In this document: positions 1-64,000 of the stretch, one piece after another
How the letters are laid out: every line of letters begins with the position of its first letter
Position numbering within the stretch: position 1 is the first letter of the stretch
Assembly: GCA_964399265.1 (NCBI GenBank)
Contig: CAYNQF010000003.1
Coordinates: 3,104-67,103 of the forward strand
Origin: an uncultured bacterium
Lineage (GTDB): Bacteria > Joyebacterota > Joyebacteria > Joyebacterales > Joyebacteraceae
DNA length: 64,000 nt
Direction of reading: 5' to 3'
Position numbers and translations under genes: made by a program
Notes under the pieces: generated by a model
The model's database searches: none
Seen by the model: only the letters and a program-made list of their open reading frames with translations
What the model was told of the DNA's origin: nothing

Positions 1-203
1 ACAACGGCGTAGCGCCCATCGTTGAGCGGGGGATGAACGAGACGACGCTGCAGCGGTTCGTCGATCCGCTGCCTCAGGCGCTCGTCCTGACGTCGATCGT
101 CATCGGATTGGGAGTGCTCGCGCTCATGGTGTCCATGTGCATCAGGCTCTACGAGAAGCATGGGACCTTCGACATGTCACAGATCAGCAAGCTGAGGGGA
201 TAG
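1..203 (+). CDS. mrpC: Na+/H+ antiporter subunit C (MrpC/MnhC-like), 3' fragment; 5' end is outside the window
   Basis: The frame ending at TAG 201-203 reads ...LTSIVIGLGVLALMVSMCIRLYEKHGTFDMSQISKLRG. It is hydrophobic, MnhC/NuoK-like, and sits immediately upstream of mrpD. Confidence 0.55.
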   Translation, partial: NGVAPIVERGMNETTLQRFVDPLPQALVLTSIVIGLGVLALMVSMCIRLYEKHGTFDMSQISKLRG

Positions 204-206
204 CCG

Positions 207-1751
207 ATGAACCTTGTCCCGCTGTACGTAGCGATCCCGCTCGGTGCCGCCTTCCTCATCCCGATGATCGGGTTGTGGTGGAAGAAGAGCGGCGAGGTCT
301 TCGCGACCTTGACCACGGCCGTGCTGGCTGTGATGGCACTGATGGCGATAGGCGCTCCGGCCGTGGTGCTCTACATGGGGAAGTGGGTGGCGCCGATCGG
401 CATCGCGGTGGTGCAGGACGGTCTGTCCATACTGCTTCTCGTGGCCGTCAACGTCATCGGCTTCCTGTGCATCATCTTCTCGCTCAAGTACATGAAGGAA
501 TACACGGGGCTCAACAAGTACTACACGCTCTTCATGTTGATGGTGGCGGGTATGAACGGCGTCGTCATATCGGGCGACCTCTTCAACCTGTTCGTCTTCC
601 TTGAGGTAGCGTCTATCGCCTCGTATGCGCTCGTGGCGTTCGGTGTGGAGGCGGACGAGCTCGAGGCCGGCTTCAAGTATCTCATCCTGGGCAGCGTCGC
701 CTCGGTCATGATCCTCTTCGCTATCGGCACCGTCTACGCGGTGACCGGATCGCTCAATATGGCCGACGTGGCGCGGGAGATCAGCACGAAGTGGTCCGGT
801 CCGGAGATGAACCCCGCGCTCCTTCTCGCGGCGGCGCTCTTCCTGATGGGATTTTCGCTCAAGGCCGCTATGGTACCGTTCCACGCCTGGCTGCCCGACG
901 CGCACCCGTCTGCGCCCGCGCCCATCTCCGCGATGCTCTCCGGCGTGGTCATCAAGAGCCTCGGCGTCTACGCGATGTGTCGCGTCTTCTTCAACGTGTT
1001 CGGGTTCACCCCGACGCAGCCGGCGTCGGTCATCATAGCCAACGCGATGATCGCGTTCTCGGTCCTCTCCATCGTCCTGGGCGGCCTGATGGCCGTCGGG
1101 CAGTGGGACTTCAAGCGGCTGCTCGCGTACAGCTCGATCGGCCAGATCGGCTACGTCACTCTCGGGCTCGGCGTGGGCGCCAGGATCCTGGCCACCGGAG
1201 GCCCGAGGGCGCTCGCGGCGCTGGCGATCTTCGGCGGCCTGTTCCATCTCATCAACCATGCATCGTTCAAGTCGCTTCTCTTCCTGTCGTCCGGAGCGAT
1301 ACAGCACGCCACCGGAACCAGGGACTTGAAGCTCCTGGGCGGCCTGCGCGAGCGCATGCCCATCACCGCGGCGACGACCAACCTGGCCGCACTGTCGATC
1401 GCGGGCGTGCCTCCGTTCAGCGGGTTCTGGAGCAAGCTTCTGATCATCGTGGCGGTCGTCAAGGCGGGCCACTTCGCGATAGGCGGAGTCGCCATCGCGA
1501 TGGCGTTCGTCACGCTCGTGTACTACGTGAAGGTCCAGAGGCGGATCATCTTCGGGGAAGTCGGCAAGAGCGTCGAGAATGCCCACGAGGTCTCGCCGGT
1601 GATGTACATTCCTCTCATTCTGCTGGCGATCGTCTGCGTAGGCTTCGGCATACTGGCCGTGACGCAGCCCGCGGTCGGCGAGCGCATGCTCGGCCCGGCC
1701 CGTGATGCTCTTCTGAACAGCGCTGAGTACGTGAAGTTGGTCCTCGGCTAG
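207..1751 (+). CDS. mrpD: Mrp antiporter subunit D (MrpD/MnhD; NuoL/N-type proton-translocating subunit), 514 aa
   Basis: Polytopic membrane protein with NuoL/MrpD signature segments (WLPDAHPSAPAPISAMLSG..., LAYSSIGQIGYV). It is followed by mrpEFG. Confidence 0.8.
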   Translation: MNLVPLYVAIPLGAAFLIPMIGLWWKKSGEVFATLTTAVLAVMALMAIGAPAVVLYMGKWVAPIGIAVVQDGLSILLLVAVNVIGFLCIIFSLKYMKEYTGLNKYYTLFMLMVAGMNGVVISGDLFNLFVFLEVASIASYALVAFGVEADELEAGFKYLILGSVASVMILFAIGTVYAVTGSLNMADVAREISTKWSGPEMNPALLLAAALFLMGFSLKAAMVPFHAWLPDAHPSAPAPISAMLSGVVIKSLGVYAMCRVFFNVFGFTPTQPASVIIANAMIAFSVLSIVLGGLMAVGQWDFKRLLAYSSIGQIGYVTLGLGVGARILATGGPRALAALAIFGGLFHLINHASFKSLLFLSSGAIQHATGTRDLKLLGGLRERMPITAATTNLAALSIAGVPPFSGFWSKLLIIVAVVKAGHFAIGGVAIAMAFVTLVYYVKVQRRIIFGEVGKSVENAHEVSPVMYIPLILLAIVCVGFGILAVTQPAVGERMLGPARDALLNSAEYVKLVLG

Positions 1752-1756
1752 AGGGG

Positions 1757-2272
1757 GTGGAGAGCCCGATGGAACGATTGAAACGACGACTTCTCGATCT
1801 GATCATCATCTTCGCCCTGTGGATGCTCCTCACGTGGTCGCTCGACGTGCAGGGAGTCATCGCCGGGGCCATACTGGCGGTTCTCTTCGCGTTCCTTCTG
1901 TCGGGGCTTCTGCCCAAGCGCGTCGAGAGACTCTTCAGTCCGGTGCGGTGGTTCTGGGCACTGATGCATATGATCTCGCTTTCGTTCTGGATCATCCTGG
2001 CGAACTTCGACGTTCTCTACCGGGTGGTCCACCCGAACATGCCGATCAGGCCGGGCATAGTGAAGATCAAGACGACCTTGAAGACCGACGAGGCCAAGAC
2101 GTTCCTTGCCAACTCCATCACGTTGACGCCGGGCACGCTCACGGTCGACATCATCGACGACTGGCTCTACGTGCACTGGATCAACGTGCACGAGAGCCTC
2201 GAAGACACTGAGGCCATGACCCGGGATATCGCTGGCCGTTTCGAGGTCACCTTGAGGAGGGTTTTCGACTGA
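1757..2272 (+). CDS. mrpE: Mrp antiporter subunit E (MnhE family)
   Basis: 171 aa with an MnhE-like N-terminus (LLDLIIIFALWMLLTWSL...). It lies 6 nt after mrpD, and its stop overlaps the mrpF start (TGATG). Confidence 0.75.
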   Translation: MESPMERLKRRLLDLIIIFALWMLLTWSLDVQGVIAGAILAVLFAFLLSGLLPKRVERLFSPVRWFWALMHMISLSFWIILANFDVLYRVVHPNMPIRPGIVKIKTTLKTDEAKTFLANSITLTPGTLTVDIIDDWLYVHWINVHESLEDTEAMTRDIAGRFEVTLRRVFD

Positions 2273-2526
2273 TGCAGACGTTCCTCATGCTCCTGATCAT
2301 TGGGACATTCATCTGCCTCTTTCGGGTGGCCAGGGGACCTACGGCTCCCGACAGGGCGGTCGCGATCGACACTATCGGTGTGATGGTGGTCGGGATATGC
2401 GGCGTGTTCGGGGTCATTACAGGCAGGGACTACTACCTGAACGTGGCGATCGCGTGGGCGCTCCTGTCCTTCATCGGTACGCTGGCGCTTGCGAAGTACC
2501 TGGAGGGGAGGGGATTCGATGAATAA
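2272..2526 (+). CDS. mrpF: Mrp antiporter subunit F (MnhF)
   Basis: 84 aa small membrane protein with three hydrophobic segments, in the expected position and size. Confidence 0.7.
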   Translation: MQTFLMLLIIGTFICLFRVARGPTAPDRAVAIDTIGVMVVGICGVFGVITGRDYYLNVAIAWALLSFIGTLALAKYLEGRGFDE

Positions 2527-2854
2527 CGGCGGAGTGGCACCATACATCCTGATATCGATCGGCGTGATGTTCGACATCGTCGGGGCCATCGGCCTCATCC
2601 GCCTGCCGGACGTGTACAACAGACTGCAGGCCGCAACGAAGTGCGTCACGCTGGGGACGTGCCTGATCCTGGTCGGCGTCCTCGTCTACAGCGGATGGAC
2701 GGCGATGGGCGTCAAGGCGCTCCTGGCGGCGATCTTCGTGCTGTGGACCTCGCCGACGGGCAGCCACGCGCTGGCCAGAGGCGCGCACATCGCGGGCGTG
2801 CCGCTCTGGCGCGGCAGCGTCATCGACAAGTACAGGGAGGACACGGGGCACTAG
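2519..2854 (+). CDS. mrpG: Mrp antiporter subunit G (MnhG)
   Basis: ATG at 2519 overlaps the mrpF end by 8 nt. MnhG-like motif (GAIGLIRLPDVYNRLQAATK). Confidence 0.75.
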   Translation: MNNGGVAPYILISIGVMFDIVGAIGLIRLPDVYNRLQAATKCVTLGTCLILVGVLVYSGWTAMGVKALLAAIFVLWTSPTGSHALARGAHIAGVPLWRGSVIDKYREDTGH

Positions 2855-2920
2855 GGGGACCGCGCGTTCCGACTGGCGTCGCGTTTCGCGGCTCAGAATT
2901 CCCCGGGGAGACTATCCGAG

Positions 2921-3526
2921 ATGAAGAAACCCAAGCTTCGGGAGCTCAAGGAAGCACTCACCGCCGTTGTGAAGGGGCCGTACACGAGTACGTTCCCGTT
3001 CACGCCGCTGGAGCCTGCTGAGGCTTTCCGCGGCCAGCCGCTCTACCACGAGGATGAGTGCATCGGCTGCGGCGCGTGCGCGGAGGTGTGTCCGGCGAGG
3101 ACGATCGACGTGATAGACGAGGGGGACACCCGGACGCTCATCCACCATTTCGACAACTGCATCTACTGCGGGCAGTGCGAGGCGATGTGCACCACCAAGA
3201 AGGGCATACAGCTGTCGCACAACTTCGCGCTCGCGGTATTCGACCGCGCACAGGCGGTCACATCCGTCGAAAAGGAACTGGTGCGGTGCGAACACTGTGG
3301 CGACGTGATAACGACCCGCGAGCACCTCGAGTGGATCGCCCGCAAGGTCGGATCGCTTGCGGTGGCAAACCCGACGCTTCTCGTCGCTCTGCATCAGCGT
3401 TTCGGCGCGACGCAGGACCCGACGGCCAGGCCCGAGGACAAGCGCGTCGGCCGCGGTGACTCCTACATGATCATGTGCCCCGCGTGCAGGCGCGAGATAT
3501 ACCTCACTGAGGACTGGCTGGGGTAG
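2921..3526 (+). CDS. 2x[4Fe-4S] ferredoxin (NuoI/HycF/MbhN-like) with an extra C-terminal CxxC...CxxC pair
   Basis: Two cluster motifs (CIGCGACAEVCP and CIYCGQCEAMC), plus CEHCGD...CPACRRE. It is the last gene of the mrp operon. Confidence 0.8.
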   Translation: MKKPKLRELKEALTAVVKGPYTSTFPFTPLEPAEAFRGQPLYHEDECIGCGACAEVCPARTIDVIDEGDTRTLIHHFDNCIYCGQCEAMCTTKKGIQLSHNFALAVFDRAQAVTSVEKELVRCEHCGDVITTREHLEWIARKVGSLAVANPTLLVALHQRFGATQDPTARPEDKRVGRGDSYMIMCPACRREIYLTEDWLG

Positions 3527-3582
3527 GCGCGACGGCCGCGGTCGCCGCGGGCGCGATGCGGCCACAGGGTGAGGCGGATGCG

Positions 3583-3618
3583 AAGCGGGGGTGGGAGAGA
3601 TCCCACCCCCGCTTTCTG
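3583..3618. terminator. Bidirectional intrinsic terminator hairpin between the convergent mrp-ferredoxin operon and the nucleoside hydrolase gene
   Basis: Perfect 13-bp stem (AGCGGGGGTGGGA / TCCCACCCCCGCT) with a GAGA loop, followed by TTTCTGT. Confidence 0.6.
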
Positions 3619-3661
3619 TCGTGGCTTGGTGGTGCGGTCGGGGTCCCCCTGGGCGGCCCGT

Positions 3662-4633
3662 TCACCCGAACAGCGGCGCCAACACACGCGTGTGGATGAG
3701 CCCGCGCACGGCCACCTTGTCCACGTTGACTGCCACCTTGACTGGGGGCCTTCCGTCGTCGGCCTCCACTGAGCGTCCACGATCGGGGCCTTCCGTGATC
3801 ACGCGAACGGGCACTTCGCGCGTGCCCACGAGCCCGGGAGCCAGGGCGGCGCTCATTGCGACCGGGTCGTGCATGTATCCGGCGTCCAGACCCGACTCGG
3901 CGAACTGGTAGCGCACGTAGTGGTCGATGGCGCGGGCGATCACCGGCGCCAGGGTCTTGAGCGCGGAAGGGCCCGCGGCCCGGAGTGACGACCTCCAGCT
4001 GGGGAGCGCCCGCAGCTCCTCACGCCTCACCATCACGCCGGTCGTGACGTCGAGCGGAACGACGGTCACATCGAGTCCGGCACCCAGAATGATGTCGGCC
4101 GCGCGCGGGTCCACGTAGAAATTGAACTCGGCGACGGGCCCCGTATTCCCTGGAACCTCGAACGCTCCCCCCATGACGACGATGCGGCGGAACGCCGAGA
4201 GCGCGTCCGGGTTCGCTCTGTGTGCGAGTGCCAGGTTCGTGAGCGGTCCGGTGGCCACGAGAGTGATCTCGCCGGCATGCTCGGCCGCCACACGGGCCAG
4301 GAACTCGTGGGCCGGTTCCCCGACCTTCGTGGTCGCCGGCGACGGAAGCGTCTCTCTTGCCCCTCCCAGTCCGTCGTCTCCGTGAACCTCGGGGGCGGTC
4401 GTCAGCGCTTCTTCGAGCGGCGATGTGGCGCCCTCCGCGACGGGAGGCGGTTCCTCTCCCCAGAGGGATTCCGCCAGCAGGAGCGAGTTGCGCGTGCACT
4501 CACCGACCTCCGCGTTTCCCGCCACCGTGGTGATCGCCACCACGGACAGCTCCGGCGAGTTCGATGCGAGCGCTATGGCGAGGGCGTCGTCGACCCCGGT
4601 GTCTGCGTCAATGAGTATGCGGGAAGCCGTCAT
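3662..4633 (-). CDS. Inosine-uridine preferring nucleoside hydrolase (IUNH family)
   Basis: N-terminal DADTGVDDALAI aspartate cluster typical of IUNH. Its ATG overlaps the upstream gene's stop (ATGA). Confidence 0.85.
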   Translation of the reverse strand: MTASRILIDADTGVDDALAIALASNSPELSVVAITTVAGNAEVGECTRNSLLLAESLWGEEPPPVAEGATSPLEEALTTAPEVHGDDGLGGARETLPSPATTKVGEPAHEFLARVAAEHAGEITLVATGPLTNLALAHRANPDALSAFRRIVVMGGAFEVPGNTGPVAEFNFYVDPRAADIILGAGLDVTVVPLDVTTGVMVRREELRALPSWRSSLRAAGPSALKTLAPVIARAIDHYVRYQFAESGLDAGYMHDPVAMSAALAPGLVGTREVPVRVITEGPDRGRSVEADDGRPPVKVAVNVDKVAVRGLIHTRVLAPLFG

Positions 4634-5469
4634 TGAAGGAATCCGCGCCACGTGAGTTCGGGGGAGAATCCGAGAAGTCTCGCCGCTTCACGCGACGTGA
4701 CGAGCGAGCCGTATTGAGAGATGCCGGGCCTCATGGCCGTCTCTGCGTAGTACTTCTCGACCAGTTTCCTCGTCGGAAAGATGGTCCCGTTGTCCGGGGC
4801 GGAGAGGAGGATGGGGTGATGTCCCGGCGCAAGGTCGGCCTCCGCCGCGCGGCGCACCGCCTCAGCGACGTCGTCTCCATGGACGTACGACCACAGCCCT
4901 CCGACCCATTCCTCAGGGTCGTGCGTGAGGCGTCTGCTCTGAGCGTACTCTTCCTCGACCCACACCCACGACGGTCGCAGACTGACCACGACGGTGTCCG
5001 CGGGCCGCTTGTCGGTCAGCGACTCCTCCGCCATCAGCTTGCTACGTCCGTACGGATCGACCGGCGCCATGACGTGCTCCTCGTCCACGGGGAAGTACCT
5101 AGGTCTCACCCTGCCCGCGCCGAACGTGAATCCCAGGACCGAATCGCTGGAGATGTTGACGAAGCGTCTGACGCCCGCCTCGAACGCCGCGTCGGCCACT
5201 CTTCTGGTCCCCTCTATGTTGGTGAGGTAGATGTCGTCTGGGAGCCCGAACTGCGGACCGGGGATGGCGGCGGCGTGGACGATCGCGTCGGCCCCCTGGA
5301 CGGCGCGTCCCACGGCGTCCCTGTCCAGGATGTCAGAGGCCTCGTGCTCTCCCGGAGCCCCGGCCGGCGGCGGCTTGAGGTCCAGGTTGAGAACGTCGTG
5401 GTCTCCGGCCAGGAGCTTCACGACGCGCCTTCCCACAAGACCGCTTCCTCCCGTTACTACGATGCGCAT
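4630..5469 (-). CDS. NAD-dependent epimerase/dehydratase family protein (extended SDR)
   Basis: N-terminal MRIVVTGGSGLVGRRV Rossmann motif, and ...YGRSK active-site region. Confidence 0.8.
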   Translation of the reverse strand: MRIVVTGGSGLVGRRVVKLLAGDHDVLNLDLKPPPAGAPGEHEASDILDRDAVGRAVQGADAIVHAAAIPGPQFGLPDDIYLTNIEGTRRVADAAFEAGVRRFVNISSDSVLGFTFGAGRVRPRYFPVDEEHVMAPVDPYGRSKLMAEESLTDKRPADTVVVSLRPSWVWVEEEYAQSRRLTHDPEEWVGGLWSYVHGDDVAEAVRRAAEADLAPGHHPILLSAPDNGTIFPTRKLVEKYYAETAMRPGISQYGSLVTSREAARLLGFSPELTWRGFLQ

Positions 5470-5497
5470 GCGCTCTCCACTTGATACGAGTCAGCGG

Positions 5498-5968
5498 TCA
5501 CTCACCGACGATCTGTACGACGACCTCCCTTGTTCTCGGACGGTCGTCGAAGTCTACGAGCACTATCTGCTGCCAGGTTCCCAGTGCCAGGTCCTGCCCG
5601 ACGAAGGGGACGGAAAGGCTGGGCCCCAGCATCGCGGCGCGCACGTGGCTGTGGCCGTTGTAGTCGCCCCAGCGGAGGTGGTGTTTCCAGTCCCTGCCCT
5701 TAGGCGCCATCTCCTCGAAGACCGACTGCAAGTCCTGGACCGCACCCGGCTCGAATTCGATGGTAGTTATCGCGGCCGTCGAGCCGCCGATGAAAAGTGT
5801 GGCCGTGCCGTCCAGGAGCCCGCTCTCTCTGACGGCCTCGGCGACGTCCATCGTGATATCGATCGTGTCCCCGTCGCCGCGCGTCCGCGCGGTCACTGTT
5901 GCCGTGACGACCGCCAACTCTCTTGCACCTCCGCCTGCCTGCGCGATGTGCGGCGCGCATGCCGGCAT
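5498..5968 (-). CDS. yjbQ: YjbQ/UPF0047 family protein (secondary thiamine-phosphate synthase-like)
   Basis: ~150 aa with characteristic HHLRWGDYNGHSHVRAAMLGPSLSVPF and QQIVLVDFD segments. Confidence 0.75.
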   Translation of the reverse strand: MPACAPHIAQAGGGARELAVVTATVTARTRGDGDTIDITMDVAEAVRESGLLDGTATLFIGGSTAAITTIEFEPGAVQDLQSVFEEMAPKGRDWKHHLRWGDYNGHSHVRAAMLGPSLSVPFVGQDLALGTWQQIVLVDFDDRPRTREVVVQIVGE

Positions 5969-6164
5969 TCAGGCCCGCTTTTGTGAATCGTCCATCAGTA
6001 TTGTGCTGACCAGCTCACCAGAGAAGCGTACAATCCCGAGGCGCCGCTGTCGAGAGCGGTGCGGCAGCTAAGACGGTGAACGTCCTTCGGTGAAATGCTA
6101 TTCTGGACCTTGCGCGTCCGTGGACCGCGGACGACGGATGGTCGGACGCGCGTGGAGACCGCAG

Positions 6165-6911
6165 ATGAGCTACGAGAATACCGCCGAGTACTACGACAGC
6201 TTCGACATGAAAGGCAACCTCCAGTTCTACCTGGACCTTGCGGGCACGACCACCGGCAAGGTGCTGGAATTGGGCGTGGGGACGGGGCGGGTCCTTCTGG
6301 AGATCGCAAGGCTTCAGAGGGACGTCGTCGGGATCGACCATTCGGTCGCTATGCTCCGCGAGGCCAAGCGGAAGAGGCGTGAGAGCTACCCGGACGTGTC
6401 CGGGCGGTGCCGTCTGCTCCTGGCGGACATGCTCTCGTTCGACCTCGAGGAGAAGTTCGGGCTTGTCTACTCCGCCTCGGGGCCGGTCCAGTCCGGCACG
6501 GTGGACGACCTGCGCGGCATCTTCCGGAACGCCGCCGCTCACCTCGCCGATGACGGGCTGTTCGCGTTCGACATCTCGTCGCCGTCGGCCCTCAGGCAGA
6601 CCAGAGTCTACGGACCTGAGCGACGGGAGCTGCAGGGCGGCCGAGTCGTCATCAGGTTCATCGCACAGACGTACGACGAGAGCACCGACACCGTCTCGTA
6701 CGACCTCCTGTTCAAGGAGAGCATCCCCGGAAGGACGTCCATAGTCACCACAAAGGAGAGCGACACGGGGGCGGTGGTCACGCCCGAGGCGATCCGGGAT
6801 GCCTTCGGCTATGCCGGGCTCGAGTTGCTGAACATGTACGGCGACTTCGACCTCTCTCCATACACCGACGACAGCCCGTACATCGTTGTCGTCGCGGGGC
6901 ATCGTCCATGA
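6165..6911 (+). CDS. Class I SAM-dependent methyltransferase
   Basis: LELGVGTGRVLLEIA glycine-rich SAM motif. GGAGA RBS 6 nt upstream of ATG 6165. Its stop overlaps the next gene's start (ATGA at 6908). Confidence 0.75.
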   Translation: MSYENTAEYYDSFDMKGNLQFYLDLAGTTTGKVLELGVGTGRVLLEIARLQRDVVGIDHSVAMLREAKRKRRESYPDVSGRCRLLLADMLSFDLEEKFGLVYSASGPVQSGTVDDLRGIFRNAAAHLADDGLFAFDISSPSALRQTRVYGPERRELQGGRVVIRFIAQTYDESTDTVSYDLLFKESIPGRTSIVTTKESDTGAVVTPEAIRDAFGYAGLELLNMYGDFDLSPYTDDSPYIVVVAGHRP

Positions 6912-9900
6912 AGCGCTCGTTTCCGATCATCCTGGCGGCGACGGCCGCCGTCATGCTCGCGCTGGTGGCGCCGTGCGCGGCCCAGGAGGCCGACCCCGGT
7001 GCGCTGACGCAGAGGATCGTGGAGCTGCGCCTGGCGGGCGACTACACGGGGGCCGCTGCGGCCGCTGCGGCGCTTCTTGACGCCGTTGTCGGCGACCCGG
7101 AGGCGACCGAGCTGGACGTGGATGACGCGACCCAGCTCGTGGCGACGCTGCGGTTCGCCGCGACGCTTCCCGAGGCGGCGAGGCTGGAACTCGCGCGTGC
7201 CGACAGCTTCGGCATGGCGATGGAGGAGTCCTGGGCGCAGGGCCTCTACAAAGAGGGCGCCGGGGCGGCTCGCCAGCGACTCCACCTGTACAGGGAGTAT
7301 TTCGGCGAGAGGCATCTCGCCACCGCCACCGCCGAGGACGAACTGGCGTCGCTGCTCCAGTACGAGGGCGAGTACGAAGAGGCGGAGCCGCTGTTCCTCG
7401 ATGCTCTCCGCATCAGGAGGGAGCAGCTGGGGCCCGACCACGTGTACGTGGGCGCCACGCTCAACAACCTCGGAATGCTACACCAGGCGACCGGCGACCT
7501 CGAGGCCGCGCGCGACGACATCACGGAGTCGCTCGACATACTCACCCGCGCGCTCGGCGACGACGACCTGAACGTAGCCGCGATCACCGCCAACCTCGGC
7601 ATCCTGCTTCAGCGGATGGGCGACTACGACGGCGCCGAGCGTCATCTCCTGCGAGCGCTCGAGGTTCGGCGGGCGGCTCTTGGCGACGACAATCCCGACG
7701 TCGCCTCGAGCCTGAACGCGCTCGCAAGCTTCTACTACGACAGTATGGACTACGCGAAGGCCGAGCCGTTCCTGCGGCGCGCCACTGCGACCTGGCAGGA
7801 GGTGCTCGGCAACGACCACCCGTACGTTGCGCTCTCACTGAGCAACATGGGCGCGCTCCTGGCGGCGCGAGGCGAGTACTCGGAGGCCGAGGCCTTTCAC
7901 CGTCAGGCGGTCGACATCTACCGGGCGACACTGGGCGACGAGCATCCGGACCTCGCGTTCGCCCTTCACAACCTCGCGCACACGCTGGAGAGCGAGGGCG
8001 ACTATGCCGGCGCTGAGCCCCTGTTCCGTGAGTCGCTCGAGATCAGGCGCAGCGCGTTCGGCGACACGCACCCGGAGGTGGCGGTCAGCCTGAACGGGCT
8101 GGCGCACGTCCTCCAGGTGGCCGGAAAGTATGACGAGGCGGAGCCTCTATACAGAGAGGCGCTCGCCATGCACCGCGAACTCCTGGGCGACGACCACTTG
8201 GAGGTCGCCACCGACCTATCTAACCTGGCGTCGCTTCTCGAGGAGACGGGTCGACTGGACGAGGCCCTCGGGCTCTATCGAGAGGCCCTCGAGATCCGGA
8301 CGCGCACGCTCGGCGGGCAGAGCGCTGCCGTGGCGTACAACCTGAGCAGCATCGGGCACCTGGAGCTTCGGGAGGGCTACCCCGTCGCGGCGGAGATGAC
8401 GCTCGGAGAGGCCGCGTCCGTCTACGACGCTGCGAGACTGCGGGCGGGTACGGGCATGTCCAGCGCCACCATGGCCTTGAGGCTCAGGCCGCCCCTCGTG
8501 GCGTTGGCGGTTTCGCGCCTCGAGCAGGGCAAGGTCGATGACGCGTGGCCGGCGGCCGAGAGGGCGCTGGCGCGCACCCTTGCCGACCTCCTCATGAGCG
8601 CGGAGGAGCGCTCCCTCACCCGGGCCGAGTCGGTGCGCGAGGATTCGCTCCGGTCCCTCTTGGCCAACCTCGAGGGAGAGGTGCTGGCCTACGCCGGCGC
8701 GGCGGCGTCGGACTCAACCGGCGAGGCAGCGCGGCTGGGCGAGGAGAGCCGCCACAGGCTGCTCGAGGCCGAGGCGGACTGGAGCGCGTTTCAGCAGCGT
8801 CTGGCGGAAGCGCACCCGGTGACCGAGGGACACCTGTTTCCGCTCGAGCGCATCCAGCGTGCGCTCGGGCAGGAGACCGCGATCATCGGATGGATCGACG
8901 CGGACGTAGGCGGCGGCGATGTTGAGTCGTGGGGCTACGTCATCAGGCACGATGGATCAGTCGGCTGGGCGAGATGCGGGAGCGCCACCGGCTCGACCGT
9001 CCGCTCTCTGCAGAGAAGATACGGGAAGTACCGGGAGCAGATCTCCGATCCGTCGTCGTCGAGCGCGGGTCTCTTGAGAGACGCGAGGTCGATCTGGCGC
9101 GAGCGACTCGAGCCGCTCATGCCGTCGCTCGAAGGCGCACGCGCACTGGTCGTGCTGCCCTCCGGGTCGGTCCTGGGTCTTCCGCTGGAGACGCTGGTGG
9201 ACGACGCCGGTGTGCTCGTCGGAGACCGCTTCGCGGTCTCGTACGCTCCGTCGGCCACGGTGTTCGCCTGGCTCGAGGAGCGCGGCGAAACGGCAGGGCG
9301 CTCCGACGCGATGCTCCTGGTCGGCGACCCGCCCTTCACCGAGGCCGATCTTGAGGCGATGGAGAGTGAGGCATCGGAGGCAGGGGTTGCCCGCGGCGCC
9401 TCCGAGGACACGGAGTCGGACGACCCACGAGCCGCCGGCGACCCGGAACGCGGCGTCCGCGGCGGCCGGTCCTCGCTCGAGGGGCTTCCTCGACTGCCCG
9501 GCTCGAGAGCCGAAGTTCTTTCGCTTTCGTCTCTGACCGATGACGCGACCGTGCTCCTGGGGCCCGATGCGACCGAGCAGGAGCTGGTCGAGCTGGCGTC
9601 GGAAGACAAACTCAAGGACTACGGCATCATTCATCTGGCAACGCACGCACTCGTCGATGACGAGAGGCCGGACCAGTCGGCCCTCGTGCTGTCGCAGGTA
9701 GACCTTCCCGATCCGCTCGAATCGGCTCTGGCCGGCAGCCGGATTTACGACGGGCTCCTGACCGCAGGAGAGATCGTCAGGGAGTGGGACCTGGACTGCG
9801 ACCTCGTCTCGCTCTCGGCTTGCGAGACGGCGCTCGGCAAGGAGGTCGCGGGCGAGGGGTACATCGGGTTCGCGCACGCGTTCCTGCAGGCCGGAGCGCG

Positions 9901-10150
9901 GGGCATGCTCCTGAGCCTCTGGAAGGTGGAGGACACAGCGACGTCGCTCCTCATGCGCAGATTCTACGAGAACAGGCTCGGCGTCTACGACGACGAGCGC
10001 GGAAATGAGCCGGGATTCAAAATGAGCAAGGCCGACGCCCTCCGCGAGGCGAAGGCGTGGCTCCGCGCCTACACCGACGCGGACGGCTACCGTCCGTACG
10101 ACCACCCCTACTACTGGTCCGCCTTCGTGCTGATCGGCGACAGAAGCTAG
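6908..10150 (+). CDS. Secreted TPR-repeat / CHAT-domain protein (caspase-like protease), 1080 aa
   Basis: Signal peptide (MKRSFPIILAATAAVMLALVAPCAAQ). About 10 TPR_10/12-like repeats (NLGMLHQATGDLEAARDDITESLDI...). C-terminal CHAT domain with His (IIHLATHALVD) and Cys (LVSLSACETALG) dyad context. Confidence 0.85.
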   Translation: MKRSFPIILAATAAVMLALVAPCAAQEADPGALTQRIVELRLAGDYTGAAAAAAALLDAVVGDPEATELDVDDATQLVATLRFAATLPEAARLELARADSFGMAMEESWAQGLYKEGAGAARQRLHLYREYFGERHLATATAEDELASLLQYEGEYEEAEPLFLDALRIRREQLGPDHVYVGATLNNLGMLHQATGDLEAARDDITESLDILTRALGDDDLNVAAITANLGILLQRMGDYDGAERHLLRALEVRRAALGDDNPDVASSLNALASFYYDSMDYAKAEPFLRRATATWQEVLGNDHPYVALSLSNMGALLAARGEYSEAEAFHRQAVDIYRATLGDEHPDLAFALHNLAHTLESEGDYAGAEPLFRESLEIRRSAFGDTHPEVAVSLNGLAHVLQVAGKYDEAEPLYREALAMHRELLGDDHLEVATDLSNLASLLEETGRLDEALGLYREALEIRTRTLGGQSAAVAYNLSSIGHLELREGYPVAAEMTLGEAASVYDAARLRAGTGMSSATMALRLRPPLVALAVSRLEQGKVDDAWPAAERALARTLADLLMSAEERSLTRAESVREDSLRSLLANLEGEVLAYAGAAASDSTGEAARLGEESRHRLLEAEADWSAFQQRLAEAHPVTEGHLFPLERIQRALGQETAIIGWIDADVGGGDVESWGYVIRHDGSVGWARCGSATGSTVRSLQRRYGKYREQISDPSSSSAGLLRDARSIWRERLEPLMPSLEGARALVVLPSGSVLGLPLETLVDDAGVLVGDRFAVSYAPSATVFAWLEERGETAGRSDAMLLVGDPPFTEADLEAMESEASEAGVARGASEDTESDDPRAAGDPERGVRGGRSSLEGLPRLPGSRAEVLSLSSLTDDATVLLGPDATEQELVELASEDKLKDYGIIHLATHALVDDERPDQSALVLSQVDLPDPLESALAGSRIYDGLLTAGEIVREWDLDCDLVSLSACETALGKEVAGEGYIGFAHAFLQAGARGMLLSLWKVEDTATSLLMRRFYENRLGVYDDERGNEPGFKMSKADALREAKAWLRAYTDADGYRPYDHPYYWSAFVLIGDRS

Positions 10151-10282
10151 CGCGTCGTTCCCTCGAACCTCAGCCCACCGTTGATTGTAGTTCATCATGG
10201 TTGGGAATCCTGTGCGCATGAGGTAGCATCGTGAGCGCGGTGGTCGGCCGCATCGCGGCAGCGGGGATCAGGAGGTAGGGCA

Positions 10283-11212
10283 ATGAGACGCATTCTCCCT
10301 TGGGCAGCCGTCGGGCTCGTCCTGGCCGTCTCCCCGGTGGTCACTGCCGGGCCTAATGACGGCGCGTCTCCGGTACCCTCCTCCGGTGTGGTCGTTTCGG
10401 TGCAGGGTGATGTCAAGGTAGAGCGGGCCGGGGAGTCCGAGCCGGTGACAGAGGGGCTCGTGCTCCAGCAGGGTGACGTCGTGAGCGCTCCCGAGGGCAC
10501 GCGCTGCACCGGGTTTACCCCGTCGGGCGAGCCGTTCGAGCTGTCGGGTCCGGGCGAGCTCCGTCTCGCGCGGATCGAGGGAGACGGCGTTATCGACAGG
10601 GTGACGCTCTGGGTTCGCCGCCAGCTGACCCAGTGGATCGGCGAGAGCAGAAGACAACCCATCGTCACGCGGGCTCTTAGGCGCGACTGGGAGGTCGAGA
10701 CCCTGACTCCTGCGCCTATCATCCCGGCGGCCGGCGGGCAGGTGCGCCCCGACAGCGCCGTTTTCTACTGGGGGACGGTCCCGGGCATCGACCGCTATCT
10801 CGTCACCTTCGTCTCGGAGGACGGCCACGAGACGAACCGCACCGTGAGGGGGCACAGGCTCGTGGTCGAGGACCTTGTCCCGGGCAACGACTACGTCTGG
10901 AAGGTGCGTCCCGCGGTCGACGGGTGGACGGGGCAGGCCAGGTGGCGCGAGTTCAGGGTGATGCTTCCCGAGGAGGAGTCGGGCCTGGACGACGCCGTCG
11001 CGGAGATGAACGACCTCGAGGCCGGCGTCCTGCTTCTGTCGGCGGGGCTGCACGAGGAGGCCGCCTACCGTCTCGACTCAGCCGTTGCCTCCGTCTCGAG
11101 CGGACCCTCGGCGCGGAAATGGCGCGCCCAGACGATGGCTGAGATCGGGCTCTACCAGGACGCATACGAGGACCTGGTGAGGAGCTGGGACGAGTCGTCG
11201 GAGATGCGCTGA
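10283..11212 (+). CDS. Secreted FecR-domain protein with FN3-like and helical C-terminal regions (paralog 1)
   Basis: Signal peptide. FecR-like core (VQGDVKVERAG...LVLQQGDVVSAPEGTRCTGFTPSGEPFELSGPGELRL). FN3-like YVWKVRP segment. No transmembrane anti-sigma segment. Confidence 0.7.
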   Translation: MRRILPWAAVGLVLAVSPVVTAGPNDGASPVPSSGVVVSVQGDVKVERAGESEPVTEGLVLQQGDVVSAPEGTRCTGFTPSGEPFELSGPGELRLARIEGDGVIDRVTLWVRRQLTQWIGESRRQPIVTRALRRDWEVETLTPAPIIPAAGGQVRPDSAVFYWGTVPGIDRYLVTFVSEDGHETNRTVRGHRLVVEDLVPGNDYVWKVRPAVDGWTGQARWREFRVMLPEEESGLDDAVAEMNDLEAGVLLLSAGLHEEAAYRLDSAVASVSSGPSARKWRAQTMAEIGLYQDAYEDLVRSWDESSEMR

Positions 11213-11291
11213 GGATCCCGCGAACTTCATGCTCCTCTCGTTTGTAGTTCACTGCGCAGGTGACAGCATCACTCCTTCTTCCGGAGGCGGT

Positions 11292-12200
11292 ATGCAGCTA
11301 GCACAGTCGAAGAGGGCCCGCATGGGGCTTATCGTGTTCTGCCTTTGTCTGTTCCTCCCGGTCGCCGCCTGGAGCGGCGAGTCGCCCGGCGGCCTCGTGG
11401 TGTCCGTCGCAGGGGATGTGATCGTCAAGCGGGGCGAGGGCGAGATGCCGGCGCGGGAGGGATTCGTTCTCCGCGACGGCGACACCGTGGTGGCGAAGAC
11501 GGGGGCCACGTGCACCGGTTTCACCCCGGTGGGCGAGGAGTTCAACCTCGTGGGTCCGGGCGAGATGCAGTTCGCGGGCGGCGAGAGCGGCGCGGCGGGC
11601 AATCTGGCCTCGTGGGTGCGCTCTCAGCTGGCCGACTGGATCGGCGAGAGCCGCAGACAGCCTCTGAGGACCAGGACCGTCCGCGACTGGGCGATGCCGA
11701 CAGAGGCGCCGGCCCAGATGATTCCCGCGCAGGACGGAAAGGTGCGCGTCGAAGAGGCTCACCTCTTCTGGAGTGAAGTACCCGGCGTCGACAGCTATCT
11801 CCTGACCATCGCTCCGGCCGACGGGAATGAGGTGACGCGCGTCGTCCGCGACAACGGCGCCGTGCTCGAGGACCTGGCTCCGGGCGAGGAGTACGTCTGG
11901 AAGGTCCAGCCCGAGGCCGACGGATGGGAGGGTGAGTCCGGGTGGCGCTCCTTCGTGGTGATGACACCGGACGAGGAGCAGAGACTCGACCAGGCCATCG
12001 ACAAGCTCGGCGACCTCGAGGCCGGCGTCCTGCTCCTGTCGTCGGGGCTTCACGAGGAGGCCATCTACAGGTTCGACACCGCGGTCGCCTCGCCTTCGCA
12101 GGCCCGCTCGGCCCGCATGTGGAGGGCCAGGGCGTTCGCCGACATCGGCCTCTACAAGCAGGCATACGAGGACCTGCTCGAAGCCCGGGGTGAAGAGTGA
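11292..12200 (+). CDS. Secreted FecR-domain protein (paralog 2, tandem duplicate)
   Basis: GGAGG RBS 5 nt before ATG 11292. About 45% identity to the upstream gene, with shared motifs CTGFTP.GE.F.L.GPGE, WIGESRRQP and GVLLLSxGLHEEA. Confidence 0.7.
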   Translation: MQLAQSKRARMGLIVFCLCLFLPVAAWSGESPGGLVVSVAGDVIVKRGEGEMPAREGFVLRDGDTVVAKTGATCTGFTPVGEEFNLVGPGEMQFAGGESGAAGNLASWVRSQLADWIGESRRQPLRTRTVRDWAMPTEAPAQMIPAQDGKVRVEEAHLFWSEVPGVDSYLLTIAPADGNEVTRVVRDNGAVLEDLAPGEEYVWKVQPEADGWEGESGWRSFVVMTPDEEQRLDQAIDKLGDLEAGVLLLSSGLHEEAIYRFDTAVASPSQARSARMWRARAFADIGLYKQAYEDLLEARGEE

Positions 12201-14083
12201 AGTTCCGGAGTTCTCTGCGAGGGAGCAGGCTCAAGCGCCTGCTCCCTCTGCTCTACCTGATACCGCTCGCCTACGTGGCATGGCCTATCTTCTGGGCCCC
12301 GCTCGACGCGCGTTTCTTCAACTATTTCCAGTCCAAACGTGCCGTGCGGCCGTGGACCGAGGTCGTCGTCGTAGGCATCGACAGGCCCACGCGCGAGCAG
12401 CTGTTTGACTCGCCGGTCTTCCCCCTGTCGAGGCACACCGACAAGCACGCGCGCATGGTAGAGATCCTGGACGCGGCCAATGCGCGCGCGATCGTGTTCG
12501 ACCTCGCTCTGGGGGCGGACACGTTCGACGCTCCCCCGACCAGGTTCGCCGAAGCCATCCGTAGGTCCGGCAAGGTATACCTCGTGATGTCGCTGCGCGA
12601 GGAGCGGAGGTCCGCGCGCTCCGGCGACACCGCCGTTCTGCTCACGGCCAGCCTGCCGGATTCGCTTCTCATGTCGGCGGCCCAGGGAGCGTTCGTGGCC
12701 GACGTGCAGACCGACTCTGACGGCACCGTGAGGAGGTTCGACAGGGACCCGAGGCTCACCAGGCTCGGCCTCGAGTCCCTGCCGGAGAGGCTGTCGGGCG
12801 TCGACGTGGAGGGCAGCGTACCCATCGAGTTCCCGTCGATGGATGTGACCATCCCCGTCGTGTCGTACATGGACGTCTACAACGAAGACCCCGAAGTGTT
12901 GTCGCTGATTGACGGGCGCATCGCGCTCGTGGGACTGGTCGACGACCCATCGACCGACTTCGTCACCGTCCCGAGACTCCAGGACATTGGTGGTGGCGTA
13001 GAGGCGTTCGGCCTGCCGGGCGTGGTCGTACTGGGAGCCATAACGGAGACATTGCTTCGGGGTGCGCCGCTACATGACGCCGCGTGGCCGCTGACGCTCG
13101 CGTGGATCATTATCTGGTGTGTGGCCTGCGTGCTCCTGATGTCCAAGCGCAGGCCGGCCCTGGCGGCGTTCACGGCGCTGGCCGTGATCGCCGCGTGTCT
13201 GGTGACGACGGGGTTCCTTCACGCCACGGCCGGCATCGTGCTGCCGAGTGGCCTGGTCCTGGGCGCGCTCCTCTTCTCGGCCTCGTTCGCTCTCGTGAGT
13301 AATCACGTTGAGACGACGAAGGAGCTTCACCTCGAGGCCGTCGAGAACGAGCGTGTACGGAAGGAACTGGAGACGGCGCGCCATACGCAAGAGCAGTTCC
13401 TGCCGGACGAGATCCCTCAGGTCGAGGGCCTGGACGTCTGGGGGATCAACGTGAGTTCTCTGGCCGTCTCGGGCGACTACTACGATGTGATCGACCTGGG
13501 CGGCGACGATGCGCTGGTCTTCACCATCGCGGACGTTTCGGGGAAGGGCCTGCCAGCGGCGCTCCTCATGTCGAACGTCCAGGCGGGGCTCCACTGCCAC
13601 ACGTTCCATCACGACTTCGACATCAAGGAAACGGCTGAGAACCTGAACAGCCTCGTCCACCGCAATACGGACGCCGGCAAGTTCGTGACTCTTTTCCTGG
13701 GTGAGATCGACAAGCGGACGCGTCTTCTCAAATACGTTCGCGCCGGGCACGACAACCCGATACTGGTCTCGAAGGACGGCGCTTGCCGCCAGCTGGAGGA
13801 GGGGAGCTTCGTGCTCGGGTTCATCCCCGAGGCCGAGTACGACGTAGCGGAGGAACAGCTCTCACCTGGGGACGTCCTCTGCCTGTACACCGACGGCGTT
13901 ACGGAGGCGCGCAATCAGGCCGACGAGGAGTTCGAACTCGACCGCGTCATCGAGGTCGTCACCGGGCATCGCGCCGAGTCGGCCGAGCAGATCGGGAGCG
14001 CGCTCCTCCAGGCGGTGCGCGATTTCTCGAAGCTCGAGTCCCAGGCCGACGACGTGACGCTCATCGTGATCAAGGTATGTTGA
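12197..14083 (+). CDS. CHASE2 sensor / transmembrane / PP2C (SpoIIE, RsbU-like) serine phosphatase
   Basis: GTG start overlaps the upstream stop (GTGA). N-terminal TM helix, then a CHASE2-like periplasmic domain (VVVGIDRPT...). Several TM helices, then a C-terminal PP2C region (SGDYYDVIDLGGD...ADVSGKG...LYTDGVTEA). Confidence 0.8.
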   Translation: MKFRSSLRGSRLKRLLPLLYLIPLAYVAWPIFWAPLDARFFNYFQSKRAVRPWTEVVVVGIDRPTREQLFDSPVFPLSRHTDKHARMVEILDAANARAIVFDLALGADTFDAPPTRFAEAIRRSGKVYLVMSLREERRSARSGDTAVLLTASLPDSLLMSAAQGAFVADVQTDSDGTVRRFDRDPRLTRLGLESLPERLSGVDVEGSVPIEFPSMDVTIPVVSYMDVYNEDPEVLSLIDGRIALVGLVDDPSTDFVTVPRLQDIGGGVEAFGLPGVVVLGAITETLLRGAPLHDAAWPLTLAWIIIWCVACVLLMSKRRPALAAFTALAVIAACLVTTGFLHATAGIVLPSGLVLGALLFSASFALVSNHVETTKELHLEAVENERVRKELETARHTQEQFLPDEIPQVEGLDVWGINVSSLAVSGDYYDVIDLGGDDALVFTIADVSGKGLPAALLMSNVQAGLHCHTFHHDFDIKETAENLNSLVHRNTDAGKFVTLFLGEIDKRTRLLKYVRAGHDNPILVSKDGACRQLEEGSFVLGFIPEAEYDVAEEQLSPGDVLCLYTDGVTEARNQADEEFELDRVIEVVTGHRAESAEQIGSALLQAVRDFSKLESQADDVTLIVIKVC

Positions 14084-14109
14084 TCATCGGCCGTGTATAG
14101 CAAGAGAAT

Positions 14110-14134
14110 GGGGCGGCTCGACATGAGCCGCCCC
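14110..14134. terminator. Bidirectional terminator hairpin between the convergent CHASE2-PP2C and pepF genes
   Basis: 10-bp GC stem (GGGGCGGCTC / GAGCCGCCCC) with a 5-nt loop. Confidence 0.5.
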
Positions 14135-14186
14135 TCCTGCATTGGATTCTCTCCGACATGTAGCATCGAACCTTTGCGCCGCCTGT

Positions 14187-16004
14187 CTATCCCTCGAGCC
14201 CGCAGTACGTATCGACCTGCGCCGCCAGCACTTTGATGCTCCCCTCCCAGAAATCGCGGGAGCGGATGTCGATGCCGTACTTGGCCGCGAGGTCGGCGGC
14301 CTTGCCCTCGCCGGTGCTGCGCAGCAGCTCCTTGTAGCGCGGGATGAACGCCTCGCCCTCCTTCTGATAGATGGCGTAGACGCCCAGGCCGAAGAGCAGG
14401 CCGAACGCGTAGGGGAAGTTGTAGAAGTTGTAGTCGTACGCGTAGTAGTGCGGCTTCAGGAGCCACATGTAAGGATGCAGGTGGTCCTGGTCGAGTCCGT
14501 CGCCGTAGGTCTGCTTCTGCGCGTCCACCATGATCTCGCAGAACTCATCGGCGGACAGCTCGGCATCGGCGCGGCGCTTCAGGACCTCACTCTCAAAGAT
14601 GAACCGCGAGTAGATGTCGACGATGACCTGCGTGGCGTTGATGAGCTGGTTCTCGAGAATGCCCAGCTGTGCCTCGGGCTTCGCGGTCTTCAGGGCCGCG
14701 TTCGTGACGAGCGTCTCGCAGAAGATCGACGCCGTCTCCGCCAGCGTCATCGGCGAACCGGCCCGGATCATGGGAAGGCCAATCTGGCAGTAGTTGTGGA
14801 ACGCGTGTCCCAGCTCGTGCGATACGGTCGACAGCTGGTCGAAGCTCCCGTCGAAATTGCACATCACGCGCGACTCATTGACCTTCGGAACGCGCATACA
14901 GAAGGCGCCGCCGATCTTCCCGTCGCGCGGCTCCGCGTCGATCCAGTTGTGCTCGAACGCGTTCCTCGCGAAGTCGGCAAGTTCACCGCTGAACGTCCCG
15001 AACTGCTCGACGACGAACGCCGTGAGTTCGTCCCATGTGTACTTGAGCTCCACTGAGCCGACCGGCGCCATCATGTCCCACCAGGGGAGCTTCTGCTTGC
15101 CGAGCTTCTCGGCCTTGCTCCTGAGGTAGCGCCTGAACGTGGGGAAGGAGGCCTTCATTGCCCCCATGAGCGCGTCCAGCGTGGCCCGGTCCATCTTGTT
15201 CGTTTCGAGCGACCAGTGCAGGACGTCGTCGTAGCCGCGCCGCCTGGCCATCGTGACGGCGGTTCCCTTCACACCGTTCATCGCGAACGCTACCGACTCG
15301 CGGATCGACTCCCATCCCCTGAGTTCCACCTCGTAGGCCCTGTGACGGACGTCCGGGTCCGCGTCGTTAGCGAGGTTGCGGAGCATCGTCATCGGGAGCG
15401 CCTCGGTCCTGCCGCTCTTGTCGGTGAACGGCATCTTGAGCTGGCTCGTGACGCGCTCCTGCAGCTTGTCCATGACGCCGCCGCCCGATGTCACGAGTTC
15501 CGACGCCAAGGCCTCCATCTCGGCGGTCATGCGGTACCTGCTGTCGTCCACGATGTCCTTGAGGGCGAGGCGGTGCTCCTTGGCTACGGGCGCGGTCTCG
15601 ACGACCTTGTCCAGCACGGGCGCGAGCGACCCTACCCATGCTTCGAACGGGACGTAGACCTTGCGGAAGCGCACGTGAAGCTGCTCGAACTCGCTCTGCC
15701 TGCGGGCCGCCAGCGTGTTGCGCGAATCGGTCGACACGAAGCTGTAGATGTACGCGTTCAGGGTCGACATCGTGAGCAGCGCTGCGTTCAGGATTTCGAG
15801 GATGCCGTCCAGGACCTTGCCCGTCGCTGCGGTGTCAGCCGGGGGCGCGTCGAGCTTGCGTATGCCGTGCTGTTGCTCATACTTCTCCAGCTTGTCAAGA
15901 TAGCCCTTGAAGAGCTCGATGTCGGCCTTGAAGTCGCCCGCGTCCAGCCCTCCGTAGACGTTCGAGAGATCCCAATGGGGGAGCTTGCCCTTCGCGTCTG
16001 CCAT
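14187..16004 (-). CDS. pepF: Oligoendopeptidase F (M3B family)
   Basis: HELGHAFH zinc motif and M3 fold-length protein. Start chosen at ATG 16004, which has a GGAGGTG RBS 6 nt upstream. The longer ORF start at 16073 has none. Confidence 0.85.
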   Translation of the reverse strand: MADAKGKLPHWDLSNVYGGLDAGDFKADIELFKGYLDKLEKYEQQHGIRKLDAPPADTAATGKVLDGILEILNAALLTMSTLNAYIYSFVSTDSRNTLAARRQSEFEQLHVRFRKVYVPFEAWVGSLAPVLDKVVETAPVAKEHRLALKDIVDDSRYRMTAEMEALASELVTSGGGVMDKLQERVTSQLKMPFTDKSGRTEALPMTMLRNLANDADPDVRHRAYEVELRGWESIRESVAFAMNGVKGTAVTMARRRGYDDVLHWSLETNKMDRATLDALMGAMKASFPTFRRYLRSKAEKLGKQKLPWWDMMAPVGSVELKYTWDELTAFVVEQFGTFSGELADFARNAFEHNWIDAEPRDGKIGGAFCMRVPKVNESRVMCNFDGSFDQLSTVSHELGHAFHNYCQIGLPMIRAGSPMTLAETASIFCETLVTNAALKTAKPEAQLGILENQLINATQVIVDIYSRFIFESEVLKRRADAELSADEFCEIMVDAQKQTYGDGLDQDHLHPYMWLLKPHYYAYDYNFYNFPYAFGLLFGLGVYAIYQKEGEAFIPRYKELLRSTGEGKAADLAAKYGIDIRSRDFWEGSIKVLAAQVDTYCGLEG

Positions 16005-16238
16005 TCTCACACCTCCTGCATTGTCCTGTTTCGTTCGGGGAGCGTCCATGCTATCACGGCACGTAGCGGCCATGAAGGGCTAGTTGCGGCATCCGGCGGT
16101 CGCCGGGGCGCTGGGGCCCCAAGCCTCTCACGGAAAAACCATGTGGGCCCGGACGGTGTCTCAGATGATGTGCGGGTCACTGGGATGTGCCCGTATCCAT
16201 CCAGAGCGCAAGTCTTGCCTCAACAAGGAGGTCGGGGG

Positions 16239-17234
16239 ATGAACGCTATCACCATGGCAGTAATGGCTCTAGCAGCGTTGGGTGTCGTCGCCTCGCCCTC
16301 CAGGGCGACGACGATCGACAGGGATTTTCACCAGAGCTTTGAGGTGAGCGAGGGGTTCCGGCTGGAGGTGAACAACGGCGACGGTGACGTGACGATCACC
16401 CCTTGGGACCAGGACGTAATCGATGTCGCCGTGCGCTGCCGCGCCGACGTGGTTCGCCTCGGCGTCGGAGACCCGCCGGACTTCACGGTGGACTTTGAGA
16501 CCGGAGACGACTTCGTCAAGGTGACCGGCCGCATGCTGCCGAGCGGTCCGGCGATGTTCCAGTCGGTTCAGATCTACGACTACAGGTACACGATAAGGGC
16601 ACCGGCGTGGGTGATGCTCGAGATCAATGGAAGCGACGGAGACATCGAGATCAGCGGGTGGCGTGCCGAGATAGACTGCGCTCTCGACGACGGCGATGTG
16701 CTGCTCGACAACGTGGCGGCACCGACCACGAGGATCGCTCTGAACGACGGAGACGTGACCGGAGTCGGCGTGTCCGGCGAACTGCGCATCTCGGGAGACG
16801 ACGGTGAGATAAGTCTGAGCAAGTGCGGTCCTGTCGTGACTAAGCTCGAAATCCAGGACGGAAGCGTCGACGTATCAGACTCGCGCGGCAGTTTCGACGT
16901 GTCCGTCGACGACGGGAACGTGTCTCTTGCGCTCGTCGAGGCGGGCGACGTGCGCGTTCGCGCGGCCGACGGAGACGTGAGCGCGACGGTGGCGGAAGGA
17001 TCTCCCGCGAGTCTCGACATAGAGACCGACGACGGAGAGGTCTTCGTGTCGATGCCGCCGGCCTCGTCCTACTCGTTCCGCATACAGACCGACGGCGGCC
17101 GCGTCAGCATCGACATTCCCGACCAGCAGGACGTCATGAAGGATGAGCACATGGCGATGGGCCGAGTGCGCGGCGGCACCGGGAACGTGCGGGTCAAGAC
17201 TCGCGACGGCGATGTTCGGATCACGGAGGGCTGA
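16239..17234 (+). CDS. DUF4097-type putative adhesin (beta-helical D/G-rich repeats), secreted
   Basis: AGGAGG RBS before ATG 16239. Signal peptide, then repeated DGDV/DGNV-containing beta-strand units typical of DUF4097. The 5' part of the ORF-track entry (from 15216) is antisense to pepF and was discarded. Confidence 0.7.
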   Translation: MNAITMAVMALAALGVVASPSRATTIDRDFHQSFEVSEGFRLEVNNGDGDVTITPWDQDVIDVAVRCRADVVRLGVGDPPDFTVDFETGDDFVKVTGRMLPSGPAMFQSVQIYDYRYTIRAPAWVMLEINGSDGDIEISGWRAEIDCALDDGDVLLDNVAAPTTRIALNDGDVTGVGVSGELRISGDDGEISLSKCGPVVTKLEIQDGSVDVSDSRGSFDVSVDDGNVSLALVEAGDVRVRAADGDVSATVAEGSPASLDIETDDGEVFVSMPPASSYSFRIQTDGGRVSIDIPDQQDVMKDEHMAMGRVRGGTGNVRVKTRDGDVRITEG

Positions 17235-17243
17235 GGGGTCGGC

Positions 17244-17795
17244 CTACTCCTCGCGCCGGAATCTGATCAGGATGCGTAGGGACAACCACACGATTAGCAC
17301 GACGAACGCCGCGAGCACGTAGAAGAAGCTCGATGGGAGAGACGGCGTGCCCCCCGTCATGTTGGCGCGGAATACCGATTCAGTCACAGCGATGAGGAAG
17401 GCCAGCGTCGCCGTCTCGATCCAGAGTATCTGGCTCCAGATGAACCGGAGCGTGTCGTCCTTCCGCTCCGGCTGCAGCCAGTAGTCCCTGTTCGGGATGT
17501 TCATGATGCCCGTTGGGATTCTGGCGGCGTACCTGACGAAGAGCAAGGCACCGACCACGAAGATGGCCTCTATCGCGGCCATGGTCGCCACGAACCCCGC
17601 GCGGTCCATCCATCCGTTGGCGCGTCCCGCCATGTCGAAGTGGGTGACCAGCCTGTCCGGAATGATCCCGTAGTAGTGGACGAACTGCACAGCGGCCACG
17701 ATGACCAGCAACACCATTATCGTCAGTGGTGTGCGGTCCAACTCCGCTCTGTTCGAGCCCTCGTGGCTCGAGCCCTCGCTGTCATGTGTCCCCAT
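17244..17795 (-). CDS. DUF1648 family membrane protein
   Basis: Motif IIPDRLVTHFDMAGRANGW with flanking TM helices. Start at ATG 17795 is uncertain; an alternative is ATG 17717. Confidence 0.55.
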   Translation of the reverse strand: MGTHDSEGSSHEGSNRAELDRTPLTIMVLLVIVAAVQFVHYYGIIPDRLVTHFDMAGRANGWMDRAGFVATMAAIEAIFVVGALLFVRYAARIPTGIMNIPNRDYWLQPERKDDTLRFIWSQILWIETATLAFLIAVTESVFRANMTGGTPSLPSSFFYVLAAFVVLIVWLSLRILIRFRREE

Positions 17796-18348
17796 GCAGA
17801 GCCTTCCATTCGTGTTCAAGGATGGCGTAGAGGTGTGAGTCGCGCCAGTTGCCCCTGATGAGTGAGTCCTCACGGAAGTGCGCTTCTCTTCTCATGCCGG
17901 TCTTCTCGAGCACGCGCGCTGACGCGACGTTCTTCGTGTCGCATGTTGCTATGATGCGGTGTAGCCCGAGACGCTCGAATCCGAATCGAACCAGCGCCAA
18001 CGACGCCTCGGTGGCCAGGCCCAGTCCCCAGTGGTCGCGCCGCAGGCAGTAACCCATGTCGGCGCGCAGGTCCGAGGGGGCGGATACCCGGATGCCGCAG
18101 CCTCCGATCAGCTCACCGCCGTCCGCGAGCGTGACGGCCAGTTCGAAGGCCGTCCGTGGCGACTGCGCCTGAGCGATCAGAGAGCGTTCCATGAATGCGC
18201 ACGTGTCCCCGAGCGTGTTAGGCCCCCACGGCATGAACCGCACGACCTCAGGGTCGGAGCCGTACCTGTGCACGGCGTCCACATCCTCGCGCACGAAGTC
18301 CCGGAGCACCAGGCGTTCTGTCGTTATCGGGAGCAGAGTCTCAGGCAT
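17782..18348 (-). CDS. GNAT family N-acetyltransferase (RimJ/RimL-like)
   Basis: TERLVLRDFVREDVDAV..., then the acetyl-CoA binding region (LGLHRIIATCDTKNVASARVLEKTGM). Confidence 0.8.
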   Translation of the reverse strand: MPETLLPITTERLVLRDFVREDVDAVHRYGSDPEVVRFMPWGPNTLGDTCAFMERSLIAQAQSPRTAFELAVTLADGGELIGGCGIRVSAPSDLRADMGYCLRRDHWGLGLATEASLALVRFGFERLGLHRIIATCDTKNVASARVLEKTGMRREAHFREDSLIRGNWRDSHLYAILEHEWKALHGDT

Positions 18349-18405
18349 TCCTCATCCGTCCTTGGCAGGTCGGCCTCTCAGGCGTCGCTTCCTCTCCTCC
18401 ACCGG

Positions 18406-19173
18406 TCAGATCCTCAGGCACGCCTCGGCCGCGAGCCACAGGAGCTCCTCGCGAATGTTGCCGTGCTTCTGCCAGCGGCGATGGTCCCACTCGTCTCCGC
18501 TCACGTCGTCCCCGCCGTAGAGAATCTGGCCGAACGGCACTCCTCTGAACCGGGCGACGGCGAAGAACGCGGCGGCCTCCATCTCAACCGCGATGCAACC
18601 CTCTTCCCTCCTGCGCCTGACCTTGTCCCTCGTCTCACGGTAGATGGCGTCGGTCGTCCACACCTTGCCCTGCAGGTAGTCGACACCGTGCTCGGTGAGC
18701 GTCGACTCGATGGCTGCGACCGCCTCGGGCGACGGTTCGACCTCGCGACTTGGCGGCAGGTAGTGGTACGAGGTGCCTTCGTCGCGCACGGCGGACGTGG
18801 GCACGATCACCCTGCCGACGCGAATGTCGGGAAGAAGGACTCCCGCGCCGCCGCACGCCACGAACTTGCGGCAGCCGAGGCATATGACCTCCTCGAGCAT
18901 CGCGGCCGCGAAAGGGGCCGTGAGTCCGGGCTGGAAGACGGCGAGCCGGCGACCGTCGATGTCCATCTCGTACAGGGGATGGCGGCCCATCTCTGAGCCA
19001 AGAGCGGCGATCTCGGTCACGCGTCCCTCGTCCTTCAGCCTGTCGATGACGTCCTGGAAGAAGCACGGCACGCAGTGCTCGGGCGCGTCGATCGGCTTGA
19101 TGTGACAGGACGGCTCGATGACCGCCGTGGGCGACGGGTCGTGCTCCAGTATCGGGATCTCGTGCTCTCGCAT
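18406..19173 (-). CDS. Nucleoside phosphorylase (PNP/UDP family 1)
   Basis: EMEAAAFF motif and a GD.V.G.. phosphate-binding region. Start at ATG 19173 with AAAGAGG RBS. The upstream part of the ORF-track entry has no RBS. Confidence 0.75.
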   Translation of the reverse strand: MREHEIPILEHDPSPTAVIEPSCHIKPIDAPEHCVPCFFQDVIDRLKDEGRVTEIAALGSEMGRHPLYEMDIDGRRLAVFQPGLTAPFAAAMLEEVICLGCRKFVACGGAGVLLPDIRVGRVIVPTSAVRDEGTSYHYLPPSREVEPSPEAVAAIESTLTEHGVDYLQGKVWTTDAIYRETRDKVRRRREEGCIAVEMEAAAFFAVARFRGVPFGQILYGGDDVSGDEWDHRRWQKHGNIREELLWLAAEACLRI

Positions 19174-19449
19174 CTCGCCTGCCTCTTTCCAAGATTGAGA
19201 GAACATACCAGCGCCTGAGGACGGGCACAACCGGTTCGTCTGGCCCGGAGTGCCCTGGGTGGGGCCTGTCCGTTGTGCGGAGTCCTGAGCAATCTCAGAG
19301 ATGACGACGGTCGTGGCACGGAGCTTGCTTGATGGCGCTAGAGACCACGCGATACCTGTGCAGTATAGACATAGAGAATCCATCTTGATGATCTGCCCTC
19401 ATTTGTCCGTCGCCTGTGGGTGCCGGACGCGTACGTGGGAGGATGAGAA

Positions 19450-22113
19450 GTGAAGGGCCGGCAGGGCATACGCAGCATGGAGAACGAGATCATCCTGCTG
19501 TCGGTCGCCGCGGCGATGTTCGCGTGGGTCATGCAGTCGGCGCTGGACTTCTACTTCCACTACTGGGGTGGGACGTTTCCGGACGTGCTGCTGCTGAACA
19601 TTCCGCAGCGTGAGGTGTACAGCAGGGTCGTCATAACCGTCGGCTTCCTGCTCGCCGGCGTCATCATCTCCCGGATGGTGAGAAGGCTGGCGCAGACCGA
19701 AGCCAACCGCGCCAATCTGAACGATTGTCTCACTGCGATCAGGGCGGTGAACCAGACCATAACGAGGGTGCGCGACAGACACGCGGTCGTGGACAGGGTC
19801 TGCAAGCAGCTCGTGGAGCACAGGGGCTATGCCGCAGTCGACATCCGGCTGACCAAGTCGAGCGGCGGAGCGTGTGGGAGCGCGTCGAAGCAGCAGTGTT
19901 CTGAGGACACGGCCACCGTCGAGATCCCGCTGAGTTGCGGCGAGCACGTGTACGGCACTCTTGCCGCATCGCTGCCGGTCGGACTCGCGTCGGATTCGCA
20001 GGAGCGCGAGTTCCTCCAGGAGGTGGCGGAGGACCTCGCGTTCTCCGTTCGAAGCATCATCCTCGAGGAGGAGCGCTTCCGACACGAGGAGACGCAGCGC
20101 GCTCTGTATCAGGTGGCTGGGGCACTGAGTGAAGCGGCGGTACAGGGAGAGCTGCAGCCCGCGGTGCAGTATGGCCTCTCCGGCGTACTCGGAACGTCCG
20201 ACATCAGGCTGTGGGAGTACGACGCTCTCGCCGGAACGATCTCGCATCGTTGTCCCGTCGGCGAAGCCGCCGGCTCCGGCGGTTGCACGGTCGCGGCCGC
20301 GGGGACGCTCGAGGGGTGCGTGGCCGCGTCTGGTGTCACTCTTCGTGTGCGAAGAAGCCAGATGCAGCGGATGATGGAAGAGGGTCTCCTGTCTGAGCGC
20401 GACGAGCTTCCGGCCGTCTGGGCCGGTGTCCCGTACCGCGTTGGCGGCCAGGTCAGGGGCGTCGTGTCCGTGACACACCCCAAGGACGCCGGGGCGCTCA
20501 GCGACCAGGAGATGGAGGTCATCGAATTCGTCGCCGACCAGCTCGGGAAGACGCTCGAGCAGGAGCGCGCGGACTCGGAGGTGCGGGAGCAGCGCGAGCA
20601 GCTCCAGACGATACTCGATTCAGTGCCCGCGCAGATCTTCTACCGCGACTGCGACGGAAGACATCTGAGGGTGAACCGCGTCCTTGCCGAGATGCACGGG
20701 ATCCCGAAAGAGGACTGGGTGGGGAGGACGTTCGAGGAGGTGCTGCCCGGTCACGGCGACGGCAACCGGAGCGCCGACGACTTCGTGGTTCGAACCGGGC
20801 AGCCGAATCTCGGACGTCTGGAAGCGTCCGAGGTGGACGGCCACATGAGGTGGTTCGTTACCGACCGCATCCCCTACCTGAATAACGAGGGAGAGATCGT
20901 CGGTGTGATCGGCTTCTCCATGGACATCACCGACCGCAGGGAGGCGGAGGCGGCGCTCTCCGTCAAGGAAGAGGAGCTCAGGCAGTCTCAGAAGATGGAA
21001 GCCGTTGGATTGCTCGCAGGCGGGATCGCGCACGACTTCAACAATCTGCTGACCGCGATATCCGGCTACGCCGAGCTGTCACTTGGGGAGGTCGAGGGAA
21101 GGGAGACACTCGGAGAGAACCTCAAGAGCATTCAGAGTGCCGCCGCCAGGGCCGCGTGCCTCACGAGACAACTCCTCGCGTTCAGTCGACGCCAGCCGCT
21201 CCAGCTCTCTGTCCTCAACATCAACTCCGTCGTGACCGACGTTCGGAAGATGCTCGAGAGACTCATCGGCGAGGATATCGTGCTCTCGACCGATCTGGCA
21301 GAGGACCTTCCCTGCGTGAGCGCCGACCCGTCGCAGGTCGCACAGGCCGTTGTCAATCTCGCGGTCAACGCCCGCGACGCCATGCCGGAAGGTGGGGCGC
21401 TCACAATTTCCACGAAGAGGGTGTATCTGAGTGAGCGCGAGTGCGCCTCGGTTCCGCATTGGAGGCCCGGGACGTTCGCATGCATTTCGGTGAGCGACAA
21501 CGGCATCGGGATGGATGAGGACATGCTGAGTCACATATTCGAGCCGTTCTTCACGACGAAGGGCCCGCATGCCGGGACCGGCCTAGGGCTCGCGGTGATA
21601 TACGGAAGCGTCAAGCAGCACGGAGGCTGGATAGATGTGCACAGTGTTCCGAGGGAGGGGTCTACGTTCACCATCTATCTGCCCTCGACGGACGATGCCC
21701 CCGAAGAGACCCGCGACGATGAGCAGCATGTTGACGCGGTCGACTCGTGCGGCCGACGAATACTGGTCGTCGAGGATGAGGACCTGATCCGGCATCTCGC
21801 CGTCAAGGTCCTGACCAGACAGGGGTACACGATCGTGGAGGCCTCGTCCGCCGAAGAGGCGATGGAGCATCTGGAGGGCGACGGGGCGCCGTTCGACCTC
21901 ATCTTCACCGACGTCGTGTTGCCCGGGATGAGCGGCATGCAGCTGGCCGACGAGGTTCTCTCCCGTGACCCCGATTCGAAGATCCTGATGTGCAGCGGGT
22001 ACGCCGACCGAAGGTCCCAGTGGTCGCTCATAAGTGAGCGCGGCCTCCCGTTCCTCGATAAGCCCTACTCGGTCGCCGACCTCCTCAGGATAGTCGGCGG
22101 CATCATTCAGTGA
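19450..22113 (+). CDS. Hybrid sensor histidine kinase / response regulator with GAF and PAS domains
   Basis: GTG 19450 with GGGAGGA RBS. Two N-terminal TM helices. H-box (GIAHDFNNLL), HATPase (DNGIGMD...GTGLGL), and a C-terminal receiver (RILVVEDEDLIR...DLIFTDVVLPGMSG). Confidence 0.85.
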   Translation: MKGRQGIRSMENEIILLSVAAAMFAWVMQSALDFYFHYWGGTFPDVLLLNIPQREVYSRVVITVGFLLAGVIISRMVRRLAQTEANRANLNDCLTAIRAVNQTITRVRDRHAVVDRVCKQLVEHRGYAAVDIRLTKSSGGACGSASKQQCSEDTATVEIPLSCGEHVYGTLAASLPVGLASDSQEREFLQEVAEDLAFSVRSIILEEERFRHEETQRALYQVAGALSEAAVQGELQPAVQYGLSGVLGTSDIRLWEYDALAGTISHRCPVGEAAGSGGCTVAAAGTLEGCVAASGVTLRVRRSQMQRMMEEGLLSERDELPAVWAGVPYRVGGQVRGVVSVTHPKDAGALSDQEMEVIEFVADQLGKTLEQERADSEVREQREQLQTILDSVPAQIFYRDCDGRHLRVNRVLAEMHGIPKEDWVGRTFEEVLPGHGDGNRSADDFVVRTGQPNLGRLEASEVDGHMRWFVTDRIPYLNNEGEIVGVIGFSMDITDRREAEAALSVKEEELRQSQKMEAVGLLAGGIAHDFNNLLTAISGYAELSLGEVEGRETLGENLKSIQSAAARAACLTRQLLAFSRRQPLQLSVLNINSVVTDVRKMLERLIGEDIVLSTDLAEDLPCVSADPSQVAQAVVNLAVNARDAMPEGGALTISTKRVYLSERECASVPHWRPGTFACISVSDNGIGMDEDMLSHIFEPFFTTKGPHAGTGLGLAVIYGSVKQHGGWIDVHSVPREGSTFTIYLPSTDDAPEETRDDEQHVDAVDSCGRRILVVEDEDLIRHLAVKVLTRQGYTIVEASSAEEAMEHLEGDGAPFDLIFTDVVLPGMSGMQLADEVLSRDPDSKILMCSGYADRRSQWSLISERGLPFLDKPYSVADLLRIVGGIIQ

Positions 22114-22166
22114 CGCCGGCCTCGCCGCTCTGGCGAAGGCGCCCCACTTGTGGTTGAATCGTCCAC

Positions 22167-22655
22167 ATGGGCAAGCTCGTGGACATCCCTCGGGGACGTG
22201 TCGTTGTACTGGGAGTCGGCAACGTCCTGAAGGGCGACGACGCGGCCGGTCCTGCCGTGGCGGAGGCCCTGGCCAGGGAATTCCCCGGCAGGGCCTTCGA
22301 CGGTGGTCAGGCCCCGGAGAACTTCGCGGGCCCCGTGCGCAGGGCCGAGCCCGAGACGATCGTGATCGTGGACGCGGCCGACTTCGGCGGTGAGCCGGGT
22401 GAAGTGCGGGTCGCTTCCGCCGAGGATGTCGGCGGTCTCATGATGGGGACCCACGCGCCTCCGCTCTCGGTCTTCATGTCCATTCTGAAGGAAGAGACCG
22501 GGGCGGACGTCTACCTGCTCGCTGTCCAGGCGGCCTCCATGCGTCTGGGCGACATGATGAGCCCAGACGTGAGGACCGCGGTGGACGGCATCATTCTGGA
22601 GCTGACCGCGATCATGGGCGTGGGGTCGAAGATGCGGAGAGTTGAAGGCGCGTAG
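22167..22655 (+). CDS. Hydrogenase maturation endopeptidase (HycI/HyaD/HybD family)
   Basis: VVLGVGNVLKGDDAAG N-terminal motif typical of [NiFe]-hydrogenase large-subunit C-terminal processing proteases. Confidence 0.75.
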   Translation: MGKLVDIPRGRVVVLGVGNVLKGDDAAGPAVAEALAREFPGRAFDGGQAPENFAGPVRRAEPETIVIVDAADFGGEPGEVRVASAEDVGGLMMGTHAPPLSVFMSILKEETGADVYLLAVQAASMRLGDMMSPDVRTAVDGIILELTAIMGVGSKMRRVEGA

Positions 22656-22678
22656 GACTGAACGTACGGAGGACGGGA

Positions 22679-23185
22679 ATGAAGACTCGGACTGATGCCG
22701 CTTTGTTCCGTCGCAGGGGGTCGGGCGTGTTCGCGGCGCTCTTGGCGTGCGCGATCCTGCTCACCTCCTGCGCCAGCGTGGATCCGCCCAAGGTGATGAT
22801 CAAGAACGTCGAGATAGACGGATTGTCGTTCGACGGTGTCGAACTCGTGCTCAACGTGGAGGTGCGGAACCCCAACGGGTTCGGCGCGAACGTGGGGCGC
22901 CTGGAGTACGAGGTCGAGATAGACGGAGCGGAGATGGCCAACGGCCGGATGGCGGAGGAGGTCTTCGTGCCCGCGGGGGGCAGCGCCGAGGTCGCGGTGC
23001 CGTTCACGGTCACGTGGGAGGGGATAGGCAAGGGAGTCGACCGGTACCTGGACGGCGCAGAACACAACTGGAAGCTCTCCGGGAGCGTCCGCGTCAGCAA
23101 CGGGGCTCTCGCGAAGACGTTCGACTTCTCGGAGGAGGGGAGATTCCAGAGTCCCGACGCCGACGAGGTGGAGATGGATTTCTAG
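22679..23185 (+). CDS. LEA_2 (late embryogenesis abundant type 2 / WHy) family lipoprotein
   Basis: Lipobox LLTSCAS, and beta-sandwich LEA14-like repeats (VELVLNVEVRNPNGFGANVGRLEYEVEIDG). Confidence 0.65.
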   Translation: MKTRTDAALFRRRGSGVFAALLACAILLTSCASVDPPKVMIKNVEIDGLSFDGVELVLNVEVRNPNGFGANVGRLEYEVEIDGAEMANGRMAEEVFVPAGGSAEVAVPFTVTWEGIGKGVDRYLDGAEHNWKLSGSVRVSNGALAKTFDFSEEGRFQSPDADEVEMDF

Positions 23186-23194
23186 ACCCGCTGC

Positions 23195-24493
23195 ATGGGG
23201 GATTGGCAGGACATCCGGGAGGCAGATATCAAGGGGAAGTATACGCCGAAGGACGAGCGGGCCATCCTGGTCGGGGTGAGCCTTCCCGATACCACGGTAG
23301 ACGACGAGCACGAGTCCTTGGATGAACTGGCGCAGCTGGCGCGCACCGCCGGCGCGACGGTGGTCGACAGGTTCGTTCAGAACAGGACCCGCATAGACGG
23401 GAAGACCTACATCGGAAGCGGTATGGTCGAGCGCATCACGAGGGCGGCGGCAATGCACGACGCCAACCTCATCGTGTTCGACGACGACCTGAGGCCGGCG
23501 CAGGCCCGAGAGGTAGAGAAGGCCACCGAGATCAAGGTCATCGACCGAACGGAACTGATCCTCGACATCTTCGCCAGACGGGCGCAGACCAAGGTGGCCA
23601 GGGCGCAGGTCGAACTTGCGCAGTGTGAGTACGAACTCCCGAGGCTGCGCCGGCTGTGGGACCACCTGGAGAGGTTGGGCGGCGGCATCGGGACGAGAGG
23701 TCCGGGCGAGACCCAGCTCGAGAGCGACCGCCGGGCCGTGCATGAGAGGATCCGCATCCTCAAGAAGACGCTCAAGGGCGTGGAGGTCGACCGGGCGGTC
23801 CAGCGCAAGCGGCGCGAGGCGACGACGCGCGTCGCGCTCGTTGGGTATACGAACGCGGGCAAGTCGACGCTCATGAACGCGCTGAGCGGAGCGGACGTGT
23901 TCACCGAGGATCTGCTCTTCGCTACGCTCGACGCCACTACGAGACGAATCGAGCTGCCGGGCGGCCACGAGGCGCTTCTGACCGACACGGTGGGGCTCAT
24001 CAAGAAGCTGCCGCATCACCTCGTCGTCAGTTTCCATGCCACCCTCGATGAGGTCGCCGAGGCCGACCTGCTTCTGCACGTCGTGGACGCGTCGCGCGAG
24101 CACTGCGAGCGCTACCTCGAGCTGGCCGAAGAGGTCCTCAGTGACATCGGGGCGTCGGAGATCTCCACCCGCATCGTCTTCAATAAGGTTGACAGGCTCA
24201 GGTCCGGCGACGAGCGCGAGAGTCTCGAGGCGAGATACCCCGGCGCGATCTTCACGAGCGCGACCGAGGCGTGGGGGCTCGACGAGGTGCTGCGGGCGAT
24301 GACCGCGTTCGTTGAGAGCCGCGAAGAGCTGGTCGACCTGGCCATCCCCGTCGCGGACGGCAGGTCCGTCGCGTTCGTCCACGCGCACGGAGAGGTCCTG
24401 TCGCGCAGCGACGGCGATGAGTTCGTGGAGATGAAGGTAAGGATGCCGCGGCCCGAGGCGGCGCGCATGCGAAAGCTAGGGTTCGTGCGCTGA
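23195..24493 (+). CDS. hflX: GTPase HflX
   Basis: HflX N-domain, G1 (GYTNAGKSTL), DTVGLI, and NKVD motifs. Confidence 0.9.
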   Translation: MGDWQDIREADIKGKYTPKDERAILVGVSLPDTTVDDEHESLDELAQLARTAGATVVDRFVQNRTRIDGKTYIGSGMVERITRAAAMHDANLIVFDDDLRPAQAREVEKATEIKVIDRTELILDIFARRAQTKVARAQVELAQCEYELPRLRRLWDHLERLGGGIGTRGPGETQLESDRRAVHERIRILKKTLKGVEVDRAVQRKRREATTRVALVGYTNAGKSTLMNALSGADVFTEDLLFATLDATTRRIELPGGHEALLTDTVGLIKKLPHHLVVSFHATLDEVAEADLLLHVVDASREHCERYLELAEEVLSDIGASEISTRIVFNKVDRLRSGDERESLEARYPGAIFTSATEAWGLDEVLRAMTAFVESREELVDLAIPVADGRSVAFVHAHGEVLSRSDGDEFVEMKVRMPRPEAARMRKLGFVR

Positions 24494-24551
24494 GGCGGCC
24501 GGCAGGCGTTCGACGGAGCGTCTCCGTTACCAGAGGGCGGGCGCCATCGGT

Positions 24552-24598
24552 GCGCCGGTGCGACCACGGTGTCTCTCTCGGTGCTGTCGCACCGGCGC
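24552..24598. terminator. Bidirectional terminator hairpin between hflX and the convergent T9SS-cargo gene
   Basis: Perfect 13-bp stem (GCGCCGGTGCGAC / GTCGCACCGGCGC) with a 21-nt loop. Confidence 0.45.
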
Positions 24599-24631
24599 AT
24601 ACATTCCCGGGAAGGCGATGCTGGGACGCCG

Positions 24632-26188
24632 CTAGTGGAGCACCACGACCCTGCGCGTCACCGTCTCGCCTCCTGCCATGAGCTTCACGAAATAGACCCC
24701 GGTCGGGACCTCTTCGCCGCTCCACTCGCTTTCATGCCGGCCCGGGCCCATCTCCTCGTTGATGAGCGTCGACATCTTCCTGCCGTTCGCGTCGTAGACC
24801 GCAAGATTGACGTGACCGGCCTGCGCGAGTTCGAAGGCCAGACGGACGCTCGTCTGCGTCGGATTCGGCGACGGCGGCATGAGTGCGATCGTGCGCCACG
24901 AGTCGCTCGGACTCGACTCGCCGACGCCTTCGGATCTCTCGGGTACCGGCCTGAGCGGCCTCCTCGGCCTCGGGCCGATGCTTCCGTTCCAGAGCCTGCT
25001 CCTGTGGCGGATGACCGCTGCCGCGGCGTTGGCGAGGAGTCCATCCAGCTTGTCGCCGCACACGTATGCTGCGTCGACGAACACCGACTCTCCGGGTTCG
25101 AGCGTTCCGAACGGTCCAACGGACATCATGAAGCGGCAGTCGGATGGCGTCGTGACGCCGGGGTCGATGATGCCGCTCCTGAGCATTCGGTATCTCTCGC
25201 GATCGTTGTCGGGATCGAGCGCGCCGTCCGACCAGATGCGGCACGCCGCCACGTCGGGCGGCGGAGACCCGGTGGCGCTGTGGTCGAGCAGGGCGATGCC
25301 GAACCATCCGTTCCAATCGCCGTCCGGCCCTCCGGGGGCGTCATGGGCGTGAGCGATCTTGACGCTCACCTGCTGCGACGACGAGTTCACTGGAACCGTA
25401 GCGTCGGCGAAACCGGACAGATCGTCCAGGTAATAGCCGTCGCTCGCCGCTCTGCCGATGTCGGGGTCGCACATGAGACCGACGTAAACGTCGTCGAGTG
25501 TCGCCTCTCCTATGTTGGTGATCTCGTAGCGGACGCCGACGAAGTTCTCGGCCGGACCCTCGCCCCACGCGAAGGACTGCACGTAGGCCTCGAGGCCCAT
25601 CGGAGAGGGCAGGTCCTGCGGATTGGGGTACTGGATCGTTACGGTGTCGAAGCACACGTATGTGAACATCTGCTCCGAGATCGCCGCGTAGTCCTCGTCG
25701 ATCAGGCCGTCCATGTCGTTGTCGAGGCCGTCGAGACGGTCCTCGTCCACACTGCCGTCGCCGTCGTCGTCGTAGTCCTTGATCCCGCCGGGGGCGCCCG
25801 CGTAGCTAGCATAGATCCTGTACGTCGAGTCGGCCCGCGGAGGGCTGAACTCCATCGCGAGAGCAGACGTCGACACCAGCGTGTCGCCGGCCGACCTGGC
25901 TCCGACCCAGAAGCCTCCGGCGAACAGGTGCTCGTAGCCGCTCGCGTACGGCCACTCACAGGACGGATCGCTCGAGGTTGCGTAGGTTCCGAAGAACCCC
26001 AGGTTGCACGTGTGAAGCCAGATGGCCCCCTCGTCGTGCCACCAGCCGTAGAAGTCGATGTCGCGGTCCGAGGCGCCGCGTGCGGCGTCCGGGAGAAAGG
26101 CCACAGCGTTGGGGGCTGCGAGGGCGAGGAGTACCGAAACGACGAAGACAACCACCACGGGTCTGCAGAGGCGGTCCGCGGACTTCAT
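24632..26188 (-). CDS. Secreted acidic (D-rich, Ca-binding-like) protein with a T9SS-type C-terminal sorting domain
   Basis: Signal peptide (MKSADRLCRPVVVVFVVSVLLALAAPNAVA). Asp-rich DYDDDGDGSVDEDRLDGLDNDMDG repeat. C-terminal ~80 aa match Por_Secre_tail-like (PNPTQTSVRLAFEL...VNLAVYDANGRKMSTL...SGEEVPTGVYFVKLMAG...RRVVVLH). Confidence 0.7.
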   Translation of the reverse strand: MKSADRLCRPVVVVFVVSVLLALAAPNAVAFLPDAARGASDRDIDFYGWWHDEGAIWLHTCNLGFFGTYATSSDPSCEWPYASGYEHLFAGGFWVGARSAGDTLVSTSALAMEFSPPRADSTYRIYASYAGAPGGIKDYDDDGDGSVDEDRLDGLDNDMDGLIDEDYAAISEQMFTYVCFDTVTIQYPNPQDLPSPMGLEAYVQSFAWGEGPAENFVGVRYEITNIGEATLDDVYVGLMCDPDIGRAASDGYYLDDLSGFADATVPVNSSSQQVSVKIAHAHDAPGGPDGDWNGWFGIALLDHSATGSPPPDVAACRIWSDGALDPDNDRERYRMLRSGIIDPGVTTPSDCRFMMSVGPFGTLEPGESVFVDAAYVCGDKLDGLLANAAAAVIRHRSRLWNGSIGPRPRRPLRPVPERSEGVGESSPSDSWRTIALMPPSPNPTQTSVRLAFELAQAGHVNLAVYDANGRKMSTLINEEMGPGRHESEWSGEEVPTGVYFVKLMAGGETVTRRVVVLH

Positions 26189-26490
26189 GGTCTGTCCCTT
26201 CCAGGGGGTCTTGCGGCAGTTCATCGGAGGAGGGGGTGAGGAGGACAATTCCATTGTTCGCTCCGAGCCGGCGTCCAGTCAAGGGGTTTCTGACGACCAT
26301 TTGGCTTGCAGCGCCTCAGGCGCCGGGGGGCATCTCCGCTCCTTGACTTTACACCCACTTCGGCCGGTGTTATCCTAGATTGCTCAATCGGCCCCGTGGG
26401 TGGGCCGATTCGGCACGTTTCCCCTTTGGATACAGGTGTCCTTTATCGGACGAGGCCGGTCGGCCCCAGACGAACGGAGGAAAGCACCAG

Positions 26491-28848
26491 ATGGCGATTC
26501 TCAATTCCAGGACCGGGAAGGTCCGCAAGGCGTATACGGTCGAGCAGCTCAGGGAGGCCGCGAACGAGATGCGGGGATACGACATGATATCCCTGTACGC
26601 CGCGGGCTCCGGCCACTCCGGCGGCACGCTTTCCATAATGGATATCACCGCGGCGCTCTACCTGCACGTCGCCGATCACGACCCGAAGGACCCGTTCTGG
26701 AAGGACCGCGATCGGATCATCTGGTCGGTCGGCCACAAGGCGCCGTCGCTCTATCTGGGCCTCGGCATGGCGGGCTTCTACGACGTCAAGGACGTCGTCA
26801 GGCTCCGCAAGCTGTACTCGCCTTACCAGGGCCACCCGCACTGGCTTAAGCTAGACGGCGTTGAGGCATCGACCGGCTCGCTGGGTCAGGGGTTGTCTAT
26901 CGCCGTCGGCATGGCTATGGCCGCCAATCTCAACAAGCAGGATCACCGAGTCTATTGCCTCATGGGGGACGGTGAGCAGCAGGAAGGTCAGGTCTGGGAA
27001 GCGGTGATGGAAGCAGGCCACTTCGGTCTCGACAATCTGTGCGCCGTCATCGACCGCAACCGCCTTCAGATCGACGGCTGGTGCTGTGATGTGATGAACG
27101 TCGAGCCGCTCGATGAGAAGTACCGTTCGTTCGACTGGCACGTCATCGAGTGCGACGGACACGACATGGCTGCACTGCTGGCCGCGTTCGAGGAAGCCAA
27201 GACCGTGAAAGGCAAGCCGACCGTCATCCTCGCCGCGACCGTGAAGGGCAAGGGCGTTGATTTCATGGAGGACGTTGCCGGCTGGCACGGCAAGACGCCG
27301 AACGAGGAGCAGATGTGGAGCGCCTTGAAGCAGCTGGGGCTCGACAAGAAACTCCCCGTCAAAGAGATGCTCAAGATCGCCGACGACTGGCAGAAGAAGG
27401 CGACGAAGACGCTCGAGGCCAAGCAGCCGAAGTTCTCGAAGGACTACTTCTGGAACGAGACCCCGAACATGAAGGTCGACATGGACCCGACCAGGAAGGG
27501 GTTCGGCCGGGCCCTCGCCGACAGGGGAGACGACGAGCGGGTCGTGTGCCTGGGCGCCGACATCTCGGGTTCGATCACCATCAGCCAGTTCCACGAGGGA
27601 CATCCCGAGCGGATGGACCGCTGGTTCTCGATCGGCATCGCCGAGCAGTCCGGGACGTGCGTGTGCGCCGGTCTGGCGAAGGAGGGCAAGCTACCCGTGT
27701 TCGGCACCTACGGTGTGTTCGCCTCGGGCCGCAACCTCGACCAGCTCCGCACGACAGTCTGCTACGGCGAGTTCAACGTGTTCATCGCCGGCGCTCACGG
27801 CGGCGTCTCCGTCGGTCCCGACGGCGCCACCCATCAGGCGCTCGAGGAGCTCTTCCAGATGTGCGGCCTCCCGAACATGAACGTGGAGGTTCCGTGCGAC
27901 GCGGTCGAGACGAAGCGGGCGAGCGAGTACCTGCTCTTCGACGTCAAGGGTCCCAAGTACGTGCGCTTCGCGCGCGAGGCCACTCCCATCGTGACCGACG
28001 AGAAGACGCCCTACGTCTTCGGAAAGGCCAACGTCATCAGGTTCCGCGGCGCCAAGCCGAACTTCAAGGACGCCTTCGAGCACACGCTCGCTTCGAAGTA
28101 CAAGAACGAGAACGAGGACATCTCCATCATCGCGTGTGGGCCGTCGGTCCCCGAGGCCATGCGCGCGGCCTGGATCCTCAAGGAAGAGCACGGCATCGAG
28201 ACGCGCATCCTGAACGTCCACACGGTCAAGCCGATGGACAGGGATGCCATCGTCCAGGCAGCCCGGGAGACCGGGCTCGTGGTTACCGCCGAGGAGCATC
28301 AGCGTGGTGGCTTCGGGAACCAGGTCGCCGCGGCCATAACCGGGTCGGACAAGGTCTACGGGACTCCGGTCGCGGTGGGAATGGTCGGCGTCCACGATCG
28401 CTTCGGTGAGTCGGGCGCGCCATGGGAGCTGGTGAAGGAATTCGAGGTCTCAGCGGAGCACATCGCCGTCGAGGCGAAGCGTCTGATAGACATGAGGAAG
28501 AAGAAGACACCGAAGGCGACGTCGGCGAAGAAGAAGGCCGCCAAGGTCCCGGCGCCCAAGACGGGAAAGGGCGCGGCCGGGAAGACGGCGAAGAAGGCTG
28601 CCAAGAGGGCGGTCAAGAAGACGGCGAAGAAGACCGCGAAGAAGGCTGCCAAGAAGACGGTGAAGAAGACCGCGAAGAAGGCTGCCAAGAAGGCGGTCAA
28701 GAAGACCGCGAAGAAGGCTGCCAAGAGGGCGGTCAAGAAGACCGTGAAGAAGGCGGTCCGGAAGACGGCCAGGAAGAAGCCCGCGCCGAAGAAGGTCAAG
28801 AGTGCGTCGAGGCGATCCGTCAAGAGGGCCGCGGCGAAGAAGCGCTAG
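26491..28848 (+). CDS. tkt: Transketolase (fused N- and C-terminal halves) with a ~120-aa histone H1-like KKAAKK-repeat C-terminal tail
   Basis: GSGHSGGTLSIMDITAALY TPP-binding N-domain, and pyrimidine-binding and C-terminal transketolase domains. The tail is KKKTPKATSAKKKAAKVPAPKTGKGAAGKTAKKAAKRAVKK(TAKKAAKKxVKK)n...AAAKKR. Confidence 0.85.
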   Translation: MAILNSRTGKVRKAYTVEQLREAANEMRGYDMISLYAAGSGHSGGTLSIMDITAALYLHVADHDPKDPFWKDRDRIIWSVGHKAPSLYLGLGMAGFYDVKDVVRLRKLYSPYQGHPHWLKLDGVEASTGSLGQGLSIAVGMAMAANLNKQDHRVYCLMGDGEQQEGQVWEAVMEAGHFGLDNLCAVIDRNRLQIDGWCCDVMNVEPLDEKYRSFDWHVIECDGHDMAALLAAFEEAKTVKGKPTVILAATVKGKGVDFMEDVAGWHGKTPNEEQMWSALKQLGLDKKLPVKEMLKIADDWQKKATKTLEAKQPKFSKDYFWNETPNMKVDMDPTRKGFGRALADRGDDERVVCLGADISGSITISQFHEGHPERMDRWFSIGIAEQSGTCVCAGLAKEGKLPVFGTYGVFASGRNLDQLRTTVCYGEFNVFIAGAHGGVSVGPDGATHQALEELFQMCGLPNMNVEVPCDAVETKRASEYLLFDVKGPKYVRFAREATPIVTDEKTPYVFGKANVIRFRGAKPNFKDAFEHTLASKYKNENEDISIIACGPSVPEAMRAAWILKEEHGIETRILNVHTVKPMDRDAIVQAARETGLVVTAEEHQRGGFGNQVAAAITGSDKVYGTPVAVGMVGVHDRFGESGAPWELVKEFEVSAEHIAVEAKRLIDMRKKKTPKATSAKKKAAKVPAPKTGKGAAGKTAKKAAKRAVKKTAKKTAKKAAKKTVKKTAKKAAKKAVKKTAKKAAKRAVKKTVKKAVRKTARKKPAPKKVKSASRRSVKRAAAKKR
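28600..28775 (+). repeat. About four tandem copies of a 36-bp repeat that encodes the 12-aa unit TAKKAAKK(T/A)VKK
   Basis: Direct repeats of the form aagaccgcgaagaaggctgccaagaag(g/a)cggt(c/g)aagaag, inside the transketolase 3' end. Confidence 0.6.
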
Positions 28849-30302
28849 CCGAGCTTTCCGCACCCCGGGACGTGCTTCATGAATGCGTCGATCGCCCTCG
28901 TGGCGCCCGGCACGTGCTGCTCGTCTGACAGCTTCAAGCTGATCGCAGTATACCGCCCGGACGCTTCGTCGAACGCGCTCTTCGGGAGCGAGACGCTCTC
29001 GACCTGGAACTTGGCTCCCGGGCTGAAGCACGGGCCGAACCCGGGCCCCAGCGTCAGCGTGAGCGACCTCTTTCCAATGCGCATCACGGCGAGCCGCCTG
29101 CCCCCGAACCACAGCGACAGCGAACGCTCGGACGTGCGCACCATGTCGCCCGCGATGCCGTACTCGTTCATGAAGTGCCGCACGACGCCGCGGAGTATCG
29201 CGCGCATCGGCCAACCGGTCAGTCGGTACTGCACGCTCTCGATCGCCGAATACGTCTCCCGGAGCGTGTCCGGCAGCAGATTGCGCATCACGAAGTCGCG
29301 CGCGTTCTCGCGCTGTGGGACACACGGTGCACGCTCGACCAGCAGGTCGGTCAGCGCATCGGCAGCTCTGGACGAATTCGCCCTCAAGGTCCGCCACATG
29401 GCGGACTCAAACGACTCTCCGGCATCCGAGAAGCCCCTCGCTCCGAGTTCGTAGACGACCGCGTCGGCGGGAACGATGAGGTCGTATCCCGATTCGCGGG
29501 CGACGTCGGCGATGCGCCCCACCGGAAGCATCGCGCTCGAGTCGTCCTGTCCCATCGACCGCGCGACCCTGCGCACGTCCGTGGCCAATCCCACCATTAC
29601 CTCGTCGGGTCCGTCGAGGTAGCCGAGGCACACGTCGCCGTCTATCTCACCGATGTCGTAGATCGCGACGCCGATGATGGCCTTGCGGTTCCTGACGACC
29701 AGGACGCGTCCCTGGCCCAGGAGCGAGCGCAGTCGCCTGCCAGTGAGCGCCGGGAACTTCCATCCCCTGGGACAGAGGCCGCCTGACGCGGTGAAGCACT
29801 CCGAGCCCCGCACGTAGCGGCGGACCTCCGCGGCCTCCGATGTCTCTGCCTTGCGTCCGGTCAGCGGCCCTTCCGGAAGCGACTTGCCCCAGAGCCAGTT
29901 GGCCCTCGCGACCATCCAGAAGCCCCGCAGCTCGCCCAGGTGCCTGGATGCCGCGTTCCCCGCGCCGGTCGAGTACCTGATGCTCGTGGGCTCAAGCCTC
30001 ATGGCCTCGCGGAAGGCCACCCTGTTGATCTGCTTCACGAGCCCTCTCCCGTGGAGATCGGGGTGGAGGCGAAGCCCCTCCAGCCAGACCTCGCCCGGTG
30101 CCAGGAGCGACACCTTGGACACGCCGACCGGGACGCCGTCAAGCGTCGCGGTCAAGAGGACTCCCTTGTCGTCGGCCAGCCATTTGTCCCAGACGAGCGG
30201 CAAGTAGTCGCTGCCACCCCATATGAGGGACGACATGGCCATCAGCGGTTCGCGGTCGGAGGCGCGGGCACGCCGCACCCTGAGTCTCAGGTCCCTGGGC
30301 AA
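28845..30302 (-). CDS. GNAT-family acetyltransferase fused to a ~300-aa uncharacterized C-terminal domain
   Basis: N-terminal ~150 aa look like an acetyltransferase (LRVRRARASDREPL...GRGLVKQINRVAF). TTG start with AGGAGC RBS. Its 3' end overlaps tkt convergently by 4 nt. Confidence 0.55.
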   Translation of the reverse strand: MPRDLRLRVRRARASDREPLMAMSSLIWGGSDYLPLVWDKWLADDKGVLLTATLDGVPVGVSKVSLLAPGEVWLEGLRLHPDLHGRGLVKQINRVAFREAMRLEPTSIRYSTGAGNAASRHLGELRGFWMVARANWLWGKSLPEGPLTGRKAETSEAAEVRRYVRGSECFTASGGLCPRGWKFPALTGRRLRSLLGQGRVLVVRNRKAIIGVAIYDIGEIDGDVCLGYLDGPDEVMVGLATDVRRVARSMGQDDSSAMLPVGRIADVARESGYDLIVPADAVVYELGARGFSDAGESFESAMWRTLRANSSRAADALTDLLVERAPCVPQRENARDFVMRNLLPDTLRETYSAIESVQYRLTGWPMRAILRGVVRHFMNEYGIAGDMVRTSERSLSLWFGGRRLAVMRIGKRSLTLTLGPGFGPCFSPGAKFQVESVSLPKSAFDEASGRYTAISLKLSDEQHVPGATRAIDAFMKHVPGCGKLG

Positions 30303-30381
30303 ACTGTGGCTCCTGGCTGATGAGTGAATCCCGGCCGGCGATGCGAATGTGTCTGCGGCCGTCCCGCGATGGCCGGCACAC

Positions 30382-30837
30382 CTACAACTCGTCGACCGCC
30401 GCGAGTATTTCGTCCGCGTGGCCGGTGATGCTCACCTTCGGCCAGACGCGGCGGATCTTGCCCTTCTTGTCGATGAGAAACGTCGCGCGCTCGGCCGTCC
30501 TTCCGTTCTCCTTCAGCACACCGTACGCCTTCGAGATCTTCCTGTCGGTGTCCGCGATCAGCGGGAACGGAAGCTCGTTGTTCGCCGAGAACCTCTTGTG
30601 CGAGTCTATGCCCTGCGTGCTGACCCCGACGATGGCCGTTCCCGCCTTCTTGAACCCGTCGGCCGCGTCTCGGAAGGCGCGCGCCTCACGGGTGCATCCC
30701 GGTGTGTTGTCCATGGGGTAGAAGTAGAGGACCAGGTTCTTCTTGTCCTTGAAGTCCCGGAGCGAGATCGTCGAGCCGTCGGACGCCGCTCCCGAGAACG
30801 CCGGGGCCCTGTCTCCAGCCTCGAGTGTTGTTGGCAT
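30382..30837 (-). CDS. bcp: Thiol peroxidase Bcp (peroxiredoxin Q)
   Basis: YFYPMDNTPGCTREA peroxidatic Cys motif. Start at ATG 30837 with GAGGAGG RBS. The longer ORF-track version has no support. Confidence 0.9.
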   Translation of the reverse strand: MPTTLEAGDRAPAFSGAASDGSTISLRDFKDKKNLVLYFYPMDNTPGCTREARAFRDAADGFKKAGTAIVGVSTQGIDSHKRFSANNELPFPLIADTDRKISKAYGVLKENGRTAERATFLIDKKGKIRRVWPKVSITGHADEILAAVDEL

Positions 30838-31293
30838 GTTGCCTCCTCGTCTCGGTGTCGCGGCGTCGCCACGCACGCCTTGGCCCGTCGTGCCCGCCCG
30901 TCGTCCGTCGGATCTCCCCCGACGGGGCTCGCGGAACACACTTCGGCCCCGCCGGACACGGAGATCCGCTGCCATGATCAGTCCAAAGGGGACGCGTCTG
31001 ATCACGCCGGTGCCGACGAGGCCTGCCTGAACGGGGTTGCAGAGATTGTACACGATGGGCGCCGGGCCCACAAGATGGGCGATTTCTGAGACTCGGGCCA
31101 CTATTCTTCCCCGGTCGTGCGCTCTGCCGACGGTGCTCCGTGGGCGACATCGGCTCCCGTTGTCCATTGGGTGTTTCAACATCACGGACTCTGGGTGTAT
31201 CTTAATATGTGTGTGACGAGCATGGGAGGTCGCCGAGCCTCCCTGGACGGTCTCCGCCCCCGAGGCCGACATCCCCCCGAGGAGAGCATCCAG

Positions 31294-34200
31294 ATGAGCA
31301 TGTCCGCGCGGAGCTTCCGGGTCCTGGCGTTGGTCATGGCGGCAGGCCTGTCCGCGACCGCGCACGCCGGCGTGGTCACCGAGCACTACGAGTTTCCCCC
31401 GCCCTCCATCACGTCAGAGGACGGATACGTCAGCGTGACGATGGACGACGCATGGAGCTTCGGGCATCCCGGCGATCCGGTTCTGCCCATGATGCCCGCG
31501 CGCCTTCTCCTCCCGCCTGGAGAGGTCGCCGTCGACGTCACGATCACGCCGGGCGACAAGGTGGAGATCGGTTCAGGCTACCTGGTCGCGCCGGGTCAGC
31601 GCCAGTATCCGCTCTCGTACGATGGACCTGTCGTGCGAGATGAGCCAGAGTACAGCCGGCGCGTCTCGTTCCCTGGGCGCCTCGGCGATCAACCGAGAAC
31701 GGGCTTCTTCCGAGGGCGGTCTATCGCCAGTTTCGCCCTGCATCCGGTCGAGTACGTGCCTTCCACCGGGACGCTCTGGTACTACAGGACGATGGACGTC
31801 ACCGTGACTACGGCGCCCGACGCCCGAGCGTCCAATGCCGCGAACAACATGGCGCGGCGTATAGAAGACACGGACAGTGAGCTCTCGCGCATGGTAGACA
31901 ACCCCGGCGCGCGTTCCAGATACCATTCCTACGAACAGGCTCACCCGCAGGGGTACGCGCTCGACCCGGACCCAGCGTACGACTACGTCGTCATCACGAC
32001 CGAGGCCTGGGACGACTACCTCGGCGACTTCGTCGACTACAAGACGAAGCGGGGCCTGAGGACGAAGGTCGTCCTGGCGTCGTGGATCTACGACAGATAC
32101 GAGGGGCGCGACGAGCAGGAGCAGATACGGGAGTTCATCAAGGACGCGTACCGGACGTGGGGAACGGAATACGTCCTCCTGGTCGGCGACACGCGGGACG
32201 AGAGTGGTATCCCTCACCGGGGCCTCTACGCCTCCGTGACCGACGGAGGCAACACCGACCCGGCGGGTGACGACGGCGAACGTCCGTACGCGGACGCCGA
32301 CATTCCCGCCGACATCTACTACGCGGCCCTGGACGGCAACTGGAACGACGACGGCGACGGCATGTGGGGGGAGCCCTCCGAGGCCGACCTGTATCCCGAG
32401 GTGGCCGTCGGCAGGGCATGCATCAACGAGTACTGGGAGCTCGAGAATCTCACGGACAAGGTCGCGCGTTACGAGGAGGCGCCGGTGGTCGCCGACTGCG
32501 ACGAGGCGCTGTTCGTCGGCGAGTATCTGTGGCCCGCCACGTACGGCGGTGACTACATGGACGAGATACTGTACGGCTCCAGCGAGAACGGGTACACGAC
32601 CGCAGGAATGCCGTCCTCGATGCACGCGCAGACGCTATACGAGAAGGATGGGGCGTGGGCATCCAGCACGCTCATGACCGTCATGAATGGCGGCGTCAAC
32701 ATCGTGAACCATCTCGGGCACTGCAACGAGCACTACGTGATGAAGATGACTCCTCTCGATATCTCGACCTTCACGAACGACGGGACCGAGAGAAGTCTGA
32801 ACTTCGTGTACAGCCAGGGCTGCTACGGCGGTTCGTTCGACAACATGTCGGTGGCCGGCTACTACACTTACGACTGCTTCGCGGAGCAGTTCGCCGTGGC
32901 CCGGTCTGGTGCCGCAGCGATGATCGCCAACTCACGCTACGGTTGGGGTGAGGAGGGCGGCACGAACGGATCCTCGCAGTACTACGATCGCGAGTTCTTC
33001 GACGCGATGTTCGCGGAGGGCATCTACCCCGTAGGCAAAGCCAACAACGACTCGAAGGCGGACGTCGTTTGGGCGATCAACTACGGTGCCAACCGGTGGT
33101 GTTGTTACGAGCTGAACCTCTTCGGCGACCCGTCCATGGAGCTGTGGACGGCCGAACCTACCGCGATGACGGTGGAGCATCCGACGCTCATTCTCACCGA
33201 CCAGGACGAGATGCAGGTGACCGTTCGAGGGTCTATGGGCGAACCGATCGAGGGCGCGCGCGTGGCGGTCTATACGGACGACGGGCGCGTCTACGACACC
33301 GGCGTGACCGGCGCTGAGGGCGAGGGAACCGTCCGGGCTGCGACGCCCGTGTCGGGCACGCTGCGGATGCGCGTCATGGCTCATGACCGCCTGGACTTCG
33401 ATGCTTTGGTACCGGTCATCTCGTCGACCGAACCGTATCTGAACCTGGCGGGAGACGTGCTGGACGACGACGCGTCGGGCGCGAGCAGTGGCAACGGTGA
33501 CGGCGTCGCTAACGCGGGCGAGACGCTCGAGATAACGGTGTCGGTCGAGAATCTTGGGGGAGGCCTGGCGAGTGCGGCGTCGGCGCAGCTCTCTTGTGAC
33601 AGTCCGTTCGTCGACATCATCGACGGATCGGTCGAGTTCGGCGACGTGGGCGCGTTCACCACCGTGGATGGTCTGATTCCGTTCGTTGTCCACATCGCCC
33701 CGGAGACACCGGACGGAGAGGTGCTTGAGTTCTCGCTCGCAGTCTCAGGCGCGTCGCGGCCCGAGTGGAACTACGCGTTCAGCGTGGACGTATCGGCCCC
33801 GGTGATCGCCTACGCGACCCACTTCCTGGACGATTCGCCGGAGGGTGGGAACGGGAATGGATGCCCCGAGGCGGGAGAGACCGTGTCGCTTGAGCTCGTG
33901 CTCTCGAACACGGGACGCGCCGACGCCACAGGACTGATCGTCTCCATCTCGACGACGAACCCGTTCGTTGCCGTCGACAGCGCGATGCTGTCGCGCTCGA
34001 CACTGGCGGCAGGGGAGACCGGGCCGCTCGACGGCGAGTATACGATCACGTTCCTGCCGGGATGCCCCGCCTCACTCGAGGTTGGCCTGGACATCGATGT
34101 GGAGGCCGACTGGGGGTATGAGGCGTCGGACGGGACCACCATCCTTACGGCGGGATCGGACATCATGGAGGACGTCGAGGGAGATCTATCGGTCTGGTTC

Positions 34201-35022
34201 CATGACGTTGCCACCGACGGTTCGGCGGACGCGTGGCACGTCGAGCCGACACGGGCCCATTCGGGGTCCTACAGCTGGAACTTCGGCGGTGACGGGCACG
34301 ACCTCTATCCTCCGTTGTCTGACGGGGCGCTGTACCTCGGCGCGTTCTGCCTGAGCGCAGGCGCCGAGCTGCGGTTCTGGGACTGGCTCAGCGCCGAGAC
34401 CGAGGGACCGACGACCGCGTGGGACTGCGCTCTCGTAGAGATCTCGACGGATCACGGAGTGACGTGGGACCTTCTCGAGCCGGTGGAAGGCTACACGCAC
34501 ACGAAGACCACGAATTCCGCCAACGCGATACCCGACGGAACGCCGTGCTGGTCCGGCATGCACGACTGGCGCGAGGAGGTCTTCGATCTGTCGTCATACG
34601 TGGGTGAGAACGCGATGTTCAGATTCAGGTTCGGCTCCGATGACGCGTTCGAGATGGAGGGGTGGTACGTCGACGACGTGTCGCTCACGTTCGACGCGTC
34701 GGTTGCCCCACAGCCGACGACAGCTGGTGGCCTCGGGCTGCCGGTCGCCTTCGCGCTGCGCCAGAATGCGCCGAACCCGTTCAATCCGGTCACGACCATA
34801 AGGTATGAGTTGCCCACGGATTCGGACGTTCGAATCGACGTCTACAACGTGGCGGGCAGGCACGTGCGCACAGTGGTCGATGGACCCGTTGCGGCCGGCT
34901 ACAACGAGGTGGTCTGGGACGGCAGGGACAACTCGGGGAAGAGGGTGGCGAGCGGCGTTTATCTCTACAGGATGTCCGCGGGCGACTTCGAGTCGAAGAA
35001 GATGATGGTTGTGCTCAAGTAG
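31294..35022 (+). CDS. Giant secreted C25 (gingipain-like) cysteine peptidase with Ig-like domains, a MAM-like domain and a T9SS C-terminal sorting domain (paralog 1, 1242 aa)
   Basis: GAGGAG RBS and signal peptide (MSMSARSFRVLALVMAAGLSATAHA). C25-like core with candidate His (VNHLGHCNEHY) and Cys (VYSQGCYGGSFD). C-terminal Por_Secre_tail (NAPNPFNPVTTIRYELP...VYLYRM...KKMMVVLK). Confidence 0.75.
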   Translation: MSMSARSFRVLALVMAAGLSATAHAGVVTEHYEFPPPSITSEDGYVSVTMDDAWSFGHPGDPVLPMMPARLLLPPGEVAVDVTITPGDKVEIGSGYLVAPGQRQYPLSYDGPVVRDEPEYSRRVSFPGRLGDQPRTGFFRGRSIASFALHPVEYVPSTGTLWYYRTMDVTVTTAPDARASNAANNMARRIEDTDSELSRMVDNPGARSRYHSYEQAHPQGYALDPDPAYDYVVITTEAWDDYLGDFVDYKTKRGLRTKVVLASWIYDRYEGRDEQEQIREFIKDAYRTWGTEYVLLVGDTRDESGIPHRGLYASVTDGGNTDPAGDDGERPYADADIPADIYYAALDGNWNDDGDGMWGEPSEADLYPEVAVGRACINEYWELENLTDKVARYEEAPVVADCDEALFVGEYLWPATYGGDYMDEILYGSSENGYTTAGMPSSMHAQTLYEKDGAWASSTLMTVMNGGVNIVNHLGHCNEHYVMKMTPLDISTFTNDGTERSLNFVYSQGCYGGSFDNMSVAGYYTYDCFAEQFAVARSGAAAMIANSRYGWGEEGGTNGSSQYYDREFFDAMFAEGIYPVGKANNDSKADVVWAINYGANRWCCYELNLFGDPSMELWTAEPTAMTVEHPTLILTDQDEMQVTVRGSMGEPIEGARVAVYTDDGRVYDTGVTGAEGEGTVRAATPVSGTLRMRVMAHDRLDFDALVPVISSTEPYLNLAGDVLDDDASGASSGNGDGVANAGETLEITVSVENLGGGLASAASAQLSCDSPFVDIIDGSVEFGDVGAFTTVDGLIPFVVHIAPETPDGEVLEFSLAVSGASRPEWNYAFSVDVSAPVIAYATHFLDDSPEGGNGNGCPEAGETVSLELVLSNTGRADATGLIVSISTTNPFVAVDSAMLSRSTLAAGETGPLDGEYTITFLPGCPASLEVGLDIDVEADWGYEASDGTTILTAGSDIMEDVEGDLSVWFHDVATDGSADAWHVEPTRAHSGSYSWNFGGDGHDLYPPLSDGALYLGAFCLSAGAELRFWDWLSAETEGPTTAWDCALVEISTDHGVTWDLLEPVEGYTHTKTTNSANAIPDGTPCWSGMHDWREEVFDLSSYVGENAMFRFRFGSDDAFEMEGWYVDDVSLTFDASVAPQPTTAGGLGLPVAFALRQNAPNPFNPVTTIRYELPTDSDVRIDVYNVAGRHVRTVVDGPVAAGYNEVVWDGRDNSGKRVASGVYLYRMSAGDFESKKMMVVLK

Positions 35023-35047
35023 ACTCTGATTCAGAGAGTCGGTCTCG

Positions 35048-35075
35048 CGCACCCCGTGCTCCGGCGCGGGGTGCG
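35048..35075. terminator. Hairpin terminator between the convergent C25 peptidase-1 and nfo genes
   Basis: 9-bp stem (CGCACCCCG / CGGGGTGCG) with a 10-nt loop. Confidence 0.4.
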
Positions 35076-35098
35076 TGCGTGTCGGCGTGTGTCGGAGT

Positions 35099-35953
35099 TC
35101 AGATGGGAGAGCGCAACCGCCTCTCCATGCGTCGCATCGACGTCAGCCTCTTGCGGTCGAACTCGGGTGTCTCGCCCGGTATCTCGAACACGAACGGAAG
35201 GTGTGCGAGTTCGGGGTTGCCGACGAGGTTTCGGAGCGCACGTCTGCCCATGTTGCCCTCCGACCACAGCGCATGCCGGTCGCGGCGAGAGCCGAGTTCG
35301 GCGTGCGAGTCGTTGCCGTGGACGCCCACCAGCCGCCCGATCCCCGGGCCGTCATCGAACTCCCGCAGCATGGCATCGAGCGCTTCCTGACTGCGCAGGT
35401 CGTACCCCAGCGCCCAGAGGTGCGCCGTGTCGAGCAGGATGCCTACCCTGTCCGAGGGGAAGGGGGAGACGATGCCTGCCAGCTCCTCGAACGTTATACC
35501 GATCTCGGTGCCCTTGCCCGCGCCGCCCTCGACGGCAACTGCCGCGCCGCCCGGCGCCCTCTCGAGGACGTGCCCGAGTGCGCGAACGGCTCGCTCCACG
35601 CCGGCCCGCGCGCCGGCTCCCAGGTGGTTACCGGCGTGGACGATGACGGGCCCCGCCTGCAGCTCCGAGGCGCGCGTCATCGCGTCCACCAGAGCTCGGC
35701 GCGACCTTCCCCCGAGGCGCCTGTCGCCAGTGGCGAGGTTGATGAGGTAGGGGGCGTGCACGAAGACCGGTCCCATCCCGGCGGACGCCACGGCGCGGAC
35801 GAAGCCGTCCCGGTCGGCGGGGTCGAGCCGTCCTATGGCCCAGCCGACCGGATTTCCGGAGAATATCTGAAAGGGACCGCAACCGATGTCGGCGGCGTAT
35901 CGGGCTGTGGTGGCGAGGCTTCTCTGCCTCGGCACGTGGATGCCGAATCGCAT
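35099..35953 (-). CDS. nfo: Endonuclease IV (AP endonuclease family 2)
   Basis: HAPYLINLA, LDTAHLWALGYD, and GVHGNDSHAELGSRRDRHALWSEGNMG motifs. Start at ATG 35953. Confidence 0.9.
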   Translation of the reverse strand: MRFGIHVPRQRSLATTARYAADIGCGPFQIFSGNPVGWAIGRLDPADRDGFVRAVASAGMGPVFVHAPYLINLATGDRRLGGRSRRALVDAMTRASELQAGPVIVHAGNHLGAGARAGVERAVRALGHVLERAPGGAAVAVEGGAGKGTEIGITFEELAGIVSPFPSDRVGILLDTAHLWALGYDLRSQEALDAMLREFDDGPGIGRLVGVHGNDSHAELGSRRDRHALWSEGNMGRRALRNLVGNPELAHLPFVFEIPGETPEFDRKRLTSMRRMERRLRSPI

Positions 35954-36068
35954 GAAGGCTCCATTCTCCGGGGTGTTCCGCGGTCCCGGCCGACGAGGCG
36001 GCCTCTGTCGCACGGCCGGTCCAGGAGGTCACGCTTACGGTGCATTGTACCACTTCGATGGAAAACCT

Positions 36069-36097
36069 TTGCGCCGCATCTTGCTAAGTGATATAAT
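36069..36097 (+). promoter_or_regulatory. Sigma70-type promoter upstream of C25 peptidase-2
   Basis: TTGCGC, 17-nt spacer, then a perfect TATAAT. About 85 nt upstream of ATG 36182. Confidence 0.55.
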
Positions 36098-36181
36098 CCA
36101 CGGCAGTTACGTTGATTGAGGCCGTGCCGGGTTTAATTCCGGCGCGGGCCGCACGGATCCCCCGGGAGGAGAGAGGCTGGC

Positions 36182-39100
36182 ATGAGACAGACGTCGAGCA
36201 CTCCGAGGGCCCTTCTGGCCGCTTTGGCGGTCCTGGTCTTGCTGTTTGCCGGAAGCGCGGCTGCGGGAGTCACGACCCAGCACTACGAGTTCGCGGAGCC
36301 GGTCGTGACGGAGGCCGGCGGGTACGCCCACGTGGAGATGGACGGCGCCACGACCTACGGTGAGCCGGGCAAGCCGGCCCTGCCGGTCACGGGCGCGAGC
36401 ATCCTTCTGCCACCGGGAGAGGAACTGGTGAGCGTGAGGGTGGTCCCTGGTGAGAAGGTCACGCTCCCGGGCAGCTACCTGGTCGAACCCGGGCAGAGGC
36501 AGTATCCGCTTTCGTACGCGGGCCCTGTGGAGCGGTACTCGGCCGATTACGCCGGGCTGGGCGCCTACCCTTCCGAGAGGAACGGCGGCTCGACCTTCGG
36601 ATTCTACAGAGGACACGGTATTGCCAGCGTGTCTCTTCTGCCGGTCGAGTACGACGCGGAGTCCGGCCGGATCTCTTACTACTCGAGCATGGACGTCGAG
36701 ATAGAGAGCGCACCGACGGAGAAGGCGGCGCGCACCGCCGAGCGCATGATCCGCGTCGACGCCGGAACTAACGCGACGCTAACGCGCATCGTCGACAACT
36801 CCCCACGAAAGACCCTCTATAACGCGATAGACAGGGTGAGGCCGCTCAGCCGGTCGCTCGATCCTTCACTCGACTACAAGTATGTCATCATAACGACGAG
36901 TTCGTGGGACGACTATCTCACCGACTTCGCGGAGTTCGAGACACAGCGCGGCTACAAGGCGGGCATCTTCCTGCGTTCGTGGATCTCGTCGAACTACGCC
37001 GGTGACGACGACCAGATGAAGATCAGGAACTTCATCATAGATGCGTACGACACGTGGGACATCGACTACGTGCTTCTGGTCGGCGACGCGCGCGATGCCA
37101 ACGGCATCCCGCACCGAGGTATGTGGAACGATGCCTACGGCGAGTATGAGGACGACCTGCCGGCCGATGTCTACTACTCCAGCCTGGACGGCAACTGGAA
37201 CACCGACGGTGACAATCTCTGGGGCGAGTACAGCCCCGAGGAAGCCGACCTCTATCCCGAGGTTGCAATCGGCCGCGTCTGCGCGGACGACGTCGCCGGC
37301 GTGCAGAACTTCGTCACGAAGACGATGCGCTACGTCGACTCGCCGGTCGTGGGAGAGTGCGACGAGGCGTTGATGGTTGGGGAGCTTCTCTGGTCCAGCC
37401 CGCTAACCTACGGCGGAACGTACATGGACGAGGTGATGAACGGCTCGTCCGCCAACGGCTACACGACCGTAGGATTCCCCGGCACGATGAACATGGACAC
37501 GCTATACGATCGCGACGGGACGTGGAGCTACTCGACGCTCATTAGCATGATGGAGAGCGGCCTCAACATCGTGAATCACCTGGGGCACAGCAACACGACG
37601 TACGCGATGAAGATGGACACGGGCGACATTCCATCGTTCGATAACGACGGCACGACCCACACGCTCAACTTCGTCTACAGCCAGGGTTGCTACTGCGGTG
37701 CATTCGACGACAGGGACACGTACGGCAGCTACGGCAGCGACTGTTTCGCCGAACAGTTCACGACGGACGACGACGGTGCCGTGGCGGTCATCATGAACTC
37801 GCGCTACGGCTGGGGCGACCCGGGTGGAACGAACGGATCGTCGCAGTACTTCAACCGGGAGTTCTTCGACGCGATGTTCTCCGAGGGCATCTACACTCTG
37901 GGCGAGGCGAACGACGACTCCAAGGTCGACGCTCTCTGGGCGATCACCTACGGCGCCAATCGCTGGTGTCATTACGAGCTGAACCTGTTCGGCGATCCGG
38001 CGCTTGAGCCGTGGACGGCCGAGCCGACGGCGCTCACCGTGAACCACCCGTCGACGATCATGGTCGACCAGCCGGACATGGAGTTTGTCGTTACCGACGG
38101 CCGCGCGGCGGTTGCCGGAGCCCGTGTGACCATCTGGACCGACGACTACTCGGTCTACGACACGGGACTCACCGACGCGCAAGGTGAGGTGACCGTACAT
38201 CCCAGCGCGGGGTCAGAGGGCACGCTCAACATCAAGGTCCATGCTCACGACCATCTCACGTGGGGCGGCACCGTTGCGGTCACGCCCGCCAGCGGGGCGT
38301 ACGTCGTCCTGGAGGACTACGTCGTCGATGACGACCAGAGCGGCGAGAGCAGCGGAAACGGCAACGCGATCGTCAACGCCGGCGAAGACGTCGAGCTCGT
38401 GGTCACTCTCGAGAACGTCCTTGTCGATGACGCCTACGGGGTAACTGCTACGCTCTCGACGAGCAGCAGCAGAGTGTCGATTACGGACGACTACGAGGAA
38501 TACGGGGACATACCGGCCCTGGCGTCGGCACAGTGTCTGGATGACTACAATCTGACGATATCGTCCGACACGCCCGACGGCGAAGTGATACCGCTCACAC
38601 TGACGGTGACCGATGCAACGCGGAGCACTTGGGAGTCGGACTTCACCATCACGGTCGCGTCCCCGGTAGTGGAGTACGCCGACCATTCGTCCGACGACCC
38701 GCCGTACGGCGGCAATGGAAGCGGCTGCCTTGAGGCCGGCGAGACGGTGGTGCTGAGCCTGTCACTCACGAACTCCGGGAGCGCCGGAGCGACCGGCGTG
38801 ACGGCCACCATTTCGAGCACGGACCCGTACGTTCAGATCAACGACGACTCGGCCGCCATCTCCTCGCTCGGGTCCGGGTCCACACAGGCGGTGTCTCCCG
38901 ACTTCTCGGTGACCCTCCTGCCCACTTGTCCGGAGCTGCACGAGATCATCTTCGATGTCGCCGTTACGGCGGATTGGGGATACTCCGCGTCGCACCAGTT
39001 CAGCATGCTCTCGGGAGGCGCCCCGTTCACCGACGACGTCGAGCAAGGCGAAGGAAAGTGGACGCACGGGGTGGTTACACCGAGCTTCGGTGACGAGTGG

Positions 39101-39877
39101 CACGTGGACACGTATCGCTACCACACGAGCGGCCACAGCTGGAAGTGCGGTGGGTCCGGATCGCTTGACTACGGCGACTCGAACGACGGCGCACTGGTCA
39201 TGAGGCCAATGTGCATAGGTGCGAACGGCGTGTTCTCGTTCTGGCACTGGATGGACGCCGAGGAGGAGGGCTCGACGTCGGCCTGGGACTGCGGATTCCT
39301 TCAGATCTCCACCGACGGCGGGGACACCTGGAGTGTTCTCTACCCGGACGGCGGCTACAGCCACACGAAGAACACCAACTCGGCCAACCCTGTGCCCGAG
39401 GGAACGCCGTGCTGGTCCGGCACGTTCAGCTGGACACAGGAGACCTGCGATCTCTCGGCCTATGCGGGCCAGACCATTGAGATCCGCTTCAGGTTCGCCT
39501 CGGACGGGTACGTTACCGGCGAGGGTTGGTACATCGATGACATCGACCTGACCTTCGATGCCGGAGGAACGTCCGGCCTGGAGGAAGGCGAGGTCCCGGC
39601 GGTCTTCGCGCTCAGGCAGAACGTGCCCAACCCGTTCAACCCCGTCACGGTGATATCCTACCAGCTGCCGCAGGCCGGACACGTCAAGCTCGACGTCTAC
39701 AACGTGGCCGGCAAGCTCGTGACGACGCTCGTCGACGAGGCGCAGCAGCCCGGTTTGAAGTCGGTGACGTGGGACGGGACCGACGCGAAGGGCAACAAGG
39801 TCGCGAGCGGCGTCTATCTGTACAGAATCGAGGCCGGAGACGACGTGGCCAAGAAGATGATGGTGTTGCTGAAGTAG
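36182..39877 (+). CDS. Giant secreted C25 (gingipain-like) cysteine peptidase with a T9SS C-terminal sorting domain (paralog 2, 1231 aa)
   Basis: GGGAGGAGAG RBS and signal peptide. Same architecture as paralog 1 (VNHLGHSNTTY, VYSQGCYCGAFD). C-terminal NVPNPFNPVTVISYQLP...VYLYRI...KKMMVLLK. Confidence 0.75.
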   Translation: MRQTSSTPRALLAALAVLVLLFAGSAAAGVTTQHYEFAEPVVTEAGGYAHVEMDGATTYGEPGKPALPVTGASILLPPGEELVSVRVVPGEKVTLPGSYLVEPGQRQYPLSYAGPVERYSADYAGLGAYPSERNGGSTFGFYRGHGIASVSLLPVEYDAESGRISYYSSMDVEIESAPTEKAARTAERMIRVDAGTNATLTRIVDNSPRKTLYNAIDRVRPLSRSLDPSLDYKYVIITTSSWDDYLTDFAEFETQRGYKAGIFLRSWISSNYAGDDDQMKIRNFIIDAYDTWDIDYVLLVGDARDANGIPHRGMWNDAYGEYEDDLPADVYYSSLDGNWNTDGDNLWGEYSPEEADLYPEVAIGRVCADDVAGVQNFVTKTMRYVDSPVVGECDEALMVGELLWSSPLTYGGTYMDEVMNGSSANGYTTVGFPGTMNMDTLYDRDGTWSYSTLISMMESGLNIVNHLGHSNTTYAMKMDTGDIPSFDNDGTTHTLNFVYSQGCYCGAFDDRDTYGSYGSDCFAEQFTTDDDGAVAVIMNSRYGWGDPGGTNGSSQYFNREFFDAMFSEGIYTLGEANDDSKVDALWAITYGANRWCHYELNLFGDPALEPWTAEPTALTVNHPSTIMVDQPDMEFVVTDGRAAVAGARVTIWTDDYSVYDTGLTDAQGEVTVHPSAGSEGTLNIKVHAHDHLTWGGTVAVTPASGAYVVLEDYVVDDDQSGESSGNGNAIVNAGEDVELVVTLENVLVDDAYGVTATLSTSSSRVSITDDYEEYGDIPALASAQCLDDYNLTISSDTPDGEVIPLTLTVTDATRSTWESDFTITVASPVVEYADHSSDDPPYGGNGSGCLEAGETVVLSLSLTNSGSAGATGVTATISSTDPYVQINDDSAAISSLGSGSTQAVSPDFSVTLLPTCPELHEIIFDVAVTADWGYSASHQFSMLSGGAPFTDDVEQGEGKWTHGVVTPSFGDEWHVDTYRYHTSGHSWKCGGSGSLDYGDSNDGALVMRPMCIGANGVFSFWHWMDAEEEGSTSAWDCGFLQISTDGGDTWSVLYPDGGYSHTKNTNSANPVPEGTPCWSGTFSWTQETCDLSAYAGQTIEIRFRFASDGYVTGEGWYIDDIDLTFDAGGTSGLEEGEVPAVFALRQNVPNPFNPVTVISYQLPQAGHVKLDVYNVAGKLVTTLVDEAQQPGLKSVTWDGTDAKGNKVASGVYLYRIEAGDDVAKKMMVLLK

Positions 39878-39923
39878 CGTTCAGTTCGAAAGTTAGCTCC
39901 TTGCGCGGCGGGGCCGGACGACT

Positions 39924-40925
39924 ATGATGTATATGGTCCTTCGGCCCCGCTCTCTATTCCCCCGGCCCGTGGTGGGTCGGGGATGCGGCGGCCTCAGATC
40001 GACTCGTCCAGCCAGCGAGGTGAGCGCTGTGGCCGTCCGAACGACCAACCTGGGGTTCCCCAAGCACGTGTCGGAAGAGATCGATCTTCTGTCCAGGGCG
40101 CTGGGCGGAGCGTTCCGCGTGTTCCTGTTCGCCGACTACGGCGGCACACTCGTTCCCAACGGCCCCGGCTCGGACCACAAGCCGACTCCCGAACTCAAGA
40201 AGCGCCTCGAGCAGCTCTCACAGGTGGAGTCGTTCTCGATCTTCATCCTGAGCGGCAGGACCATCGAGGAGCTTGACGGTCTACTGGGCCTCGAGGACGT
40301 CGGCCTCATAGGTCAGGGCGGATTCGAGATCAGGAAGCCGGGCGGGACCACGGTGTACCCGGTCGACGCTGGGGCGGTGGTGGGACTCCTGTCGCACGTG
40401 GAACTCGAGGCTCACGGCTGTCTCTGTTCGCATCCGTGCGTGCAGGTGGTGAACAAGGGTTTCGCGATCGCCATTGAGCACGGCTCGTGCGACCCCGATG
40501 TCTCAAGGCGCGCGACGCACTGCTTCACGGACCTCGTGAGGTCGCTCGACAAACACAACCAGCTCGAACTCATGTACAGGTCGGACGCGGTGGAAGCCAG
40601 GATGGCTGGTTGGCGGAAGGGTGACGCGGTCACGCACGTGCTCAAGGACGCGGACATCGAGGACACGCTCGCGATCTACATGGGCGACGACGTCACTGAC
40701 GAGGAGGCCTTCGAGGCCCTGGGGAAGTGGTCGGGGGACGGAAACGACTCCAAGTCGTGGTTCATCGGGGACCCCGACGACGACGACGAGTCGGTCCCCA
40801 AGTCGCTGCCCATCCTGGTGTCTCCGACGCCTCGGTCCACGACGGCCTCGCTCTTCGTGCGCGGACCGCACGAGGTCTACGAATTCCTCTCGTCGGTGAC
40901 TGCCATCGCTACAGCTCTCATGTAG
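39924..40925 (+). CDS. otsB: Trehalose-6-phosphate phosphatase (HAD-IIB)
   Basis: VFLFADYGGTLVP (DxDGT-type motif I), then later HAD motifs. The start is uncertain; in-frame GTG 40029 or 40068 are alternatives. A terminator-like hairpin for the upstream gene spans 39905-39950. Confidence 0.65.
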   Translation: MMYMVLRPRSLFPRPVVGRGCGGLRSTRPASEVSAVAVRTTNLGFPKHVSEEIDLLSRALGGAFRVFLFADYGGTLVPNGPGSDHKPTPELKKRLEQLSQVESFSIFILSGRTIEELDGLLGLEDVGLIGQGGFEIRKPGGTTVYPVDAGAVVGLLSHVELEAHGCLCSHPCVQVVNKGFAIAIEHGSCDPDVSRRATHCFTDLVRSLDKHNQLELMYRSDAVEARMAGWRKGDAVTHVLKDADIEDTLAIYMGDDVTDEEAFEALGKWSGDGNDSKSWFIGDPDDDDESVPKSLPILVSPTPRSTTASLFVRGPHEVYEFLSSVTAIATALM

Positions 40926-40926
40926 C

Positions 40927-41358
40927 TCACCCGTGCTTCCTTCTTACGAGCAGCACAGAGCACGCGGCGCCCTGCGAGACGGCCGTGCTCACCGACCCCA
41001 TCGACCTGATCTGGTCGGGGCTCTTCCCTCGGACTCCCACAACGATAAGAGACGCGTCCAGGTCGGCCGCAAGCTTGAGCACCGCCTCCGCCGGATGTCC
41101 CTTCTCCAGAAAGTGCGGAGTGGCCGCCACTCCCGCGGCGCGCGCGACCTCCACGGCGTGGCTGAGCGTTCTCTCGCCGTCCTTCCTTAGCGCGTCCTCA
41201 GTTGCGTCCGCGAGGTCGGCCCGGTAAGCATCGGGAATGTGGAACGCGTGGCAGACGTCCACGGAGGAGGAGCCGCAACCGGCGATGGTCGACGCCGCCC
41301 GGACCGCGGCATCCGCGTCGAGCGAGCCGTCGACGGCGACGAGGATCTTCTCGAACAT
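40927..41358 (-). CDS. Universal stress protein (UspA family)
   Basis: MFEKILVAVDGS..., and a C-terminal ATP-binding region (LIVVGVRGKS...GSVSTAV). Confidence 0.8.
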   Translation of the reverse strand: MFEKILVAVDGSLDADAAVRAASTIAGCGSSSVDVCHAFHIPDAYRADLADATEDALRKDGERTLSHAVEVARAAGVAATPHFLEKGHPAEAVLKLAADLDASLIVVGVRGKSPDQIRSMGSVSTAVSQGAACSVLLVRRKHG

Positions 41359-41361
41359 GGT

Positions 41362-42282
41362 CTACCCCTCCGATGGCGGTTTGTCGCCCGACAGCTGCAC
41401 GCTGAGCCTGGCATTCATGGGCTCGCCCTCGCCCAGGTACACGGTGCGGTGCGGGAACGGGATCTCGATGCCCAGCTCGTCGAAACGCTTCTTGATCTTG
41501 CGGCGGAACTCGCGCCCTATCGTCCATTGCTGAAGCGGCTGCGTGGTGAACATCACGCGGATGTTGACCGCCGACTCGCCGAAGCTGTCGACTCCGAGGA
41601 TTTGAAGAGGCTCGGTGATGAGCGGGGCGAACTTCTCGTCCTTCTGAAGCTCGTCACCTACCTGTCCCAGGACCTCCATGACGTAGTCGACGTCCTCCTT
41701 GTATGCGACTCCCACGTCCAGAAGGAATCTCGACCACTCCTTGGTCATGTTCGTGACCGTCGTGATCTGCCCGTTGGGCACCACATAGACCTTGCCCTCG
41801 AGGTCACGCAGGACTGTCGTTCTGAGCGAGATCTTCTCGACGAGCCCCGAGACGCCGCCTATCGACACCACGTCTCCCACTCGGAACTCGTTCTCGACCA
41901 CGATGAAGACGCCGTTGAGGAAGTCCTTCACGAGAGACTGGGCTCCGAATCCAATGGCCAGTCCGGCGATTCCGGCGCCTGCCAGTATGGGGCCGATGTC
42001 CACGCCGAGTTCCTTGAGCACCATCATTGCCGCGAAGGCCCAGACTACGAGCGTCATGACGTTATTGAGGATCTTCGTGAGCGTATCGGCGCGCTTCTCG
42101 CGTTCGCTTCTCGTCGTGGGATCGTCATCCTCGAAGAACCGGTTGAGCCGGTGTATCGAGAAGCGGAGCAGGCGGATGATCACGTAGGCGCCTACGATGA
42201 TGAAGACGATCTTGAGTCCACTCGTCAGGAGCCATTTCATGACCTTCTCAGCGTCGAACAGAGTCTTCCAGTCGACTGACAT
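41362..42282 (-). CDS. mscS: Mechanosensitive ion channel (MscS family)
   Basis: TM3 pore helix (GAGIAGLAIGFGAQSLVKDFLNG) and MscS beta-domain (FRVGDVVSIGGVSGLVEKISLRTT). Confidence 0.85.
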   Translation of the reverse strand: MSVDWKTLFDAEKVMKWLLTSGLKIVFIIVGAYVIIRLLRFSIHRLNRFFEDDDPTTRSEREKRADTLTKILNNVMTLVVWAFAAMMVLKELGVDIGPILAGAGIAGLAIGFGAQSLVKDFLNGVFIVVENEFRVGDVVSIGGVSGLVEKISLRTTVLRDLEGKVYVVPNGQITTVTNMTKEWSRFLLDVGVAYKEDVDYVMEVLGQVGDELQKDEKFAPLITEPLQILGVDSFGESAVNIRVMFTTQPLQQWTIGREFRRKIKKRFDELGIEIPFPHRTVYLGEGEPMNARLSVQLSGDKPPSEG

Positions 42283-42298
42283 GACTTCCTCTCTCTAG

Positions 42299-43405
42299 CT
42301 AGTCGAGCGTGAACTTCCCGTCCTTGTAGACCACCTTCCCGTCGGCGTAGATCTTGCCGCCGTCGCGCATGTCGGTGACCATGTCCCAATGGATGGCCGA
42401 CTCGTTCACTCCGAGCGACTCTGGAATCGACGCCCCCATGGCCATGTGGACGGTGCCGCCGATCTTCTCGTCGAAGAGCGTGTTACGGGTGAACTTCTGT
42501 ACCGAATAGTTGGTGCCGATGGCGAACTCTCCGACTCGCTTGGCCCCGTCATCCGTGTTGAGCATGGCCTCGAGGAAGTCCTGGCCCTTTGAGGCCGTGG
42601 CCTTGACGATACGGCCCTTCTTGAACGTAAGCCGGACTCCCTCGGCCTCCCTTCCGTAGTAGAAGGCGGGGAAGGAGAACGTGATCGAGCCCTCGACCGA
42701 GTCCTCGACGGGTCCCGTGAAGATCTCGCCGTCCGGCATGTTCGCCTTGCCGTCGCAGTTGACCCACTTGCGTCCAGCGACCTTCATCGTGAGGTCGGTC
42801 CCCTTCGTCACAACGCGGACCTTCCTGGCGTGGTCGAGACGCTTGCAGATCCTCGCCTGCTTGCGATGCACCGACTTCCAGGCGGCTATTGGGTCCTTCT
42901 TGTTCACAAGACAGGCGTCCAGGACGAAGTTCTCGTACTCCGGGAGCGACATCTCGGCATCCTGGGCGCTCGCATTGGTCGGGAACTGCGTCCCCACCCA
43001 CTTGAGCTCTCCGGCGGCCTCACGCTCGTTCCACCGCCTCATTATCGGCGCGGTGGCACTCGCGCGCTCCCGCTGCCTGTCCGGGTCGACGTTGGCCAGA
43101 TCCTTGGTGTTCTCGTCGGCCCAGAACGAGATGAACTTGTCCGTCTTCTCTACTTCCTCCATGGCGACGGGGCTCAGGAATCTGAGCTGATCCTTTCTGG
43201 CCTCCTTGAGGAATATCTCGGAGATCCCGGGCAGGTGGCACCTGACGAACGGATGACCGCCGGCCTTCAGGCATTCCCTGTAGACCTCCTTCGTCAGAAG
43301 CTCGGCCACCGGGTACGTCTGTATGGCCACCAGATCTCCCTTCCCGACCTCGACCGAGTAGTTCACAAGCACCTTCGCGAGCGCTTCGTATCTCGGGTCT
43401 CTCAC
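42299..43405 (-). CDS. Aminopeptidase, M29 family (AmpS/aminopeptidase T-like), paralog A
   Basis: Homologous along its whole length to the downstream gene. Start at GTG 43405 with GGAG RBS. The longer ORF-track N-terminus has no homology to the paralog. Confidence 0.7.
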   Translation of the reverse strand: MRDPRYEALAKVLVNYSVEVGKGDLVAIQTYPVAELLTKEVYRECLKAGGHPFVRCHLPGISEIFLKEARKDQLRFLSPVAMEEVEKTDKFISFWADENTKDLANVDPDRQRERASATAPIMRRWNEREAAGELKWVGTQFPTNASAQDAEMSLPEYENFVLDACLVNKKDPIAAWKSVHRKQARICKRLDHARKVRVVTKGTDLTMKVAGRKWVNCDGKANMPDGEIFTGPVEDSVEGSITFSFPAFYYGREAEGVRLTFKKGRIVKATASKGQDFLEAMLNTDDGAKRVGEFAIGTNYSVQKFTRNTLFDEKIGGTVHMAMGASIPESLGVNESAIHWDMVTDMRDGGKIYADGKVVYKDGKFTLD

Positions 43406-43507
43406 CTGGATCTCCTCACTGCAGTGGCGGCTGCGCTCCGACTCTGATGATGGCACGGACGGACGACTATGTCCGATGGGCATGCCGCTCAGCGCGGCGC
43501 CCGGGTT

Positions 43508-44611
43508 CTACTCCGTGAACTTGCCGTCCTTGTAGATGACCTTGCCGTCGGCGTATATGGTGCCGCCGTCGCGCATGTCGTTCACCATGTCCCAGTGGAT
43601 GCCTGACTTGTTCTTGCCTCCGGTGTCGGGGTACGAGGCCCCGAGCGCCATGTGTATCGTGCCGCCGATCTTCTCGTCGAAGAGCGTGTTCTTCGTGAAC
43701 TTCTGGATCGAGTAATTGGTTCCCACGGCGATCTCGCCCACGAACCTGCCGCCGGCGTCGGTGTCGAGGCTCGCGTTCAGGAAGTCGTCACCCTTATCCG
43801 CGCGCGCCTTCACCGCCTTCCCCTTCTTGAACTCGATCGTTACTCCGTATGCCTCCCTTCCGCCGTAGCAGGCGGGGAAGGAGAACGCGATCTTGCCCTC
43901 CACCGAATTCTCGATGGGGCCGGTGAAGATCTCTCCCGACGGCATGTTGTGTCTCCCGTCCGAGTTGATCCACTTGCGTCCCTCGACGCTCATCGAGATG
44001 TCGGTTCCCTTGGCGACGATGCGGAGCTTCTTGCACTGGTCCAGCATCTTGCAGATCTTCGCCTGCTTCCTGCGGACCGACTTCCAGGCCGCCACCGGGT
44101 CCTTCTTGTGGACGAGGCACGCCTTCAAGACGAAGTCCTCGTACTCGGAGAGCGACATCTCCGCGTCCTGGGCGCTCGCGTCACACGGGAACTGTGTGCC
44201 GCACCAGTCCAGCTCGCCCGCAGCCGAGCGCGACATGAACTTGTCGGAGATCTCGCTGTGCGCGGCCCTGGCAATCGCCATGCGCTGCGGGTCGATGTTG
44301 GCGAGCGTCTTGGTGTTGGACGAGGCCCGGATGTTCAGGAGTTTGTCGATCGTGTCGATCGTGAACTCGGCGAGCGGGCTCACGTGCGTGAGCTGATGTT
44401 TCTTGGCCTCGCTGTAGAAGATCTCGTCGAGGCCCGGCAGGCTCAAGCGCATGAACGGATGTCCTCCGGCCGCGAGCGCCCTGCGGTAGACCTCACGCAG
44501 CAGCGGTGCAGCGATCGGCGTGGAGTTGATCTGAACGAGGTCGCCCTTCTCGACCTCGAGGCAGTAGTCGACCAGGACCTCTGCGAGCTTGACGTAGCGG
44601 GGATCTGTCAC
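43508..44611 (-). CDS. Aminopeptidase, M29 family, paralog B
   Basis: N-terminus MTDPRYVKLAEVLVDYCLEVEKGDLVQI, and conserved FTGPIENSVEG and HMALG regions. Confidence 0.8.
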   Translation of the reverse strand: MTDPRYVKLAEVLVDYCLEVEKGDLVQINSTPIAAPLLREVYRRALAAGGHPFMRLSLPGLDEIFYSEAKKHQLTHVSPLAEFTIDTIDKLLNIRASSNTKTLANIDPQRMAIARAAHSEISDKFMSRSAAGELDWCGTQFPCDASAQDAEMSLSEYEDFVLKACLVHKKDPVAAWKSVRRKQAKICKMLDQCKKLRIVAKGTDISMSVEGRKWINSDGRHNMPSGEIFTGPIENSVEGKIAFSFPACYGGREAYGVTIEFKKGKAVKARADKGDDFLNASLDTDAGGRFVGEIAVGTNYSIQKFTKNTLFDEKIGGTIHMALGASYPDTGGKNKSGIHWDMVNDMRDGGTIYADGKVIYKDGKFTE

Positions 44612-44715
44612 GGCGTTCGTCTCCTCTGGCGTCAGCTCCCGGCGGCGGGTGCCACGAGTCTCCGCTTGTTGGTGTGCGACCGCCCGCGCGCGGCAGTGCC
44701 CGGACGGTAGATGTG

Positions 44716-46365
44716 TCAGTGATCGATTCTTGCGGCTATCGGCATGCGCCGCCCGGTTCCGAAGGCCTTGCTCGTGACCTTGAGTCCCGGGGCGGCCTGG
44801 CGTCTCTTGTACTCGTTCCTGTCGACCGCGCGCACCACCCAGGCCACGGTATCTTCCGGAATGCCCTCAGCAACGATCTCCCGCGGAGAGGACGTTCCGT
44901 CGATGTACATGTCCAGGATGTGGTCGAGCACATCGTATGGCGGCAGCGTGTCCTGGTCGCGCTGGTCGGGCCGGAGTTCCGCGGACGGCCACTTCTCGAT
45001 TATCGATGCCGGTATCACCCGGCGCTCTCGGTTGAGGTTGCGGGCGAGAGCGTACACCTCGGTCTTGGGCACGTCCGAGATGACCGCGAGACCCCCGCTC
45101 ATGTCGCCGTAGAGGGTGCAGTACCCGACGGCGACCTCGCTCTTGTTTCCCGTCGAGAGCAGTAGGTACCCGGACTCGTTGGCCAGCGCCATCAGTATGT
45201 TGCCACGGATCCTGGCCTGTATGTTCTCCTTGGCGACGGTCACGTCGTCGCCCTCGAGGTAGGGGTCAAGTTGAGCGAGATACGATTCGTAGATGCCGGA
45301 TATGGGGACGACCGAGAATCCGATCCCCAGATTGCGGGCAAGGACCCTCGAGTCCTCGATGCTGCCGCTCGACGAGTAAGGGGACGGCATCGTGACACCC
45401 ATGACGTTCCCCGGGCCAAGCGCTTCGACCGCGAGCGCCGCGACGACGGCCGAGTCGATGCCGCCGGAGAGGCCGACCGCCACCTTAGCGAACCCGCACT
45501 TCCTGACGTAGTCCCGAAGTCCTGTTACTAGAGCTCTCCGTATCGAGTCGACGCGGTCGTCGGGCAGGAACTCCGCTCCCGGTCCCGGAGACGCGAGGTC
45601 TACGATCCTCACTTCCTCCTCGAACGCGGGGAGATAGGCATGCAGCGCCCCGTCGGGTGCGACGACCGCGCTCCGGCCGTCGAAGACGAGTTCGTCGTTG
45701 CCGCCGACCTGGTTGACCACGAGGAACGGGACTCCGTGTCTCGCCGCGTGTCCACGGAAGAGCCCGTAGCGAATCTCGTCCTTGCCCGCATAGAACGGGG
45801 ACGCGGAGACGTTGATGATGATCGTGGCGCCTCGCTCGGCCAGTTCGGCGATCGGGTCCCTCGTGTATATGCTCCGGTGCCAGAGCGAGGCATCGTTCCA
45901 CGCATCCTCGCAGATGGAGATGCCCAACACCTCTCCGGCGAACGGAACCGGGTGCACCTCCGGCGCCGGGTCGAAGTAGCGCGCCTCGTCGAAGACGTCG
46001 TAGGTGGGGAGGAGCGACTTGTGGACCGTGGCGACCGTGCCGCCGTCCTTCAGGAGAACCGCGGAATTGTGAAGCCCCTTGCCGGCGCGACAGTCGCTTC
46101 GTGTCACGGTCCCCACGAGAACGGCCGTCTCCGGATGGCGCGTCGAGAGGGCCGCTGCACTCGACAACGCGACCTCCGCTCTGTCGATGAACCAGGGCTT
46201 GTCCAGCAGGTCCTGCGGGGGGTAGCCGGTCAGGAACAGCTCGGGGAAGATCGCAATCTCCGGTCCCTCGGCGGAGACGCCCGCAAGGGCCTCCTCCATG
46301 AGCGAGAGGTTCCCATCGAAATCGCCAACGGTCGGGTTCAGCTGGCAGAGTGCCGCTCGCACCAC
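44716..46365 (-). CDS. nadE: Glutamine-dependent NAD+ synthetase (nitrilase domain + NadE domain)
   Basis: N-terminal CN-hydrolase domain (catalytic Cys in GISICEDAW) and C-terminal PP-loop (VGLSGGIDSAV). Confidence 0.9.
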   Translation of the reverse strand: MVRAALCQLNPTVGDFDGNLSLMEEALAGVSAEGPEIAIFPELFLTGYPPQDLLDKPWFIDRAEVALSSAAALSTRHPETAVLVGTVTRSDCRAGKGLHNSAVLLKDGGTVATVHKSLLPTYDVFDEARYFDPAPEVHPVPFAGEVLGISICEDAWNDASLWHRSIYTRDPIAELAERGATIIINVSASPFYAGKDEIRYGLFRGHAARHGVPFLVVNQVGGNDELVFDGRSAVVAPDGALHAYLPAFEEEVRIVDLASPGPGAEFLPDDRVDSIRRALVTGLRDYVRKCGFAKVAVGLSGGIDSAVVAALAVEALGPGNVMGVTMPSPYSSSGSIEDSRVLARNLGIGFSVVPISGIYESYLAQLDPYLEGDDVTVAKENIQARIRGNILMALANESGYLLLSTGNKSEVAVGYCTLYGDMSGGLAVISDVPKTEVYALARNLNRERRVIPASIIEKWPSAELRPDQRDQDTLPPYDVLDHILDMYIDGTSSPREIVAEGIPEDTVAWVVRAVDRNEYKRRQAAPGLKVTSKAFGTGRRMPIAARIDH

Positions 46366-46505
46366 AACCTCCGCTTCAAGGAAGGCCAGAGAGGCGTCGC
46401 AGGACGCAGGGCGGAACCATGATAACGCCTATGGAGTGGGCGTTCCAGAGCGAAGTCCGCAGGCCACGGGCGCCCGCACTGGGGCCCGCCGGCTCGCGCC
46501 GCGGG

Positions 46506-48569
46506 TCAGTTCTCCCCGTGCGTGTCCATCTCCGGGTCTCTGCGCCGCTCGCTCAGAAGCACCAGGTTCCGTAGCTCCTCGGGCGTTCTCGCGCCCATCC
46601 AGCGCTCGTCGAAATCCGGGGCCTGCGTCAGCTGGGCGATGTGCATTAGCGCCCTCAGGTGGTAGCTGCGCTCGTCCGTGGATCCAATGAGGACGAAGAC
46701 GGCATGGACCGGCGGCAGGTCCGCGGAGAACGTGATGCCGCCGCACGAGCGCGCGAGCAGGATGTCGAAGACGTGGTCGCCGTCCACGACGATGTGTGGT
46801 ATGGCGAGGCCCGGTCTGAGTGCGGTAGTCGACTGCTCCTCCCGCTTGATGAGGAGGTCGTATATCTGGCTCTCCGGCTTGACCATCTCGTGAGCGAGTA
46901 TCTTCGCGATCCTCCGGAAGAAGTCGTGAAGCGGCTCGCCGGGCTCCATGTCGAGGATGGTGCACCGCTTGACCAGACGATCGAAGCGGTCCTCCACTAT
47001 CTCGTCTCGAACCTTGATTATCTCGCGAAGTTCCATGTCGAGCGACGACGTCACGAGCTCCCGCGACGTCACGCGACGTACGAGCTGGATGAGTGCGGAG
47101 TCCTTGCGTTCGCTCCGCTTCGCGTACAGGACGTACCAGACCAGGCTTCCGCCGAAGAAGAATGCGGTGACGAGGAGCGGCACCGCGCCCATCCCGAGTA
47201 CCAGAAACCCGTACAGCGCGATGGCGGCGATCTGCACCCACGGGTAGAGAGGCGAGACGAACGAGGGGCGGTAGTGCTGTAACTTGCTCTCTCTCATGAT
47301 GATGACCGCGACGTTCACAAGCAGAAAGAGGATGATCATCATCGTCGAGGCGACCTTGACGAGCGTCACCAGATCGAGAAACGCGATGGCCGCGATCATG
47401 ATGCCGCCGGTCAGGAGTATGGCGTAGTGCGGCGTGTTTCGCTTCTCGTTGACCCGGCCCAGGAACGCAGGGAGAATGTTGTCCCGGCTCATGGCCATGG
47501 GCGTGCGCGACGCTGAGAGTATGCCCGCGTTACCGGTCGTCGTGAACGCGATGAGCGCCGCCACGGCCATGATGATGAGCCCCGGGGTCCCCAAGAAGCC
47601 CGCGGCGGCCGTAGAGATCGGCGTGGTCGATCCGGAGAGCCGCGCCCCGTCCACGACTCCAACGGCGACGAATATCGTCGCGACGTAGAGGGCGGTCACT
47701 ATGAAGAACGCGAGCAGCATTCCGAGAGGGATGTTCCTGGTCGGGTCCTTCACCTCTTCGGCCACACCCGCCACCTTCGTAAGACCGCCGTAGGAGACGA
47801 AGACGAGTCCGGCGGTCGCGAAGATGGCCGGCCATCCGCCGGGCGCGAACGGCACGTAGCGGTGGACGTCGATCGCGGGCGCACCGCGAACGATGTAGAA
47901 GATGAGCGTGGCGAGGAGGCCGACGACGAGCACCGACTGGAGACGCCCGGCGTGCTTCGCTCCGGCGAGATTGACGATCATGAAGAGGATGGTCAGCGCG
48001 ACCGCGATCAGTTTGATCGCGGCGGGGGAGATGTCGGGCCACACGAGAACGGCGAAGGAGCCCATGCCCAGGAGGGCGAACGCCGATTTGAACGTCAGCG
48101 AGAACCAGGACGCCATTCCGCCAATCGTGCCCAGCGCACCGCCAAGGCTCCGCTCGATGTAGAAGTAGGTACCGCCGGCCTTGGGCATCGCCGTCGACAG
48201 CTCGGCCTTGCTGAAGAGAGCCGGCAGGACGAAGACGCCGGCGAGGGCGTAGGCGACGATCACCGACGGGCCGGCCAGCGCGTAGGCCACCCCTGGCAAC
48301 ACGAACAGGCCGGAGCTGATCATCGCTCCAGACGCGATCGTGAAGACGTCGAGCAGGCCCAGTTCCTTGCGGAGCTGCAGACTCGCCCCCTGGTCGCGGT
48401 TGCCGCCCGAATCGCGGCCGCTCCCCGAATCTCCGCGAGGCGCGGCGGTGCGCCGCGGCCCGCGTCCGAGGCTACCTCTTGAGCGGCCCTGCTGAGCGTG
48501 TCGTCGATGCTGTCGACCATGACGCACGACGCGCAGGATGATGCTATCACACCCTGGACAGGCCCACAA
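46506..48569 (-). CDS. APC-family amino-acid permease fused to a C-terminal PTS EIIA(Ntr/Fru)-type regulatory domain
   Basis: 12-TM APC core (LGLLDVFTIASGAMISSGLFVLPG...). C-terminal ~150 aa PTS_EIIA_2-like (RPGLAIPHIVVDGDHVFDILLARSCGGITF). The N-terminal ~60 aa RG-rich extension is uncertain, so the true start may be internal. Confidence 0.75.
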   Translation of the reverse strand: MWACPGCDSIILRVVRHGRQHRRHAQQGRSRGSLGRGPRRTAAPRGDSGSGRDSGGNRDQGASLQLRKELGLLDVFTIASGAMISSGLFVLPGVAYALAGPSVIVAYALAGVFVLPALFSKAELSTAMPKAGGTYFYIERSLGGALGTIGGMASWFSLTFKSAFALLGMGSFAVLVWPDISPAAIKLIAVALTILFMIVNLAGAKHAGRLQSVLVVGLLATLIFYIVRGAPAIDVHRYVPFAPGGWPAIFATAGLVFVSYGGLTKVAGVAEEVKDPTRNIPLGMLLAFFIVTALYVATIFVAVGVVDGARLSGSTTPISTAAAGFLGTPGLIIMAVAALIAFTTTGNAGILSASRTPMAMSRDNILPAFLGRVNEKRNTPHYAILLTGGIMIAAIAFLDLVTLVKVASTMMIILFLLVNVAVIIMRESKLQHYRPSFVSPLYPWVQIAAIALYGFLVLGMGAVPLLVTAFFFGGSLVWYVLYAKRSERKDSALIQLVRRVTSRELVTSSLDMELREIIKVRDEIVEDRFDRLVKRCTILDMEPGEPLHDFFRRIAKILAHEMVKPESQIYDLLIKREEQSTTALRPGLAIPHIVVDGDHVFDILLARSCGGITFSADLPPVHAVFVLIGSTDERSYHLRALMHIAQLTQAPDFDERWMGARTPEELRNLVLLSERRRDPEMDTHGEN

Positions 48570-48664
48570 GACAGGCCCCCCGCGCGCCCCGTCGACCGAA
48601 GGTGTTCATCGCGGGCCCGCCATCTTCCCGGGTAGCGTGCTCTCTTGTCGTGGATGCTCTCCGT

Positions 48665-49150
48665 CTAGCGCGCGCTCCAGTCGACGGGGCCTGCGCGAAA
48701 CCTCTCCGCCAGCCGGGGGAGCACGACCTCGTTCCACGCGTGGTCGAAGTACTCGAGTGCCCTGTCCCACTCGCCGCCGTCGCCCCAGCCGTCGTGGGTG
48801 AGGCGAACCCTAGTGCGACCGTCCTCGATCGGGCTCAACCTCACCACTACGTGGGTGCGTTGGCCTCTGACGGTCGGGAGCGATGGTGGGGCGTTCCAGG
48901 TGAAGGAGAGCATCGTGGGTCTCTGGAAGGCCAGGATCCGCATGTCGTCGGCGCCGCGCATGCCGGGCTCGGCGTCCGGCAGGAAGAAGATCTCGTATGG
49001 GCCGTCTGGGCGCAGCTCCAGGTTGCAGGCCGGGGCAAAGAAGGACGTGATGCCTTCCTCGGTCGTCCATGCCTCCCAGACTTCCTCCACAGAGGCGTCT
49101 ACGACGATCTCGCACACTACCGCCGTCCTCTCAGGGCTCATCGCGGGCAT
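48665..49150 (-). CDS. SRPBCC superfamily protein (AHSA1/polyketide-cyclase-like)
   Basis: VDASVEEVWEAWTTEEGITSFF START-like fold signature, and size. Confidence 0.65.
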   Translation of the reverse strand: MPAMSPERTAVVCEIVVDASVEEVWEAWTTEEGITSFFAPACNLELRPDGPYEIFFLPDAEPGMRGADDMRILAFQRPTMLSFTWNAPPSLPTVRGQRTHVVVRLSPIEDGRTRVRLTHDGWGDGGEWDRALEYFDHAWNEVVLPRLAERFRAGPVDWSAR

Positions 49151-49237
49151 CTCCTAGCTTCTTGGCACACGTTCCGTTCGGGGATATGATACGAGACCGG
49201 TAGCGCTCACGAAACCCCGCATCGGGAGGAACGTCAC

Positions 49238-49945
49238 ATGCACGGGTACTACTATCTGATCCCAACTGTGATTGCCGTCCTGATCTCACTGCTCGTAGTC
49301 AGGGGCGCGGCCATAGCGCTCATGATGACGGGGATGGACCGCGACCGGGCGCGGTTCCAGGCGCTGTCGGCGTTCTCCGGGACCGGGTTCACCACGAGAG
49401 AGGCTGAGTCGGTGGTGAACAACCCCCGTCGGAGGAGGATCGTGAGCTGGCTCATGATCACAGGAAACGCCGGGGTTGTGGCTGTCATAGTGACGGCGAC
49501 GTCGTCGCTCGTCAGCAGCAAGGGCGTCGACATCCCAATCAGCGCCGTGGCGCTGGTCGCAGCCGCGTTTGTCATCTACAGGATCGCCATGCACCAGGGC
49601 GTCCTCAAACGCTGGGACATCTTCATCGAGGACAGGATCGTGAAGTCGAGGGTCCTGGAGGAGATCTCCACCGAGGACCTGCTGCACTTTGGAGAAGGCT
49701 ATGGCTTGGTGCGCGAGATCATCACGGACAGGTCGCTCCTGGCCGGCAGGTCGCTCATCGACGCGCGGCTCAGTTCTAAGGGCCTGCTGGTGCTCGGCAT
49801 CGAGCGCGGTCCGAGGTGGCTTCCAATCCCGGCTGCGTCGACCGTCATAGAGCAGGGCGACCGGCTCGTGGTCTATGGTCCGATGGCCGTGCTCAAGGCC
49901 CTGCTCAAGGACGCGCAGCCCATCGCCGAGCAGGCTCAGGGATGA
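49238..49945 (+). CDS. Membrane protein with a C-terminal TrkA-C (RCK_C) domain
   Basis: Three N-terminal TM helices, and an RCK_C-like C-terminus (GRSLIDARLSSKGLLVLGIERGPRWLPIPAASTVIEQGDRLVVYGP). Confidence 0.65.
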   Translation: MHGYYYLIPTVIAVLISLLVVRGAAIALMMTGMDRDRARFQALSAFSGTGFTTREAESVVNNPRRRRIVSWLMITGNAGVVAVIVTATSSLVSSKGVDIPISAVALVAAAFVIYRIAMHQGVLKRWDIFIEDRIVKSRVLEEISTEDLLHFGEGYGLVREIITDRSLLAGRSLIDARLSSKGLLVLGIERGPRWLPIPAASTVIEQGDRLVVYGPMAVLKALLKDAQPIAEQAQG

Positions 49946-50029
49946 CGGCTCGCTCCATGCGTCGGATGCCCGGATAGCACTTGCCGCGCCGTCCAGGCCG
50001 ATGATCGCGGGCCGCCGAACGGCCCTCCG

Positions 50030-52225
<2,196 letters not shown>

Positions 52226-52247
52226 CTGCGTGCTCCTCTTTCGCGGG

Positions 52248-54386
52248 CTATCCGAGTCCCCAGAGCATTCCTATTCTATAGACACCGAAGCTGACGAGCC
52301 AGGCTAATGCCGTCTGGTAGCCGATCGAGAACCACATCCAGCGAGCGCCGGCCTCGCGCTTGATGGCGATGACGGCGACGATGCATGGCGTATACAACAG
52401 GACGAACACCATGAACGCAAAGGCCGAGAGCGGCGTGATACCGCTCGAGGGACTTGAGAGAGCTGACTGCAGCGACTTGCGATCCTGACCTTCCCCGACG
52501 TGGTAGAGGACGCCCATCGTCGAGACGATGACCTCCTTCGCGACGAAGCCGGTCATGAGGCTCACGCCCATCTCCCACGTGAATCCCATCGGCGCGACGA
52601 CCGGGCTGATGAATTTTCCCGCCTGGCCTATGTACGAGGTCTCTATCTGTTGAGCCGCGTGGTCGTGCCGGAGTTGCGCGGCCTGCGCTGCCGCCGCGGG
52701 CGTCCCGGCGGCCTGGAGTGACGCCAGCTCCTGTTCGTACTCTGCCGTCCCGGGAGCCTCGGGGAATGCGCCCAGGAACCAGAGGATGACGGAAGCAACG
52801 AGTATCACGCCGCCCATCTTCTGCAGGTATATCTTGGATCGCTCCCACATGTGGACCGTGAGCCCCTTGACGGTCGGGAACCTGTAGGGAGGAAGCTCCA
52901 TGACGAACGGCGCGGGCGCGCTCCGGAAGAGCGTCGCCGCGAAGAGCCGCCCCATCAGCATGGCCATGACGATGCCCAGGAGGTAGATCGCGAAGACCGC
53001 CGTGCCCGCCTTTCCCGCGAAGAACGTGCCCGCTATCAGGAGGTAGATGGGGAGCCGGGCGCTGCACGACATGAGCGGCACGAGCAGTGTAGTGAGGAGG
53101 CGGTCGCGGTTGGACTCGAGCGTCCTCGTCGCCATGATGGCCGGCACGCTGCACCCGAACCCCATCAGGAGAGGAATGAACGATTTTCCGTGCAGGCCCA
53201 GGCTGTGCATCAGCCTGTCCATCAGGAACGCGGCGCGTGCCATGTAGCCGGAGTCCTCGAGGAACGCCACACCGAGGAAGAGGATGAGGATGTTGGGCAT
53301 GAACACGATGACGGAGCCCACGCCGCCCACAACGCCGTCCACGAGCAGCGAGGACAGCAGAGACTGGGGCAGCACGGCGCCCAGCGTCGCCGACAGCCAG
53401 CCCACGAACCGGGAGATCCACATCTCGGGGTAGTCGCCGATGCGGAACGTCACCTGGAAGAGGATCCACATGAGGAGAAGGAAGACCGGGTAGCCGAGAA
53501 ACCTGTTCGTGAGGACCTCGTCGATCCTTCTCGAGTTCTCCATGCGGTCGACCGTCTGCTCCGTCAGCGCCTCCCGTAGCGCGCCCTCTATGTAGCCGTA
53601 CCGTCCTTCCGAGATGACCTTCTCCGCGTCGGAGCCCGTGGCGTTCTCGATGTGCCGGGTAAGCCGTTCGACCGCCTCTCGCACGGCCGCCGCCTGCGGA
53701 GTGTCGCACGCGGCGAGCTTCATCGCCTCCGGGTCCCGTTCGAGCAGCTTGATCGCGGTCCACCTTACCGGAGCGGCGCTTCTTATCTCGTCGCACTTCT
53801 CAATGAGCCCGATCAGTTCAGTGAGTACGTCATCGACGTGCGGGCCGTAGGAGACGGGGACGTGCCTGTGATGCTCCTCGCGGTCCTCGGCGAGGTCGAT
53901 CGCAGCGTCGAGCAGCGAGTGGATGCCTTCCTCACGGCTAGCGATCGTCGTTACGACCGGCGCACCCATCATCTGATGGAGCTTTTCGAGGTCGAGCGTG
54001 GCGCCGGAGCCCTCGAACTCGTCCCACATGTTCAGGTCGAGCACGAGGTCGACGCCCAGCTCCATGAGCTGGACGGTCAGGTAGAGGTTCCTGGCGAGGT
54101 TGCCGGTGTCGATGACGTGTATGACTATGTCGGGCGATTCTTCGACGATGAACGACCTGGCGGCGCGTTCTTCCACGGAGTAGGCCGTCAGGCTGTACGT
54201 GCCGGGGAGGTCGACGACCTCGATCTCGTACCCTCGGTAGGAGAGGGACCCGATCTTCTTCTCTACGGTGACGCCCGGCCAGTTGCCTACCTTCTGCCTG
54301 GCTCCCGTCATCGCGTTGAAGACGGAGGTCTTGCCTGAGTTGGGGTTGCCCGCGAGGGCTATCCTCAGGCGCCTTTCTTCCACCAT
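52248..54386 (-). CDS. feoB: Ferrous iron transporter FeoB
   Basis: N-terminal G-domain (IALAGNPNSGKTSVFN), then a polytopic membrane domain with Gate motifs. Start at ATG 54386. Confidence 0.9.
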   Translation of the reverse strand: MVEERRLRIALAGNPNSGKTSVFNAMTGARQKVGNWPGVTVEKKIGSLSYRGYEIEVVDLPGTYSLTAYSVEERAARSFIVEESPDIVIHVIDTGNLARNLYLTVQLMELGVDLVLDLNMWDEFEGSGATLDLEKLHQMMGAPVVTTIASREEGIHSLLDAAIDLAEDREEHHRHVPVSYGPHVDDVLTELIGLIEKCDEIRSAAPVRWTAIKLLERDPEAMKLAACDTPQAAAVREAVERLTRHIENATGSDAEKVISEGRYGYIEGALREALTEQTVDRMENSRRIDEVLTNRFLGYPVFLLLMWILFQVTFRIGDYPEMWISRFVGWLSATLGAVLPQSLLSSLLVDGVVGGVGSVIVFMPNILILFLGVAFLEDSGYMARAAFLMDRLMHSLGLHGKSFIPLLMGFGCSVPAIMATRTLESNRDRLLTTLLVPLMSCSARLPIYLLIAGTFFAGKAGTAVFAIYLLGIVMAMLMGRLFAATLFRSAPAPFVMELPPYRFPTVKGLTVHMWERSKIYLQKMGGVILVASVILWFLGAFPEAPGTAEYEQELASLQAAGTPAAAAQAAQLRHDHAAQQIETSYIGQAGKFISPVVAPMGFTWEMGVSLMTGFVAKEVIVSTMGVLYHVGEGQDRKSLQSALSSPSSGITPLSAFAFMVFVLLYTPCIVAVIAIKREAGARWMWFSIGYQTALAWLVSFGVYRIGMLWGLG

Positions 54387-54724
54387 CCGCGCCCCTTGCC
54401 CCTGCGCAACCCGAACCTGCGACCGTGCGGGCGAAGCTCGTGGTCGCGCGGGCGACACCTCCCGCCGTGTCTCGGCCTGCATGTCTCCCCGGGTTCGACG
54501 ACCACGTGCATCGCCTCCTTGCGGCGCAGCGTGACGTGTGTCCCGCCGACGCAGTACTCGATGGGGTTCATGAGAGGCGCCAGCTTGATGACCCGCACCG
54601 GGGCGCCCTTGATGAATCCCATGTCGAGGAGCCTGCGTCTGAACGCGCCCTCGCCGAGGACGTCCACGACGGTGCCGTCGTCGCCGGGCTGAAGAACCGC
54701 CAGCGGTAGAGTCGAGTGCGTCAT
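54365..54724 (-). CDS. feoA: FeoA family protein with an R/G-rich C-terminal extension
   Basis: SH3-like FeoA core (LAVLQPGDDGTVVDV...RRRLLDMGFIKGAPVRVIK). Overlaps the feoB start by 22 nt. Confidence 0.7.
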   Translation of the reverse strand: MTHSTLPLAVLQPGDDGTVVDVLGEGAFRRRLLDMGFIKGAPVRVIKLAPLMNPIEYCVGGTHVTLRRKEAMHVVVEPGETCRPRHGGRCRPRDHELRPHGRRFGLRRGKGRGWWKKGA

Positions 54725-54891
54725 CGTAGTTCGTCCTCGCCGTGCTCAGTCGCTCGGGAGCCGTCGCAGTCGCCCGCCATCGGGCAGCCCGCGCACGGAC
54801 CCGTCGAGGCGCGCCTGAACGAACGCCTCAGCATGATGCCGGCCGCGGCCACGGCCGCTATGAGAATCGCTGCAAGGATGATGCGTTCCAT
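54721..54891 (-). CDS. FeoB-associated Cys-rich small membrane protein (56 aa). It lies in what the supplied ORF table shows as a gap.
   Basis: Translated by hand: MERIILAAILIAAVAAAGIMLRRSFRRASTGPCAGCPMAGDCDGSRATEHGEDELR. One TM helix plus a C-x2-C...C cluster. Its stop overlaps the feoA ATG (ATGA). Confidence 0.55.
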   Translation of the reverse strand: MERIILAAILIAAVAAAGIMLRRSFRRASTGPCAGCPMAGDCDGSRATEHGEDELR

Positions 54892-54929
54892 GTTCGTTCC
54901 GTCTCGCCGTGCTCGTCGTATCGAGCTGC

Positions 54930-55304
54930 TCAGTCGACAGCGCTCTCGTCCATGAACCGGACGAGCCTGGTCTTCGTTTCCTCAGAGAGCCCGTGTTCCA
55001 GCTTACATGCCTCGCCGTCGGCGGTCTCTGCGTCGACCCCGAGAATCTCGTGAATGAAGCGGAAGAGAGCGCGGTGGATCGCGTAGACGTTCTGGGCCTT
55101 CGCGCGCCCCTTGTCGGTGAGGACTATCTTCCCGTAGCGCTCCTGGCGAACGTACCCGCCCTTCTTGAGCGAGACGACCGCGGCGCGCGCGGTGGGGATG
55201 GTTACCTCGCGCTCAGCGGCTACCTGCGACACGCCCACCGTGTCGTTCTCGAGCGACAGCAGGTAGATCGTCTCCAGATAGTCAGCCGCCCTCGGCGTAA
55301 GCAT
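54930..55304 (-). CDS. DtxR/MntR-family metal-dependent transcriptional repressor
   Basis: HTH (TIYLLSLENDTVGVSQVAAEREVT) and metal-binding ACKLEH motif. GTGAGGT RBS. Start at ATG 55304. Confidence 0.85.
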   Translation of the reverse strand: MLTPRAADYLETIYLLSLENDTVGVSQVAAEREVTIPTARAAVVSLKKGGYVRQERYGKIVLTDKGRAKAQNVYAIHRALFRFIHEILGVDAETADGEACKLEHGLSEETKTRLVRFMDESAVD

Positions 55305-55319
55305 GATTGACCTCACATT

Positions 55320-55362
55320 GTAAGACTATTCTTACTTTAGCAAGAACGGGGCCCCCTGTCAA
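55320..55362 (-). promoter_or_regulatory. Promoter with overlapping palindromic operator for the dtxR-feo operon
   Basis: On the minus strand: a perfect -35 TTGACA (55357-55362), a 17-nt spacer, and -10 TAAAGT (55334-55339). A perfect inverted repeat GTAAGA-ctat-TCTTAC (55320-55335) overlaps the -10 and the transcription start. Confidence 0.55.
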
Positions 55363-55375
55363 GGTGAACAGGGAC

Positions 55376-56764
55376 TCAGCGGTAGAGGGCCTTGATCGCG
55401 CCCCAGGAGGTGGGCCGGACGGAGGGCTGGGAGCACTCTTCTCCGCGGGCGCCGATCAGGACGCCCCAGGCGTTGTTGCCGGGGAGGCAGGGAGAGGTGG
55501 AGGCGAGCGACAGGTCGCCCGCGCCGGGGTCGCAGAAGAGCGGGTCCAGGCAGATGAGGTCTCCGCCGTCGCAGGCGGCACCGCAGATGTCGTCCCCGCT
55601 CGCGTTCCCGAAGGAGCAGCAGTCGATCACGTCGAGACTGCTCGTGGCGTCGCAGTAGAACGAAAGTCCCCTCGTCGTCTCCGCCGTCGTGGCGCTATCG
55701 CGGCCGTGGTCCGGCTGACGATCTGCCTCTCCGCGCAGCGCGTAACCCGACGACGCGAAGAGAGAGCGAATGAGCGTCGCGTGTGAGTCGCTCACCGCAT
55801 AGAGTGCCTCGCCGTCGGCGGCTCCCTGGGCCCGGTTGGCGTAGCAAGTGACGTTAGTAAGTGTGGGTGATGCCTTCTGACAGTGAAGAGCGCCACCGCC
55901 ATCGGCTGACCCTGCGATGTTCCCGATGAACGTTACGTTCACGAGCGTCGGCGACGAGTCGTAGCACGCGAGTCCGCCGCCCTTGTTGGCGAGGTTGTCC
56001 TCGAAGGTGGAGCGGACGACGCTCACGTCCGAATCGAACTTGCAAAAGAGCCCGCCGCCCGCGCCCTTGAACGTGTTCGTGTTGTTCGCGAACGTGCAGT
56101 CGGAGAACTTCGCGCTCGAGCCCCACGTGCAGTAGACGCCTCCACCTCCGGTGTACGCGTAGTTGGACTCGAAACGCACGTTCCTGAAGACGGGGACGCA
56201 GTCCTTGTTGATGTAGACTCCACCGCCTGGACCGCCGTAGCTTTGGTTGTCGGTCACGATGCAGTTTGTGAACTTCGGACTGGTCGGCGTCTGCGGCGTG
56301 GGCGAACCGTCGATGAAGATACCCGCGCCCTCGTAGTAGGGTAGAGACTGACGCCCACCGGCGATGGTGAACCCATCTATGACGCAGGTCGTGTCCTGGC
56401 CGCCGTTCACGAAGATGAAGATGCGGTAACTGCCTATGCCCTGGTTGTCTATGAGCGTTTCCTCCGCGCCGTCGCGGCTCCTCAGGACCAGGTTCTTCGT
56501 CCCGAACTCGATGTCGCGGTTACCCTCGCCGGTGTACGTGCCGGGGTAGACGAGTACGGTGTCGCCCTCGGATGCCGCGTCGACGCCGGCCTGTATCGTC
56601 CGGTGGTCGCCCGAATCTCCGACGTCGACGACTATAGTAGACGCGGCCGCGTCGCCGGATGTCACGAGCGGCGTTCCCAGCACGGCCGCGGCGGCCCAGA
56701 GAAGGGCCGCCGCCGTCGCGTGCGAGTGTCGAGCCGTGTGCCTCCGTGTGGCGCCGTCTACCAA
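55376..56764 (-). CDS. Secreted right-handed parallel beta-helix repeat protein ending in the SWGAIKALYR motif
   Basis: PbH1-like repeats (NCIVTDNQSYGGPGGGVYI..., CTFANNTNTFKGAGGGLFC...). Start proposed at TTG 56764 with AGGAGA RBS and an RR-containing signal (MVDGATRRHTARHSHATAAALLWAAAAVLG). The longer ORF-track N-terminus overlaps the upstream gene and has no RBS. Confidence 0.65.
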   Translation of the reverse strand: MVDGATRRHTARHSHATAAALLWAAAAVLGTPLVTSGDAAASTIVVDVGDSGDHRTIQAGVDAASEGDTVLVYPGTYTGEGNRDIEFGTKNLVLRSRDGAEETLIDNQGIGSYRIFIFVNGGQDTTCVIDGFTIAGGRQSLPYYEGAGIFIDGSPTPQTPTSPKFTNCIVTDNQSYGGPGGGVYINKDCVPVFRNVRFESNYAYTGGGGVYCTWGSSAKFSDCTFANNTNTFKGAGGGLFCKFDSDVSVVRSTFEDNLANKGGGLACYDSSPTLVNVTFIGNIAGSADGGGALHCQKASPTLTNVTCYANRAQGAADGEALYAVSDSHATLIRSLFASSGYALRGEADRQPDHGRDSATTAETTRGLSFYCDATSSLDVIDCCSFGNASGDDICGAACDGGDLICLDPLFCDPGAGDLSLASTSPCLPGNNAWGVLIGARGEECSQPSVRPTSWGAIKALYR

Positions 56765-58146
56765 CCCCGCGCCTCCTTGAGAAGCCTGTCGGTCTCGGCG
56801 ACCTTGGCCTGCTCGGCGAGCCAGAATTCGGGGTCGCGCTGCGCGTCGAGCTGTTCGACCGTCTTCCCCTGCTGCTCGACCCACGTGTAGTACTTCAGAT
56901 TGAACCAGCTCTGCTTGGCCAGGCGGGTACCCTCGCGTATCCAGTCGAGCTTGGCGCCGTGGAATATCGAGCCCACCCTGACGGCCGCCTCTATCTCGTC
57001 CATCGGCCCGTACGTCTCGGTGAGGTCGGCCATCACCGAGTGGTAGCGGTCCATCGTGTCGGTCGCCACCGTGAACACGGTCTGGTCGCTCCCCATCTGG
57101 TAGAACTTGGCCGTCTTGATCGCGGCGAGTACGTTGCAGACGCCCGAGATCCCCATGATCTCGCTCATCTCCCGGATGCTCTCCTCTGGGACGCCGTAGC
57201 GGTCGGACATGATCTTCCAGCCCGCCTCCTCAGTCAGGAGCTGGAGGCCCTTCTTCGATTCGATGTCGTCGATGCACATGATGGCGTCCATCTCGAACAC
57301 GTTGTGGATCCAGGTGACGTGCTTGTCGCCGATGCCCTGGATGTCGTGTCCGCCGTACCCGTTCCAGTAGAGCGTCGGGCACTCGATCGGCTCGACGCCG
57401 ATCGTGAGGGCGTCGTGGAACTCATGCTTGAGACGCTCGCCGGCCGCTATCGTTCCGGCCGAGCCCATCGCCGACACGAACGCCGCGACTCGGCCGTTGC
57501 CGATGCCCTTCTCGTGCAGCTCTCGGGCGACCTCGATGCAGGAGCTGCCGGTGCAGTAGTAGTGGAAGCGGTAGTTCCCGAACTCTTCGAACTGGTTCAT
57601 GATGCGGTTCTTGGGGTCCTTCCGCAGTTCGTTCGCCTTGTCGTAGATCTCCTTGACGTTGCTCTCGCAACCGGGCGTCTTGACGTACTGCGCGCCGAAC
57701 CACTCGATCTGCTCGAACCGCTCGCGGCTCATGAGCTCGGGCAGTATAACGATCGAGTCGTAGCCCATCCTCGGGCCTACGTATGCGCCACCTATTCCGT
57801 AGTTCCCGGTCGACGGCCACACGAGCGTGTGCTCGCCCGGCTCGATGTCGCCGTGGAGCTGATGCTCGATGCAGACGGAATACGTGGCACCGACCTTGTG
57901 GCTCCTCGTGGGGAAATCCTTGCTGTATAGGACCGCGATGTTGGCGTCGACGCCCGTCAGCTCCTTCGGCAGTACGACGTGGTATATGCGGCCCTCGGTG
58001 TTCCTCCATGTGATGTTGAAGAGGTTGTACTCCGAGAGCGGGTCGTTCTTCGCCGCTTCGAGCGCCTTTGCGCGAACGTCCTGGCGGATCTTGTCGGGAT
58101 GCAGCATCTCTTCGAAAGTGGGTCCGTAAACGTGCTTCCTGGTCAT
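56758..58146 (-). CDS. PLP-dependent fold-type II enzyme (TrpB/CysK superfamily), 462 aa
   Basis: PSTGNYGIGGAYVG (SxGNxG PLP-phosphate loop). Start at ATG 58146 with AGGAGA RBS. Confidence 0.75.
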   Translation of the reverse strand: MTRKHVYGPTFEEMLHPDKIRQDVRAKALEAAKNDPLSEYNLFNITWRNTEGRIYHVVLPKELTGVDANIAVLYSKDFPTRSHKVGATYSVCIEHQLHGDIEPGEHTLVWPSTGNYGIGGAYVGPRMGYDSIVILPELMSRERFEQIEWFGAQYVKTPGCESNVKEIYDKANELRKDPKNRIMNQFEEFGNYRFHYYCTGSSCIEVARELHEKGIGNGRVAAFVSAMGSAGTIAAGERLKHEFHDALTIGVEPIECPTLYWNGYGGHDIQGIGDKHVTWIHNVFEMDAIMCIDDIESKKGLQLLTEEAGWKIMSDRYGVPEESIREMSEIMGISGVCNVLAAIKTAKFYQMGSDQTVFTVATDTMDRYHSVMADLTETYGPMDEIEAAVRVGSIFHGAKLDWIREGTRLAKQSWFNLKYYTWVEQQGKTVEQLDAQRDPEFWLAEQAKVAETDRLLKEARGW

Positions 58147-58189
58147 TCTGTCTCCTGTTGTCACAGCCCGCCCGTTCGAGGTTGCGGGC

Positions 58190-59185
58190 CTACATGTCCA
58201 CCTGCAACTCGAGGATGTCTCCATCCTCCACCACGTGATCTCCGTCAACCGTCTGTCCGTCGAACTTCCCGGAGCCCCAGACGCGGGCGGTCCTCAGCTT
58301 GTCTCCGAACTCCCTGTGTATCTTCCTGGCCACGTCGGTCACAGTGCTGCCTCGAGGCATGATGAACGGACGGTTCATGTCGGCCGGCTTGCCCGGGACC
58401 TTTCCGTAGACGCGGACGATCCTGAGCATCGCGACCAGCGTGCGCTTCAGTTCGTCCATCCCATGTCCCAGGCCGGCACAGACAGGAACGATCAGAAATT
58501 CGTCTCCGATCACCTCGCGCAGAAACGCCAGGTTCTCTGCCGCGTCCGGGCTGTCGGTCTTGTTCGCGACCACGATCGTCGGCTTGACGTCGCGCGGCAA
58601 CTCGTCCTCGGAGGGGTCGTGTCTGCGGCTCAGGCGGATGTGCTTCTCGGCCAGCGCGTCCTTGACGAACTGGAATGAGTCCACGCAGTCGTCGGCGTCA
58701 AGGTCGACCACGAGGAGTGCGGCGTCCGCGTTCCGTATGATCTCCGGAACCCACGAGTCTATGTGGTCCGGGGACAGAGGAGGAATGTCGATGAGCTGCA
58801 GCTGGATGTCCTCGTACGGCATCATCGCCGGTTGCGGCGCCCGCGTGGTGAAGGGGTAGGGGGCAACCTCCGGCTCGGCGTTCGTCGCTATCGCCACGAG
58901 CTGTGACTTCCCTACGTTGGGGGTGCCGATCAGCACGACCTGCGGCGCCTCCTCCTTAGGGACGTGGTACGACGGTCCGGAGCGCCCCTTCTTGCGGCTC
59001 TGCTGCTCCTCCTCGCGGAGCTTCGAGAGCCTTCTGCGCATGTCCGCGCGCAGATGGTCGGTGCCCTTGTGTTTCGGGCATACGGCCATCATCTCCTGCA
59101 GGGCAGCGATCCGCTCCTGCACGGTCTTCGCTTCGCGGAACTTCCGCTCCGCTACCTTGAAATCAGGTGGAAGATTCGCAGGCAT
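58190..59185 (-). CDS. Obg/DRG-like GTP-binding protein with a C-terminal TGS domain
   Basis: G1 (LIGTPNVGKSQL), then NKTD, and a C-terminal TGS-like beta-grasp (VRVYGKVPGK...GSTVTDVARKIHREFGDKLRTARVWG). Confidence 0.8.
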   Translation of the reverse strand: MPANLPPDFKVAERKFREAKTVQERIAALQEMMAVCPKHKGTDHLRADMRRRLSKLREEEQQSRKKGRSGPSYHVPKEEAPQVVLIGTPNVGKSQLVAIATNAEPEVAPYPFTTRAPQPAMMPYEDIQLQLIDIPPLSPDHIDSWVPEIIRNADAALLVVDLDADDCVDSFQFVKDALAEKHIRLSRRHDPSEDELPRDVKPTIVVANKTDSPDAAENLAFLREVIGDEFLIVPVCAGLGHGMDELKRTLVAMLRIVRVYGKVPGKPADMNRPFIMPRGSTVTDVARKIHREFGDKLRTARVWGSGKFDGQTVDGDHVVEDGDILELQVDM

Positions 59186-59331
59186 GCCTTCTCCGGGACC
59201 TCCGTCTCATAGCCGAAGTACGATGATAACGCGTGACGGGGTCGCCAGACAACAACGACCGCCACGGGAACGAGCCCGTGGCGGCCGTCTTTCGGACTCC
59301 TGGTCGACGCTCCCCCGGTCCGGTACCGGTT

Positions 59332-60411
59332 CTAGCGGAACATCGACTTAATGAAACCCCAAGATGTCGATTCTACCGGCGTTCCCGTCGTGGCGAGGAT
59401 GTAGCTCTGGTCCTCGGAATCGCGCGGCCAGGCGCCCGCCTCGTTGAGCACGGCCTCGAGCGCTTCGGCCGGCCCCATCTCCGTCACCTGCGGTGCGGGG
59501 TATCTGATGCCCGTGGTCCCGCACGCGCCGCACGAGGAAGGCATCAGATTTCCGCTCATGTAGACGCCCTCGGCGTCTTCGCTGATGACGATCGCGTCGT
59601 GCTCGTCGCTCCTGGGAGTGGCGAGGTAGTAGTTGTTCACCAGATTCGCTGTCGTTCCGTTGCGCAGACGCGTGCCGTAGTTCGTCGACCAGTCGCAGAT
59701 CACGTTGTTGACCATGTCGACGTTGTCGGCGTCGTCCAACTGCGGATTGCGCTCGTCGCCACCCACGTAGAGGTTGTGGTGGAGCGACAGGTTGTAGAGG
59801 TCGGTCCGTATGAGCGAGTTCTTCACCGTCTCGGCGATGATGCACCACTGGACCGTCACGTCGTGCGCCCGGTCGGAGATGTCGACACACCCATCGCCTC
59901 CGCGACGGAACGAGCAGTGGTCGACGACGACGTTGTATGCGTCGTCCCAGATCCGAAGATTGTCTCCGAGATCGGGGTCGGGCGCATCGCATACGCGGAT
60001 GTTCCTGACGATGATGTCGTGGCACTCCTTGAGGTCCAGGAGCGCGCCGGTTACACCCGTGTTCTCCGCGGTGATGGTAATGCCCGGCGAGGGTGCGGTC
60101 GTGCCGTCGATGGTGATGTAGCTGCCCGATACTCTGATCGTGCTCGTTAGCTCGATCGTTCCACTCACCGCGAACGTCACGTTGCGGTTGGAGCCGGCGA
60201 GCGCGTCGCGCAGCGTGCCCGGCCCGCTGTCCGCGAGCGATGTTACCTGATAGTCGGTTCCGCCCGAACCTCCTGGCGTGTCAGCTCCGTACCCCTCGAG
60301 CGGCCGGTCTCTCAAGCCGGCTGCCGCCGTCGCGGCCTCGGGGGCGGTCGCGAGTGCTGCAGTGAGGAGAAGGAGACCTGACAGAACCAGGATCACAGAT
60401 GCAGTGCGCAT
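59332..60411 (-). CDS. Secreted pectate-lyase-like right-handed beta-helix protein ending in SWGFIKSMFR
   Basis: AAGGAGGG RBS and signal peptide (MRTASVILVLSGLLLLTAALATA). PL1-like segment VVVDHCSFRRGGDGCVDIS. Parallel beta-helix repeats. Confidence 0.75.
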   Translation of the reverse strand: MRTASVILVLSGLLLLTAALATAPEAATAAAGLRDRPLEGYGADTPGGSGGTDYQVTSLADSGPGTLRDALAGSNRNVTFAVSGTIELTSTIRVSGSYITIDGTTAPSPGITITAENTGVTGALLDLKECHDIIVRNIRVCDAPDPDLGDNLRIWDDAYNVVVDHCSFRRGGDGCVDISDRAHDVTVQWCIIAETVKNSLIRTDLYNLSLHHNLYVGGDERNPQLDDADNVDMVNNVICDWSTNYGTRLRNGTTANLVNNYYLATPRSDEHDAIVISEDAEGVYMSGNLMPSSCGACGTTGIRYPAPQVTEMGPAEALEAVLNEAGAWPRDSEDQSYILATTGTPVESTSWGFIKSMFR

Positions 60412-60573
60412 GTCATCCCTCCTTCGTTCCGGACAACGTAGCATTGAGTGCCCAGAACTGCAAGAAATGTTCCTCTGGAGGGGGCATTTCTTTCCTACGT
60501 GAAACACCTGTGATAGAATCGAACATATCCTTGTGGGTGCACGCTCTTGGTTGACTGCCGGAGGGATGGAGAG

Positions 60574-61860
60574 GTGAAACGTCTGTTACTGACCATCGTT
60601 CTGTGCGTGACGATGACACTTGTCTCGTCGGTGGTCGGGGCCGACGTCATCCACGTGCCCGATGGTGTGGGCTCGATCAGCCTCGCTCTCCTCGTGGCCG
60701 GCCCGGGCGACACGATCCTGGTCGCTCCCGGGACCTACCACGTCAACCTGGAGTGGCCGGACAAGTCCGGCCTCAAGCTCCTCTCAGAGACGGGGTCCGG
60801 GCAGACCGTGCTCGACGGAAGCGCCGACGTCCAGGTCATCGGTGTGTACACCGGCGTCGACACCACGACCGTCATCTCAGGCTTCACCATCAGGAACGGG
60901 CACGCCGAAGGGCAATGACCCTGGTGCTCCGGCGGCGGGGTCCGCTGCCTCAACTCGTCACCGCTCTTCACCGACAACGTCTTTTCGGAGAACACGGCCG
61001 AGAACCACGGCGCAGCCTTCCACTGCGAGGACAGCGACGTCGTCGTGCGCGACTGCGAGTTCGTCGGCAACTCGGGCGGGTCGGGCTCCGGCGCCTGGGT
61101 CGAGGGCGACTCTCGCGCACGCTTCGTGCGCTGTCGCTTCAAGGGAAACACCTCGACCGGTGTGGGCGGGGCCGTGGCGACCGACGGGCAGGCCGACGTG
61201 TTGCTTCGCGACTGTGAGTTCACGGACAACACGGGCGGCTCGGGAGGCGGAGTGTGCGTGTCGGTCGGTACGGCGACGATCGAGGACTGCACGTTCGCCG
61301 GCAACGATGCTGACTTCGGGGGAGGGCTGTGCTTCATCTCCGCTGACGACGTCATCGTGCGTTCGACGACCGTCGCCTCGAGCGACGCGTCGTACCAGGG
61401 AGGTGGCGTCTACGCGTCCGACTCGGTCTTCGAGATGGAGGACTGCTCGGTCTCCGGATGCCGCTCGACCACACAGGGAGGCGCGGCGTGGATGCTCTCG
61501 TCGTCGGCTTTGTTCTCCCGCTGCTCGTTTCTGGCGAACTGGTCGGGAGGATTCGGCGGAGGGCTCTACGTCGACGGGGCCGGCGTGACCGCGCACGTAT
61601 GCGAGTTCGAGGGCAACGGAGTCGCGATATACGTCCGGCCGGCGTCCGGCATGCTGTCGGCGCCCCGAAGTCACGTCGACGCGACGTGGTCGTGGTGGGG
61701 TGACGCATCGGGGCCGTACAACCCGAGCGGCAATCCCTTCGGGACGGGGGACGAGGTGTCGGACGGCGTGACGTTCACGCCATGGAACACGACGTCGTCG
61801 GTGGGGGAGCCGCAGTCGGTCCCGACCACGTGGAGCGCCATCAAGTCCGGCTATAGGTAG
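60574..61860 (+). pseudogene. Beta-helix repeat protein gene interrupted by a single in-frame TGA at 60916-60918. The two ORF halves are in the same frame.
   Basis: GGAGGG RBS, GTG 60574 and a signal peptide (KRLLLTIVLCVTMTLVSSVVGA). Read-through gives continuous PbH1 repeats (...TIRNGHAEGQ*PWCSGGGVRCLNSSPLFTDNVFSENTAENHGAAFHCEDSDVVVRDCEFVGNSGG...). C-terminus ends TTWSAIKSGYR. Confidence 0.6.
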
Positions 61861-62000
61861 CGCGCTTGACCCGGCAGAGCGTCGTCCCTATAGTTGCGCT
61901 GTCCGTGACAGCCCAGGCGCGCGGCGGCCGTTCGGGTCGGCGGCGCACCACCCACACTCCCGGGAGATAGCAGGCTCTGGGAACGCAGCCTTCAAGGCCC

Positions 62001-63098
62001 ATGCTCGATCGGTCCAGAATAGTCCGGGCGATCTTTGTGTTCCTCCTGGGCAGCCTGGCCATCATGGCCATCACGCTCTTCGCCACCACGGACCAGCAGA
62101 CCTGGCGTGGCGTCGCGTCGTTCGGCGGCCTTCTCATCGCGGCCCTCTTCGCCGTCATCCTCCTGCGGATGTTCCTGGAGGGCCTGGGTCTCCTGGTCCT
62201 GGTCAACGGCACGCAGGATGCCAAGCTCTCAGTGCTCGAATCGCTCGAGCTGACGCTCGAGGGCTACTTCATCGCCCAGCTCATCCCCGTCAGCGCGGCG
62301 GGCGTTCCCTACCAGGGATTCCTGCTCGTCCGCAAGGGCGTGCGCGCCGGATGGGCGACCGCTCTCGTGCTGGTCAAGGGGTTCGTCCCAGGCGTGTTCT
62401 TCTTCTTCATCTTGGTCGGAGTCTTCGTGGCCGCCCTTCTTGGGTGGAAGGGCTCGGGCGAGTCGATGACGTTCCTCAAGATCGTGGGTCCCATCGCGGT
62501 GCTCCCGACCAGTATCGTCATCGTCATGCTCGTTCTGCTTCTGCGCAAGCCGGCGCTCTTCGATCGCCTGGTCGATCGGATAGCGGCGTTCGTGTCGCGC
62601 CGCGCCCGTGGCAGAGCGAGGGATCGCGTCGAAGACGTCCGTGCCATGCTGCGCGAGGAATCGCACGTCTTCCGCGCGGCCCTGACGACTCTCGGCCGGG
62701 AACGCAGGCTGGTGTTGACCGTCGGGTGCATCCTCGTCGCTCTGGCCTACGTGGTCGAGTTCGCGATGGCGGTGATCATCCTCTGGGGGTTCGGATACCG
62801 CGGGCCGATCCTCCCTCCGCTTGCGCTCCAGGGCGTGCTGAAGCCGATCATAGCGGCGTCGCCGACGCCTGGATCGCTCGCGATCGGTGAGGGCGGCTAC
62901 ATCGGGTTCTTCGCCGCCTACCTGCCGTCGCGTTTCGTGGGCGTGTCACTCGTGCTGTGGCGCCTCGTTCTCTACTTCGTCCCGATGTTCGTCGGCGGCG
63001 TCCTTGTGGCGAGGCGCGTCGGCCGCATCGGTTTCGGGGCGCCGGAAGTGGCCACGGCCGGACGACCGGACGAGGCGGACCTGGACGTGAGCGCTTAG
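62001..63098 (+). CDS. Lysylphosphatidylglycerol-synthase-TM-region-like (UPF0104, flippase-like) integral membrane protein
   Basis: About 8 TM helices with the characteristic length. Call is based on overall topology and composition, so only moderate confidence. Confidence 0.55.
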   Translation: MLDRSRIVRAIFVFLLGSLAIMAITLFATTDQQTWRGVASFGGLLIAALFAVILLRMFLEGLGLLVLVNGTQDAKLSVLESLELTLEGYFIAQLIPVSAAGVPYQGFLLVRKGVRAGWATALVLVKGFVPGVFFFFILVGVFVAALLGWKGSGESMTFLKIVGPIAVLPTSIVIVMLVLLLRKPALFDRLVDRIAAFVSRRARGRARDRVEDVRAMLREESHVFRAALTTLGRERRLVLTVGCILVALAYVVEFAMAVIILWGFGYRGPILPPLALQGVLKPIIAASPTPGSLAIGEGGYIGFFAAYLPSRFVGVSLVLWRLVLYFVPMFVGGVLVARRVGRIGFGAPEVATAGRPDEADLDVSA

Positions 63099-63154
63099 GC
63101 GGGACGAGTGGGAGTCGCGGCGCGGGCGCGACGATGATGCGTATCAGAATCTTC

Positions 63155-63184
63155 TTGACCAGAGCAGGTGTTGGGGCGTATAGT
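63155..63184 (+). promoter_or_regulatory. Sigma70-type promoter in the 350-nt intergenic region upstream of the rsmC-like gene
   Basis: TTGACC, 18-nt spacer, TATAGT. Confidence 0.5.
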
Positions 63185-63321
63185 CCGCTCGACATGAAAA
63201 GATGCCGGCTGCGGATGAGGTATGCGCTGCCGGAGAATGGATAGTCACCGCTTCCAGGCCGGTAGCTTCCATATCGTCTCTGCTTCCTTCGCTGAAGGCT
63301 TTCATGCCTCCAGCTCGCGGA

Positions 63322-63356
63322 TGCCCCGCTTCAAGCAGGCGGGGCATCGTTTTCTC
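63322..63356 (+). terminator. Intrinsic-terminator-like hairpin with a U-tract about 140 nt downstream of the 63155 promoter
   Basis: GCCCCGC-ttcaagcag-GCGGGGC, followed by ATCGTTTTCTCC. Confidence 0.4.
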
Positions 63357-63449
63357 CCTCTCGCGGGAGGGGCACATCCTCCCGCGAGACGGGTGAAGAG
63401 TCGTAGCGCTAACGGCCAATGCGGCAAGGGTAACCCACTTAACTGCTTA

Positions 63450-64000
63450 CATGGTAAACACTTCCTACGAGTTCACCCAGAAGCTGAAGAAGCACCAGCG
63501 GACGTTCCGCGCCGCCGGCGGGCTCTTCTCCAAGGACAAGGTCGCCAAGTCGACCTCGCTCCTGATTGAGCAGATCAACCCGTCCCCGGGCGACCACATC
63601 CTGGACTACGGGTGCGGCTACGGCGCGGTCGGCGTCGGGGTCGCCGATGCTGCTCCCGACCTCGACATCCAGATGGTCGATTCCGACATCCGGGCCGTGC
63701 GCTTCGCTCAGAAGAACGTGAAGGCGAACGGAGCTTCGAACGCGCACGTCGTGCTCGACCACACCCTGGACAGGTTCCGCAACGGGTACTTCAGCATCGT
63801 GGCGTTGAACCCTCCCGTCGAGGAAGGTACCGAGACCATCTTCGAGATGATCGAGTCAGCGCAGTCGAAGATGCGAAACGGCGGCCAGTTCTTCCTCGTT
63901 GCGAAGTCGAACCGGGGCGCCCGCAGCTACATGCGGAAGCTGAGCGAGATCATCGGACCGGCGAAAGTGGTAAGACGCTCGGGCGGATACTGGGTGATGC
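63450..64000 (+). CDS. Class I SAM-dependent methyltransferase, RsmC/RlmG-like (methyltransferase small domain), 3' truncated by the window end
   Basis: ILDYGCGYGAVGV SAM motif and NPP substrate-binding motif (FSIVALNPPVE). The ORF runs off the window end and is not in the ORF table. Confidence 0.7.

What the first reader, a model, noticed from the sequence alone, without database searches (positions are those of the whole stretch)
6165..14083. Five-gene co-directional cluster (methyltransferase, secreted TPR-CHAT protease, two FecR-domain paralogs, CHASE2-PP2C phosphatase): a candidate undescribed envelope sensing/proteolysis system
All five genes are on the + strand with tight junctions.
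- The methyltransferase stop overlaps the CHAT start (ATGA at 6908).
- The gaps are 132 nt and 80 nt.
- The second FecR paralog's stop overlaps the phosphatase GTG start (GTGA at 12197).
A strong hairpin terminator follows the last gene (14110-14134). This suggests a single transcription unit.

The CHAT protein and both FecR-like proteins carry signal peptides. So a periplasmic caspase-like protease would be co-expressed with two periplasmic FecR-fold proteins and a membrane phosphatase whose sensor domain (CHASE2) is also periplasmic.

I recall, without being able to verify here, that FecR-domain genes are often neighbours of CHASE2 genes. I do not know of a described module that adds a TPR-CHAT protease and a methyltransferase. 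This would be a new signalling/proteolytic cascade if the linkage is conserved.
Basis: partly seen in the sequence, partly recalled or inferred. Interest (0 to 1): 0.72.

Follow-up and report, generated by a model that had tools for sequence, protein, structure and literature searches.

The report
Secreted protease, co-receptors, CHASE2 phosphatase module
This is a real, conserved gene cluster from an uncultured Eisenbacteria-like bacterium: a secreted caspase-like protease, two secreted MtxA-like (not FecR) proteins and a membrane CHASE2 sensor phosphatase, which probably form one envelope-sensing pathway that is only partly new.

Summary
The five + strand genes and their junctions are as described, apart from a 79-nt rather than 80-nt gap.

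- **Confirmed domains:** HMMs confirm the methyltransferase, the secreted TPR-CHAT protease and the CHASE2-PP2C phosphatase. The protease has an intact His/Cys dyad. The phosphatase has 1+3 TM segments and intact metal motifs.
- **Synteny:** CHASE2-PP2C follows the MtxA-like gene in 33 of 33 related loci. TPR-CHAT precedes it in 24 of 29, with differing flanks.
- **Methyltransferase:** It is lineage-specific.
- **Prior knowledge:** Pairs of a CHASE2 receptor with a periplasmic FecR or MtxA partner are published but mechanistically unexplained. CHAT-CHASE2 adjacency also occurs in Sphingobium and Deinococcus, and I found no paper describing it.

Best reading: a periplasmic co-receptor and protease input to a transmembrane Ser/Thr phosphatase. 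This is a new variant of a known kind, and the mechanism is inferred.

The parts
6006..6034 (+). Sigma-70-like promoter candidate (CTGACC-17-TACAAT). It lies in the divergent intergenic region between the UPF0047 gene (5498-5968, - strand) and the methyltransferase gene.
   Evidence: Consensus scan, (9/12 match; weak evidence only). UPF0047 was identified.
6165..6911 (+). Class I SAM-dependent methyltransferase, 248 aa, cytoplasmic with no hydrophobic segment. Its stop overlaps the CHAT start (ATGA). It is a lineage-specific neighbour, not a core part.
   Evidence: Pfam Methyltransf_25 2.4e-14. The best NCBIfam hit is far below its cutoff. It is 84% and 74% identical to the upstream genes in L005 and L007. 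It is also present in L036 and, downstream of the phosphatase gene, in L051. It is absent in about 11 other loci.
6908..10150 (+). Secreted TPR-CHAT caspase-like cysteine protease, 1080 aa. It has a signal peptide (residues 2-26), about 9 TPR_12 units and a CHAT domain (725-1078).
   Evidence: Pfam CHAT 1.7e-60 and TPR_12 1.2e-114. The dyad motifs are IIHLATHA (909) and LSACET (969). LSACET/LSACDT was found in 14 of 15 homologues and the His motif in 14 of 15. Hydrophobic N-terminus.
10283..11212 (+). MtxA-like secreted protein 1 (g3), 309 aa. It has a signal peptide, a retention-module-like beta-sandwich (35-94), a conserved helix/linker (104-137, W..Q...W.GESRRQP), an fn3/Ig domain (145-226) and a 5-helix TPR-like domain (229-308).
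11292..12200 (+). MtxA-like secreted protein 2 (g4), 302 aa, a paralog of g3 at 51% identity. Its stop overlaps the phosphatase GTG start.
   Evidence: The tandem pair recurs in L005-L008, L010, L013 and L034-L038.
12197..14083 (+). Transmembrane CHASE2 sensor fused to a cytoplasmic PP2C/SpoIIE-type Ser/Thr phosphatase, 628 aa. It has a TM at 15-36, a periplasmic CHASE2 domain, three TM segments at 294-371, and a PP2C domain at 437-627.
   Evidence: Pfam CHASE2 2.9e-23 and SpoIIE 7e-50. Hydropathy and the motifs SGDYYD425, DVSGKG446, DGVTEA566 and DDVT618. PDB sequence relatives are Rv1364c-RsbU, SpoIIE and RssB.
14110..14134 (.). GC-rich perfect hairpin between the convergent phosphatase and M3 peptidase genes. 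It is a probable bidirectional terminator and marks the end of the + strand unit.
   Evidence: z -3.35.

Best explanation
The conserved core is a three-part extracytoplasmic signalling module.
1. A membrane receptor whose periplasmic CHASE2 domain controls a cytoplasmic PP2C (RsbU/SpoIIE-type) Ser/Thr phosphatase.
2. One or two secreted MtxA-like proteins, translationally coupled to the receptor. They act as its periplasmic co-receptor or adaptor. This is the same positional role that FecR-family proteins and MtxA play next to other CHASE2 receptors.
3. A secreted TPR-CHAT caspase-like protease.

I propose the following mechanism. The protease is recruited through its TPR array. It binds or cleaves the MtxA-like protein in its conserved, flexible helix/linker between the N-terminal beta-sandwich and the fn3-TPR body. 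This changes what the CHASE2 domain sees. That in turn switches the phosphatase, which dephosphorylates an unlinked cytoplasmic phosphoprotein, most plausibly a STAS-type partner-switching protein.

Shown:
- the domain identities;
- intact catalytic motifs;
- export signals and membrane topology;
- conserved gene order and overlapping stop/start codons;
- the fold matches.

Inferred:
- physical interaction;
- who cleaves whom;
- the signal;
- the phosphatase substrate.

The methyltransferase is co-transcribed in this genome but is not a conserved member.
For: Gene order:
- A CHASE2-PP2C gene lies directly downstream of a g3-family gene in all 33 loci that have downstream sequence.
- A TPR-CHAT gene lies directly upstream in 24 of 29 informative loci. 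One further locus has a 203-aa remnant.
- The flanks differ between loci. Loci L009, L012-L014, L017-L019, L040, L044 and L047 lack the epimerase/UPF0047/M3 peptidase context. The triad persists down to 33% receptor identity (L019).
- A 4-nt stop/start overlap between the last g3-family gene and the phosphatase gene recurs in many loci.

Proteins:
- The CHAT proteins keep the His and Cys motifs (14 of 15 each), and most have hydrophobic N-termini.
- mtxA is followed by a CHASE2 adenylate cyclase gene (PMC4439547).
- Trypsin cuts MtxA at the equivalent inter-domain linker (PMC4439547).
- The g3 linker holds 6 of the 36 invariant residues (W110, Q114, W118, G120, P126, R130) but is modelled with low confidence. 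This pattern fits a binding or cleavage motif.

Other lineages:
- FecR-family genes sit directly upstream of CHASE2 receptors (PMC5192318; PMC9239204, where a TPR protein is also in the cluster).
- CHAT lies next to CHASE2 in Sphingobium (CHAT, then CHASE2-cyclase) and in Deinococcus.
Against: - There is no experimental or structural evidence of any interaction. I had no multimer prediction available.
- The core pair exists without CHAT in L001, L039, L045 and L050, and in the distant paralog system L020. CHAT is decayed in a complete Latescibacterota genome (L017). The protease is therefore dispensable for the receptor pair.
- The conserved linker motif persists in loci that lack CHAT (L001, L017). 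It is absent in L019, which has CHAT. It may therefore bind CHASE2 rather than serve as a CHAT site.
- No STAS, anti-sigma or other obvious PP2C substrate gene was found among the window ORFs scanned.
- The mtxA deletion in Magnetospirillum had no phenotype (PMC4439547).
- Operon status rests only on spacing and the absence of terminator-like sites.
Confidence: 0.55

Rival explanations
1. Only the pair of MtxA-like protein and CHASE2-PP2C is a functional unit, acting as co-receptor and receptor. The TPR-CHAT protease is an independently acting secreted protease, for example for envelope protein processing or nutrition. It is inherited alongside the pair by vertical synteny within one lineage.
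For: - The pair occurs without CHAT in L001, L039, L045, L050 and L020, and with a decayed CHAT in L017.
- The number of CHAT copies (1-2) does not track the number of g3 copies.
- Most loci come from one candidate phylum, so their counts are not independent.
Against: - CHAT stays adjacent while the flanking genes change, down to 33% receptor identity (L018, L019).
- CHAT-CHASE2 adjacency recurs in Alphaproteobacteria and Deinococcota.
- The CHAT proteins mostly carry export signals, matching the compartment of g3/g4 and CHASE2.
Confidence: 0.25
2. A Lap-like surface-retention switch. The N-terminal retention-module-like beta-sandwich of g3/g4 plugs or docks an outer-membrane pore. The periplasmic cysteine protease (CHAT in place of LapG) cuts the following linker to release the fn3-TPR body. 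The inner-membrane receptor (CHASE2-PP2C in place of LapD) couples this to cytoplasmic signalling.
For: - There are weak NCBIfam retention_LapA hits for both paralogs (E 0.019 and 0.084).
- In both LapA and g3, the domain is followed by a helix plus a flexible segment.
Against: - g3 and g4 have Sec-type signal peptides and are about 300 aa. LapA-type adhesins are giant type-1-secreted proteins without Sec signals.
- No type 1 secretion, LapG (DUF920) or LapD genes lie in the cluster.
- The NCBIfam hits are far below the cutoff of 50 bits.
- The sequence-level match to 5IX9 is not significant (E 0.51).
Confidence: 0.1
3. An anti-phage or conflict system in which the CHAT protease is a cell-suicide effector, as in type III-E Craspase or TIR-caspase systems.
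For: CHAT and caspase-like proteases act as effectors in several defence systems (titles and abstracts listed).
Against: - The protease and both partner proteins carry export signals.
- PADLOC gives only generic TPR and methyltransferase hits.
- Csx29 scores E 0.2 against a 300-bit cutoff.
- No CRISPR, TIR, nuclease or NTPase genes lie nearby.
- The locus is syntenic with housekeeping genes.
Confidence: 0.03

Closest known systems
MtxA with a CHASE2 adenylate cyclase gene pair, in magnetotactic Alphaproteobacteria (MGR_0208; PDB 4Z29; PMC4439547)
   Same: - A secreted protein of about 310 aa with the same order of parts: signal peptide, beta region, protease-sensitive linker, Ig/fn3 domain, 5-helix TPR.
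- The gene lies immediately upstream of a CHASE2 transmembrane receptor.
- The function is unknown.
   Different: - There is no detectable sequence similarity (family profiles do not hit 4Z29).
- The receptor output is PP2C, not a cyclase.
- Two tandem paralogs are present here.
- A TPR-CHAT protease gene is attached here. Whether mtxA loci have one could not be checked.
FecR-family (COG4254) protein with a CHASE2 receptor. Examples are the Burkholderia BiofilmReg operon and PA4035/PA4036 (PMC5192318), the Campylobacterota CHASE2 cyclase cluster with FecR and TPR proteins (PMC9239204), and Rhizobium/Bosea plasmids.
   Same: - A secreted partner gene lies directly upstream of a CHASE2 receptor, which carries various outputs.
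- A TPR protein is reported in the Campylobacterota cluster.
   Different: - g3 and g4 do not match PF04773 (0 of 48).
- hhalign of the family against a Rhizobium FecR protein gives 1.4% probability.
- No FecR/PupR chain appears among the listed top fold-search hits.
- Here the TPR protein carries a CHAT protease domain.
Lap system (LapA retention module, LapG periplasmic cysteine protease, LapD inner-membrane receptor)
   Same: - The logic is shared: a periplasmic cysteine protease, a substrate with an N-terminal beta-sandwich followed by a flexible cleavable linker, and an inner-membrane receptor.
- The N-domain fold matches 5IX9.
   Different: - The protease family differs (CHAT clan CD versus LapG).
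- There is no type 1 secretion system.
- The proteins are small and Sec-exported.
- The receptor is CHASE2-PP2C, not a HAMP-GGDEF-EAL c-di-GMP receptor.
RsbU/SpoIIE-type partner-switching phosphatases
   Same: The PP2C domain has all metal-binding motifs. Its closest solved relatives are Rv1364c-RsbU, SpoIIE and RssB.
   Different: The input is a periplasmic CHASE2 domain. No STAS or anti-sigma partner is encoded nearby.
Type III-E CRISPR TPR-CHAT (Csx29, Craspase) and HetF
   Same: The TPR plus CHAT architecture, with a caspase-like His/Cys dyad.
   Different: This protein is secreted, has no Cas7-11 or CRISPR context, and scores far below the Csx29 model cutoff.

Membership tests
FecR domain (Pfam PF04773) | Significant match to the PF04773 profile | tested here: not met
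   No hit at E<=10 for g3 or g4. 0 of 48 family members hit at E<=1. Divergent members L019-L021 also lack it. True FecR partners of CHASE2 do hit.
FecR domain (Pfam PF04773) | Homology or fold similarity to a FecR-family protein | tested here: not met
FecR-like partner of CHASE2 receptors (positional class) | Secreted protein encoded directly upstream of a CHASE2 receptor gene | tested here: met
   33 of 33 loci. Signal peptides.
MtxA-like proteins | About 310 aa: signal peptide, N-terminal beta domain, Ig/fn3 domain packed on a 5-helix TPR-like domain | tested here: met
MtxA-like proteins | Gene followed by a CHASE2-domain receptor gene | tested here: met
   Window genes 11292-12200 then 12197-14083. 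The MtxA context is described in PMC4439547.
MtxA-like proteins | Detectable sequence homology to MtxA | tested here: not met
   Profiles A1 and A3 do not hit the 4Z29 sequence at E<=10. An attempt to retrieve MtxA sequences failed.
CHAT protease (PF12770, clan CD) | Profile match plus a catalytic His and Cys | tested here: met
   CHAT E 1.7e-60. The motifs H-L-A-T-H-A at 909 and L-S-A-C-E-T at 969 are each found in 14 of 15 homologues scanned.
Type III-E Craspase TPR-CHAT (Csx29) | Match to NF041237 and association with Cas7-11/CRISPR | tested here: not met
   NF041237 E 0.2, 10 bits against a 300-bit cutoff. No cas genes among the neighbours. The protein has a signal peptide.
CHASE2 receptor (PF05226) | [quoted passage not shown] | tested here: met
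   83 bits against a 26.3-bit cutoff. Hydrophobic segments at 15-36 and 294-371.
PP2C / SpoIIE phosphatase (PF07228) | Profile match with the Asp-containing metal-binding motifs | tested here: met
   E 7e-50. SGDYYD, DVSGKG, DGVTEA and DDVT are all present.
Partner-switching module (RsbU-RsbV-RsbW type) | STAS-domain antagonist and anti-sigma kinase genes linked to the phosphatase | tested here: inconclusive
   None found among about 30 window ORFs scanned. Such partners can be unlinked, and the rest of the genome is unavailable.
Lap adhesin-release system | Retention-module fold at the N-terminus of the substrate | tested here: met
Lap adhesin-release system | Type 1 secretion genes, a LapG (DUF920) protease, a LapD receptor, and a giant RTX adhesin | tested here: not met
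   None are in the cluster or among the neighbours. The substrates are about 300 aa with Sec signals. retention_LapA scores 15 bits against a 50-bit cutoff.

The most novel reading that the evidence does not exclude
Regulated periplasmic proteolysis by a secreted caspase-like TPR-CHAT protease of an MtxA/FecR-type co-receptor is the actual input signal of CHASE2 receptors. This would be a general principle that explains why no ligand has been found for this widespread sensor domain since its definition in 2003. Here it is wired to a Ser/Thr phosphatase output.
Probability: 0.15. Interest if true: 0.8.

Novelty: new variant of a known kind. Interest (0 to 1): 0.55.

Why it matters
CHASE2 is a common bacterial extracellular sensor domain. 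The papers I read state that its stimulus is unknown (PMC5192318).

Its conserved periplasmic partners, the FecR-family proteins and MtxA, have no assigned mechanism. MtxA was crystallised and its gene knocked out without revealing a function.

This cluster shows three things:
- The partner class is broader than Pfam FecR. It includes MtxA-like proteins that are invisible to current HMMs.
- The receptor pair is repeatedly joined to a secreted, catalytically intact caspase-like protease.
- The output can be a PP2C phosphatase.

Together these give a concrete, testable hypothesis for how CHASE2 receptors are triggered, namely protease-dependent remodelling of a co-receptor. They also suggest a physiological role for secreted bacterial CHAT proteases, which are otherwise known mainly from cytoplasmic defence systems.

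Tried and rejected
- **Sequence link to MtxA.** The family profiles against PDB sequences found only generic fn3 and TPR hits.
- **Fishing MtxA into the session.** I built a pseudo-sequence from residues quoted in PMC4439547. I therefore could not inspect mtxA neighbourhoods for a CHAT gene.
- **Richter 2007.** The paper that named mtxA is not held.
- **AFDB fold search.** The afdb50 library was unavailable.
- **Exhaustive profile search.** The output was swamped by giant multi-fn3 proteins. Only about 35 full-length representatives were visible.
- **My own error.** My first synteny run used an out-of-frame methyltransferase query (6166 instead of 6165) and wrongly suggested the gene was unconserved. 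This was corrected.
- **ORF 5231-5986 (+).** I rejected it as spurious. The real upstream gene is UPF0047 on the - strand.
- **Defence-system reading.** Rejected on PADLOC results and predicted localisation.
- **Internal terminators or structured RNAs in the two gaps.** None were found.
- **STAS or anti-sigma genes in the window.** None were found.
- **Literature searches.** Searches combining CHAT with CHASE2, FecR or DUF928 found nothing.
Full report
**Observation**

The region holds five co-directional + strand ORFs:
- a methyltransferase at 6165-6911;
- a 1080-aa protein at 6908-10150;
- two paralogous ~300-aa proteins at 10283-11212 (g3) and 11292-12200 (g4), 51% identical;
- a 628-aa protein at 12197-14083.

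There is an ATGA overlap at 6908, a 132-nt gap and a GTGA overlap at 12197. The second gap is 79 nt rather than 80.

The hairpin at 14110-14134 is a perfect 10-bp stem. It is more stable than shuffles (z -3.35). It lies between the phosphatase gene and a convergent M3 peptidase gene. The consensus scan scores it as a terminator only on the - strand, because no U-tract follows it on the + strand.

The two internal gaps fold no better than shuffles and contain no terminator-like site.

The real upstream neighbour is a divergent UPF0047 gene at 5498-5968 on the - strand. A weak promoter-like site lies at 6006-6034. A single transcription unit is therefore plausible but untested.

**Domain checks**

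Pfam confirms Methyltransf_25, nine TPR_12 units plus CHAT (E 1.7e-60), and CHASE2 plus SpoIIE/PP2C.

The CHAT protein has a hydrophobic N-terminus and both catalytic motifs, IIHLATHA and LSACET. Of 15 homologues from related loci, 14 keep each motif and most have hydrophobic N-termini.

The phosphatase has the classical CHASE2 topology of one TM, an ectodomain and three TMs. It also has all four PP2C metal-binding motifs. Its closest solved relatives are RsbU-type, SpoIIE and RssB phosphatases.

The FecR assignment fails:
- Neither paralog hits PF04773 even at E<=10.
- None of 48 family members does.
- Three divergent relatives do not.
- Genuine FecR proteins next to CHASE2 receptors on Rhizobium and Bosea plasmids do hit it.
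- hhalign of the family against one of those proteins gives 1.4% probability.

**What the paralogs are**

An AlphaFold2 model built from 48 relatives has a mean pLDDT of 83. It shows, in order:
- a signal peptide;
- a small beta-sandwich (35-94);
- a helix (104-123) and a disordered segment (124-137);
- an fn3/Ig domain (145-226);
- a five-helix TPR-like domain (229-308).

The MtxA paper (PMC4439547) describes:
- a 313-aa secreted protein with the same four-part layout;
- a trypsin-sensitive linker before residue 142;
- no recognisable Pfam domain;
- no knockout phenotype;
- a gene followed by a conserved CHASE2 adenylate cyclase gene.

Sequence profiles of the family do not reach 4Z29. The relationship is therefore structural and contextual, and homology is not proven.

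This agrees with weak NCBIfam retention_LapA hits for both paralogs and a sub-threshold sequence hit (E 0.51). 5IX9 is the template that was used for the LapA retention module, which is followed by a flexible segment cut by the periplasmic protease LapG (bioRxiv 10.1101/198937).

In g3 the helix/linker after this domain holds 6 of the 36 invariant residues (W110, Q114, W118, G120, P126, R130). It is nevertheless modelled with low confidence.

**Conservation**

The family is narrow. A word-indexed search found 102 clusters, all about 300 aa. An exhaustive profile search showed about 35 full-length representatives among its top hits.

Source names point to Candidatus Eisenbacteria (Effluviviaceae). 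Single MAGs are labelled Krumholzibacteriota and Latescibacterota.

I collected loci from three sources: GTDB genomes, JGI metagenomes and exact-protein look-ups. I annotated them with phmmer and Pfam.

- A CHASE2-PP2C gene follows the g3-family gene in all 33 loci that extend far enough. It often has the same 4-nt stop/start overlap.
- A TPR-CHAT gene, sometimes two, lies directly upstream in 24 of 29 informative loci.
- One complete Latescibacterota genome retains only a 203-aa CHAT remnant (L017).
- Four loci have none (L001, L039, L045, L050).
- In L001 a CHASE2 histidine kinase takes the upstream place. One partner gene is therefore flanked by two CHASE2 receptors.
- The flanks differ among the more distant loci.
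- The triad persists at 33% receptor identity, where the partner is only about 20% identical (L019).
- Still more distant ~325-aa members of the superfamily precede paralogous CHASE2-PP2C genes, with no CHAT gene in the one locus that extends far enough upstream (L020; L021 starts only 264 nt upstream).

These counts are not phylogenetically independent.

The methyltransferase is adjacent only in the window, L005, L007 and L036 (upstream of CHAT) and in L051 (downstream of the phosphatase gene). It is absent from about eleven other loci. I regard it as a lineage-specific passenger or accessory.

**Beyond this lineage**

In the plasmid collection, FecR-family genes sit directly upstream of CHASE2-GGDEF-EAL receptors.

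I inspected eleven distinct plasmid loci holding CHAT homologues. Two have an adjacent CHASE2 gene:
- Sphingobium herbicidovorans has CHAT, then a CHASE2 cyclase, then a 239-aa unannotated protein, then an ShlB/FhaC transporter.
- Deinococcus taeanensis has TPR-CHAT divergent from a CHASE2-only protein and a 276-aa unannotated protein.

The Sphingobium 239-aa protein aligns weakly and in register with the family (hhalign E 0.004, probability 8%). This is suggestive only.

**Literature**

- FecR with a CHASE2 kinase is described as part of a Burkholderia biofilm operon and as PA4035/PA4036 (PMC5192318).
- In Campylobacterota, CHASE2 cyclases cluster with a FecR protein, a TPR protein and a phosphodiesterase (PMC9239204).
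- A metacaspase-CHASE2 fusion exists in Trichodesmium (PMC2853523, PMC3501461).
- No paper in the searchable library combines CHAT with CHASE2 or FecR. That library omits most subscription journals.

**Mechanism**

The best-supported reading is an envelope signalling module. A CHASE2-PP2C receptor works with one or two secreted MtxA-like co-receptors made in fixed proportion to it. A secreted TPR-CHAT protease acts on that complex. The most plausible action is binding or cutting the conserved flexible linker of the co-receptor. This would switch a cytoplasmic Ser/Thr phosphatase whose substrate is encoded elsewhere.

The shown steps are:
- domain identity;
- catalytic competence at the motif level;
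- predicted compartment;
- gene order;
- the fold matches.

The inferred steps are the interactions, the cleavage, the stimulus and the phosphatase target.

Evidence against a strict requirement for the protease:
- There are CHAT-less and CHAT-decayed loci.
- The linker motif does not correlate with CHAT presence.

Rival readings:
- The protease is an independent neighbour (0.25).
- The system is a Lap-like release switch (0.10).
- The system is a defence system (0.03). This is contradicted by the export signals and by the PADLOC result.

**Verdict**

- The linkage is conserved.
- The FecR label is wrong, at least as a family assignment.
- The methyltransferase is peripheral.
- The receptor-partner pairing is already known in other guises.
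- The conserved addition of a secreted caspase-like protease, the PP2C output, and the recognition that MtxA-like proteins are a hidden class of CHASE2 partners are new as far as I could check.

I rate it a new variant of a known kind, with moderate interest (0.55).

Noticed in passing
window 14187-16073 (-) and 15216-17234 (+): The M3 oligopeptidase ORF and a 672-aa + strand ORF overlap by about 850 nt. The + strand ORF's only Pfam hit (DUF4097 'toastrack') lies at residues 467-669. The DUF4097 gene probably starts much later than the listed GTG.
   Followed up: partly
window 5231-5986 (+) versus 5498-5968 (-): The 251-aa + strand ORF has no Pfam hit and overlaps a - strand UPF0047 gene (E 7.8e-33). 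It looks like a spurious shadow ORF in GC-rich DNA.
   Followed up: yes
L001 7986-12810: One g3-family gene is flanked by two CHASE2 receptors, a CHASE2 histidine kinase upstream and CHASE2-PP2C downstream. One partner protein may serve two receptors with different outputs.
   Followed up: no
L017 7369-7980 (complete Latescibacterota genome CP070631): The CHAT gene is reduced to a 203-aa C-terminal fragment. It keeps the His/Cys motifs but lacks the TPR array and signal peptide. The partner and CHASE2-PP2C genes are intact, and a GAF-SpoIIE phosphatase lies 1 kb downstream.
   Followed up: partly
L051 2509-2892; L036 392-1273: The methyltransferase homologue appears downstream of the phosphatase gene in L051 and upstream of CHAT in L036. 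It keeps adjacency in two different positions, which hints at a looser functional tie.
   Followed up: partly
L023 (Bosea), L033 (Sphingobium), L029 (Caballeronia), L032 (Trichormus): ShlB/FhaC/HecB-type two-partner-secretion transporters, sometimes with filamentous-haemagglutinin-domain proteins, sit next to FecR-CHASE2, CHAT-CHASE2 or CHAT genes. This may be a wider secretion-linked theme.
   Followed up: no
L005, L007, L012, L034, L036, L052; L019: Several relatives carry two TPR-CHAT paralogs, in tandem or flanking the module in L019. The window has one, orthologous to the second copy. In the window the methyltransferase directly abuts it.
   Followed up: partly
window 19450-22113 (+): A hybrid sensor kinase (GAF-PAS-HisKA-HATPase-REC) lies 5 kb downstream of the cluster. 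No link to the module was examined.
   Followed up: no
protein P0223 and others: The family profile's fn3 portion matches giant proteins of up to 7,300 aa with up to 70 fn3-like repeats. These swamp exhaustive searches, so the fn3 domain here is of a common bacterial surface-protein type.
   Followed up: no

Follow-up and report, generated by a model that had tools for sequence, protein, structure and literature searches.

The transketolase gene (tkt) of an uncultured bacterium was found to continue, in frame, into a lysine-rich C-terminal tail of 118 residues, and its orthologs carry tails that differ in sequence and length but hardly in charge density. That this tail is real and under selection is very probable. 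By analogy with other polycationic tails, it probably acts as a selected tether of transketolase to cellular polyanions. The gene lies in a stretch of 64 kb that was analyzed as a whole (the window). The following features are referred to below.

26476 to 26480, forward strand: Shine-Dalgarno sequence GGAGG, 10 nt 5′ of the start codon (direct reading of the sequence)
26491 to 28848, forward strand: tkt gene, transketolase with lysine-rich tail, 785 aa, complete, stop codon TAG at 28846 to 28848 (ORF list)
26491 to 28491, forward strand: transketolase body, residues 1-667 (Pfam and NCBIfam profiles)
28492 to 28845, forward strand: polycationic low-complexity tail, residues 668-785, 118 aa, net charge +55, no Asp or Glu (composition)
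28582 to 28777, forward strand: tandem array, 36-bp unit in 5.4 copies (TRF score 245, 88% matches, 0% indels)
28845 to 28848, no strand: palindromic CTAG, which provides the TAG stop of both tkt (forward) and the GNAT gene (reverse)
28845 to 30302, reverse strand: gene for a tandem-GNAT acetyltransferase, 485 aa, convergent with tkt (Pfam Acetyltransf_1; context only)

A complete transketolase precedes the tail

The ORF offers two candidate starts on the forward strand, TTG at 26380 and ATG at 26491, of which the latter was favored because GGAGG lies upstream of it and because the N-termini of homologs show no offset. The encoded protein exactly matches a tailed transketolase in a public collection (P0001). 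In its body, the Pfam domains Transketolase_N (PF00456; residues 22-312), Transket_pyr (PF02779; 334-498), and Transketolase_C (PF02780; 536-658) all scored above their gathering thresholds. The NCBIfam transketolase equivalog NF004559 scored 648.2 bits (cut-off 488) and aligned end to end, with profile positions 4-625 of 627 corresponding to residues 6-667. As this alignment stops there, the end of the body was placed at approximately residue 667. The first-pass annotation had described a full-length fused transketolase with a K/A-rich repeat tail resembling those of H1 and AlgP, which is borne out by Pfam, NF004559, and composition; its body end (∼665) and tail length (120 aa) were close to the values of 667 and 118 obtained here.

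The best PDB matches to the body were human transketolase (6rjb and 4kxu; E ∼1e-89) and split transketolase (6yak and 6yaj). The ThDP-binding and catalytic motifs GH, GDGE...N, WHGK, IAEQ, and HGGVSVGPDGATHQ are kept in the alignment to 6rjb, H-GVS-G-DG is likewise conserved, and the ThDP/metal-binding and catalytic residues are invariant in an alignment of 44 sequences. By score, coverage, three-domain architecture, and motifs, the protein is a transketolase (EC 2.2.1.1) of the human/split-type subfamily, predicted to be cytoplasmic and catalytically intact. The net charge of its body is −16.

Composition, repeats, and predicted disorder of the tail

The tail is composed of 46 Lys, 30 Ala, 11 Thr, 9 Arg, 9 Val, 5 Pro, 4 Ser, 3 Gly, and 1 Met. 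Lys and Arg together make up 47%, and Lys alone 39%, compared with ∼1.5% expected from the base composition of the window. All 46 lysine codons are AAG and none is AAA; GC3 in the tkt frame is 0.93, and the background GC content is 65%. Among the ORFs of the window, no second such K-rich tract was found.

The consensus peptide of the 36-bp unit is the 12-residue KTVKKTAKKAAK, beneath which a repeat search revealed a sub-period of 12 nt, or four residues of the form xxKK (16 KKxx units). The 36-bp repeat itself had been recognized in the first-pass annotation, but its extent had been underestimated (about four copies at 28600-28775). In the AlphaFold2 model, the tail emerges straight from the final enzyme helix, and residues 673-785 are coil without secondary structure (pLDDT ∼40-46). 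Thus, the tail is predicted to be intrinsically disordered.

Orthologous tails retain charge density rather than sequence

A basic tail of 10-182 residues was present in all 48 closest database homologs and at all 22 main-clade genome loci; the tailed homologs come from metagenome-assembled genomes (MAGs) labeled Eisenbacteria or Effluviviaceae. The tail is therefore not peculiar to this gene but is present throughout this transketolase lineage. Lineage-wide spread had been listed beforehand as a refutation, and all close relatives do carry the tail.

Among the orthologs, tail sequence, length, and repeat unit (12-102 nt) all vary, with a different unit in nearly each of them. In contrast, the composition of the 26 tails between 31 and 182 residues long was confined to a fraction of K+R of 0.457 ± 0.052 and of D+E of 0.006 (kinship between the sequences being ignored), while K/(K+R) spanned 0.41-0.94. 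In close relatives with tails of equal length, tail identity was 72-95%, compared with 91-100% for the body, and net charge stayed within 0-2 units. Exchanges between Lys and Arg accounted for 15 of the 22 changes at basic sites of these tails, and at none of their 218 non-basic sites had an acidic residue appeared. Selection that keeps the charge density of the tail, and not its sequence, is the best explanation for this pattern.

Tail length is very loosely constrained, and the repeats are turned over rapidly. Close relatives do show the length variation that had been anticipated at the tandem repeat: P0287 corresponds to P0006 with an exact internal duplication of 34 residues, their bodies being identical (1.00) in the 300 final residues that were compared, and P0297 corresponds to P0293 minus 33 residues. 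Some relatives inside clusters of 90% identity have tails of only 10-11 residues, so some populations do without a long tail. Two further ideas about tail charge were abandoned. Compensation by a more acidic body was rejected because the trend is the opposite (net body charge −5.8 in tailed vs −16.9 in untailed orthologs, a comparison confounded by phylogeny), and a push from Lys to Arg by higher GC content was dropped because the correlation had the sign opposite to expectation (Spearman rho +0.37, p = 0.06).

Origin of the tail and its apparent restriction to transketolase

In a neighbor-joining tree of transketolases (simple distance model, 200 bootstraps), the tailed sequences formed three groups, each supported by 200/200 replicates and united in 0/200. 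The first residues of each tail are those that its untailed sister group typically has at the C-terminus (LK.. or FAK..), and untailed relatives already finish in short K/R-rich peptides. Every tail thus prolongs the short basic C-terminus that characterizes its subfamily, an indication of repeated gain; the tail was apparently acquired more than once. Fusion with a downstream H1-like gene was rejected as its origin because no stand-alone K-rich ORF of at least 80 aa (the lower limit of the search) lies near untailed transketolases.

No other low-complexity K-rich tract was found in 546 kb (∼209 kb non-redundant) of neighboring DNA from tailed genomes, and a true K-rich tail was absent from the 150 distant transketolase representatives listed. 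In the DNA examined, the tail is specific to transketolase; further tailed proteins may be encoded elsewhere in the proteomes of these organisms. The search of representatives at 50% identity was uninformative on tails because the whole tailed clade is folded into a single untailed representative (P0121). Searching with the tail alone yielded 15 weak matches, all to small K-rich proteins (annotated as “histone”, SWIB-domain, or HTH proteins), a low number attributable to composition correction. A metagenome scan gave more than 600 8-mer matches, and the two loci listed encode a membrane protein whose N-terminus is K-rich and an all-basic protein of 124 aa. Neither the tail-only search nor the metagenome scan gauges how frequent tailed enzymes are. 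The literature search returned no paper joining Eisenbacteria with transketolase and none on transketolase tails.

Resemblance to known polycationic tails

The lysine repeats of actinobacterial TopA, HupS/HupB (Streptomyces and Mycobacterium), and Ku (PAKKA) are likewise C-terminal, low-complexity, K/A/T-rich additions to conventional proteins in GC-rich genomes. They add non-specific DNA affinity (PMC5714199; PMC3553676): those of TopA stabilize the enzyme–DNA complex (PMC5714199), and the PAKKA tail of Ku modulates DNA binding (PMC3553676). The general pattern defined by Strzalka et al, 2017 (three or more repeats of one to three K/R spaced by 2-9 neutral residues, over a minimum of 17 aa, with K and A each making up ≥10%; PMC5714199) was matched by tail residues 3-101 (99 aa, 42% K, 26% A; regular expression), but the strict motif K1-2(A/T/N)3-5 had no tandem match in the tail. 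The tkt tail is denser in charge, as KK alternates with two neutral residues instead of K1-2 with 3-5. The actinobacterial repeats also differ in lineage and in host protein, which is here an enzyme of central metabolism without a nucleic acid substrate.

AlgP and PhaF of Pseudomonas also carry a disordered, H1-like polycationic repeat tail, and the net charge given for AlgP, +55, equals that of the tkt tail. The AlgP repeat region is, moreover, a mutational hot spot, in which it resembles the unstable tkt repeats. The tails of both proteins localize a non-histone N-terminal domain to polyphosphate (polyP) or PHA granules and the nucleoid, and that of PhaF also to RNA (PMC9239181; PMC12818456). 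The KPAA domain of AlgP is needed for the spacing of polyP granules, and KPAA-domain peptides bind DNA (PMC9239181); PhaF contains a disordered RNA-binding region (PMC12818456). Tandem KPAA, KPVA, or KTAAA, the signature of this group, is missing from the tkt tail, which contains 0 KPAA, 0 KPVA, and 5 prolines in 118 residues. The N-terminal partner in AlgP and PhaF is a granule-binding or helical domain, whereas in Tkt it is an enzyme.

Similar in composition are chlamydial Hc2 (PF07382/NF038052), whose size varies with the number of its lysine-rich repeats (PMC2848022), and the Burkholderia-type H1-like family NF038053. Hc2 is, however, a stand-alone nucleoid protein and not an enzyme appendage. 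Against PF07382, NF038052, and NF038053, the tail of the window gave no match at E ≤ 1; some orthologous tails matched below threshold, and the best of them (P0025) reached 34.5 bits vs a cut-off of 40 (PF07382) and 24-34 bits vs 80 (NF038053). Because no H1-like model matched and no KPAA, SPKK, or PAKKA was present (nor TPKK or an AT-hook motif), the tail is not a member of the Hc1/Hc2/AlgP families. The C-terminal domain of eukaryotic histone H1 comprises ∼100 aa, is ∼40% lysine, alanine-rich, and disordered, and acts via its charge and not its sequence. With the tkt tail it has only composition and predicted disorder in common: the latter contains 0 SPKK, 0 TPKK, and little proline, and the H1 domain is not attached to an enzyme.

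That such a tail never occurs on a metabolic enzyme is probably too strong a statement. Residues 668-783 aligned weakly to positions 216-329 of 335 of the adenylate kinase model NF010381 (PRK13808; ∼115 columns, E = 0.0096, 15 bits), an alignment driven by composition; as a lead only, it suggests that a K/A-rich extension has a precedent among housekeeping enzymes. Of 554 lysine-repeat proteins in Streptomyces, 379 lack a DNA-binding annotation (PMC5714199).

Alternative explanations

A frameshift, missed stop, or assembly chimera joining transketolase to a separate K-rich ORF, as had been considered at ∼28,480, has a negligible probability. In its favor, repeats pose difficulties for assembly, the tail of one relative (L011) is interrupted by a stretch of N, and the ORF list shows the alternative frames across the tail to be open as well. 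However, the same in-frame enzyme–tail architecture recurs in dozens of independent assemblies (>70; NCBI, JGI, ENA, and Logan), which excludes such an event as far as assemblies allow; no stand-alone K-rich ORF (at least 80 aa) is found near the untailed transketolases, and the tail starts directly from the enzyme's last helix. Near-neutral repeat junk, i.e., an AAG-rich, slippage-prone 3′ end whose in-frame expansions are tolerated at a solvent-exposed C-terminus despite being functionless, is an unlikely account of the tail. It would fit the range of lengths (10-182 aa), the private repeat unit of nearly every ortholog, the indels that separate enzymes without any difference in the 300 final body residues compared, and the close relatives with just 10-11 residues; the short K/R-rich ends of untailed relatives could seed slippage, and repeat units in multiples of three keep the frame automatically. 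What argues against junk is that every member of three separate clades retains the tail across deep divergence, that charge density is narrow, with acidic residues virtually absent and Lys and Arg exchanged in a charge-preserving manner, and that lysine richness is held against a background of 65% GC. In addition, many untailed lineages with equally basic C-termini show no comparable expansion, and neither do neighboring genes.

The tail could also be functional without binding nucleic acids, as an entropic bristle or a solubility or stability tag, by self-association into condensates with the acidic body, or as an anchor to anionic lipids. Its predicted disorder, the opposite charges of body (−16) and tail (+55), the lack of a recognizable DNA-binding motif (SPKK, KPAA, or AT-hook), and the fact that no nucleoid or polyP genes were found near tkt are all compatible with such a role, which is nevertheless quite improbable. 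A stretch with 47% K/R and no acidic residues should bind nucleic acids or polyP in any cytoplasm unless shielded; tailed bodies are less acidic than untailed ones, so there is no sign of intramolecular charge compensation, and the K/R residues are not placed as in an amphipathic helix (resultant 0.11 at 100 degrees). Very unlikely, finally, is an acetylation switch in which the convergent tandem-GNAT protein acetylates tail lysines and thereby tunes their charge. In its favor, the GNAT gene lies immediately downstream of tkt at 19 tailed loci, homologs of the 485-aa protein were found only in this lineage, and deacetylation of Streptomyces HupS by CobB1 raises its DNA affinity (PMC11229371). 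On the other hand, the convergent orientation means that the two genes are not co-transcribed, the GNAT gene, judging from contigs of the same length (5118, 11042, and 48329), also adjoins tkt genes with a tail of just 10-11 residues, and it is not adjacent to tkt in tailed groups 2 and 3. The AlphaFold2 model of the GNAT protein (pLDDT 94) was recognized by Foldseek as a tandem-GNAT fold, the closest structures being mostly small-molecule acetyltransferases (for histidine, glucosamine, and mycothiol), with Eis scoring low (TM 0.30). Homologue search, structure prediction, and fold search thus gave no specific support for a tail acetyltransferase, and this candidate was rejected.

Proposed function and significance

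The lineage-wide retention of the tail and its conserved charge argue for function, and it is rather likely, judging from the analogous tails, that the tail binds polyanions. In the tether model, a short basic C-terminus would have been lengthened into the disordered tail of period-4 xxKK repeats, which would grow and shrink through in-frame slippage of the tandem DNA repeats. By analogy with the KPAA tails of AlgP/PhaF, the actinobacterial lysine repeats, and the H1 C-terminal domain, the tail may act as a non-specific electrostatic tether that holds the transketolase dimer on polyanions, nucleoid DNA in the first place, otherwise RNA/ribosomes or polyP granules. With +55 per subunit, a dimer would carry ∼+110, and its two tails could also bridge or condense polyanions. 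That the partner is specifically nucleoid DNA is somewhat less likely than not. Against the tether stand the loose constraint on tail length, the lack of a match between the tail of the window and the H1/Hc2 models, and the absence of nucleoid or polyP genes near tkt; nor is there an obvious reason for transketolase in particular to sit on the nucleoid.

E. coli TktA, a transketolase of the other (long) type without a basic tail, was reportedly implicated in chromosome structure by Hardy and Cozzarelli in 2005. It has also been named as a possible loop-forming protein beside H-NS, HU, and Fis (PMC2972204). That transketolase became an abundant nucleoid-, RNA-, or polyP-associated protein two or three times independently in related candidate phyla (MAGs of the Eisenbacteria/Effluviviacota type) is an unlikely scenario. 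If true, it would echo this unexplained genetic link, and the enzyme would double as a bivalent polycationic component of chromatin or condensates, forming a physical link between nucleoid state and pentose-phosphate metabolism.

As polyanion-binding add-ons, polycationic H1-like tails are known from nucleoid and granule proteins, from topoisomerase, and from Ku. For annotators, errors in length are to be expected here, as the tail repeat gives rise to shadow ORFs and to gaps in assemblies. The family cleanly exemplifies, in nature, how selection can act on the composition of a disordered region and not on its sequence, and otherwise identical enzymes differ visibly in repeat number. The tail on transketolase suggests that these never-cultured bacteria deliberately organize an enzyme of central metabolism in space, a case strengthened by its being lineage-wide, apparently gained repeatedly, and conserved in charge while its sequence runs free. 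If binding were confirmed, the tail could be fused to other enzymes as a simple tag that tethers them to nucleic acids or polyP, and transketolase would join the components of bacterial chromatin or condensates.

Structure of the transketolase and its C-terminal tail

The transketolase gene (tkt) is a single plus-strand ORF, ending at 28848 in the ORF list. A Shine-Dalgarno motif (GGAGG, 26476–26480) was read upstream of the ATG at 26491 and, because this start agrees with the N-termini of homologues, the product is 785 aa long; P0001, a protein from the public collection, matches it exactly. The NCBIfam transketolase equivalog NF004559 scored 648 bits (cut-off 488), with profile positions 4–625 of 627 aligned to residues 6–667, and three Pfam domains were found.

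Residues 22–312: transketolase domain 1
Residues 334–498: transketolase domain 2
Residues 536–658: transketolase domain 3

Among solved structures, human transketolase (6rjb/4kxu; E ~1e-89) and the Carboxydothermus split transketolase (6yak/6yaj) come nearest. In the alignment to structural relatives, which reaches residue 666, cofactor and catalytic motifs are conserved, and the enzyme looks active. The enzyme body has a net charge of −16.

The tail (residues 668–785) consists of K46 A30 T11 R9 V9 P5 S4 G3 M1; it contains no acidic residue and has a net charge of +55 per subunit. Lysine accounts for 39% of it, compared with ~1.5% expected from the base composition of the window, and no other ORF of the 64-kb window contains a comparable lysine-rich tract. 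The underlying tandem array (28582–28777; TRF) comprises 5.4 copies of a 36-bp unit with 88% matches and no indels, itself built on a 12-nt register, and the tail holds 16 "KKxx" units. GC3 is 0.93 in the tail and 0.88 in the body, and AAG encodes all 46 lysines, which is consistent with coding, though partly a result of the composition itself. In the AlphaFold2 model, the last enzyme helix (655–672) runs on into the tail, and residues 673–785 show no secondary structure (pLDDT 40–46).

Two shadow ORFs lie over the repeat; both are automatic by-products of its AAG/GCN composition and could mislead gene callers.

28356–28823, minus strand: antisense, 155 aa, F/L/A-rich
28422–28928, plus strand (different frame): 168 aa, E/G/D-rich

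Distribution among relatives

A basic tail of 11–182 aa is present in all 48 of the closest homologues, whose enzyme bodies are 77–91% identical to this one, and the named organisms among them are all "Candidatus Eisenbacteria." At ≤74% identity, most relatives end 4–14 residues past the enzyme; KSB1, WOR-3, Edwardsbacteria, Chloroflexota, and Dehalococcoidales are among these. When one genome per species was scanned (77 loci), every locus with ≥77% body identity was tailed (31–182 aa), as were seven more distant ones, among them the closed chromosome CP070702 (100 aa). None of the 150 distant transketolase representatives listed has a long lysine-rich tail. A frameshift or chimera as the source of the tail is made very unlikely by its recurrence in dozens of independent assemblies. 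The tail of this transketolase is real, conserved, and predicted to be disordered; the first-pass annotation described its structure correctly, and it is a trait of the lineage, not a singular case. Since L004, a close tailed locus, belongs to "Candidatus Effluviviaceae" and the same MAG was formerly labeled Eisenbacteria, the host range is best put as a group of related candidate phyla; Effluviviaceae is now proposed as phylum Effluviviacota, which has its root in common with Eisenbacteria and Latescibacterota.

With kinship ignored, tailed enzymes have the less acidic bodies (mean net charge −5.8, versus −16.9 for untailed enzymes; Mann–Whitney p ~8e-7) and tailed genomes are more GC-rich (mean 0.63 versus 0.54, kinship likewise ignored). 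At locus L011, a stretch of N (X in the translation; ~12210–12330) lies within the orthologous tail, which shows that the coding repeats break or mask assemblies and that tail lengths from MAGs may be underestimates. P0266, a transketolase fragment of 482 aa matching query residues 506–749, has an R/P-rich C-terminus (REGKARRGRRHRPRP...) that resembles the +1 frame of a lysine-rich tail and may stem from an allele with a shifted frame or from faulty sequencing of a tail repeat.

Origin of the tail

A neighbor-joining tree of enzyme bodies (a simple distance method, 200 bootstraps) divided the tailed enzymes into three groups, each recovered in 200/200 replicates and united in 0/200.

Main clade: 22 sequences, including that of the window
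Group 2: loci L067, L043, L042, and L039
Group 3: loci L020, L045, and L033

The main clade was joined to untailed Dehalococcoidia-type enzymes in 149/200 replicates and group 3 to untailed sequences in 179/200. The junction residues agree with this tree, as each tail start resembles the end of its own sisters: main-clade tails start with LKVAK or LKMKK and their sisters end in LKLSRG or LKARRKK, and tails of groups 2 and 3 start with FAKRK or FAKKK and their sisters end in FAKK or FARK. Thus, the tail was probably gained more than once, and these sequences are most simply explained if related hosts independently lengthened a short basic C-terminus of a kind common in this enzyme subfamily. 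The alternative is gene transfer combined with loss; with a tree built from simple distances, repeated gain is likely rather than settled. No stand-alone lysine-rich ORF of at least 80 aa, as a possible fusion source, was present at untailed loci.

Genomic neighborhood

Upstream of tkt lie genes for HflX, a hybrid histidine kinase, an LEA_2 protein, and a T9SS-sorted protein; downstream are those for a tandem-GNAT protein, Bcp, two C25 peptidases, trehalose phosphatase, Usp, MscS, and two M29 peptidases. Neither a pentose-phosphate operon nor nucleoid or polyphosphate genes are among the neighbors in the window.

Neighboring genes in the window and their counterparts at group 2 loci
24632–26254, minus: T9SS-sorted protein, 540 aa
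28845–30302, minus: tandem-GNAT acetyltransferase, 485 aa, convergent with tkt
31117–35019, plus: gingipain-like C25 peptidase, 1301 aa; InhA-like MAM domain, FlgD_ig-type C-terminal sorting domain
36182–39874, plus: paralogous gingipain-like C25 peptidase, 1231 aa; same two domains
42302–43483, minus: M29 thermophilic metalloprotease/aminopeptidase (profile match E ~1e-92)
43511–44611, minus: M29 paralogue, in tandem (profile match E ~1e-92)
L042, 12348–14903, minus: convergent downstream gene, ~845-aa protein with basic N-terminus
L067, 12306–14834, minus: convergent downstream gene, ~845-aa protein with basic N-terminus

The C25 peptidases and the 540-aa T9SS-sorted protein suggest a secreted proteolytic lifestyle. 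In group 2, the gene for the ~845-aa protein replaces the GNAT gene; therefore, neighborhoods differ between independently tailed groups. In 546 kb from tailed genomes (~209 kb non-redundant at the nucleotide level), no low-complexity lysine-rich tract was found other than the transketolase tails, so that, as far as could be seen, the tail is specific to transketolase within the DNA examined.

Turnover of the repeat and conservation of charge

In nearly all orthologues the tail has a tandem repeat peculiar to it, with copies matching up to 98% and periods of 12, 15, 21, 24, 30, 33, 36, 42, 51, 54, 81, 87, or 102 nt. Length varies even inside 90%-identity clusters, one of which holds tails of 10, 35, 53, and 54 aa. 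Among the homologous proteins, P0287 equals P0006, P0288, and P0289 plus an exact internal tail duplication of 34 aa (body identity 1.00 across the 300 C-terminal body residues compared), P0297 equals P0293 minus 33 aa, and the tails of P0002 and P0286 measure 90 and 111 aa on bodies 98% identical. The length variability anticipated from the repeat is thus borne out in relatives.

The charge of the tail is conserved: in a set of 26 tails, the basic fraction (K+R) is 0.457 ± 0.052 and the acidic fraction (D+E) 0.006, although K/(K+R) varies between 0.41 and 0.94. In close pairs whose tails have the same length, identity is 72–95% in the tail versus 91–100% in the body, yet the net charges differ by at most 2. 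In these pairs, 142 of 164 basic sites stay as they are, K and R are exchanged at 15, and the basic residue disappears at 7; 2 of 218 non-basic sites turned basic and none acidic. In one subclade (P0015, P0039, and L011), the first ~45 tail residues form a mixed-charge, helical-looking linker rich in E, R, K, and A (e.g., EAERAERAARKAEREIERAAAKAAREA) between enzyme and lysine-rich repeats, which may be a rigid spacer.

Possible function

Pfam and NCBIfam H1-like models did not match the window tail, and it contains no KPAA, SPKK, or PAKKA units; so, although it would act like such tails by virtue of its composition, it does not belong to the Hc2, AlgP, or H1 families. Three orthologous tails match Hc2/H1-like models below cut-offs. 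The tail fits the broad pattern with which Strzalka et al. searched for "lysine repeats" (PMC5714199), although not their strict motif. Of the 554 Streptomyces proteins in which such repeats were found, 175 have a DNA-binding annotation, and GC-rich genomes were proposed as their typical setting; in TopA, the repeats stabilize enzyme–DNA complexes (PMC5714199). AlgP has the same net charge as the window tail, +55, and its repeat domain binds DNA and is needed for the spacing of polyphosphate granules (PMC9239181); the homologous domain of PhaF is RNA-binding (PMC12818456). A PAKKA tail modulates DNA binding by Ku (PMC3553676), and repeat number is variable in Hc2 (PMC2848022). A passage in PMC2972204 cites E. 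coli TktA, after Hardy & Cozzarelli 2005, as a possible chromosome-loop protein.

By analogy with AlgP, PhaF, TopA, Ku, and Hc2, the tail would tether the transketolase dimer electrostatically to polyanions, and the functional idea of the first-pass annotation is plausible. The main rival is repeat slippage that is tolerated and yields a tail without function, as the loosely constrained length and the tails of only 10–11 aa in some close relatives would suggest; yet charge is conserved, acidic residues are absent, and the tail has been retained repeatedly, all of which argues against this rival. An acetylation switch, with the GNAT neighbor acting on the tail, is a weak lead. The GNAT gene, whose stop codon shares CTAG (28845–28848) with that of tkt, occupies this convergent position at 19 tailed loci, and its family (~120 clusters) has named members only from Eisenbacteria-labeled MAGs. 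The lead is weak because the structures nearest to its model (tandem GNAT plus an extra C-terminal domain, pLDDT 94) are mostly small-molecule acetyltransferases, with Eis low in the ranking, and because the gene, to judge by contigs of equal length, adjoins transketolases with 10–11-aa tails too. The extra helical and beta domain (residues ~300–485) lies outside the PDB matches.

Taken together, the gene encodes a polycationic lysine-repeat tail on an enzyme of central metabolism, where it was probably gained convergently.

What the first reader, a model, noticed from the sequence alone, without database searches (positions are those of the whole stretch)
55376..61860. Three secreted beta-helix proteins share an identical-type C-terminal decapeptide [ST]-W-[GS]-x-I-K-x-x-[YF]-R-COOH: a candidate novel sorting or secretion tag distinct from the T9SS CTD
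The C-termini are:
- ...PSVRPTSWGAIKALYR (55376-56764, minus strand)
- ...TPVESTSWGFIKSMFR (59332-60411, minus strand)
- ...PQSVPTTWSAIKSGYR (60574-61860, plus strand)

All three are Sec-signal-bearing right-handed parallel beta-helix (pectate-lyase-like) proteins. In all three the motif is the extreme C-terminus, preceded by a P/S/T-rich linker.

It has no TM helix, so it is unlike the exosortase, archaeosortase or sortase signals. It is much shorter than the T9SS CTD used by other cargo in the same window, and it does not fit the OMP beta-signal.

Recurrence on three neighbouring paralog-like genes suggests a dedicated recognition tag. It could serve a surface-attachment, export or processing pathway.
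Basis: seen in the sequence. Interest (0 to 1): 0.65.

Follow-up and report, generated by a model that had tools for sequence, protein, structure and literature searches.

The report
New short C-terminal protein-sorting tag
Three exported proteins in this window end in the same ~17-residue tail, which also ends dozens of unrelated exported proteins in Eisenbacteria and related phyla, swaps with known secretion domains and matches no described signal, so it is probably a new surface-sorting tag.

Summary
Three genes end in [ST]-W-[GS]-x-I-K-x-x-[YF]-R-stop. These are the only three motif hits in the six-frame translation, and 0 of 300 simulated windows had any.

It is not a paralogue quirk. A scan of species-representative genomes hit its 120-locus limit: 133 of 133 matches end at a true stop and close real ORFs. 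99 of 107 have Sec-type signal peptides. The carriers fall into 57 unrelated clusters (beta-helix, FG-GAP, CBM20, NHL, PD40, MAM and others). Hosts are mainly Candidatus Eisenbacteria, plus Krumholzibacteria, Latescibacterota, Gemmatimonadota and Fibrobacteraceae. One small family carries it in Ignavibacteria, Chlorobi and Bacteroidota.

The full tag is P-[TV]-P-V-E-x-x-[ST]-W-G-x-I-K-[AS]-[LM]-[YF]-R-COOH. Orthologues carry either this tag, a T9SS CTD or a dockerin. AlphaFold2 models it as a short helix on a flexible linker.

No Pfam, NCBIfam, PDB or literature match was found. It meets 6 of Haft's 8 sorting-signal attributes but lacks the transmembrane helix and Arg cluster. No partner gene was found, so the function is inferred.

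Side finding: gene 3 has an in-frame TGA conserved in 8 of 8 orthologues (U-P-W-C), so it is probably a secreted selenoprotein.

The parts
55376..56764 (-). Gene 1: exported PMP-repeat right-handed beta-helix protein (462 aa; stop codon 55376-55378) carrying the tag
   Evidence: ORF. PF13229 and Chlam_PMP. AF2 beta-helix with mean pLDDT 88.7. 62 of 120 homologues end in the same tag. The syntenic orthologue in L121 keeps the tag.
55379..55429 (-). Tag of gene 1: QPSVRPTSWGAIKALYR-COOH
   Evidence: AF2 models residues 454-461 (WGAIKALY) as a helix with pLDDT 61-75, after a coil linker.
56642..56764 (-). Approximate Sec signal peptide of gene 1 (...ATAAALLWAAAAVLGTPLVTSGDAAAS|TIVV). The exact start codon is uncertain.
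   Evidence: Sequence. The assignment is by eye and heuristic, not a dedicated predictor.
59332..60411 (-). Gene 2: exported pectate-lyase-like beta-helix protein (359 aa; stop codon 59332-59334) carrying the tag
   Evidence: ORF. PF00544 and partial NF041900 (PelZ). Tagged pectate-lyase homologues occur in other genomes (L032, L037). The L121 orthologue has an identical tail.
59335..59385 (-). Tag of gene 2: GTPVESTSWGFIKSMFR-COOH
   Evidence: It contains the extended consensus P-V-E-x-x-S-W-G.
60319..60411 (-). Approximate Sec signal peptide of gene 2 (MRTASVILVLSGLLLLTAALATAPEAATAAAG)
   Evidence: Sequence; assigned by eye and heuristic.
60574..61860 (+). Gene 3: exported PMP-repeat beta-helix protein carrying the tag, interrupted by one conserved in-frame TGA
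   Evidence: PF13229. All 8 orthologues have the same single TGA. Orthologues end either in the tag or in a T9SS CTD.
60574..60642 (+). Approximate Sec signal peptide of gene 3 (VKRLLLTIVLCVTMTLVSSVVGA|DVIHV), lying upstream of the TGA
   Evidence: assigned by eye and heuristic.
60916..60918 (+). Conserved in-frame TGA in gene 3. Candidate selenocysteine codon in the motif G-Q-U-P-W-C (UxxC).
   Evidence: 8 of 8 orthologues. The closest database orthologues are all called as starting just after this point.
60910..60946 (+). Conserved RNA hairpin spanning and following the TGA (core 60917-60942). Candidate SECIS-like element.
   Evidence: 13 pairs kept in 8 sequences. Variation falls in the loop, a bulge, G.U wobble positions and the helix ends, and 5 cells in 3 pairs are broken. 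The 41 nt after the TGA are identical between the window and L121, while synonymous sites elsewhere are about 55% identical. The evidence is not decisive. The single-sequence fold has z = 0.05. There is no Rfam hit. There are no compensatory double changes.
61807..61857 (+). Tag of gene 3: EPQSVPTTWSAIKSGYR-COOH (variant with Ser in place of the usual Gly)
   Evidence: The L121 orthologue has the canonical ...AVESTWGAIKSLYR.

Best explanation
The tail is a modular C-terminal sorting or retention tag of about 17 residues, found on Sec-exported proteins. Its consensus is P-[TV]-P-V-E-x-x-[ST]-W-G-x-I-K-[AS]-[LM]-[YF]-R-COOH.

Proposed mechanism:
1. The N-terminal signal peptide takes the cargo across the inner membrane.
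2. The folded cargo then presents the tag. The tag is a Pro-rich hinge followed by a two-to-three-turn helix that ends in Tyr-Arg at the free C-terminus.
3. A conserved protein receptor specific to the FCB lineage, still unidentified and separate from T9SS-CTD recognition, binds the tag.
4. That receptor either passes the cargo across the outer membrane or holds it at the outer membrane or cell surface.

On this reading the tag does the same job as the T9SS CTD or a dockerin, with which it is exchanged in orthologues.

What is shown:
- The tag exists and is strictly C-terminal.
- It is modular and occurs many times per genome.
- It is found on proteins with signal peptides.
- It is interchangeable with known sorting domains.
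- It is absent from curated libraries.

What is inferred:
- That it controls localisation.
- That a dedicated receptor exists.
- The destination of the cargo.
For: C-terminal position:
- 133 of 133 genome-scan matches end at a true stop, although the pattern also allowed TGG.
- 26 further motif copies, not selected by the stop requirement, were found in the fetched loci. 19 end at the stop, 7 have 1-7 extra residues, and none is internal.

Modularity:
- The carriers form 57 unrelated clusters after the tail is removed.
- They contain 27 Pfam families typical of extracellular proteins.

Export:
- 99 of 107 carriers have a signal-peptide-like N-terminus.

Multiplicity:
- There are up to 9 tags in 24 kb held from one assembly.
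- Tandem arrays occur.
- There are 3 tags in this window.

Conservation beyond what the search pattern imposed:
- P-[TV]-P-V-E at positions -17 to -13.
- [AS] at -4.
- L/M at -3.
- Near-invariance of six or more residues across phyla argues for recognition by a protein rather than general membrane affinity.

Swapping at the same junction:
- In the gene 1 family, 62 members have the tag, at least 11 have a T9SS CTD (PF18962/PF13860) and 5 have a dockerin.
- In the gene 3 family, members have either the tag or a T9SS CTD.

Structure:
- AF2 places the tag as a separate short helix after a coil linker, with lower confidence than the body.

Other:
- The tag meets Haft's attributes 1, 2, 3, 6, 7 and 8 for small C-terminal sorting signals.
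- It coexists in this window with three TIGR04183-positive T9SS cargo genes. The genome therefore uses two different C-terminal signals.
Against: - There is no experimental or proteomic evidence for localisation or processing.
- No candidate receptor or enzyme was found. No untagged gene family recurs in more than 6 of the 120 tag-bearing loci. The 14 small-family loci share no conserved neighbour, and the two examined in detail sit among unrelated genes.
- The tag lacks the transmembrane helix and Arg cluster that every characterised small C-terminal sorting signal has (attributes 4 and 5). It therefore cannot work the way those signals do.
- Some carriers tolerate 1-10 extra residues after the Arg. 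A free carboxylate on the Arg is therefore not strictly required.
- The taxonomic range coincides with the T9SS-bearing FCB superphylum. This fits a T9SS-dependent route equally well.
Taxon frequencies are therefore approximate.
Confidence: 0.45

Rival explanations
1. The tag is a minimal entry or attachment signal for the type IX secretion system itself. It would be recognised by the T9SS translocon, a shuttle such as PorV or SprA, or the PorU-type sortase, in place of the folded ~80-aa CTD.
For: - The labelled carriers are almost all FCB-superphylum lineages, where T9SS occurs.
- The tag and the T9SS CTD replace each other at the same junction in orthologues.
- Like many T9SS CTDs in this window, the tag ends in hydrophobic residues followed by a basic residue. 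Compare ...KKMMVLLK and ...RRVVVLH with ...IKALYR.
- The window's genome clearly has T9SS cargo, plus two C25-family peptidases with weak similarity to PorU and PorU2.
Against: - There is no sequence similarity to TIGR04183 or to any CTD model.
- 17 residues cannot form the Ig-like beta-sandwich that defines the CTD (established knowledge of T9SS CTD structures).
- If both signals fed one machine, it is unclear why closely related genomes maintain both on orthologous cargo.
- Apart from one small family, Bacteroidota were nearly absent among the hits. That phylum holds most T9SS genomes. Codon bias in the search pattern may contribute to this.
- The C25 proteins score far below the PorU cutoffs: 83 bits against 420, and 38 against 450.
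Confidence: 0.2
2. The tag is an autonomous peripheral anchor. It would be a short amphipathic helix rich in Trp, Tyr, Lys and Arg that sticks exported proteins to the periplasmic face of a membrane, or to anionic LPS, without any dedicated machinery. It would work like the C-terminal amphipathic helices of PBP5/6 or the membrane-targeting sequences of MinD and FtsA.
For: - AF2 predicts a helix for WGAIKALY.
- On a 100-degree helical wheel, W, I, L and Y fall on one face and K and R flank it.
- The variable position x at -7 lies on the opposite face.
- No partner gene was found.
- Short extensions after the Arg are tolerated.
Against: - The hydrophobic moment is not significantly above that of shuffled tails: 0.54 against 0.40 +/- 0.18, and it is equally high at 180 degrees.
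- Nine residues is short for a stable in-plane anchor.
- Generic lipid binding does not explain the near-invariant Gly, the Ser/Thr, and the upstream P-x-P-V-E across phyla and unrelated cargo.
- An anchor in the periplasm would not explain why polysaccharide-degrading cargo that needs to reach the outside swaps this tag with secretion domains.
Confidence: 0.15
3. The tag is a processing or degradation signal rather than a sorting signal. It would be a C-terminal recognition peptide for a periplasmic or surface protease, such as a tail-specific or PDZ-type protease, that controls maturation, latency or turnover of exported enzymes.
For: - The strict C-terminal position with a mostly free carboxylate is typical of PDZ-type and tail-specific recognition (established knowledge).
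- P-V-E upstream of the helix could be a cleavage site.
- S41 and other peptidase genes occur near some tagged genes, for example in L126. This was not systematic.
Against: - Many carriers have no obvious enzymatic domain needing activation: Ig-like, FG-GAP, NHL, LTD and CHRD domains.
- Exchange with T9SS CTDs and dockerins points to localisation rather than turnover.
- Known Prc/Tsp substrates end in non-polar residues, not Tyr-Arg (established knowledge).
- No protease gene recurs next to tagged genes.
Confidence: 0.08
4. The tail has no signalling role. It would be only a conserved structural cap, or a relic shared by descent within a family of paralogues.
For: - Within this window all three carriers are beta-helix proteins.
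- In the small 135-aa family the tail is part of a tightly conserved protein.
Against: - It is found on 57 unrelated clusters with many folds.
- It is joined by variable, unstructured linkers and modelled apart from the core.
- It is replaced by T9SS CTDs or dockerins in orthologues without loss of the cargo domain.
Confidence: 0.02

Closest known systems
T9SS C-terminal domains (type A TIGR04183 / PF18962; FlgD_ig-type PF13860)
   Same: - Found at the C-terminus of Sec-exported, often carbohydrate-active or adhesin-like cargo in FCB-superphylum bacteria.
- Modular, and present many times per genome.
- Occupies the same junction in orthologues.
- Both end in hydrophobic residues plus a basic residue.
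   Different: - About 17 aa rather than about 70-100 aa.
- Predicted as a short helix rather than an Ig-like beta-sandwich.
- No HMM match.
- Both types coexist in this window.
Small tripartite C-terminal sorting signals: LPXTG/sortase, PEP-CTERM/exosortase, GlyGly-CTERM/rhombosortase, MYXO-CTERM/myxosortase (Haft 2023, doi 10.1101/2023.06.07.544157)
   Same: - A short tag at the extreme C-terminus, with many copies per genome.
- At least three invariant signature residues.
- Carriers have signal peptides and are otherwise unrelated.
- Homologues carry other sorting signals. These are attributes 1, 2, 3, 6, 7 and 8.
- An upstream Pro/Glu motif (P-V-E) loosely recalls PEP.
   Different: - No hydrophobic transmembrane segment and no Arg cluster, only a 9-residue amphipathic stretch and a single terminal Arg (attributes 4 and 5 not met).
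- It therefore cannot be held in the membrane for a membrane-embedded sortase or protease.
- No cognate enzyme was identified.
C-terminal amphipathic-helix membrane anchors (E. coli PBP5/PBP6; MinD and FtsA membrane-targeting sequences). This comparison rests on my own knowledge and was not tested here.
   Same: - Terminal position and about 10-residue length.
- A mix of aromatic, aliphatic and basic residues.
- Predicted helix.
   Different: - Those anchors are conserved in pattern rather than in sequence.
- This tag has near-invariant W, G, I, K, Y and R plus an upstream PVE motif across phyla.
- Its amphipathicity is not statistically distinctive.
Dockerin modules (PF00404)
   Same: They replace the tag at the C-terminus of homologous beta-helix cargo (5 of 120 homologues). 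This suggests a role in docking to a partner.
   Different: A dockerin is a ~70-aa Ca-binding duplicated EF-hand-like module. It has no sequence relationship to the tag.
Outer-membrane-protein beta-signal (the C-terminal strand recognised by BamA). From my own knowledge.
   Same: A C-terminal short motif with an aromatic residue near the end.
   Different: - The beta-signal ends in an aromatic residue, usually Phe, and belongs to beta-barrel proteins.
- Here the last residue is Arg, and the cargo consists of soluble beta-helices, propellers and Ig-like domains.

Membership tests
Small tripartite C-terminal sorting signals (Haft attributes, doi 10.1101/2023.06.07.544157) | 1. [quoted passage not shown] | tested here: met
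   133 of 133 scan matches end at a stop. In the unbiased set, 19 of 26 end at the stop, 7 have 1-7 extra residues and none is internal.
Small tripartite C-terminal sorting signals (Haft attributes, doi 10.1101/2023.06.07.544157) | 2. [quoted passage not shown] | tested here: met
   There are 3 in this 64 kb window. Up to 9 and 8 tags occur in only 24-26 kb held from single assemblies. Tandem arrays occur in L025, L053 and L109.
Small tripartite C-terminal sorting signals (Haft attributes, doi 10.1101/2023.06.07.544157) | 3. [quoted passage not shown] | tested here: met
   W and K are invariant, and G and R are at least 90% conserved, among homologue tails not selected by any pattern. P-V-E, [AS] and L are conserved at positions the scan pattern left free.
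Small tripartite C-terminal sorting signals (Haft attributes, doi 10.1101/2023.06.07.544157) | 4. Strongly hydrophobic segment long enough for a transmembrane helix | tested here: not met
   Only 9-10 residues follow the motif start, and they include Lys and Arg. No transmembrane helix is possible.
Small tripartite C-terminal sorting signals (Haft attributes, doi 10.1101/2023.06.07.544157) | 5. Cluster of 2-5 basic residues at the end | tested here: not met
   There is a single terminal Arg, or rarely Lys or His.
Small tripartite C-terminal sorting signals (Haft attributes, doi 10.1101/2023.06.07.544157) | 6. Most carriers have an N-terminal signal peptide | tested here: met
   99 of 107 full-length carriers have one, by a hydrophobicity heuristic and inspection. 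This was not a dedicated predictor.
Small tripartite C-terminal sorting signals (Haft attributes, doi 10.1101/2023.06.07.544157) | 7. Many carrier pairs share no similarity outside the tag | tested here: met
   107 carriers form 57 single-linkage clusters at blastp E < 1e-5 after the last 16 aa are removed. They contain 27 different Pfam families.
Small tripartite C-terminal sorting signals (Haft attributes, doi 10.1101/2023.06.07.544157) | 8. Homologues elsewhere lack the tag or carry a different sorting signal | tested here: met
   In the gene 1 family, 62 members have the tag, at least 11 have a T9SS CTD and 5 have a dockerin. In the gene 3 family, members have the tag or a T9SS CTD.
Small tripartite C-terminal sorting signals (Haft attributes, doi 10.1101/2023.06.07.544157) | A cognate sorting enzyme co-occurs with the signal | not testable with these tools
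   This needs whole-genome phylogenetic profiling. Neighbourhood mining of 120 loci found no recurrent partner.
T9SS C-terminal domain (type A or B) | Match to TIGR04183, TIGR04131, PF18962 or PF13860 | tested here: not met
   There was no hit for the three proteins or for the bare tails. As positive controls, other ORFs in the same window scored 26.8-40.9 bits against a cutoff of 23.
T9SS C-terminal domain (type A or B) | A folded Ig-like beta-sandwich of about 70-100 aa | tested here: not met
   The conserved region is about 17 aa. AF2 gives one short helix.
OMP beta-signal | C-terminal residue aromatic (Phe, Trp or Tyr), on a beta-barrel protein | tested here: not met
   The terminal residue is Arg in 56 of 56 cluster representatives. 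The cargo consists of soluble folds.
Dockerin | PF00404 match | tested here: not met
   Dockerins occur instead of the tag in some homologues.
Bacterial selenoprotein (gene 3 only) | In-frame UGA conserved among orthologues, with conserved coding sequence on both sides | tested here: met
   8 of 8 orthologues have it. Those compared with the window are about 40-46% identical to it. The signal peptide lies only upstream of the UGA, and the export tag or CTD lies only downstream.
Bacterial selenoprotein (gene 3 only) | SECIS stem-loop immediately 3' of the UGA | tested here: inconclusive
   A conserved hairpin is present and synonymous sites are unusually conserved. However, there are no compensatory changes, the single-sequence fold has z = 0.05, and Rfam gives no hit.
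Bacterial selenoprotein (gene 3 only) | Homologues with Cys at the Sec position | tested here: not met
   No CPWC homologue was found. In paralogues the loop is absent or different.
Bacterial selenoprotein (gene 3 only) | selA, selB, selC and selD present in the genome | not testable with these tools
   Only 64 kb of the genome is available. The window has no tRNA gene.

The most novel reading that the evidence does not exclude
The tag is the address label of a protein-sorting pathway in diderm bacteria that has not been recognised before. The pathway would take folded, Sec-exported proteins to or across the outer membrane. It would use a ~17-residue, non-membrane-spanning C-terminal peptide and its own dedicated machinery, independent of T9SS, T2SS and the sortase/exosortase-type systems. 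It would be widespread in Eisenbacteria, Krumholzibacteria, Latescibacterota, Gemmatimonadota and Fibrobacterota.
Probability: 0.3. Interest if true: 0.9.

Novelty: new variant of a known kind. Interest (0 to 1): 0.72.

Why it matters
C-terminal sorting tags have repeatedly led to the discovery of new secretion and surface-anchoring machinery. LPXTG, PEP-CTERM, GlyGly-CTERM, MYXO-CTERM and the T9SS CTD are examples.

This tag marks dozens of exported proteins per genome in phyla known almost only from metagenomes. Nothing is known there about how degradative enzymes and adhesins reach the cell surface.

A regex or HMM for the tag would have three immediate uses:
- It would annotate a large set of 'hypothetical' proteins as an extracytoplasmic cargo class.
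- It would define the probable surface or secreted proteome of these lineages.
- It would provide the input profile for phylogenetic profiling to find the machinery.

The tag has no transmembrane segment and is far too short to fold like a CTD. Its mode of recognition must therefore differ from every characterised system.

A tagged family occurs in a cultured bacterium, Hymenobacter artigasi. This makes the question experimentally approachable.

The side finding matters in its own right. It is a secreted beta-helix protein with a conserved UGA in a U-P-W-C motif. It would add an unusual extracellular selenoprotein family, and it shows that gene callers systematically split these genes.

Tried and rejected
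Census of the 5.8-billion-protein database using the tail alone:
- A 40-mer profile ran, but the word index gave only 11 candidates and 2 fragments. This is uninformative about prevalence.

Other dead ends and null results:
The pattern actually used fixes ATC and AAG, so it under-samples low-GC lineages.
- Hydrophobic-moment analysis did not distinguish helix from strand, or from shuffled tails.
- Neighbourhood mining of the 120 loci, and separately of the 14 small-family loci, found only generic regulators, ABC ATPases, kinases and Maf. No candidate machinery emerged.
- Searches of Pfam, NCBIfam, the PDB and the literature for the tag all returned nothing.
- I considered whether the two tandem C25-like peptidases in the window are PorU-type sortases for the tag. 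They score far below the PorU and PorU2 cutoffs and carry ordinary T9SS CTDs. I treat them as cargo.

For the gene 3 TGA:
- Sequencing error or a recent pseudogene is rejected by the 8-of-8 conservation.
- A reassigned genetic code is rejected because TGA terminates gene 1 and many scan hits.
- Rfam gave no SECIS match.
- The single-sequence fold energy was not significant.

Full report
**1. The observation**

- Gene 1, 55376-56764(-), ends ...PSVRPTSWGAIKALYR-TGA.
- Gene 2, 59332-60411(-), ends ...TPVESTSWGFIKSMFR-TAG.
- Gene 3, 60574-61860(+), ends ...PQSVPTTWSAIKSGYR-TAG.

A deliberately loose regex, W[GSA].[IVLM][KR]..[YFW], matches only these three places in the six-frame translation of the whole window. 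Every match ends one residue before a stop. In 300 composition-matched (first-order Markov) simulated windows, the full motif followed by a stop never occurred. The loose motif occurred 0.47 times per simulated window on average.

The cargo assignments hold:
- Genes 1 and 3 are PMP-repeat right-handed beta-helices (PF13229, PF02415).
- Gene 2 is pectate-lyase-like (PF00544, partial PelZ).

All three N-termini look like Sec signal peptides.

The window also holds three ORFs that pass the curated T9SS type A CTD model (TIGR04183: 26.8, 30.2 and 40.9 bits against a cutoff of 23).

One correction is needed. Gene 3 contains an in-frame TGA at 60916-60918. See section 7.

**2. It is not a paralogue quirk**

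Homologues of gene 1 in the 5.8-billion-protein collection come from Candidatus Eisenbacteria where a source names them. Of the best 120:
- 62 end in [ST]WGx[IVL]Kxx[YF][RK] with nothing after it.
- 5 have the motif followed by 7-51 extra residues.
- Others in the same beta-helix family end in T9SS CTDs (at least 11 with PF18962 or PF13860) or in dockerins (5 with PF00404).

I then scanned one genome per GTDB species for the back-translated motif plus TRR, using the pattern WSNTGGGGNNNNATCAAGNNNNNNTWYMGNTRR. From uniform base composition I estimated about 35 chance matches in 596 Gb.

Results from the 133 matches:
- All 133 end in TAA, TAG or TGA. None ends in TGG, which the pattern also allows.
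- All close an open reading frame.
- 99 of 107 full-length carriers have a classical signal-peptide-like N-terminus.
- After removing the last 16 residues, the 107 carriers fall into 57 unrelated clusters at blastp E < 1e-5.
- They hit 27 Pfam families. These include Beta_helix, FG-GAP, LTD, CBM_20, InhA-like MAM, NHL, PD40, CHRD, CARDB, pullulanase X25 and Cleaved_Adhesin. This is a typical extracellular or surface repertoire.

**3. Anatomy of the tag**

I used one representative per cargo cluster. Positions the DNA pattern did not constrain are also conserved:
- P at -17
- T/V at -16
- P at -15
- V at -14
- E at -13
- A/S at -4
- L/M at -3

The tag is therefore about 17 residues: P-[TV]-P-V-E-x-x-[ST]-W-G-x-I-K-[AS]-[LM]-[YF]-R-COOH. 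About half of the carriers have a Cys a few residues upstream.

An unbiased test of position used 26 further motif copies in the fetched loci that the stop-requiring seed had not selected. 19 are followed directly by a stop, 7 have 1-7 extra residues, and none is internal.

Tagged genes are often tandemly arrayed. There are six in the 8 kb of L053 and four in L025. Single assemblies show up to 9 tags in the 24 kb I hold from them.

AF2 was run on gene 1 with a 62-sequence alignment. The beta-helix has pLDDT 96-98. It is followed by a coil linker and then a separate short helix at residues 454-461 (WGAIKALY) with pLDDT 61-75. This is an appended element, not a core strand.

On a helical wheel, W, I, L and Y share one face, with K and R beside them. 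The hydrophobic moment is not significantly different from shuffles, and it is equally high for strand periodicity. I therefore treat 'amphipathic helix' as a prediction only.

**4. Distribution**

Of 93 assemblies hit, 27 are labelled Eisenbacteria, counting one labelled Effluviviaceae. 4 are labelled Gemmatimonadota, 4 Krumholzibacteria, 2 Latescibacterota and 2 Fibrobacteraceae. 41 are unlabelled MAGs, and 3 carry isolated labels (2 Acidobacteriota, 1 Alphaproteobacteria) that may be binning noise. The remaining 10 are Ignavibacteria, Kapaibacterium, Melioribacter, Chlorobiaceae and Bacteroidota, described next.

A distinct situation holds in those 10 assemblies. There the tag was seen only on one small conserved family. 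Its layout is signal peptide, then a ~95-aa Ig/Fn3-like domain, then ...RTWGSIKAMFR. It has no Pfam or NCBIfam match. One carrier is the cultured Hymenobacter artigasi (L097).

All reliably labelled carriers therefore lie in the FCB superphylum.

Two caveats apply. The pattern fixes ATC and AAG, and the scan was truncated.

**5. Is it known?**

No match was found in any of these:
- NCBIfam release 20.0 (June 2026), which holds the curated CTERM models. This was checked with the full proteins and with bare tails at E <= 10.
- Pfam.
- PDB sequences.
- Full-text literature searches, including the motif written several ways.

Haft's 2023 survey of small C-terminal sorting domains lists eight diagnostic attributes (doi 10.1101/2023.06.07.544157). 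The tag meets six:
- C-terminal location (1)
- Many copies per genome (2)
- At least three invariant residues (3)
- Signal peptides on carriers (6)
- Unrelated carriers (7)
- Homologues with other sorting signals (8)

It fails two: the transmembrane segment (4) and the Arg cluster (5). By bioinformatic criteria it behaves like a sorting signal. It cannot work like the sortase, exosortase, rhombosortase or myxosortase signals, which must be held in the membrane.

**6. Mechanism**

I found no dedicated partner gene:
- No untagged family recurs in more than 6 of the 120 loci. Those that recur are sigma-54 regulators, ABC ATPases and kinases.
- The 14 small-family loci share no conserved neighbour. 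The two examined in detail (L097, L059) sit among unrelated genes.

My best-supported reading (0.45) is a docking peptide recognised after Sec export by a conserved, still unidentified receptor. That receptor would deliver or retain cargo at the outer membrane or cell surface. Three observations support this:
- The tag is exchanged with T9SS CTDs and dockerins at the same junction.
- Its near-invariant residues point to recognition by a protein.
- Much of the cargo acts on extracellular polymers.

The rivals are:
- A minimal T9SS signal (0.2). The FCB-restricted distribution fits this. The lack of any CTD-like fold or similarity argues against it.
- An autonomous amphipathic membrane or LPS anchor (0.15).
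- A protease-recognition or maturation signal (0.08).
- A mere structural relic (0.02). The data effectively exclude this.

None of the localisation claims is shown. All are inference.

**7. Gene 3 is probably a selenoprotein (side finding)**

The in-frame TGA at 60916-60918 is conserved in the syntenic orthologue L121. It is also conserved in six further independent orthologues: L124/L125, L126, L127, L128, L129 and L130. Those compared with the window are about 40-46% identical to it.

That makes 8 of 8. Each has exactly one internal stop, always TGA, in the invariant context G-x-[TGA]-P-W-C-S-G-[GA]-G-V-R.

Several further observations fit read-through:
- The closest database orthologues are gene calls that start just after this point.
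- Only the part upstream of the TGA has a signal peptide, while the part downstream carries the export tag or T9SS CTD. The two parts must therefore be one protein.
- TGA is an ordinary stop elsewhere in this genome.
- U-P-W-C is a UxxC redox motif.

Evidence on the RNA element is mixed:
- The 41 nt after the TGA are identical between the window and L121. Synonymous sites elsewhere in the gene are about 55% identical.
- A hairpin across and after the UGA is kept in all eight orthologues. Variation falls in the loop, a bulge, wobble positions and the helix ends, and 5 cells in 3 pairs are broken.
- There are no compensatory double changes.
- The single-sequence fold energy is unremarkable.
- Rfam has no match.
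- No Cys homologue exists, because paralogues lack this loop.
- The Sec machinery could not be checked.

I rate selenocysteine as the likeliest reading, but it is not proven.

**8. Verdict**

The finding is real, general and apparently undescribed. It is a candidate new class of C-terminal sorting tag: a known kind of device in a new, membrane-independent form. The machinery and destination remain to be found.

Noticed in passing
window 60916-60918 (TGA) and 60910-60946 (hairpin); orthologues L121, L124/L125, L126, L127, L128, L129, L130: Gene 3 has a single in-frame TGA that is conserved in 8 of 8 orthologues, in the context G-x-TGA-PWCSG[GA]GVR (a UxxC motif). A conserved hairpin and unusually conserved synonymous sites lie 3' of it. 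The signal peptide lies only upstream of the TGA, and the export tag or CTD lies only downstream. This is probably a secreted beta-helix selenoprotein that gene callers split in two. No Cys homologue was found, and the Sec machinery could not be checked.
   Followed up: yes
L002, L007, L012, L039, L050, L058, L059, L072, L076, L086, L087, L093, L097 (Hymenobacter artigasi, 6854-7273+), L120: A small conserved family of about 135 aa has the layout signal peptide, then an Ig/Fn3-like domain (W-x-T-x-x-E ... YYRLK), then ...RTWGSIKAMFR. It has no Pfam or NCBIfam match. It is the only carrier of the tag seen in Ignavibacteria, Kapabacteria, Chlorobi and Bacteroidota. It occurs in a cultured species, so it is a practical experimental entry point.
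   Followed up: partly
L059 4636-6291(+), with homologues in L086 and L120: In three Kapaibacterium, Melioribacter and Bacteroidota-labelled loci, the small tagged gene is immediately followed by a conserved ~550-aa protein. That protein contains an HELHH (HExxH-type metalloprotease-like) motif and has no Pfam match. The association was seen in only 3 of 14 loci, so it may be lineage synteny rather than a functional link.
   Followed up: no
window 31117-35022(+) and 36182-39877(+): Two tandem ~1230-1300-aa paralogues carry T9SS type A CTDs. They have weak, sub-threshold similarity to the PorU and PorU2 sortases and to MAM/M36-type regions (NF033707 at 83 and 81 bits against a cutoff of 420). 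They look like gingipain/C25-family surface peptidases rather than true PorU.
   Followed up: partly
window 26380-28848(+), C-terminal ~110 residues: A transketolase-like ORF ends in a long, highly basic Ala/Lys repeat tail (...KKTAKKAAKKTVKKTAKKAAKKAVKK...). The tail resembles histone H1 or AlgP-type tails, which is an unusual fusion for a metabolic enzyme.
   Followed up: no
L025 (four genes, 96-3402), L053 (six tags in 8 kb), L109 (three genes): Tagged genes often occur as tandem arrays of small paralogues of about 180-250 aa. This suggests local expansion of tagged cargo families.
   Followed up: no
window 10283-11212(+) and 11229-12200(+); 42299-43483(-) and 43508-44611(-): There are two pairs of adjacent paralogous genes. 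The first pair encodes exported ~310-aa proteins with similar sequences. The second pair encodes ~370-390-aa aminopeptidase-like proteins. They appear unrelated to the tag.
   Followed up: no
fold search of the gene 1 model: Among the weak structural matches is 'Rhombotarget A' (PDB 9cdu and 9cdv), a beta-helix substrate of the GlyGly-CTERM/rhombosortase system. It had the highest query TM-score, 0.44, at E = 0.015. Similar cargo may be routed by different C-terminal signals in other phyla.
   Followed up: no
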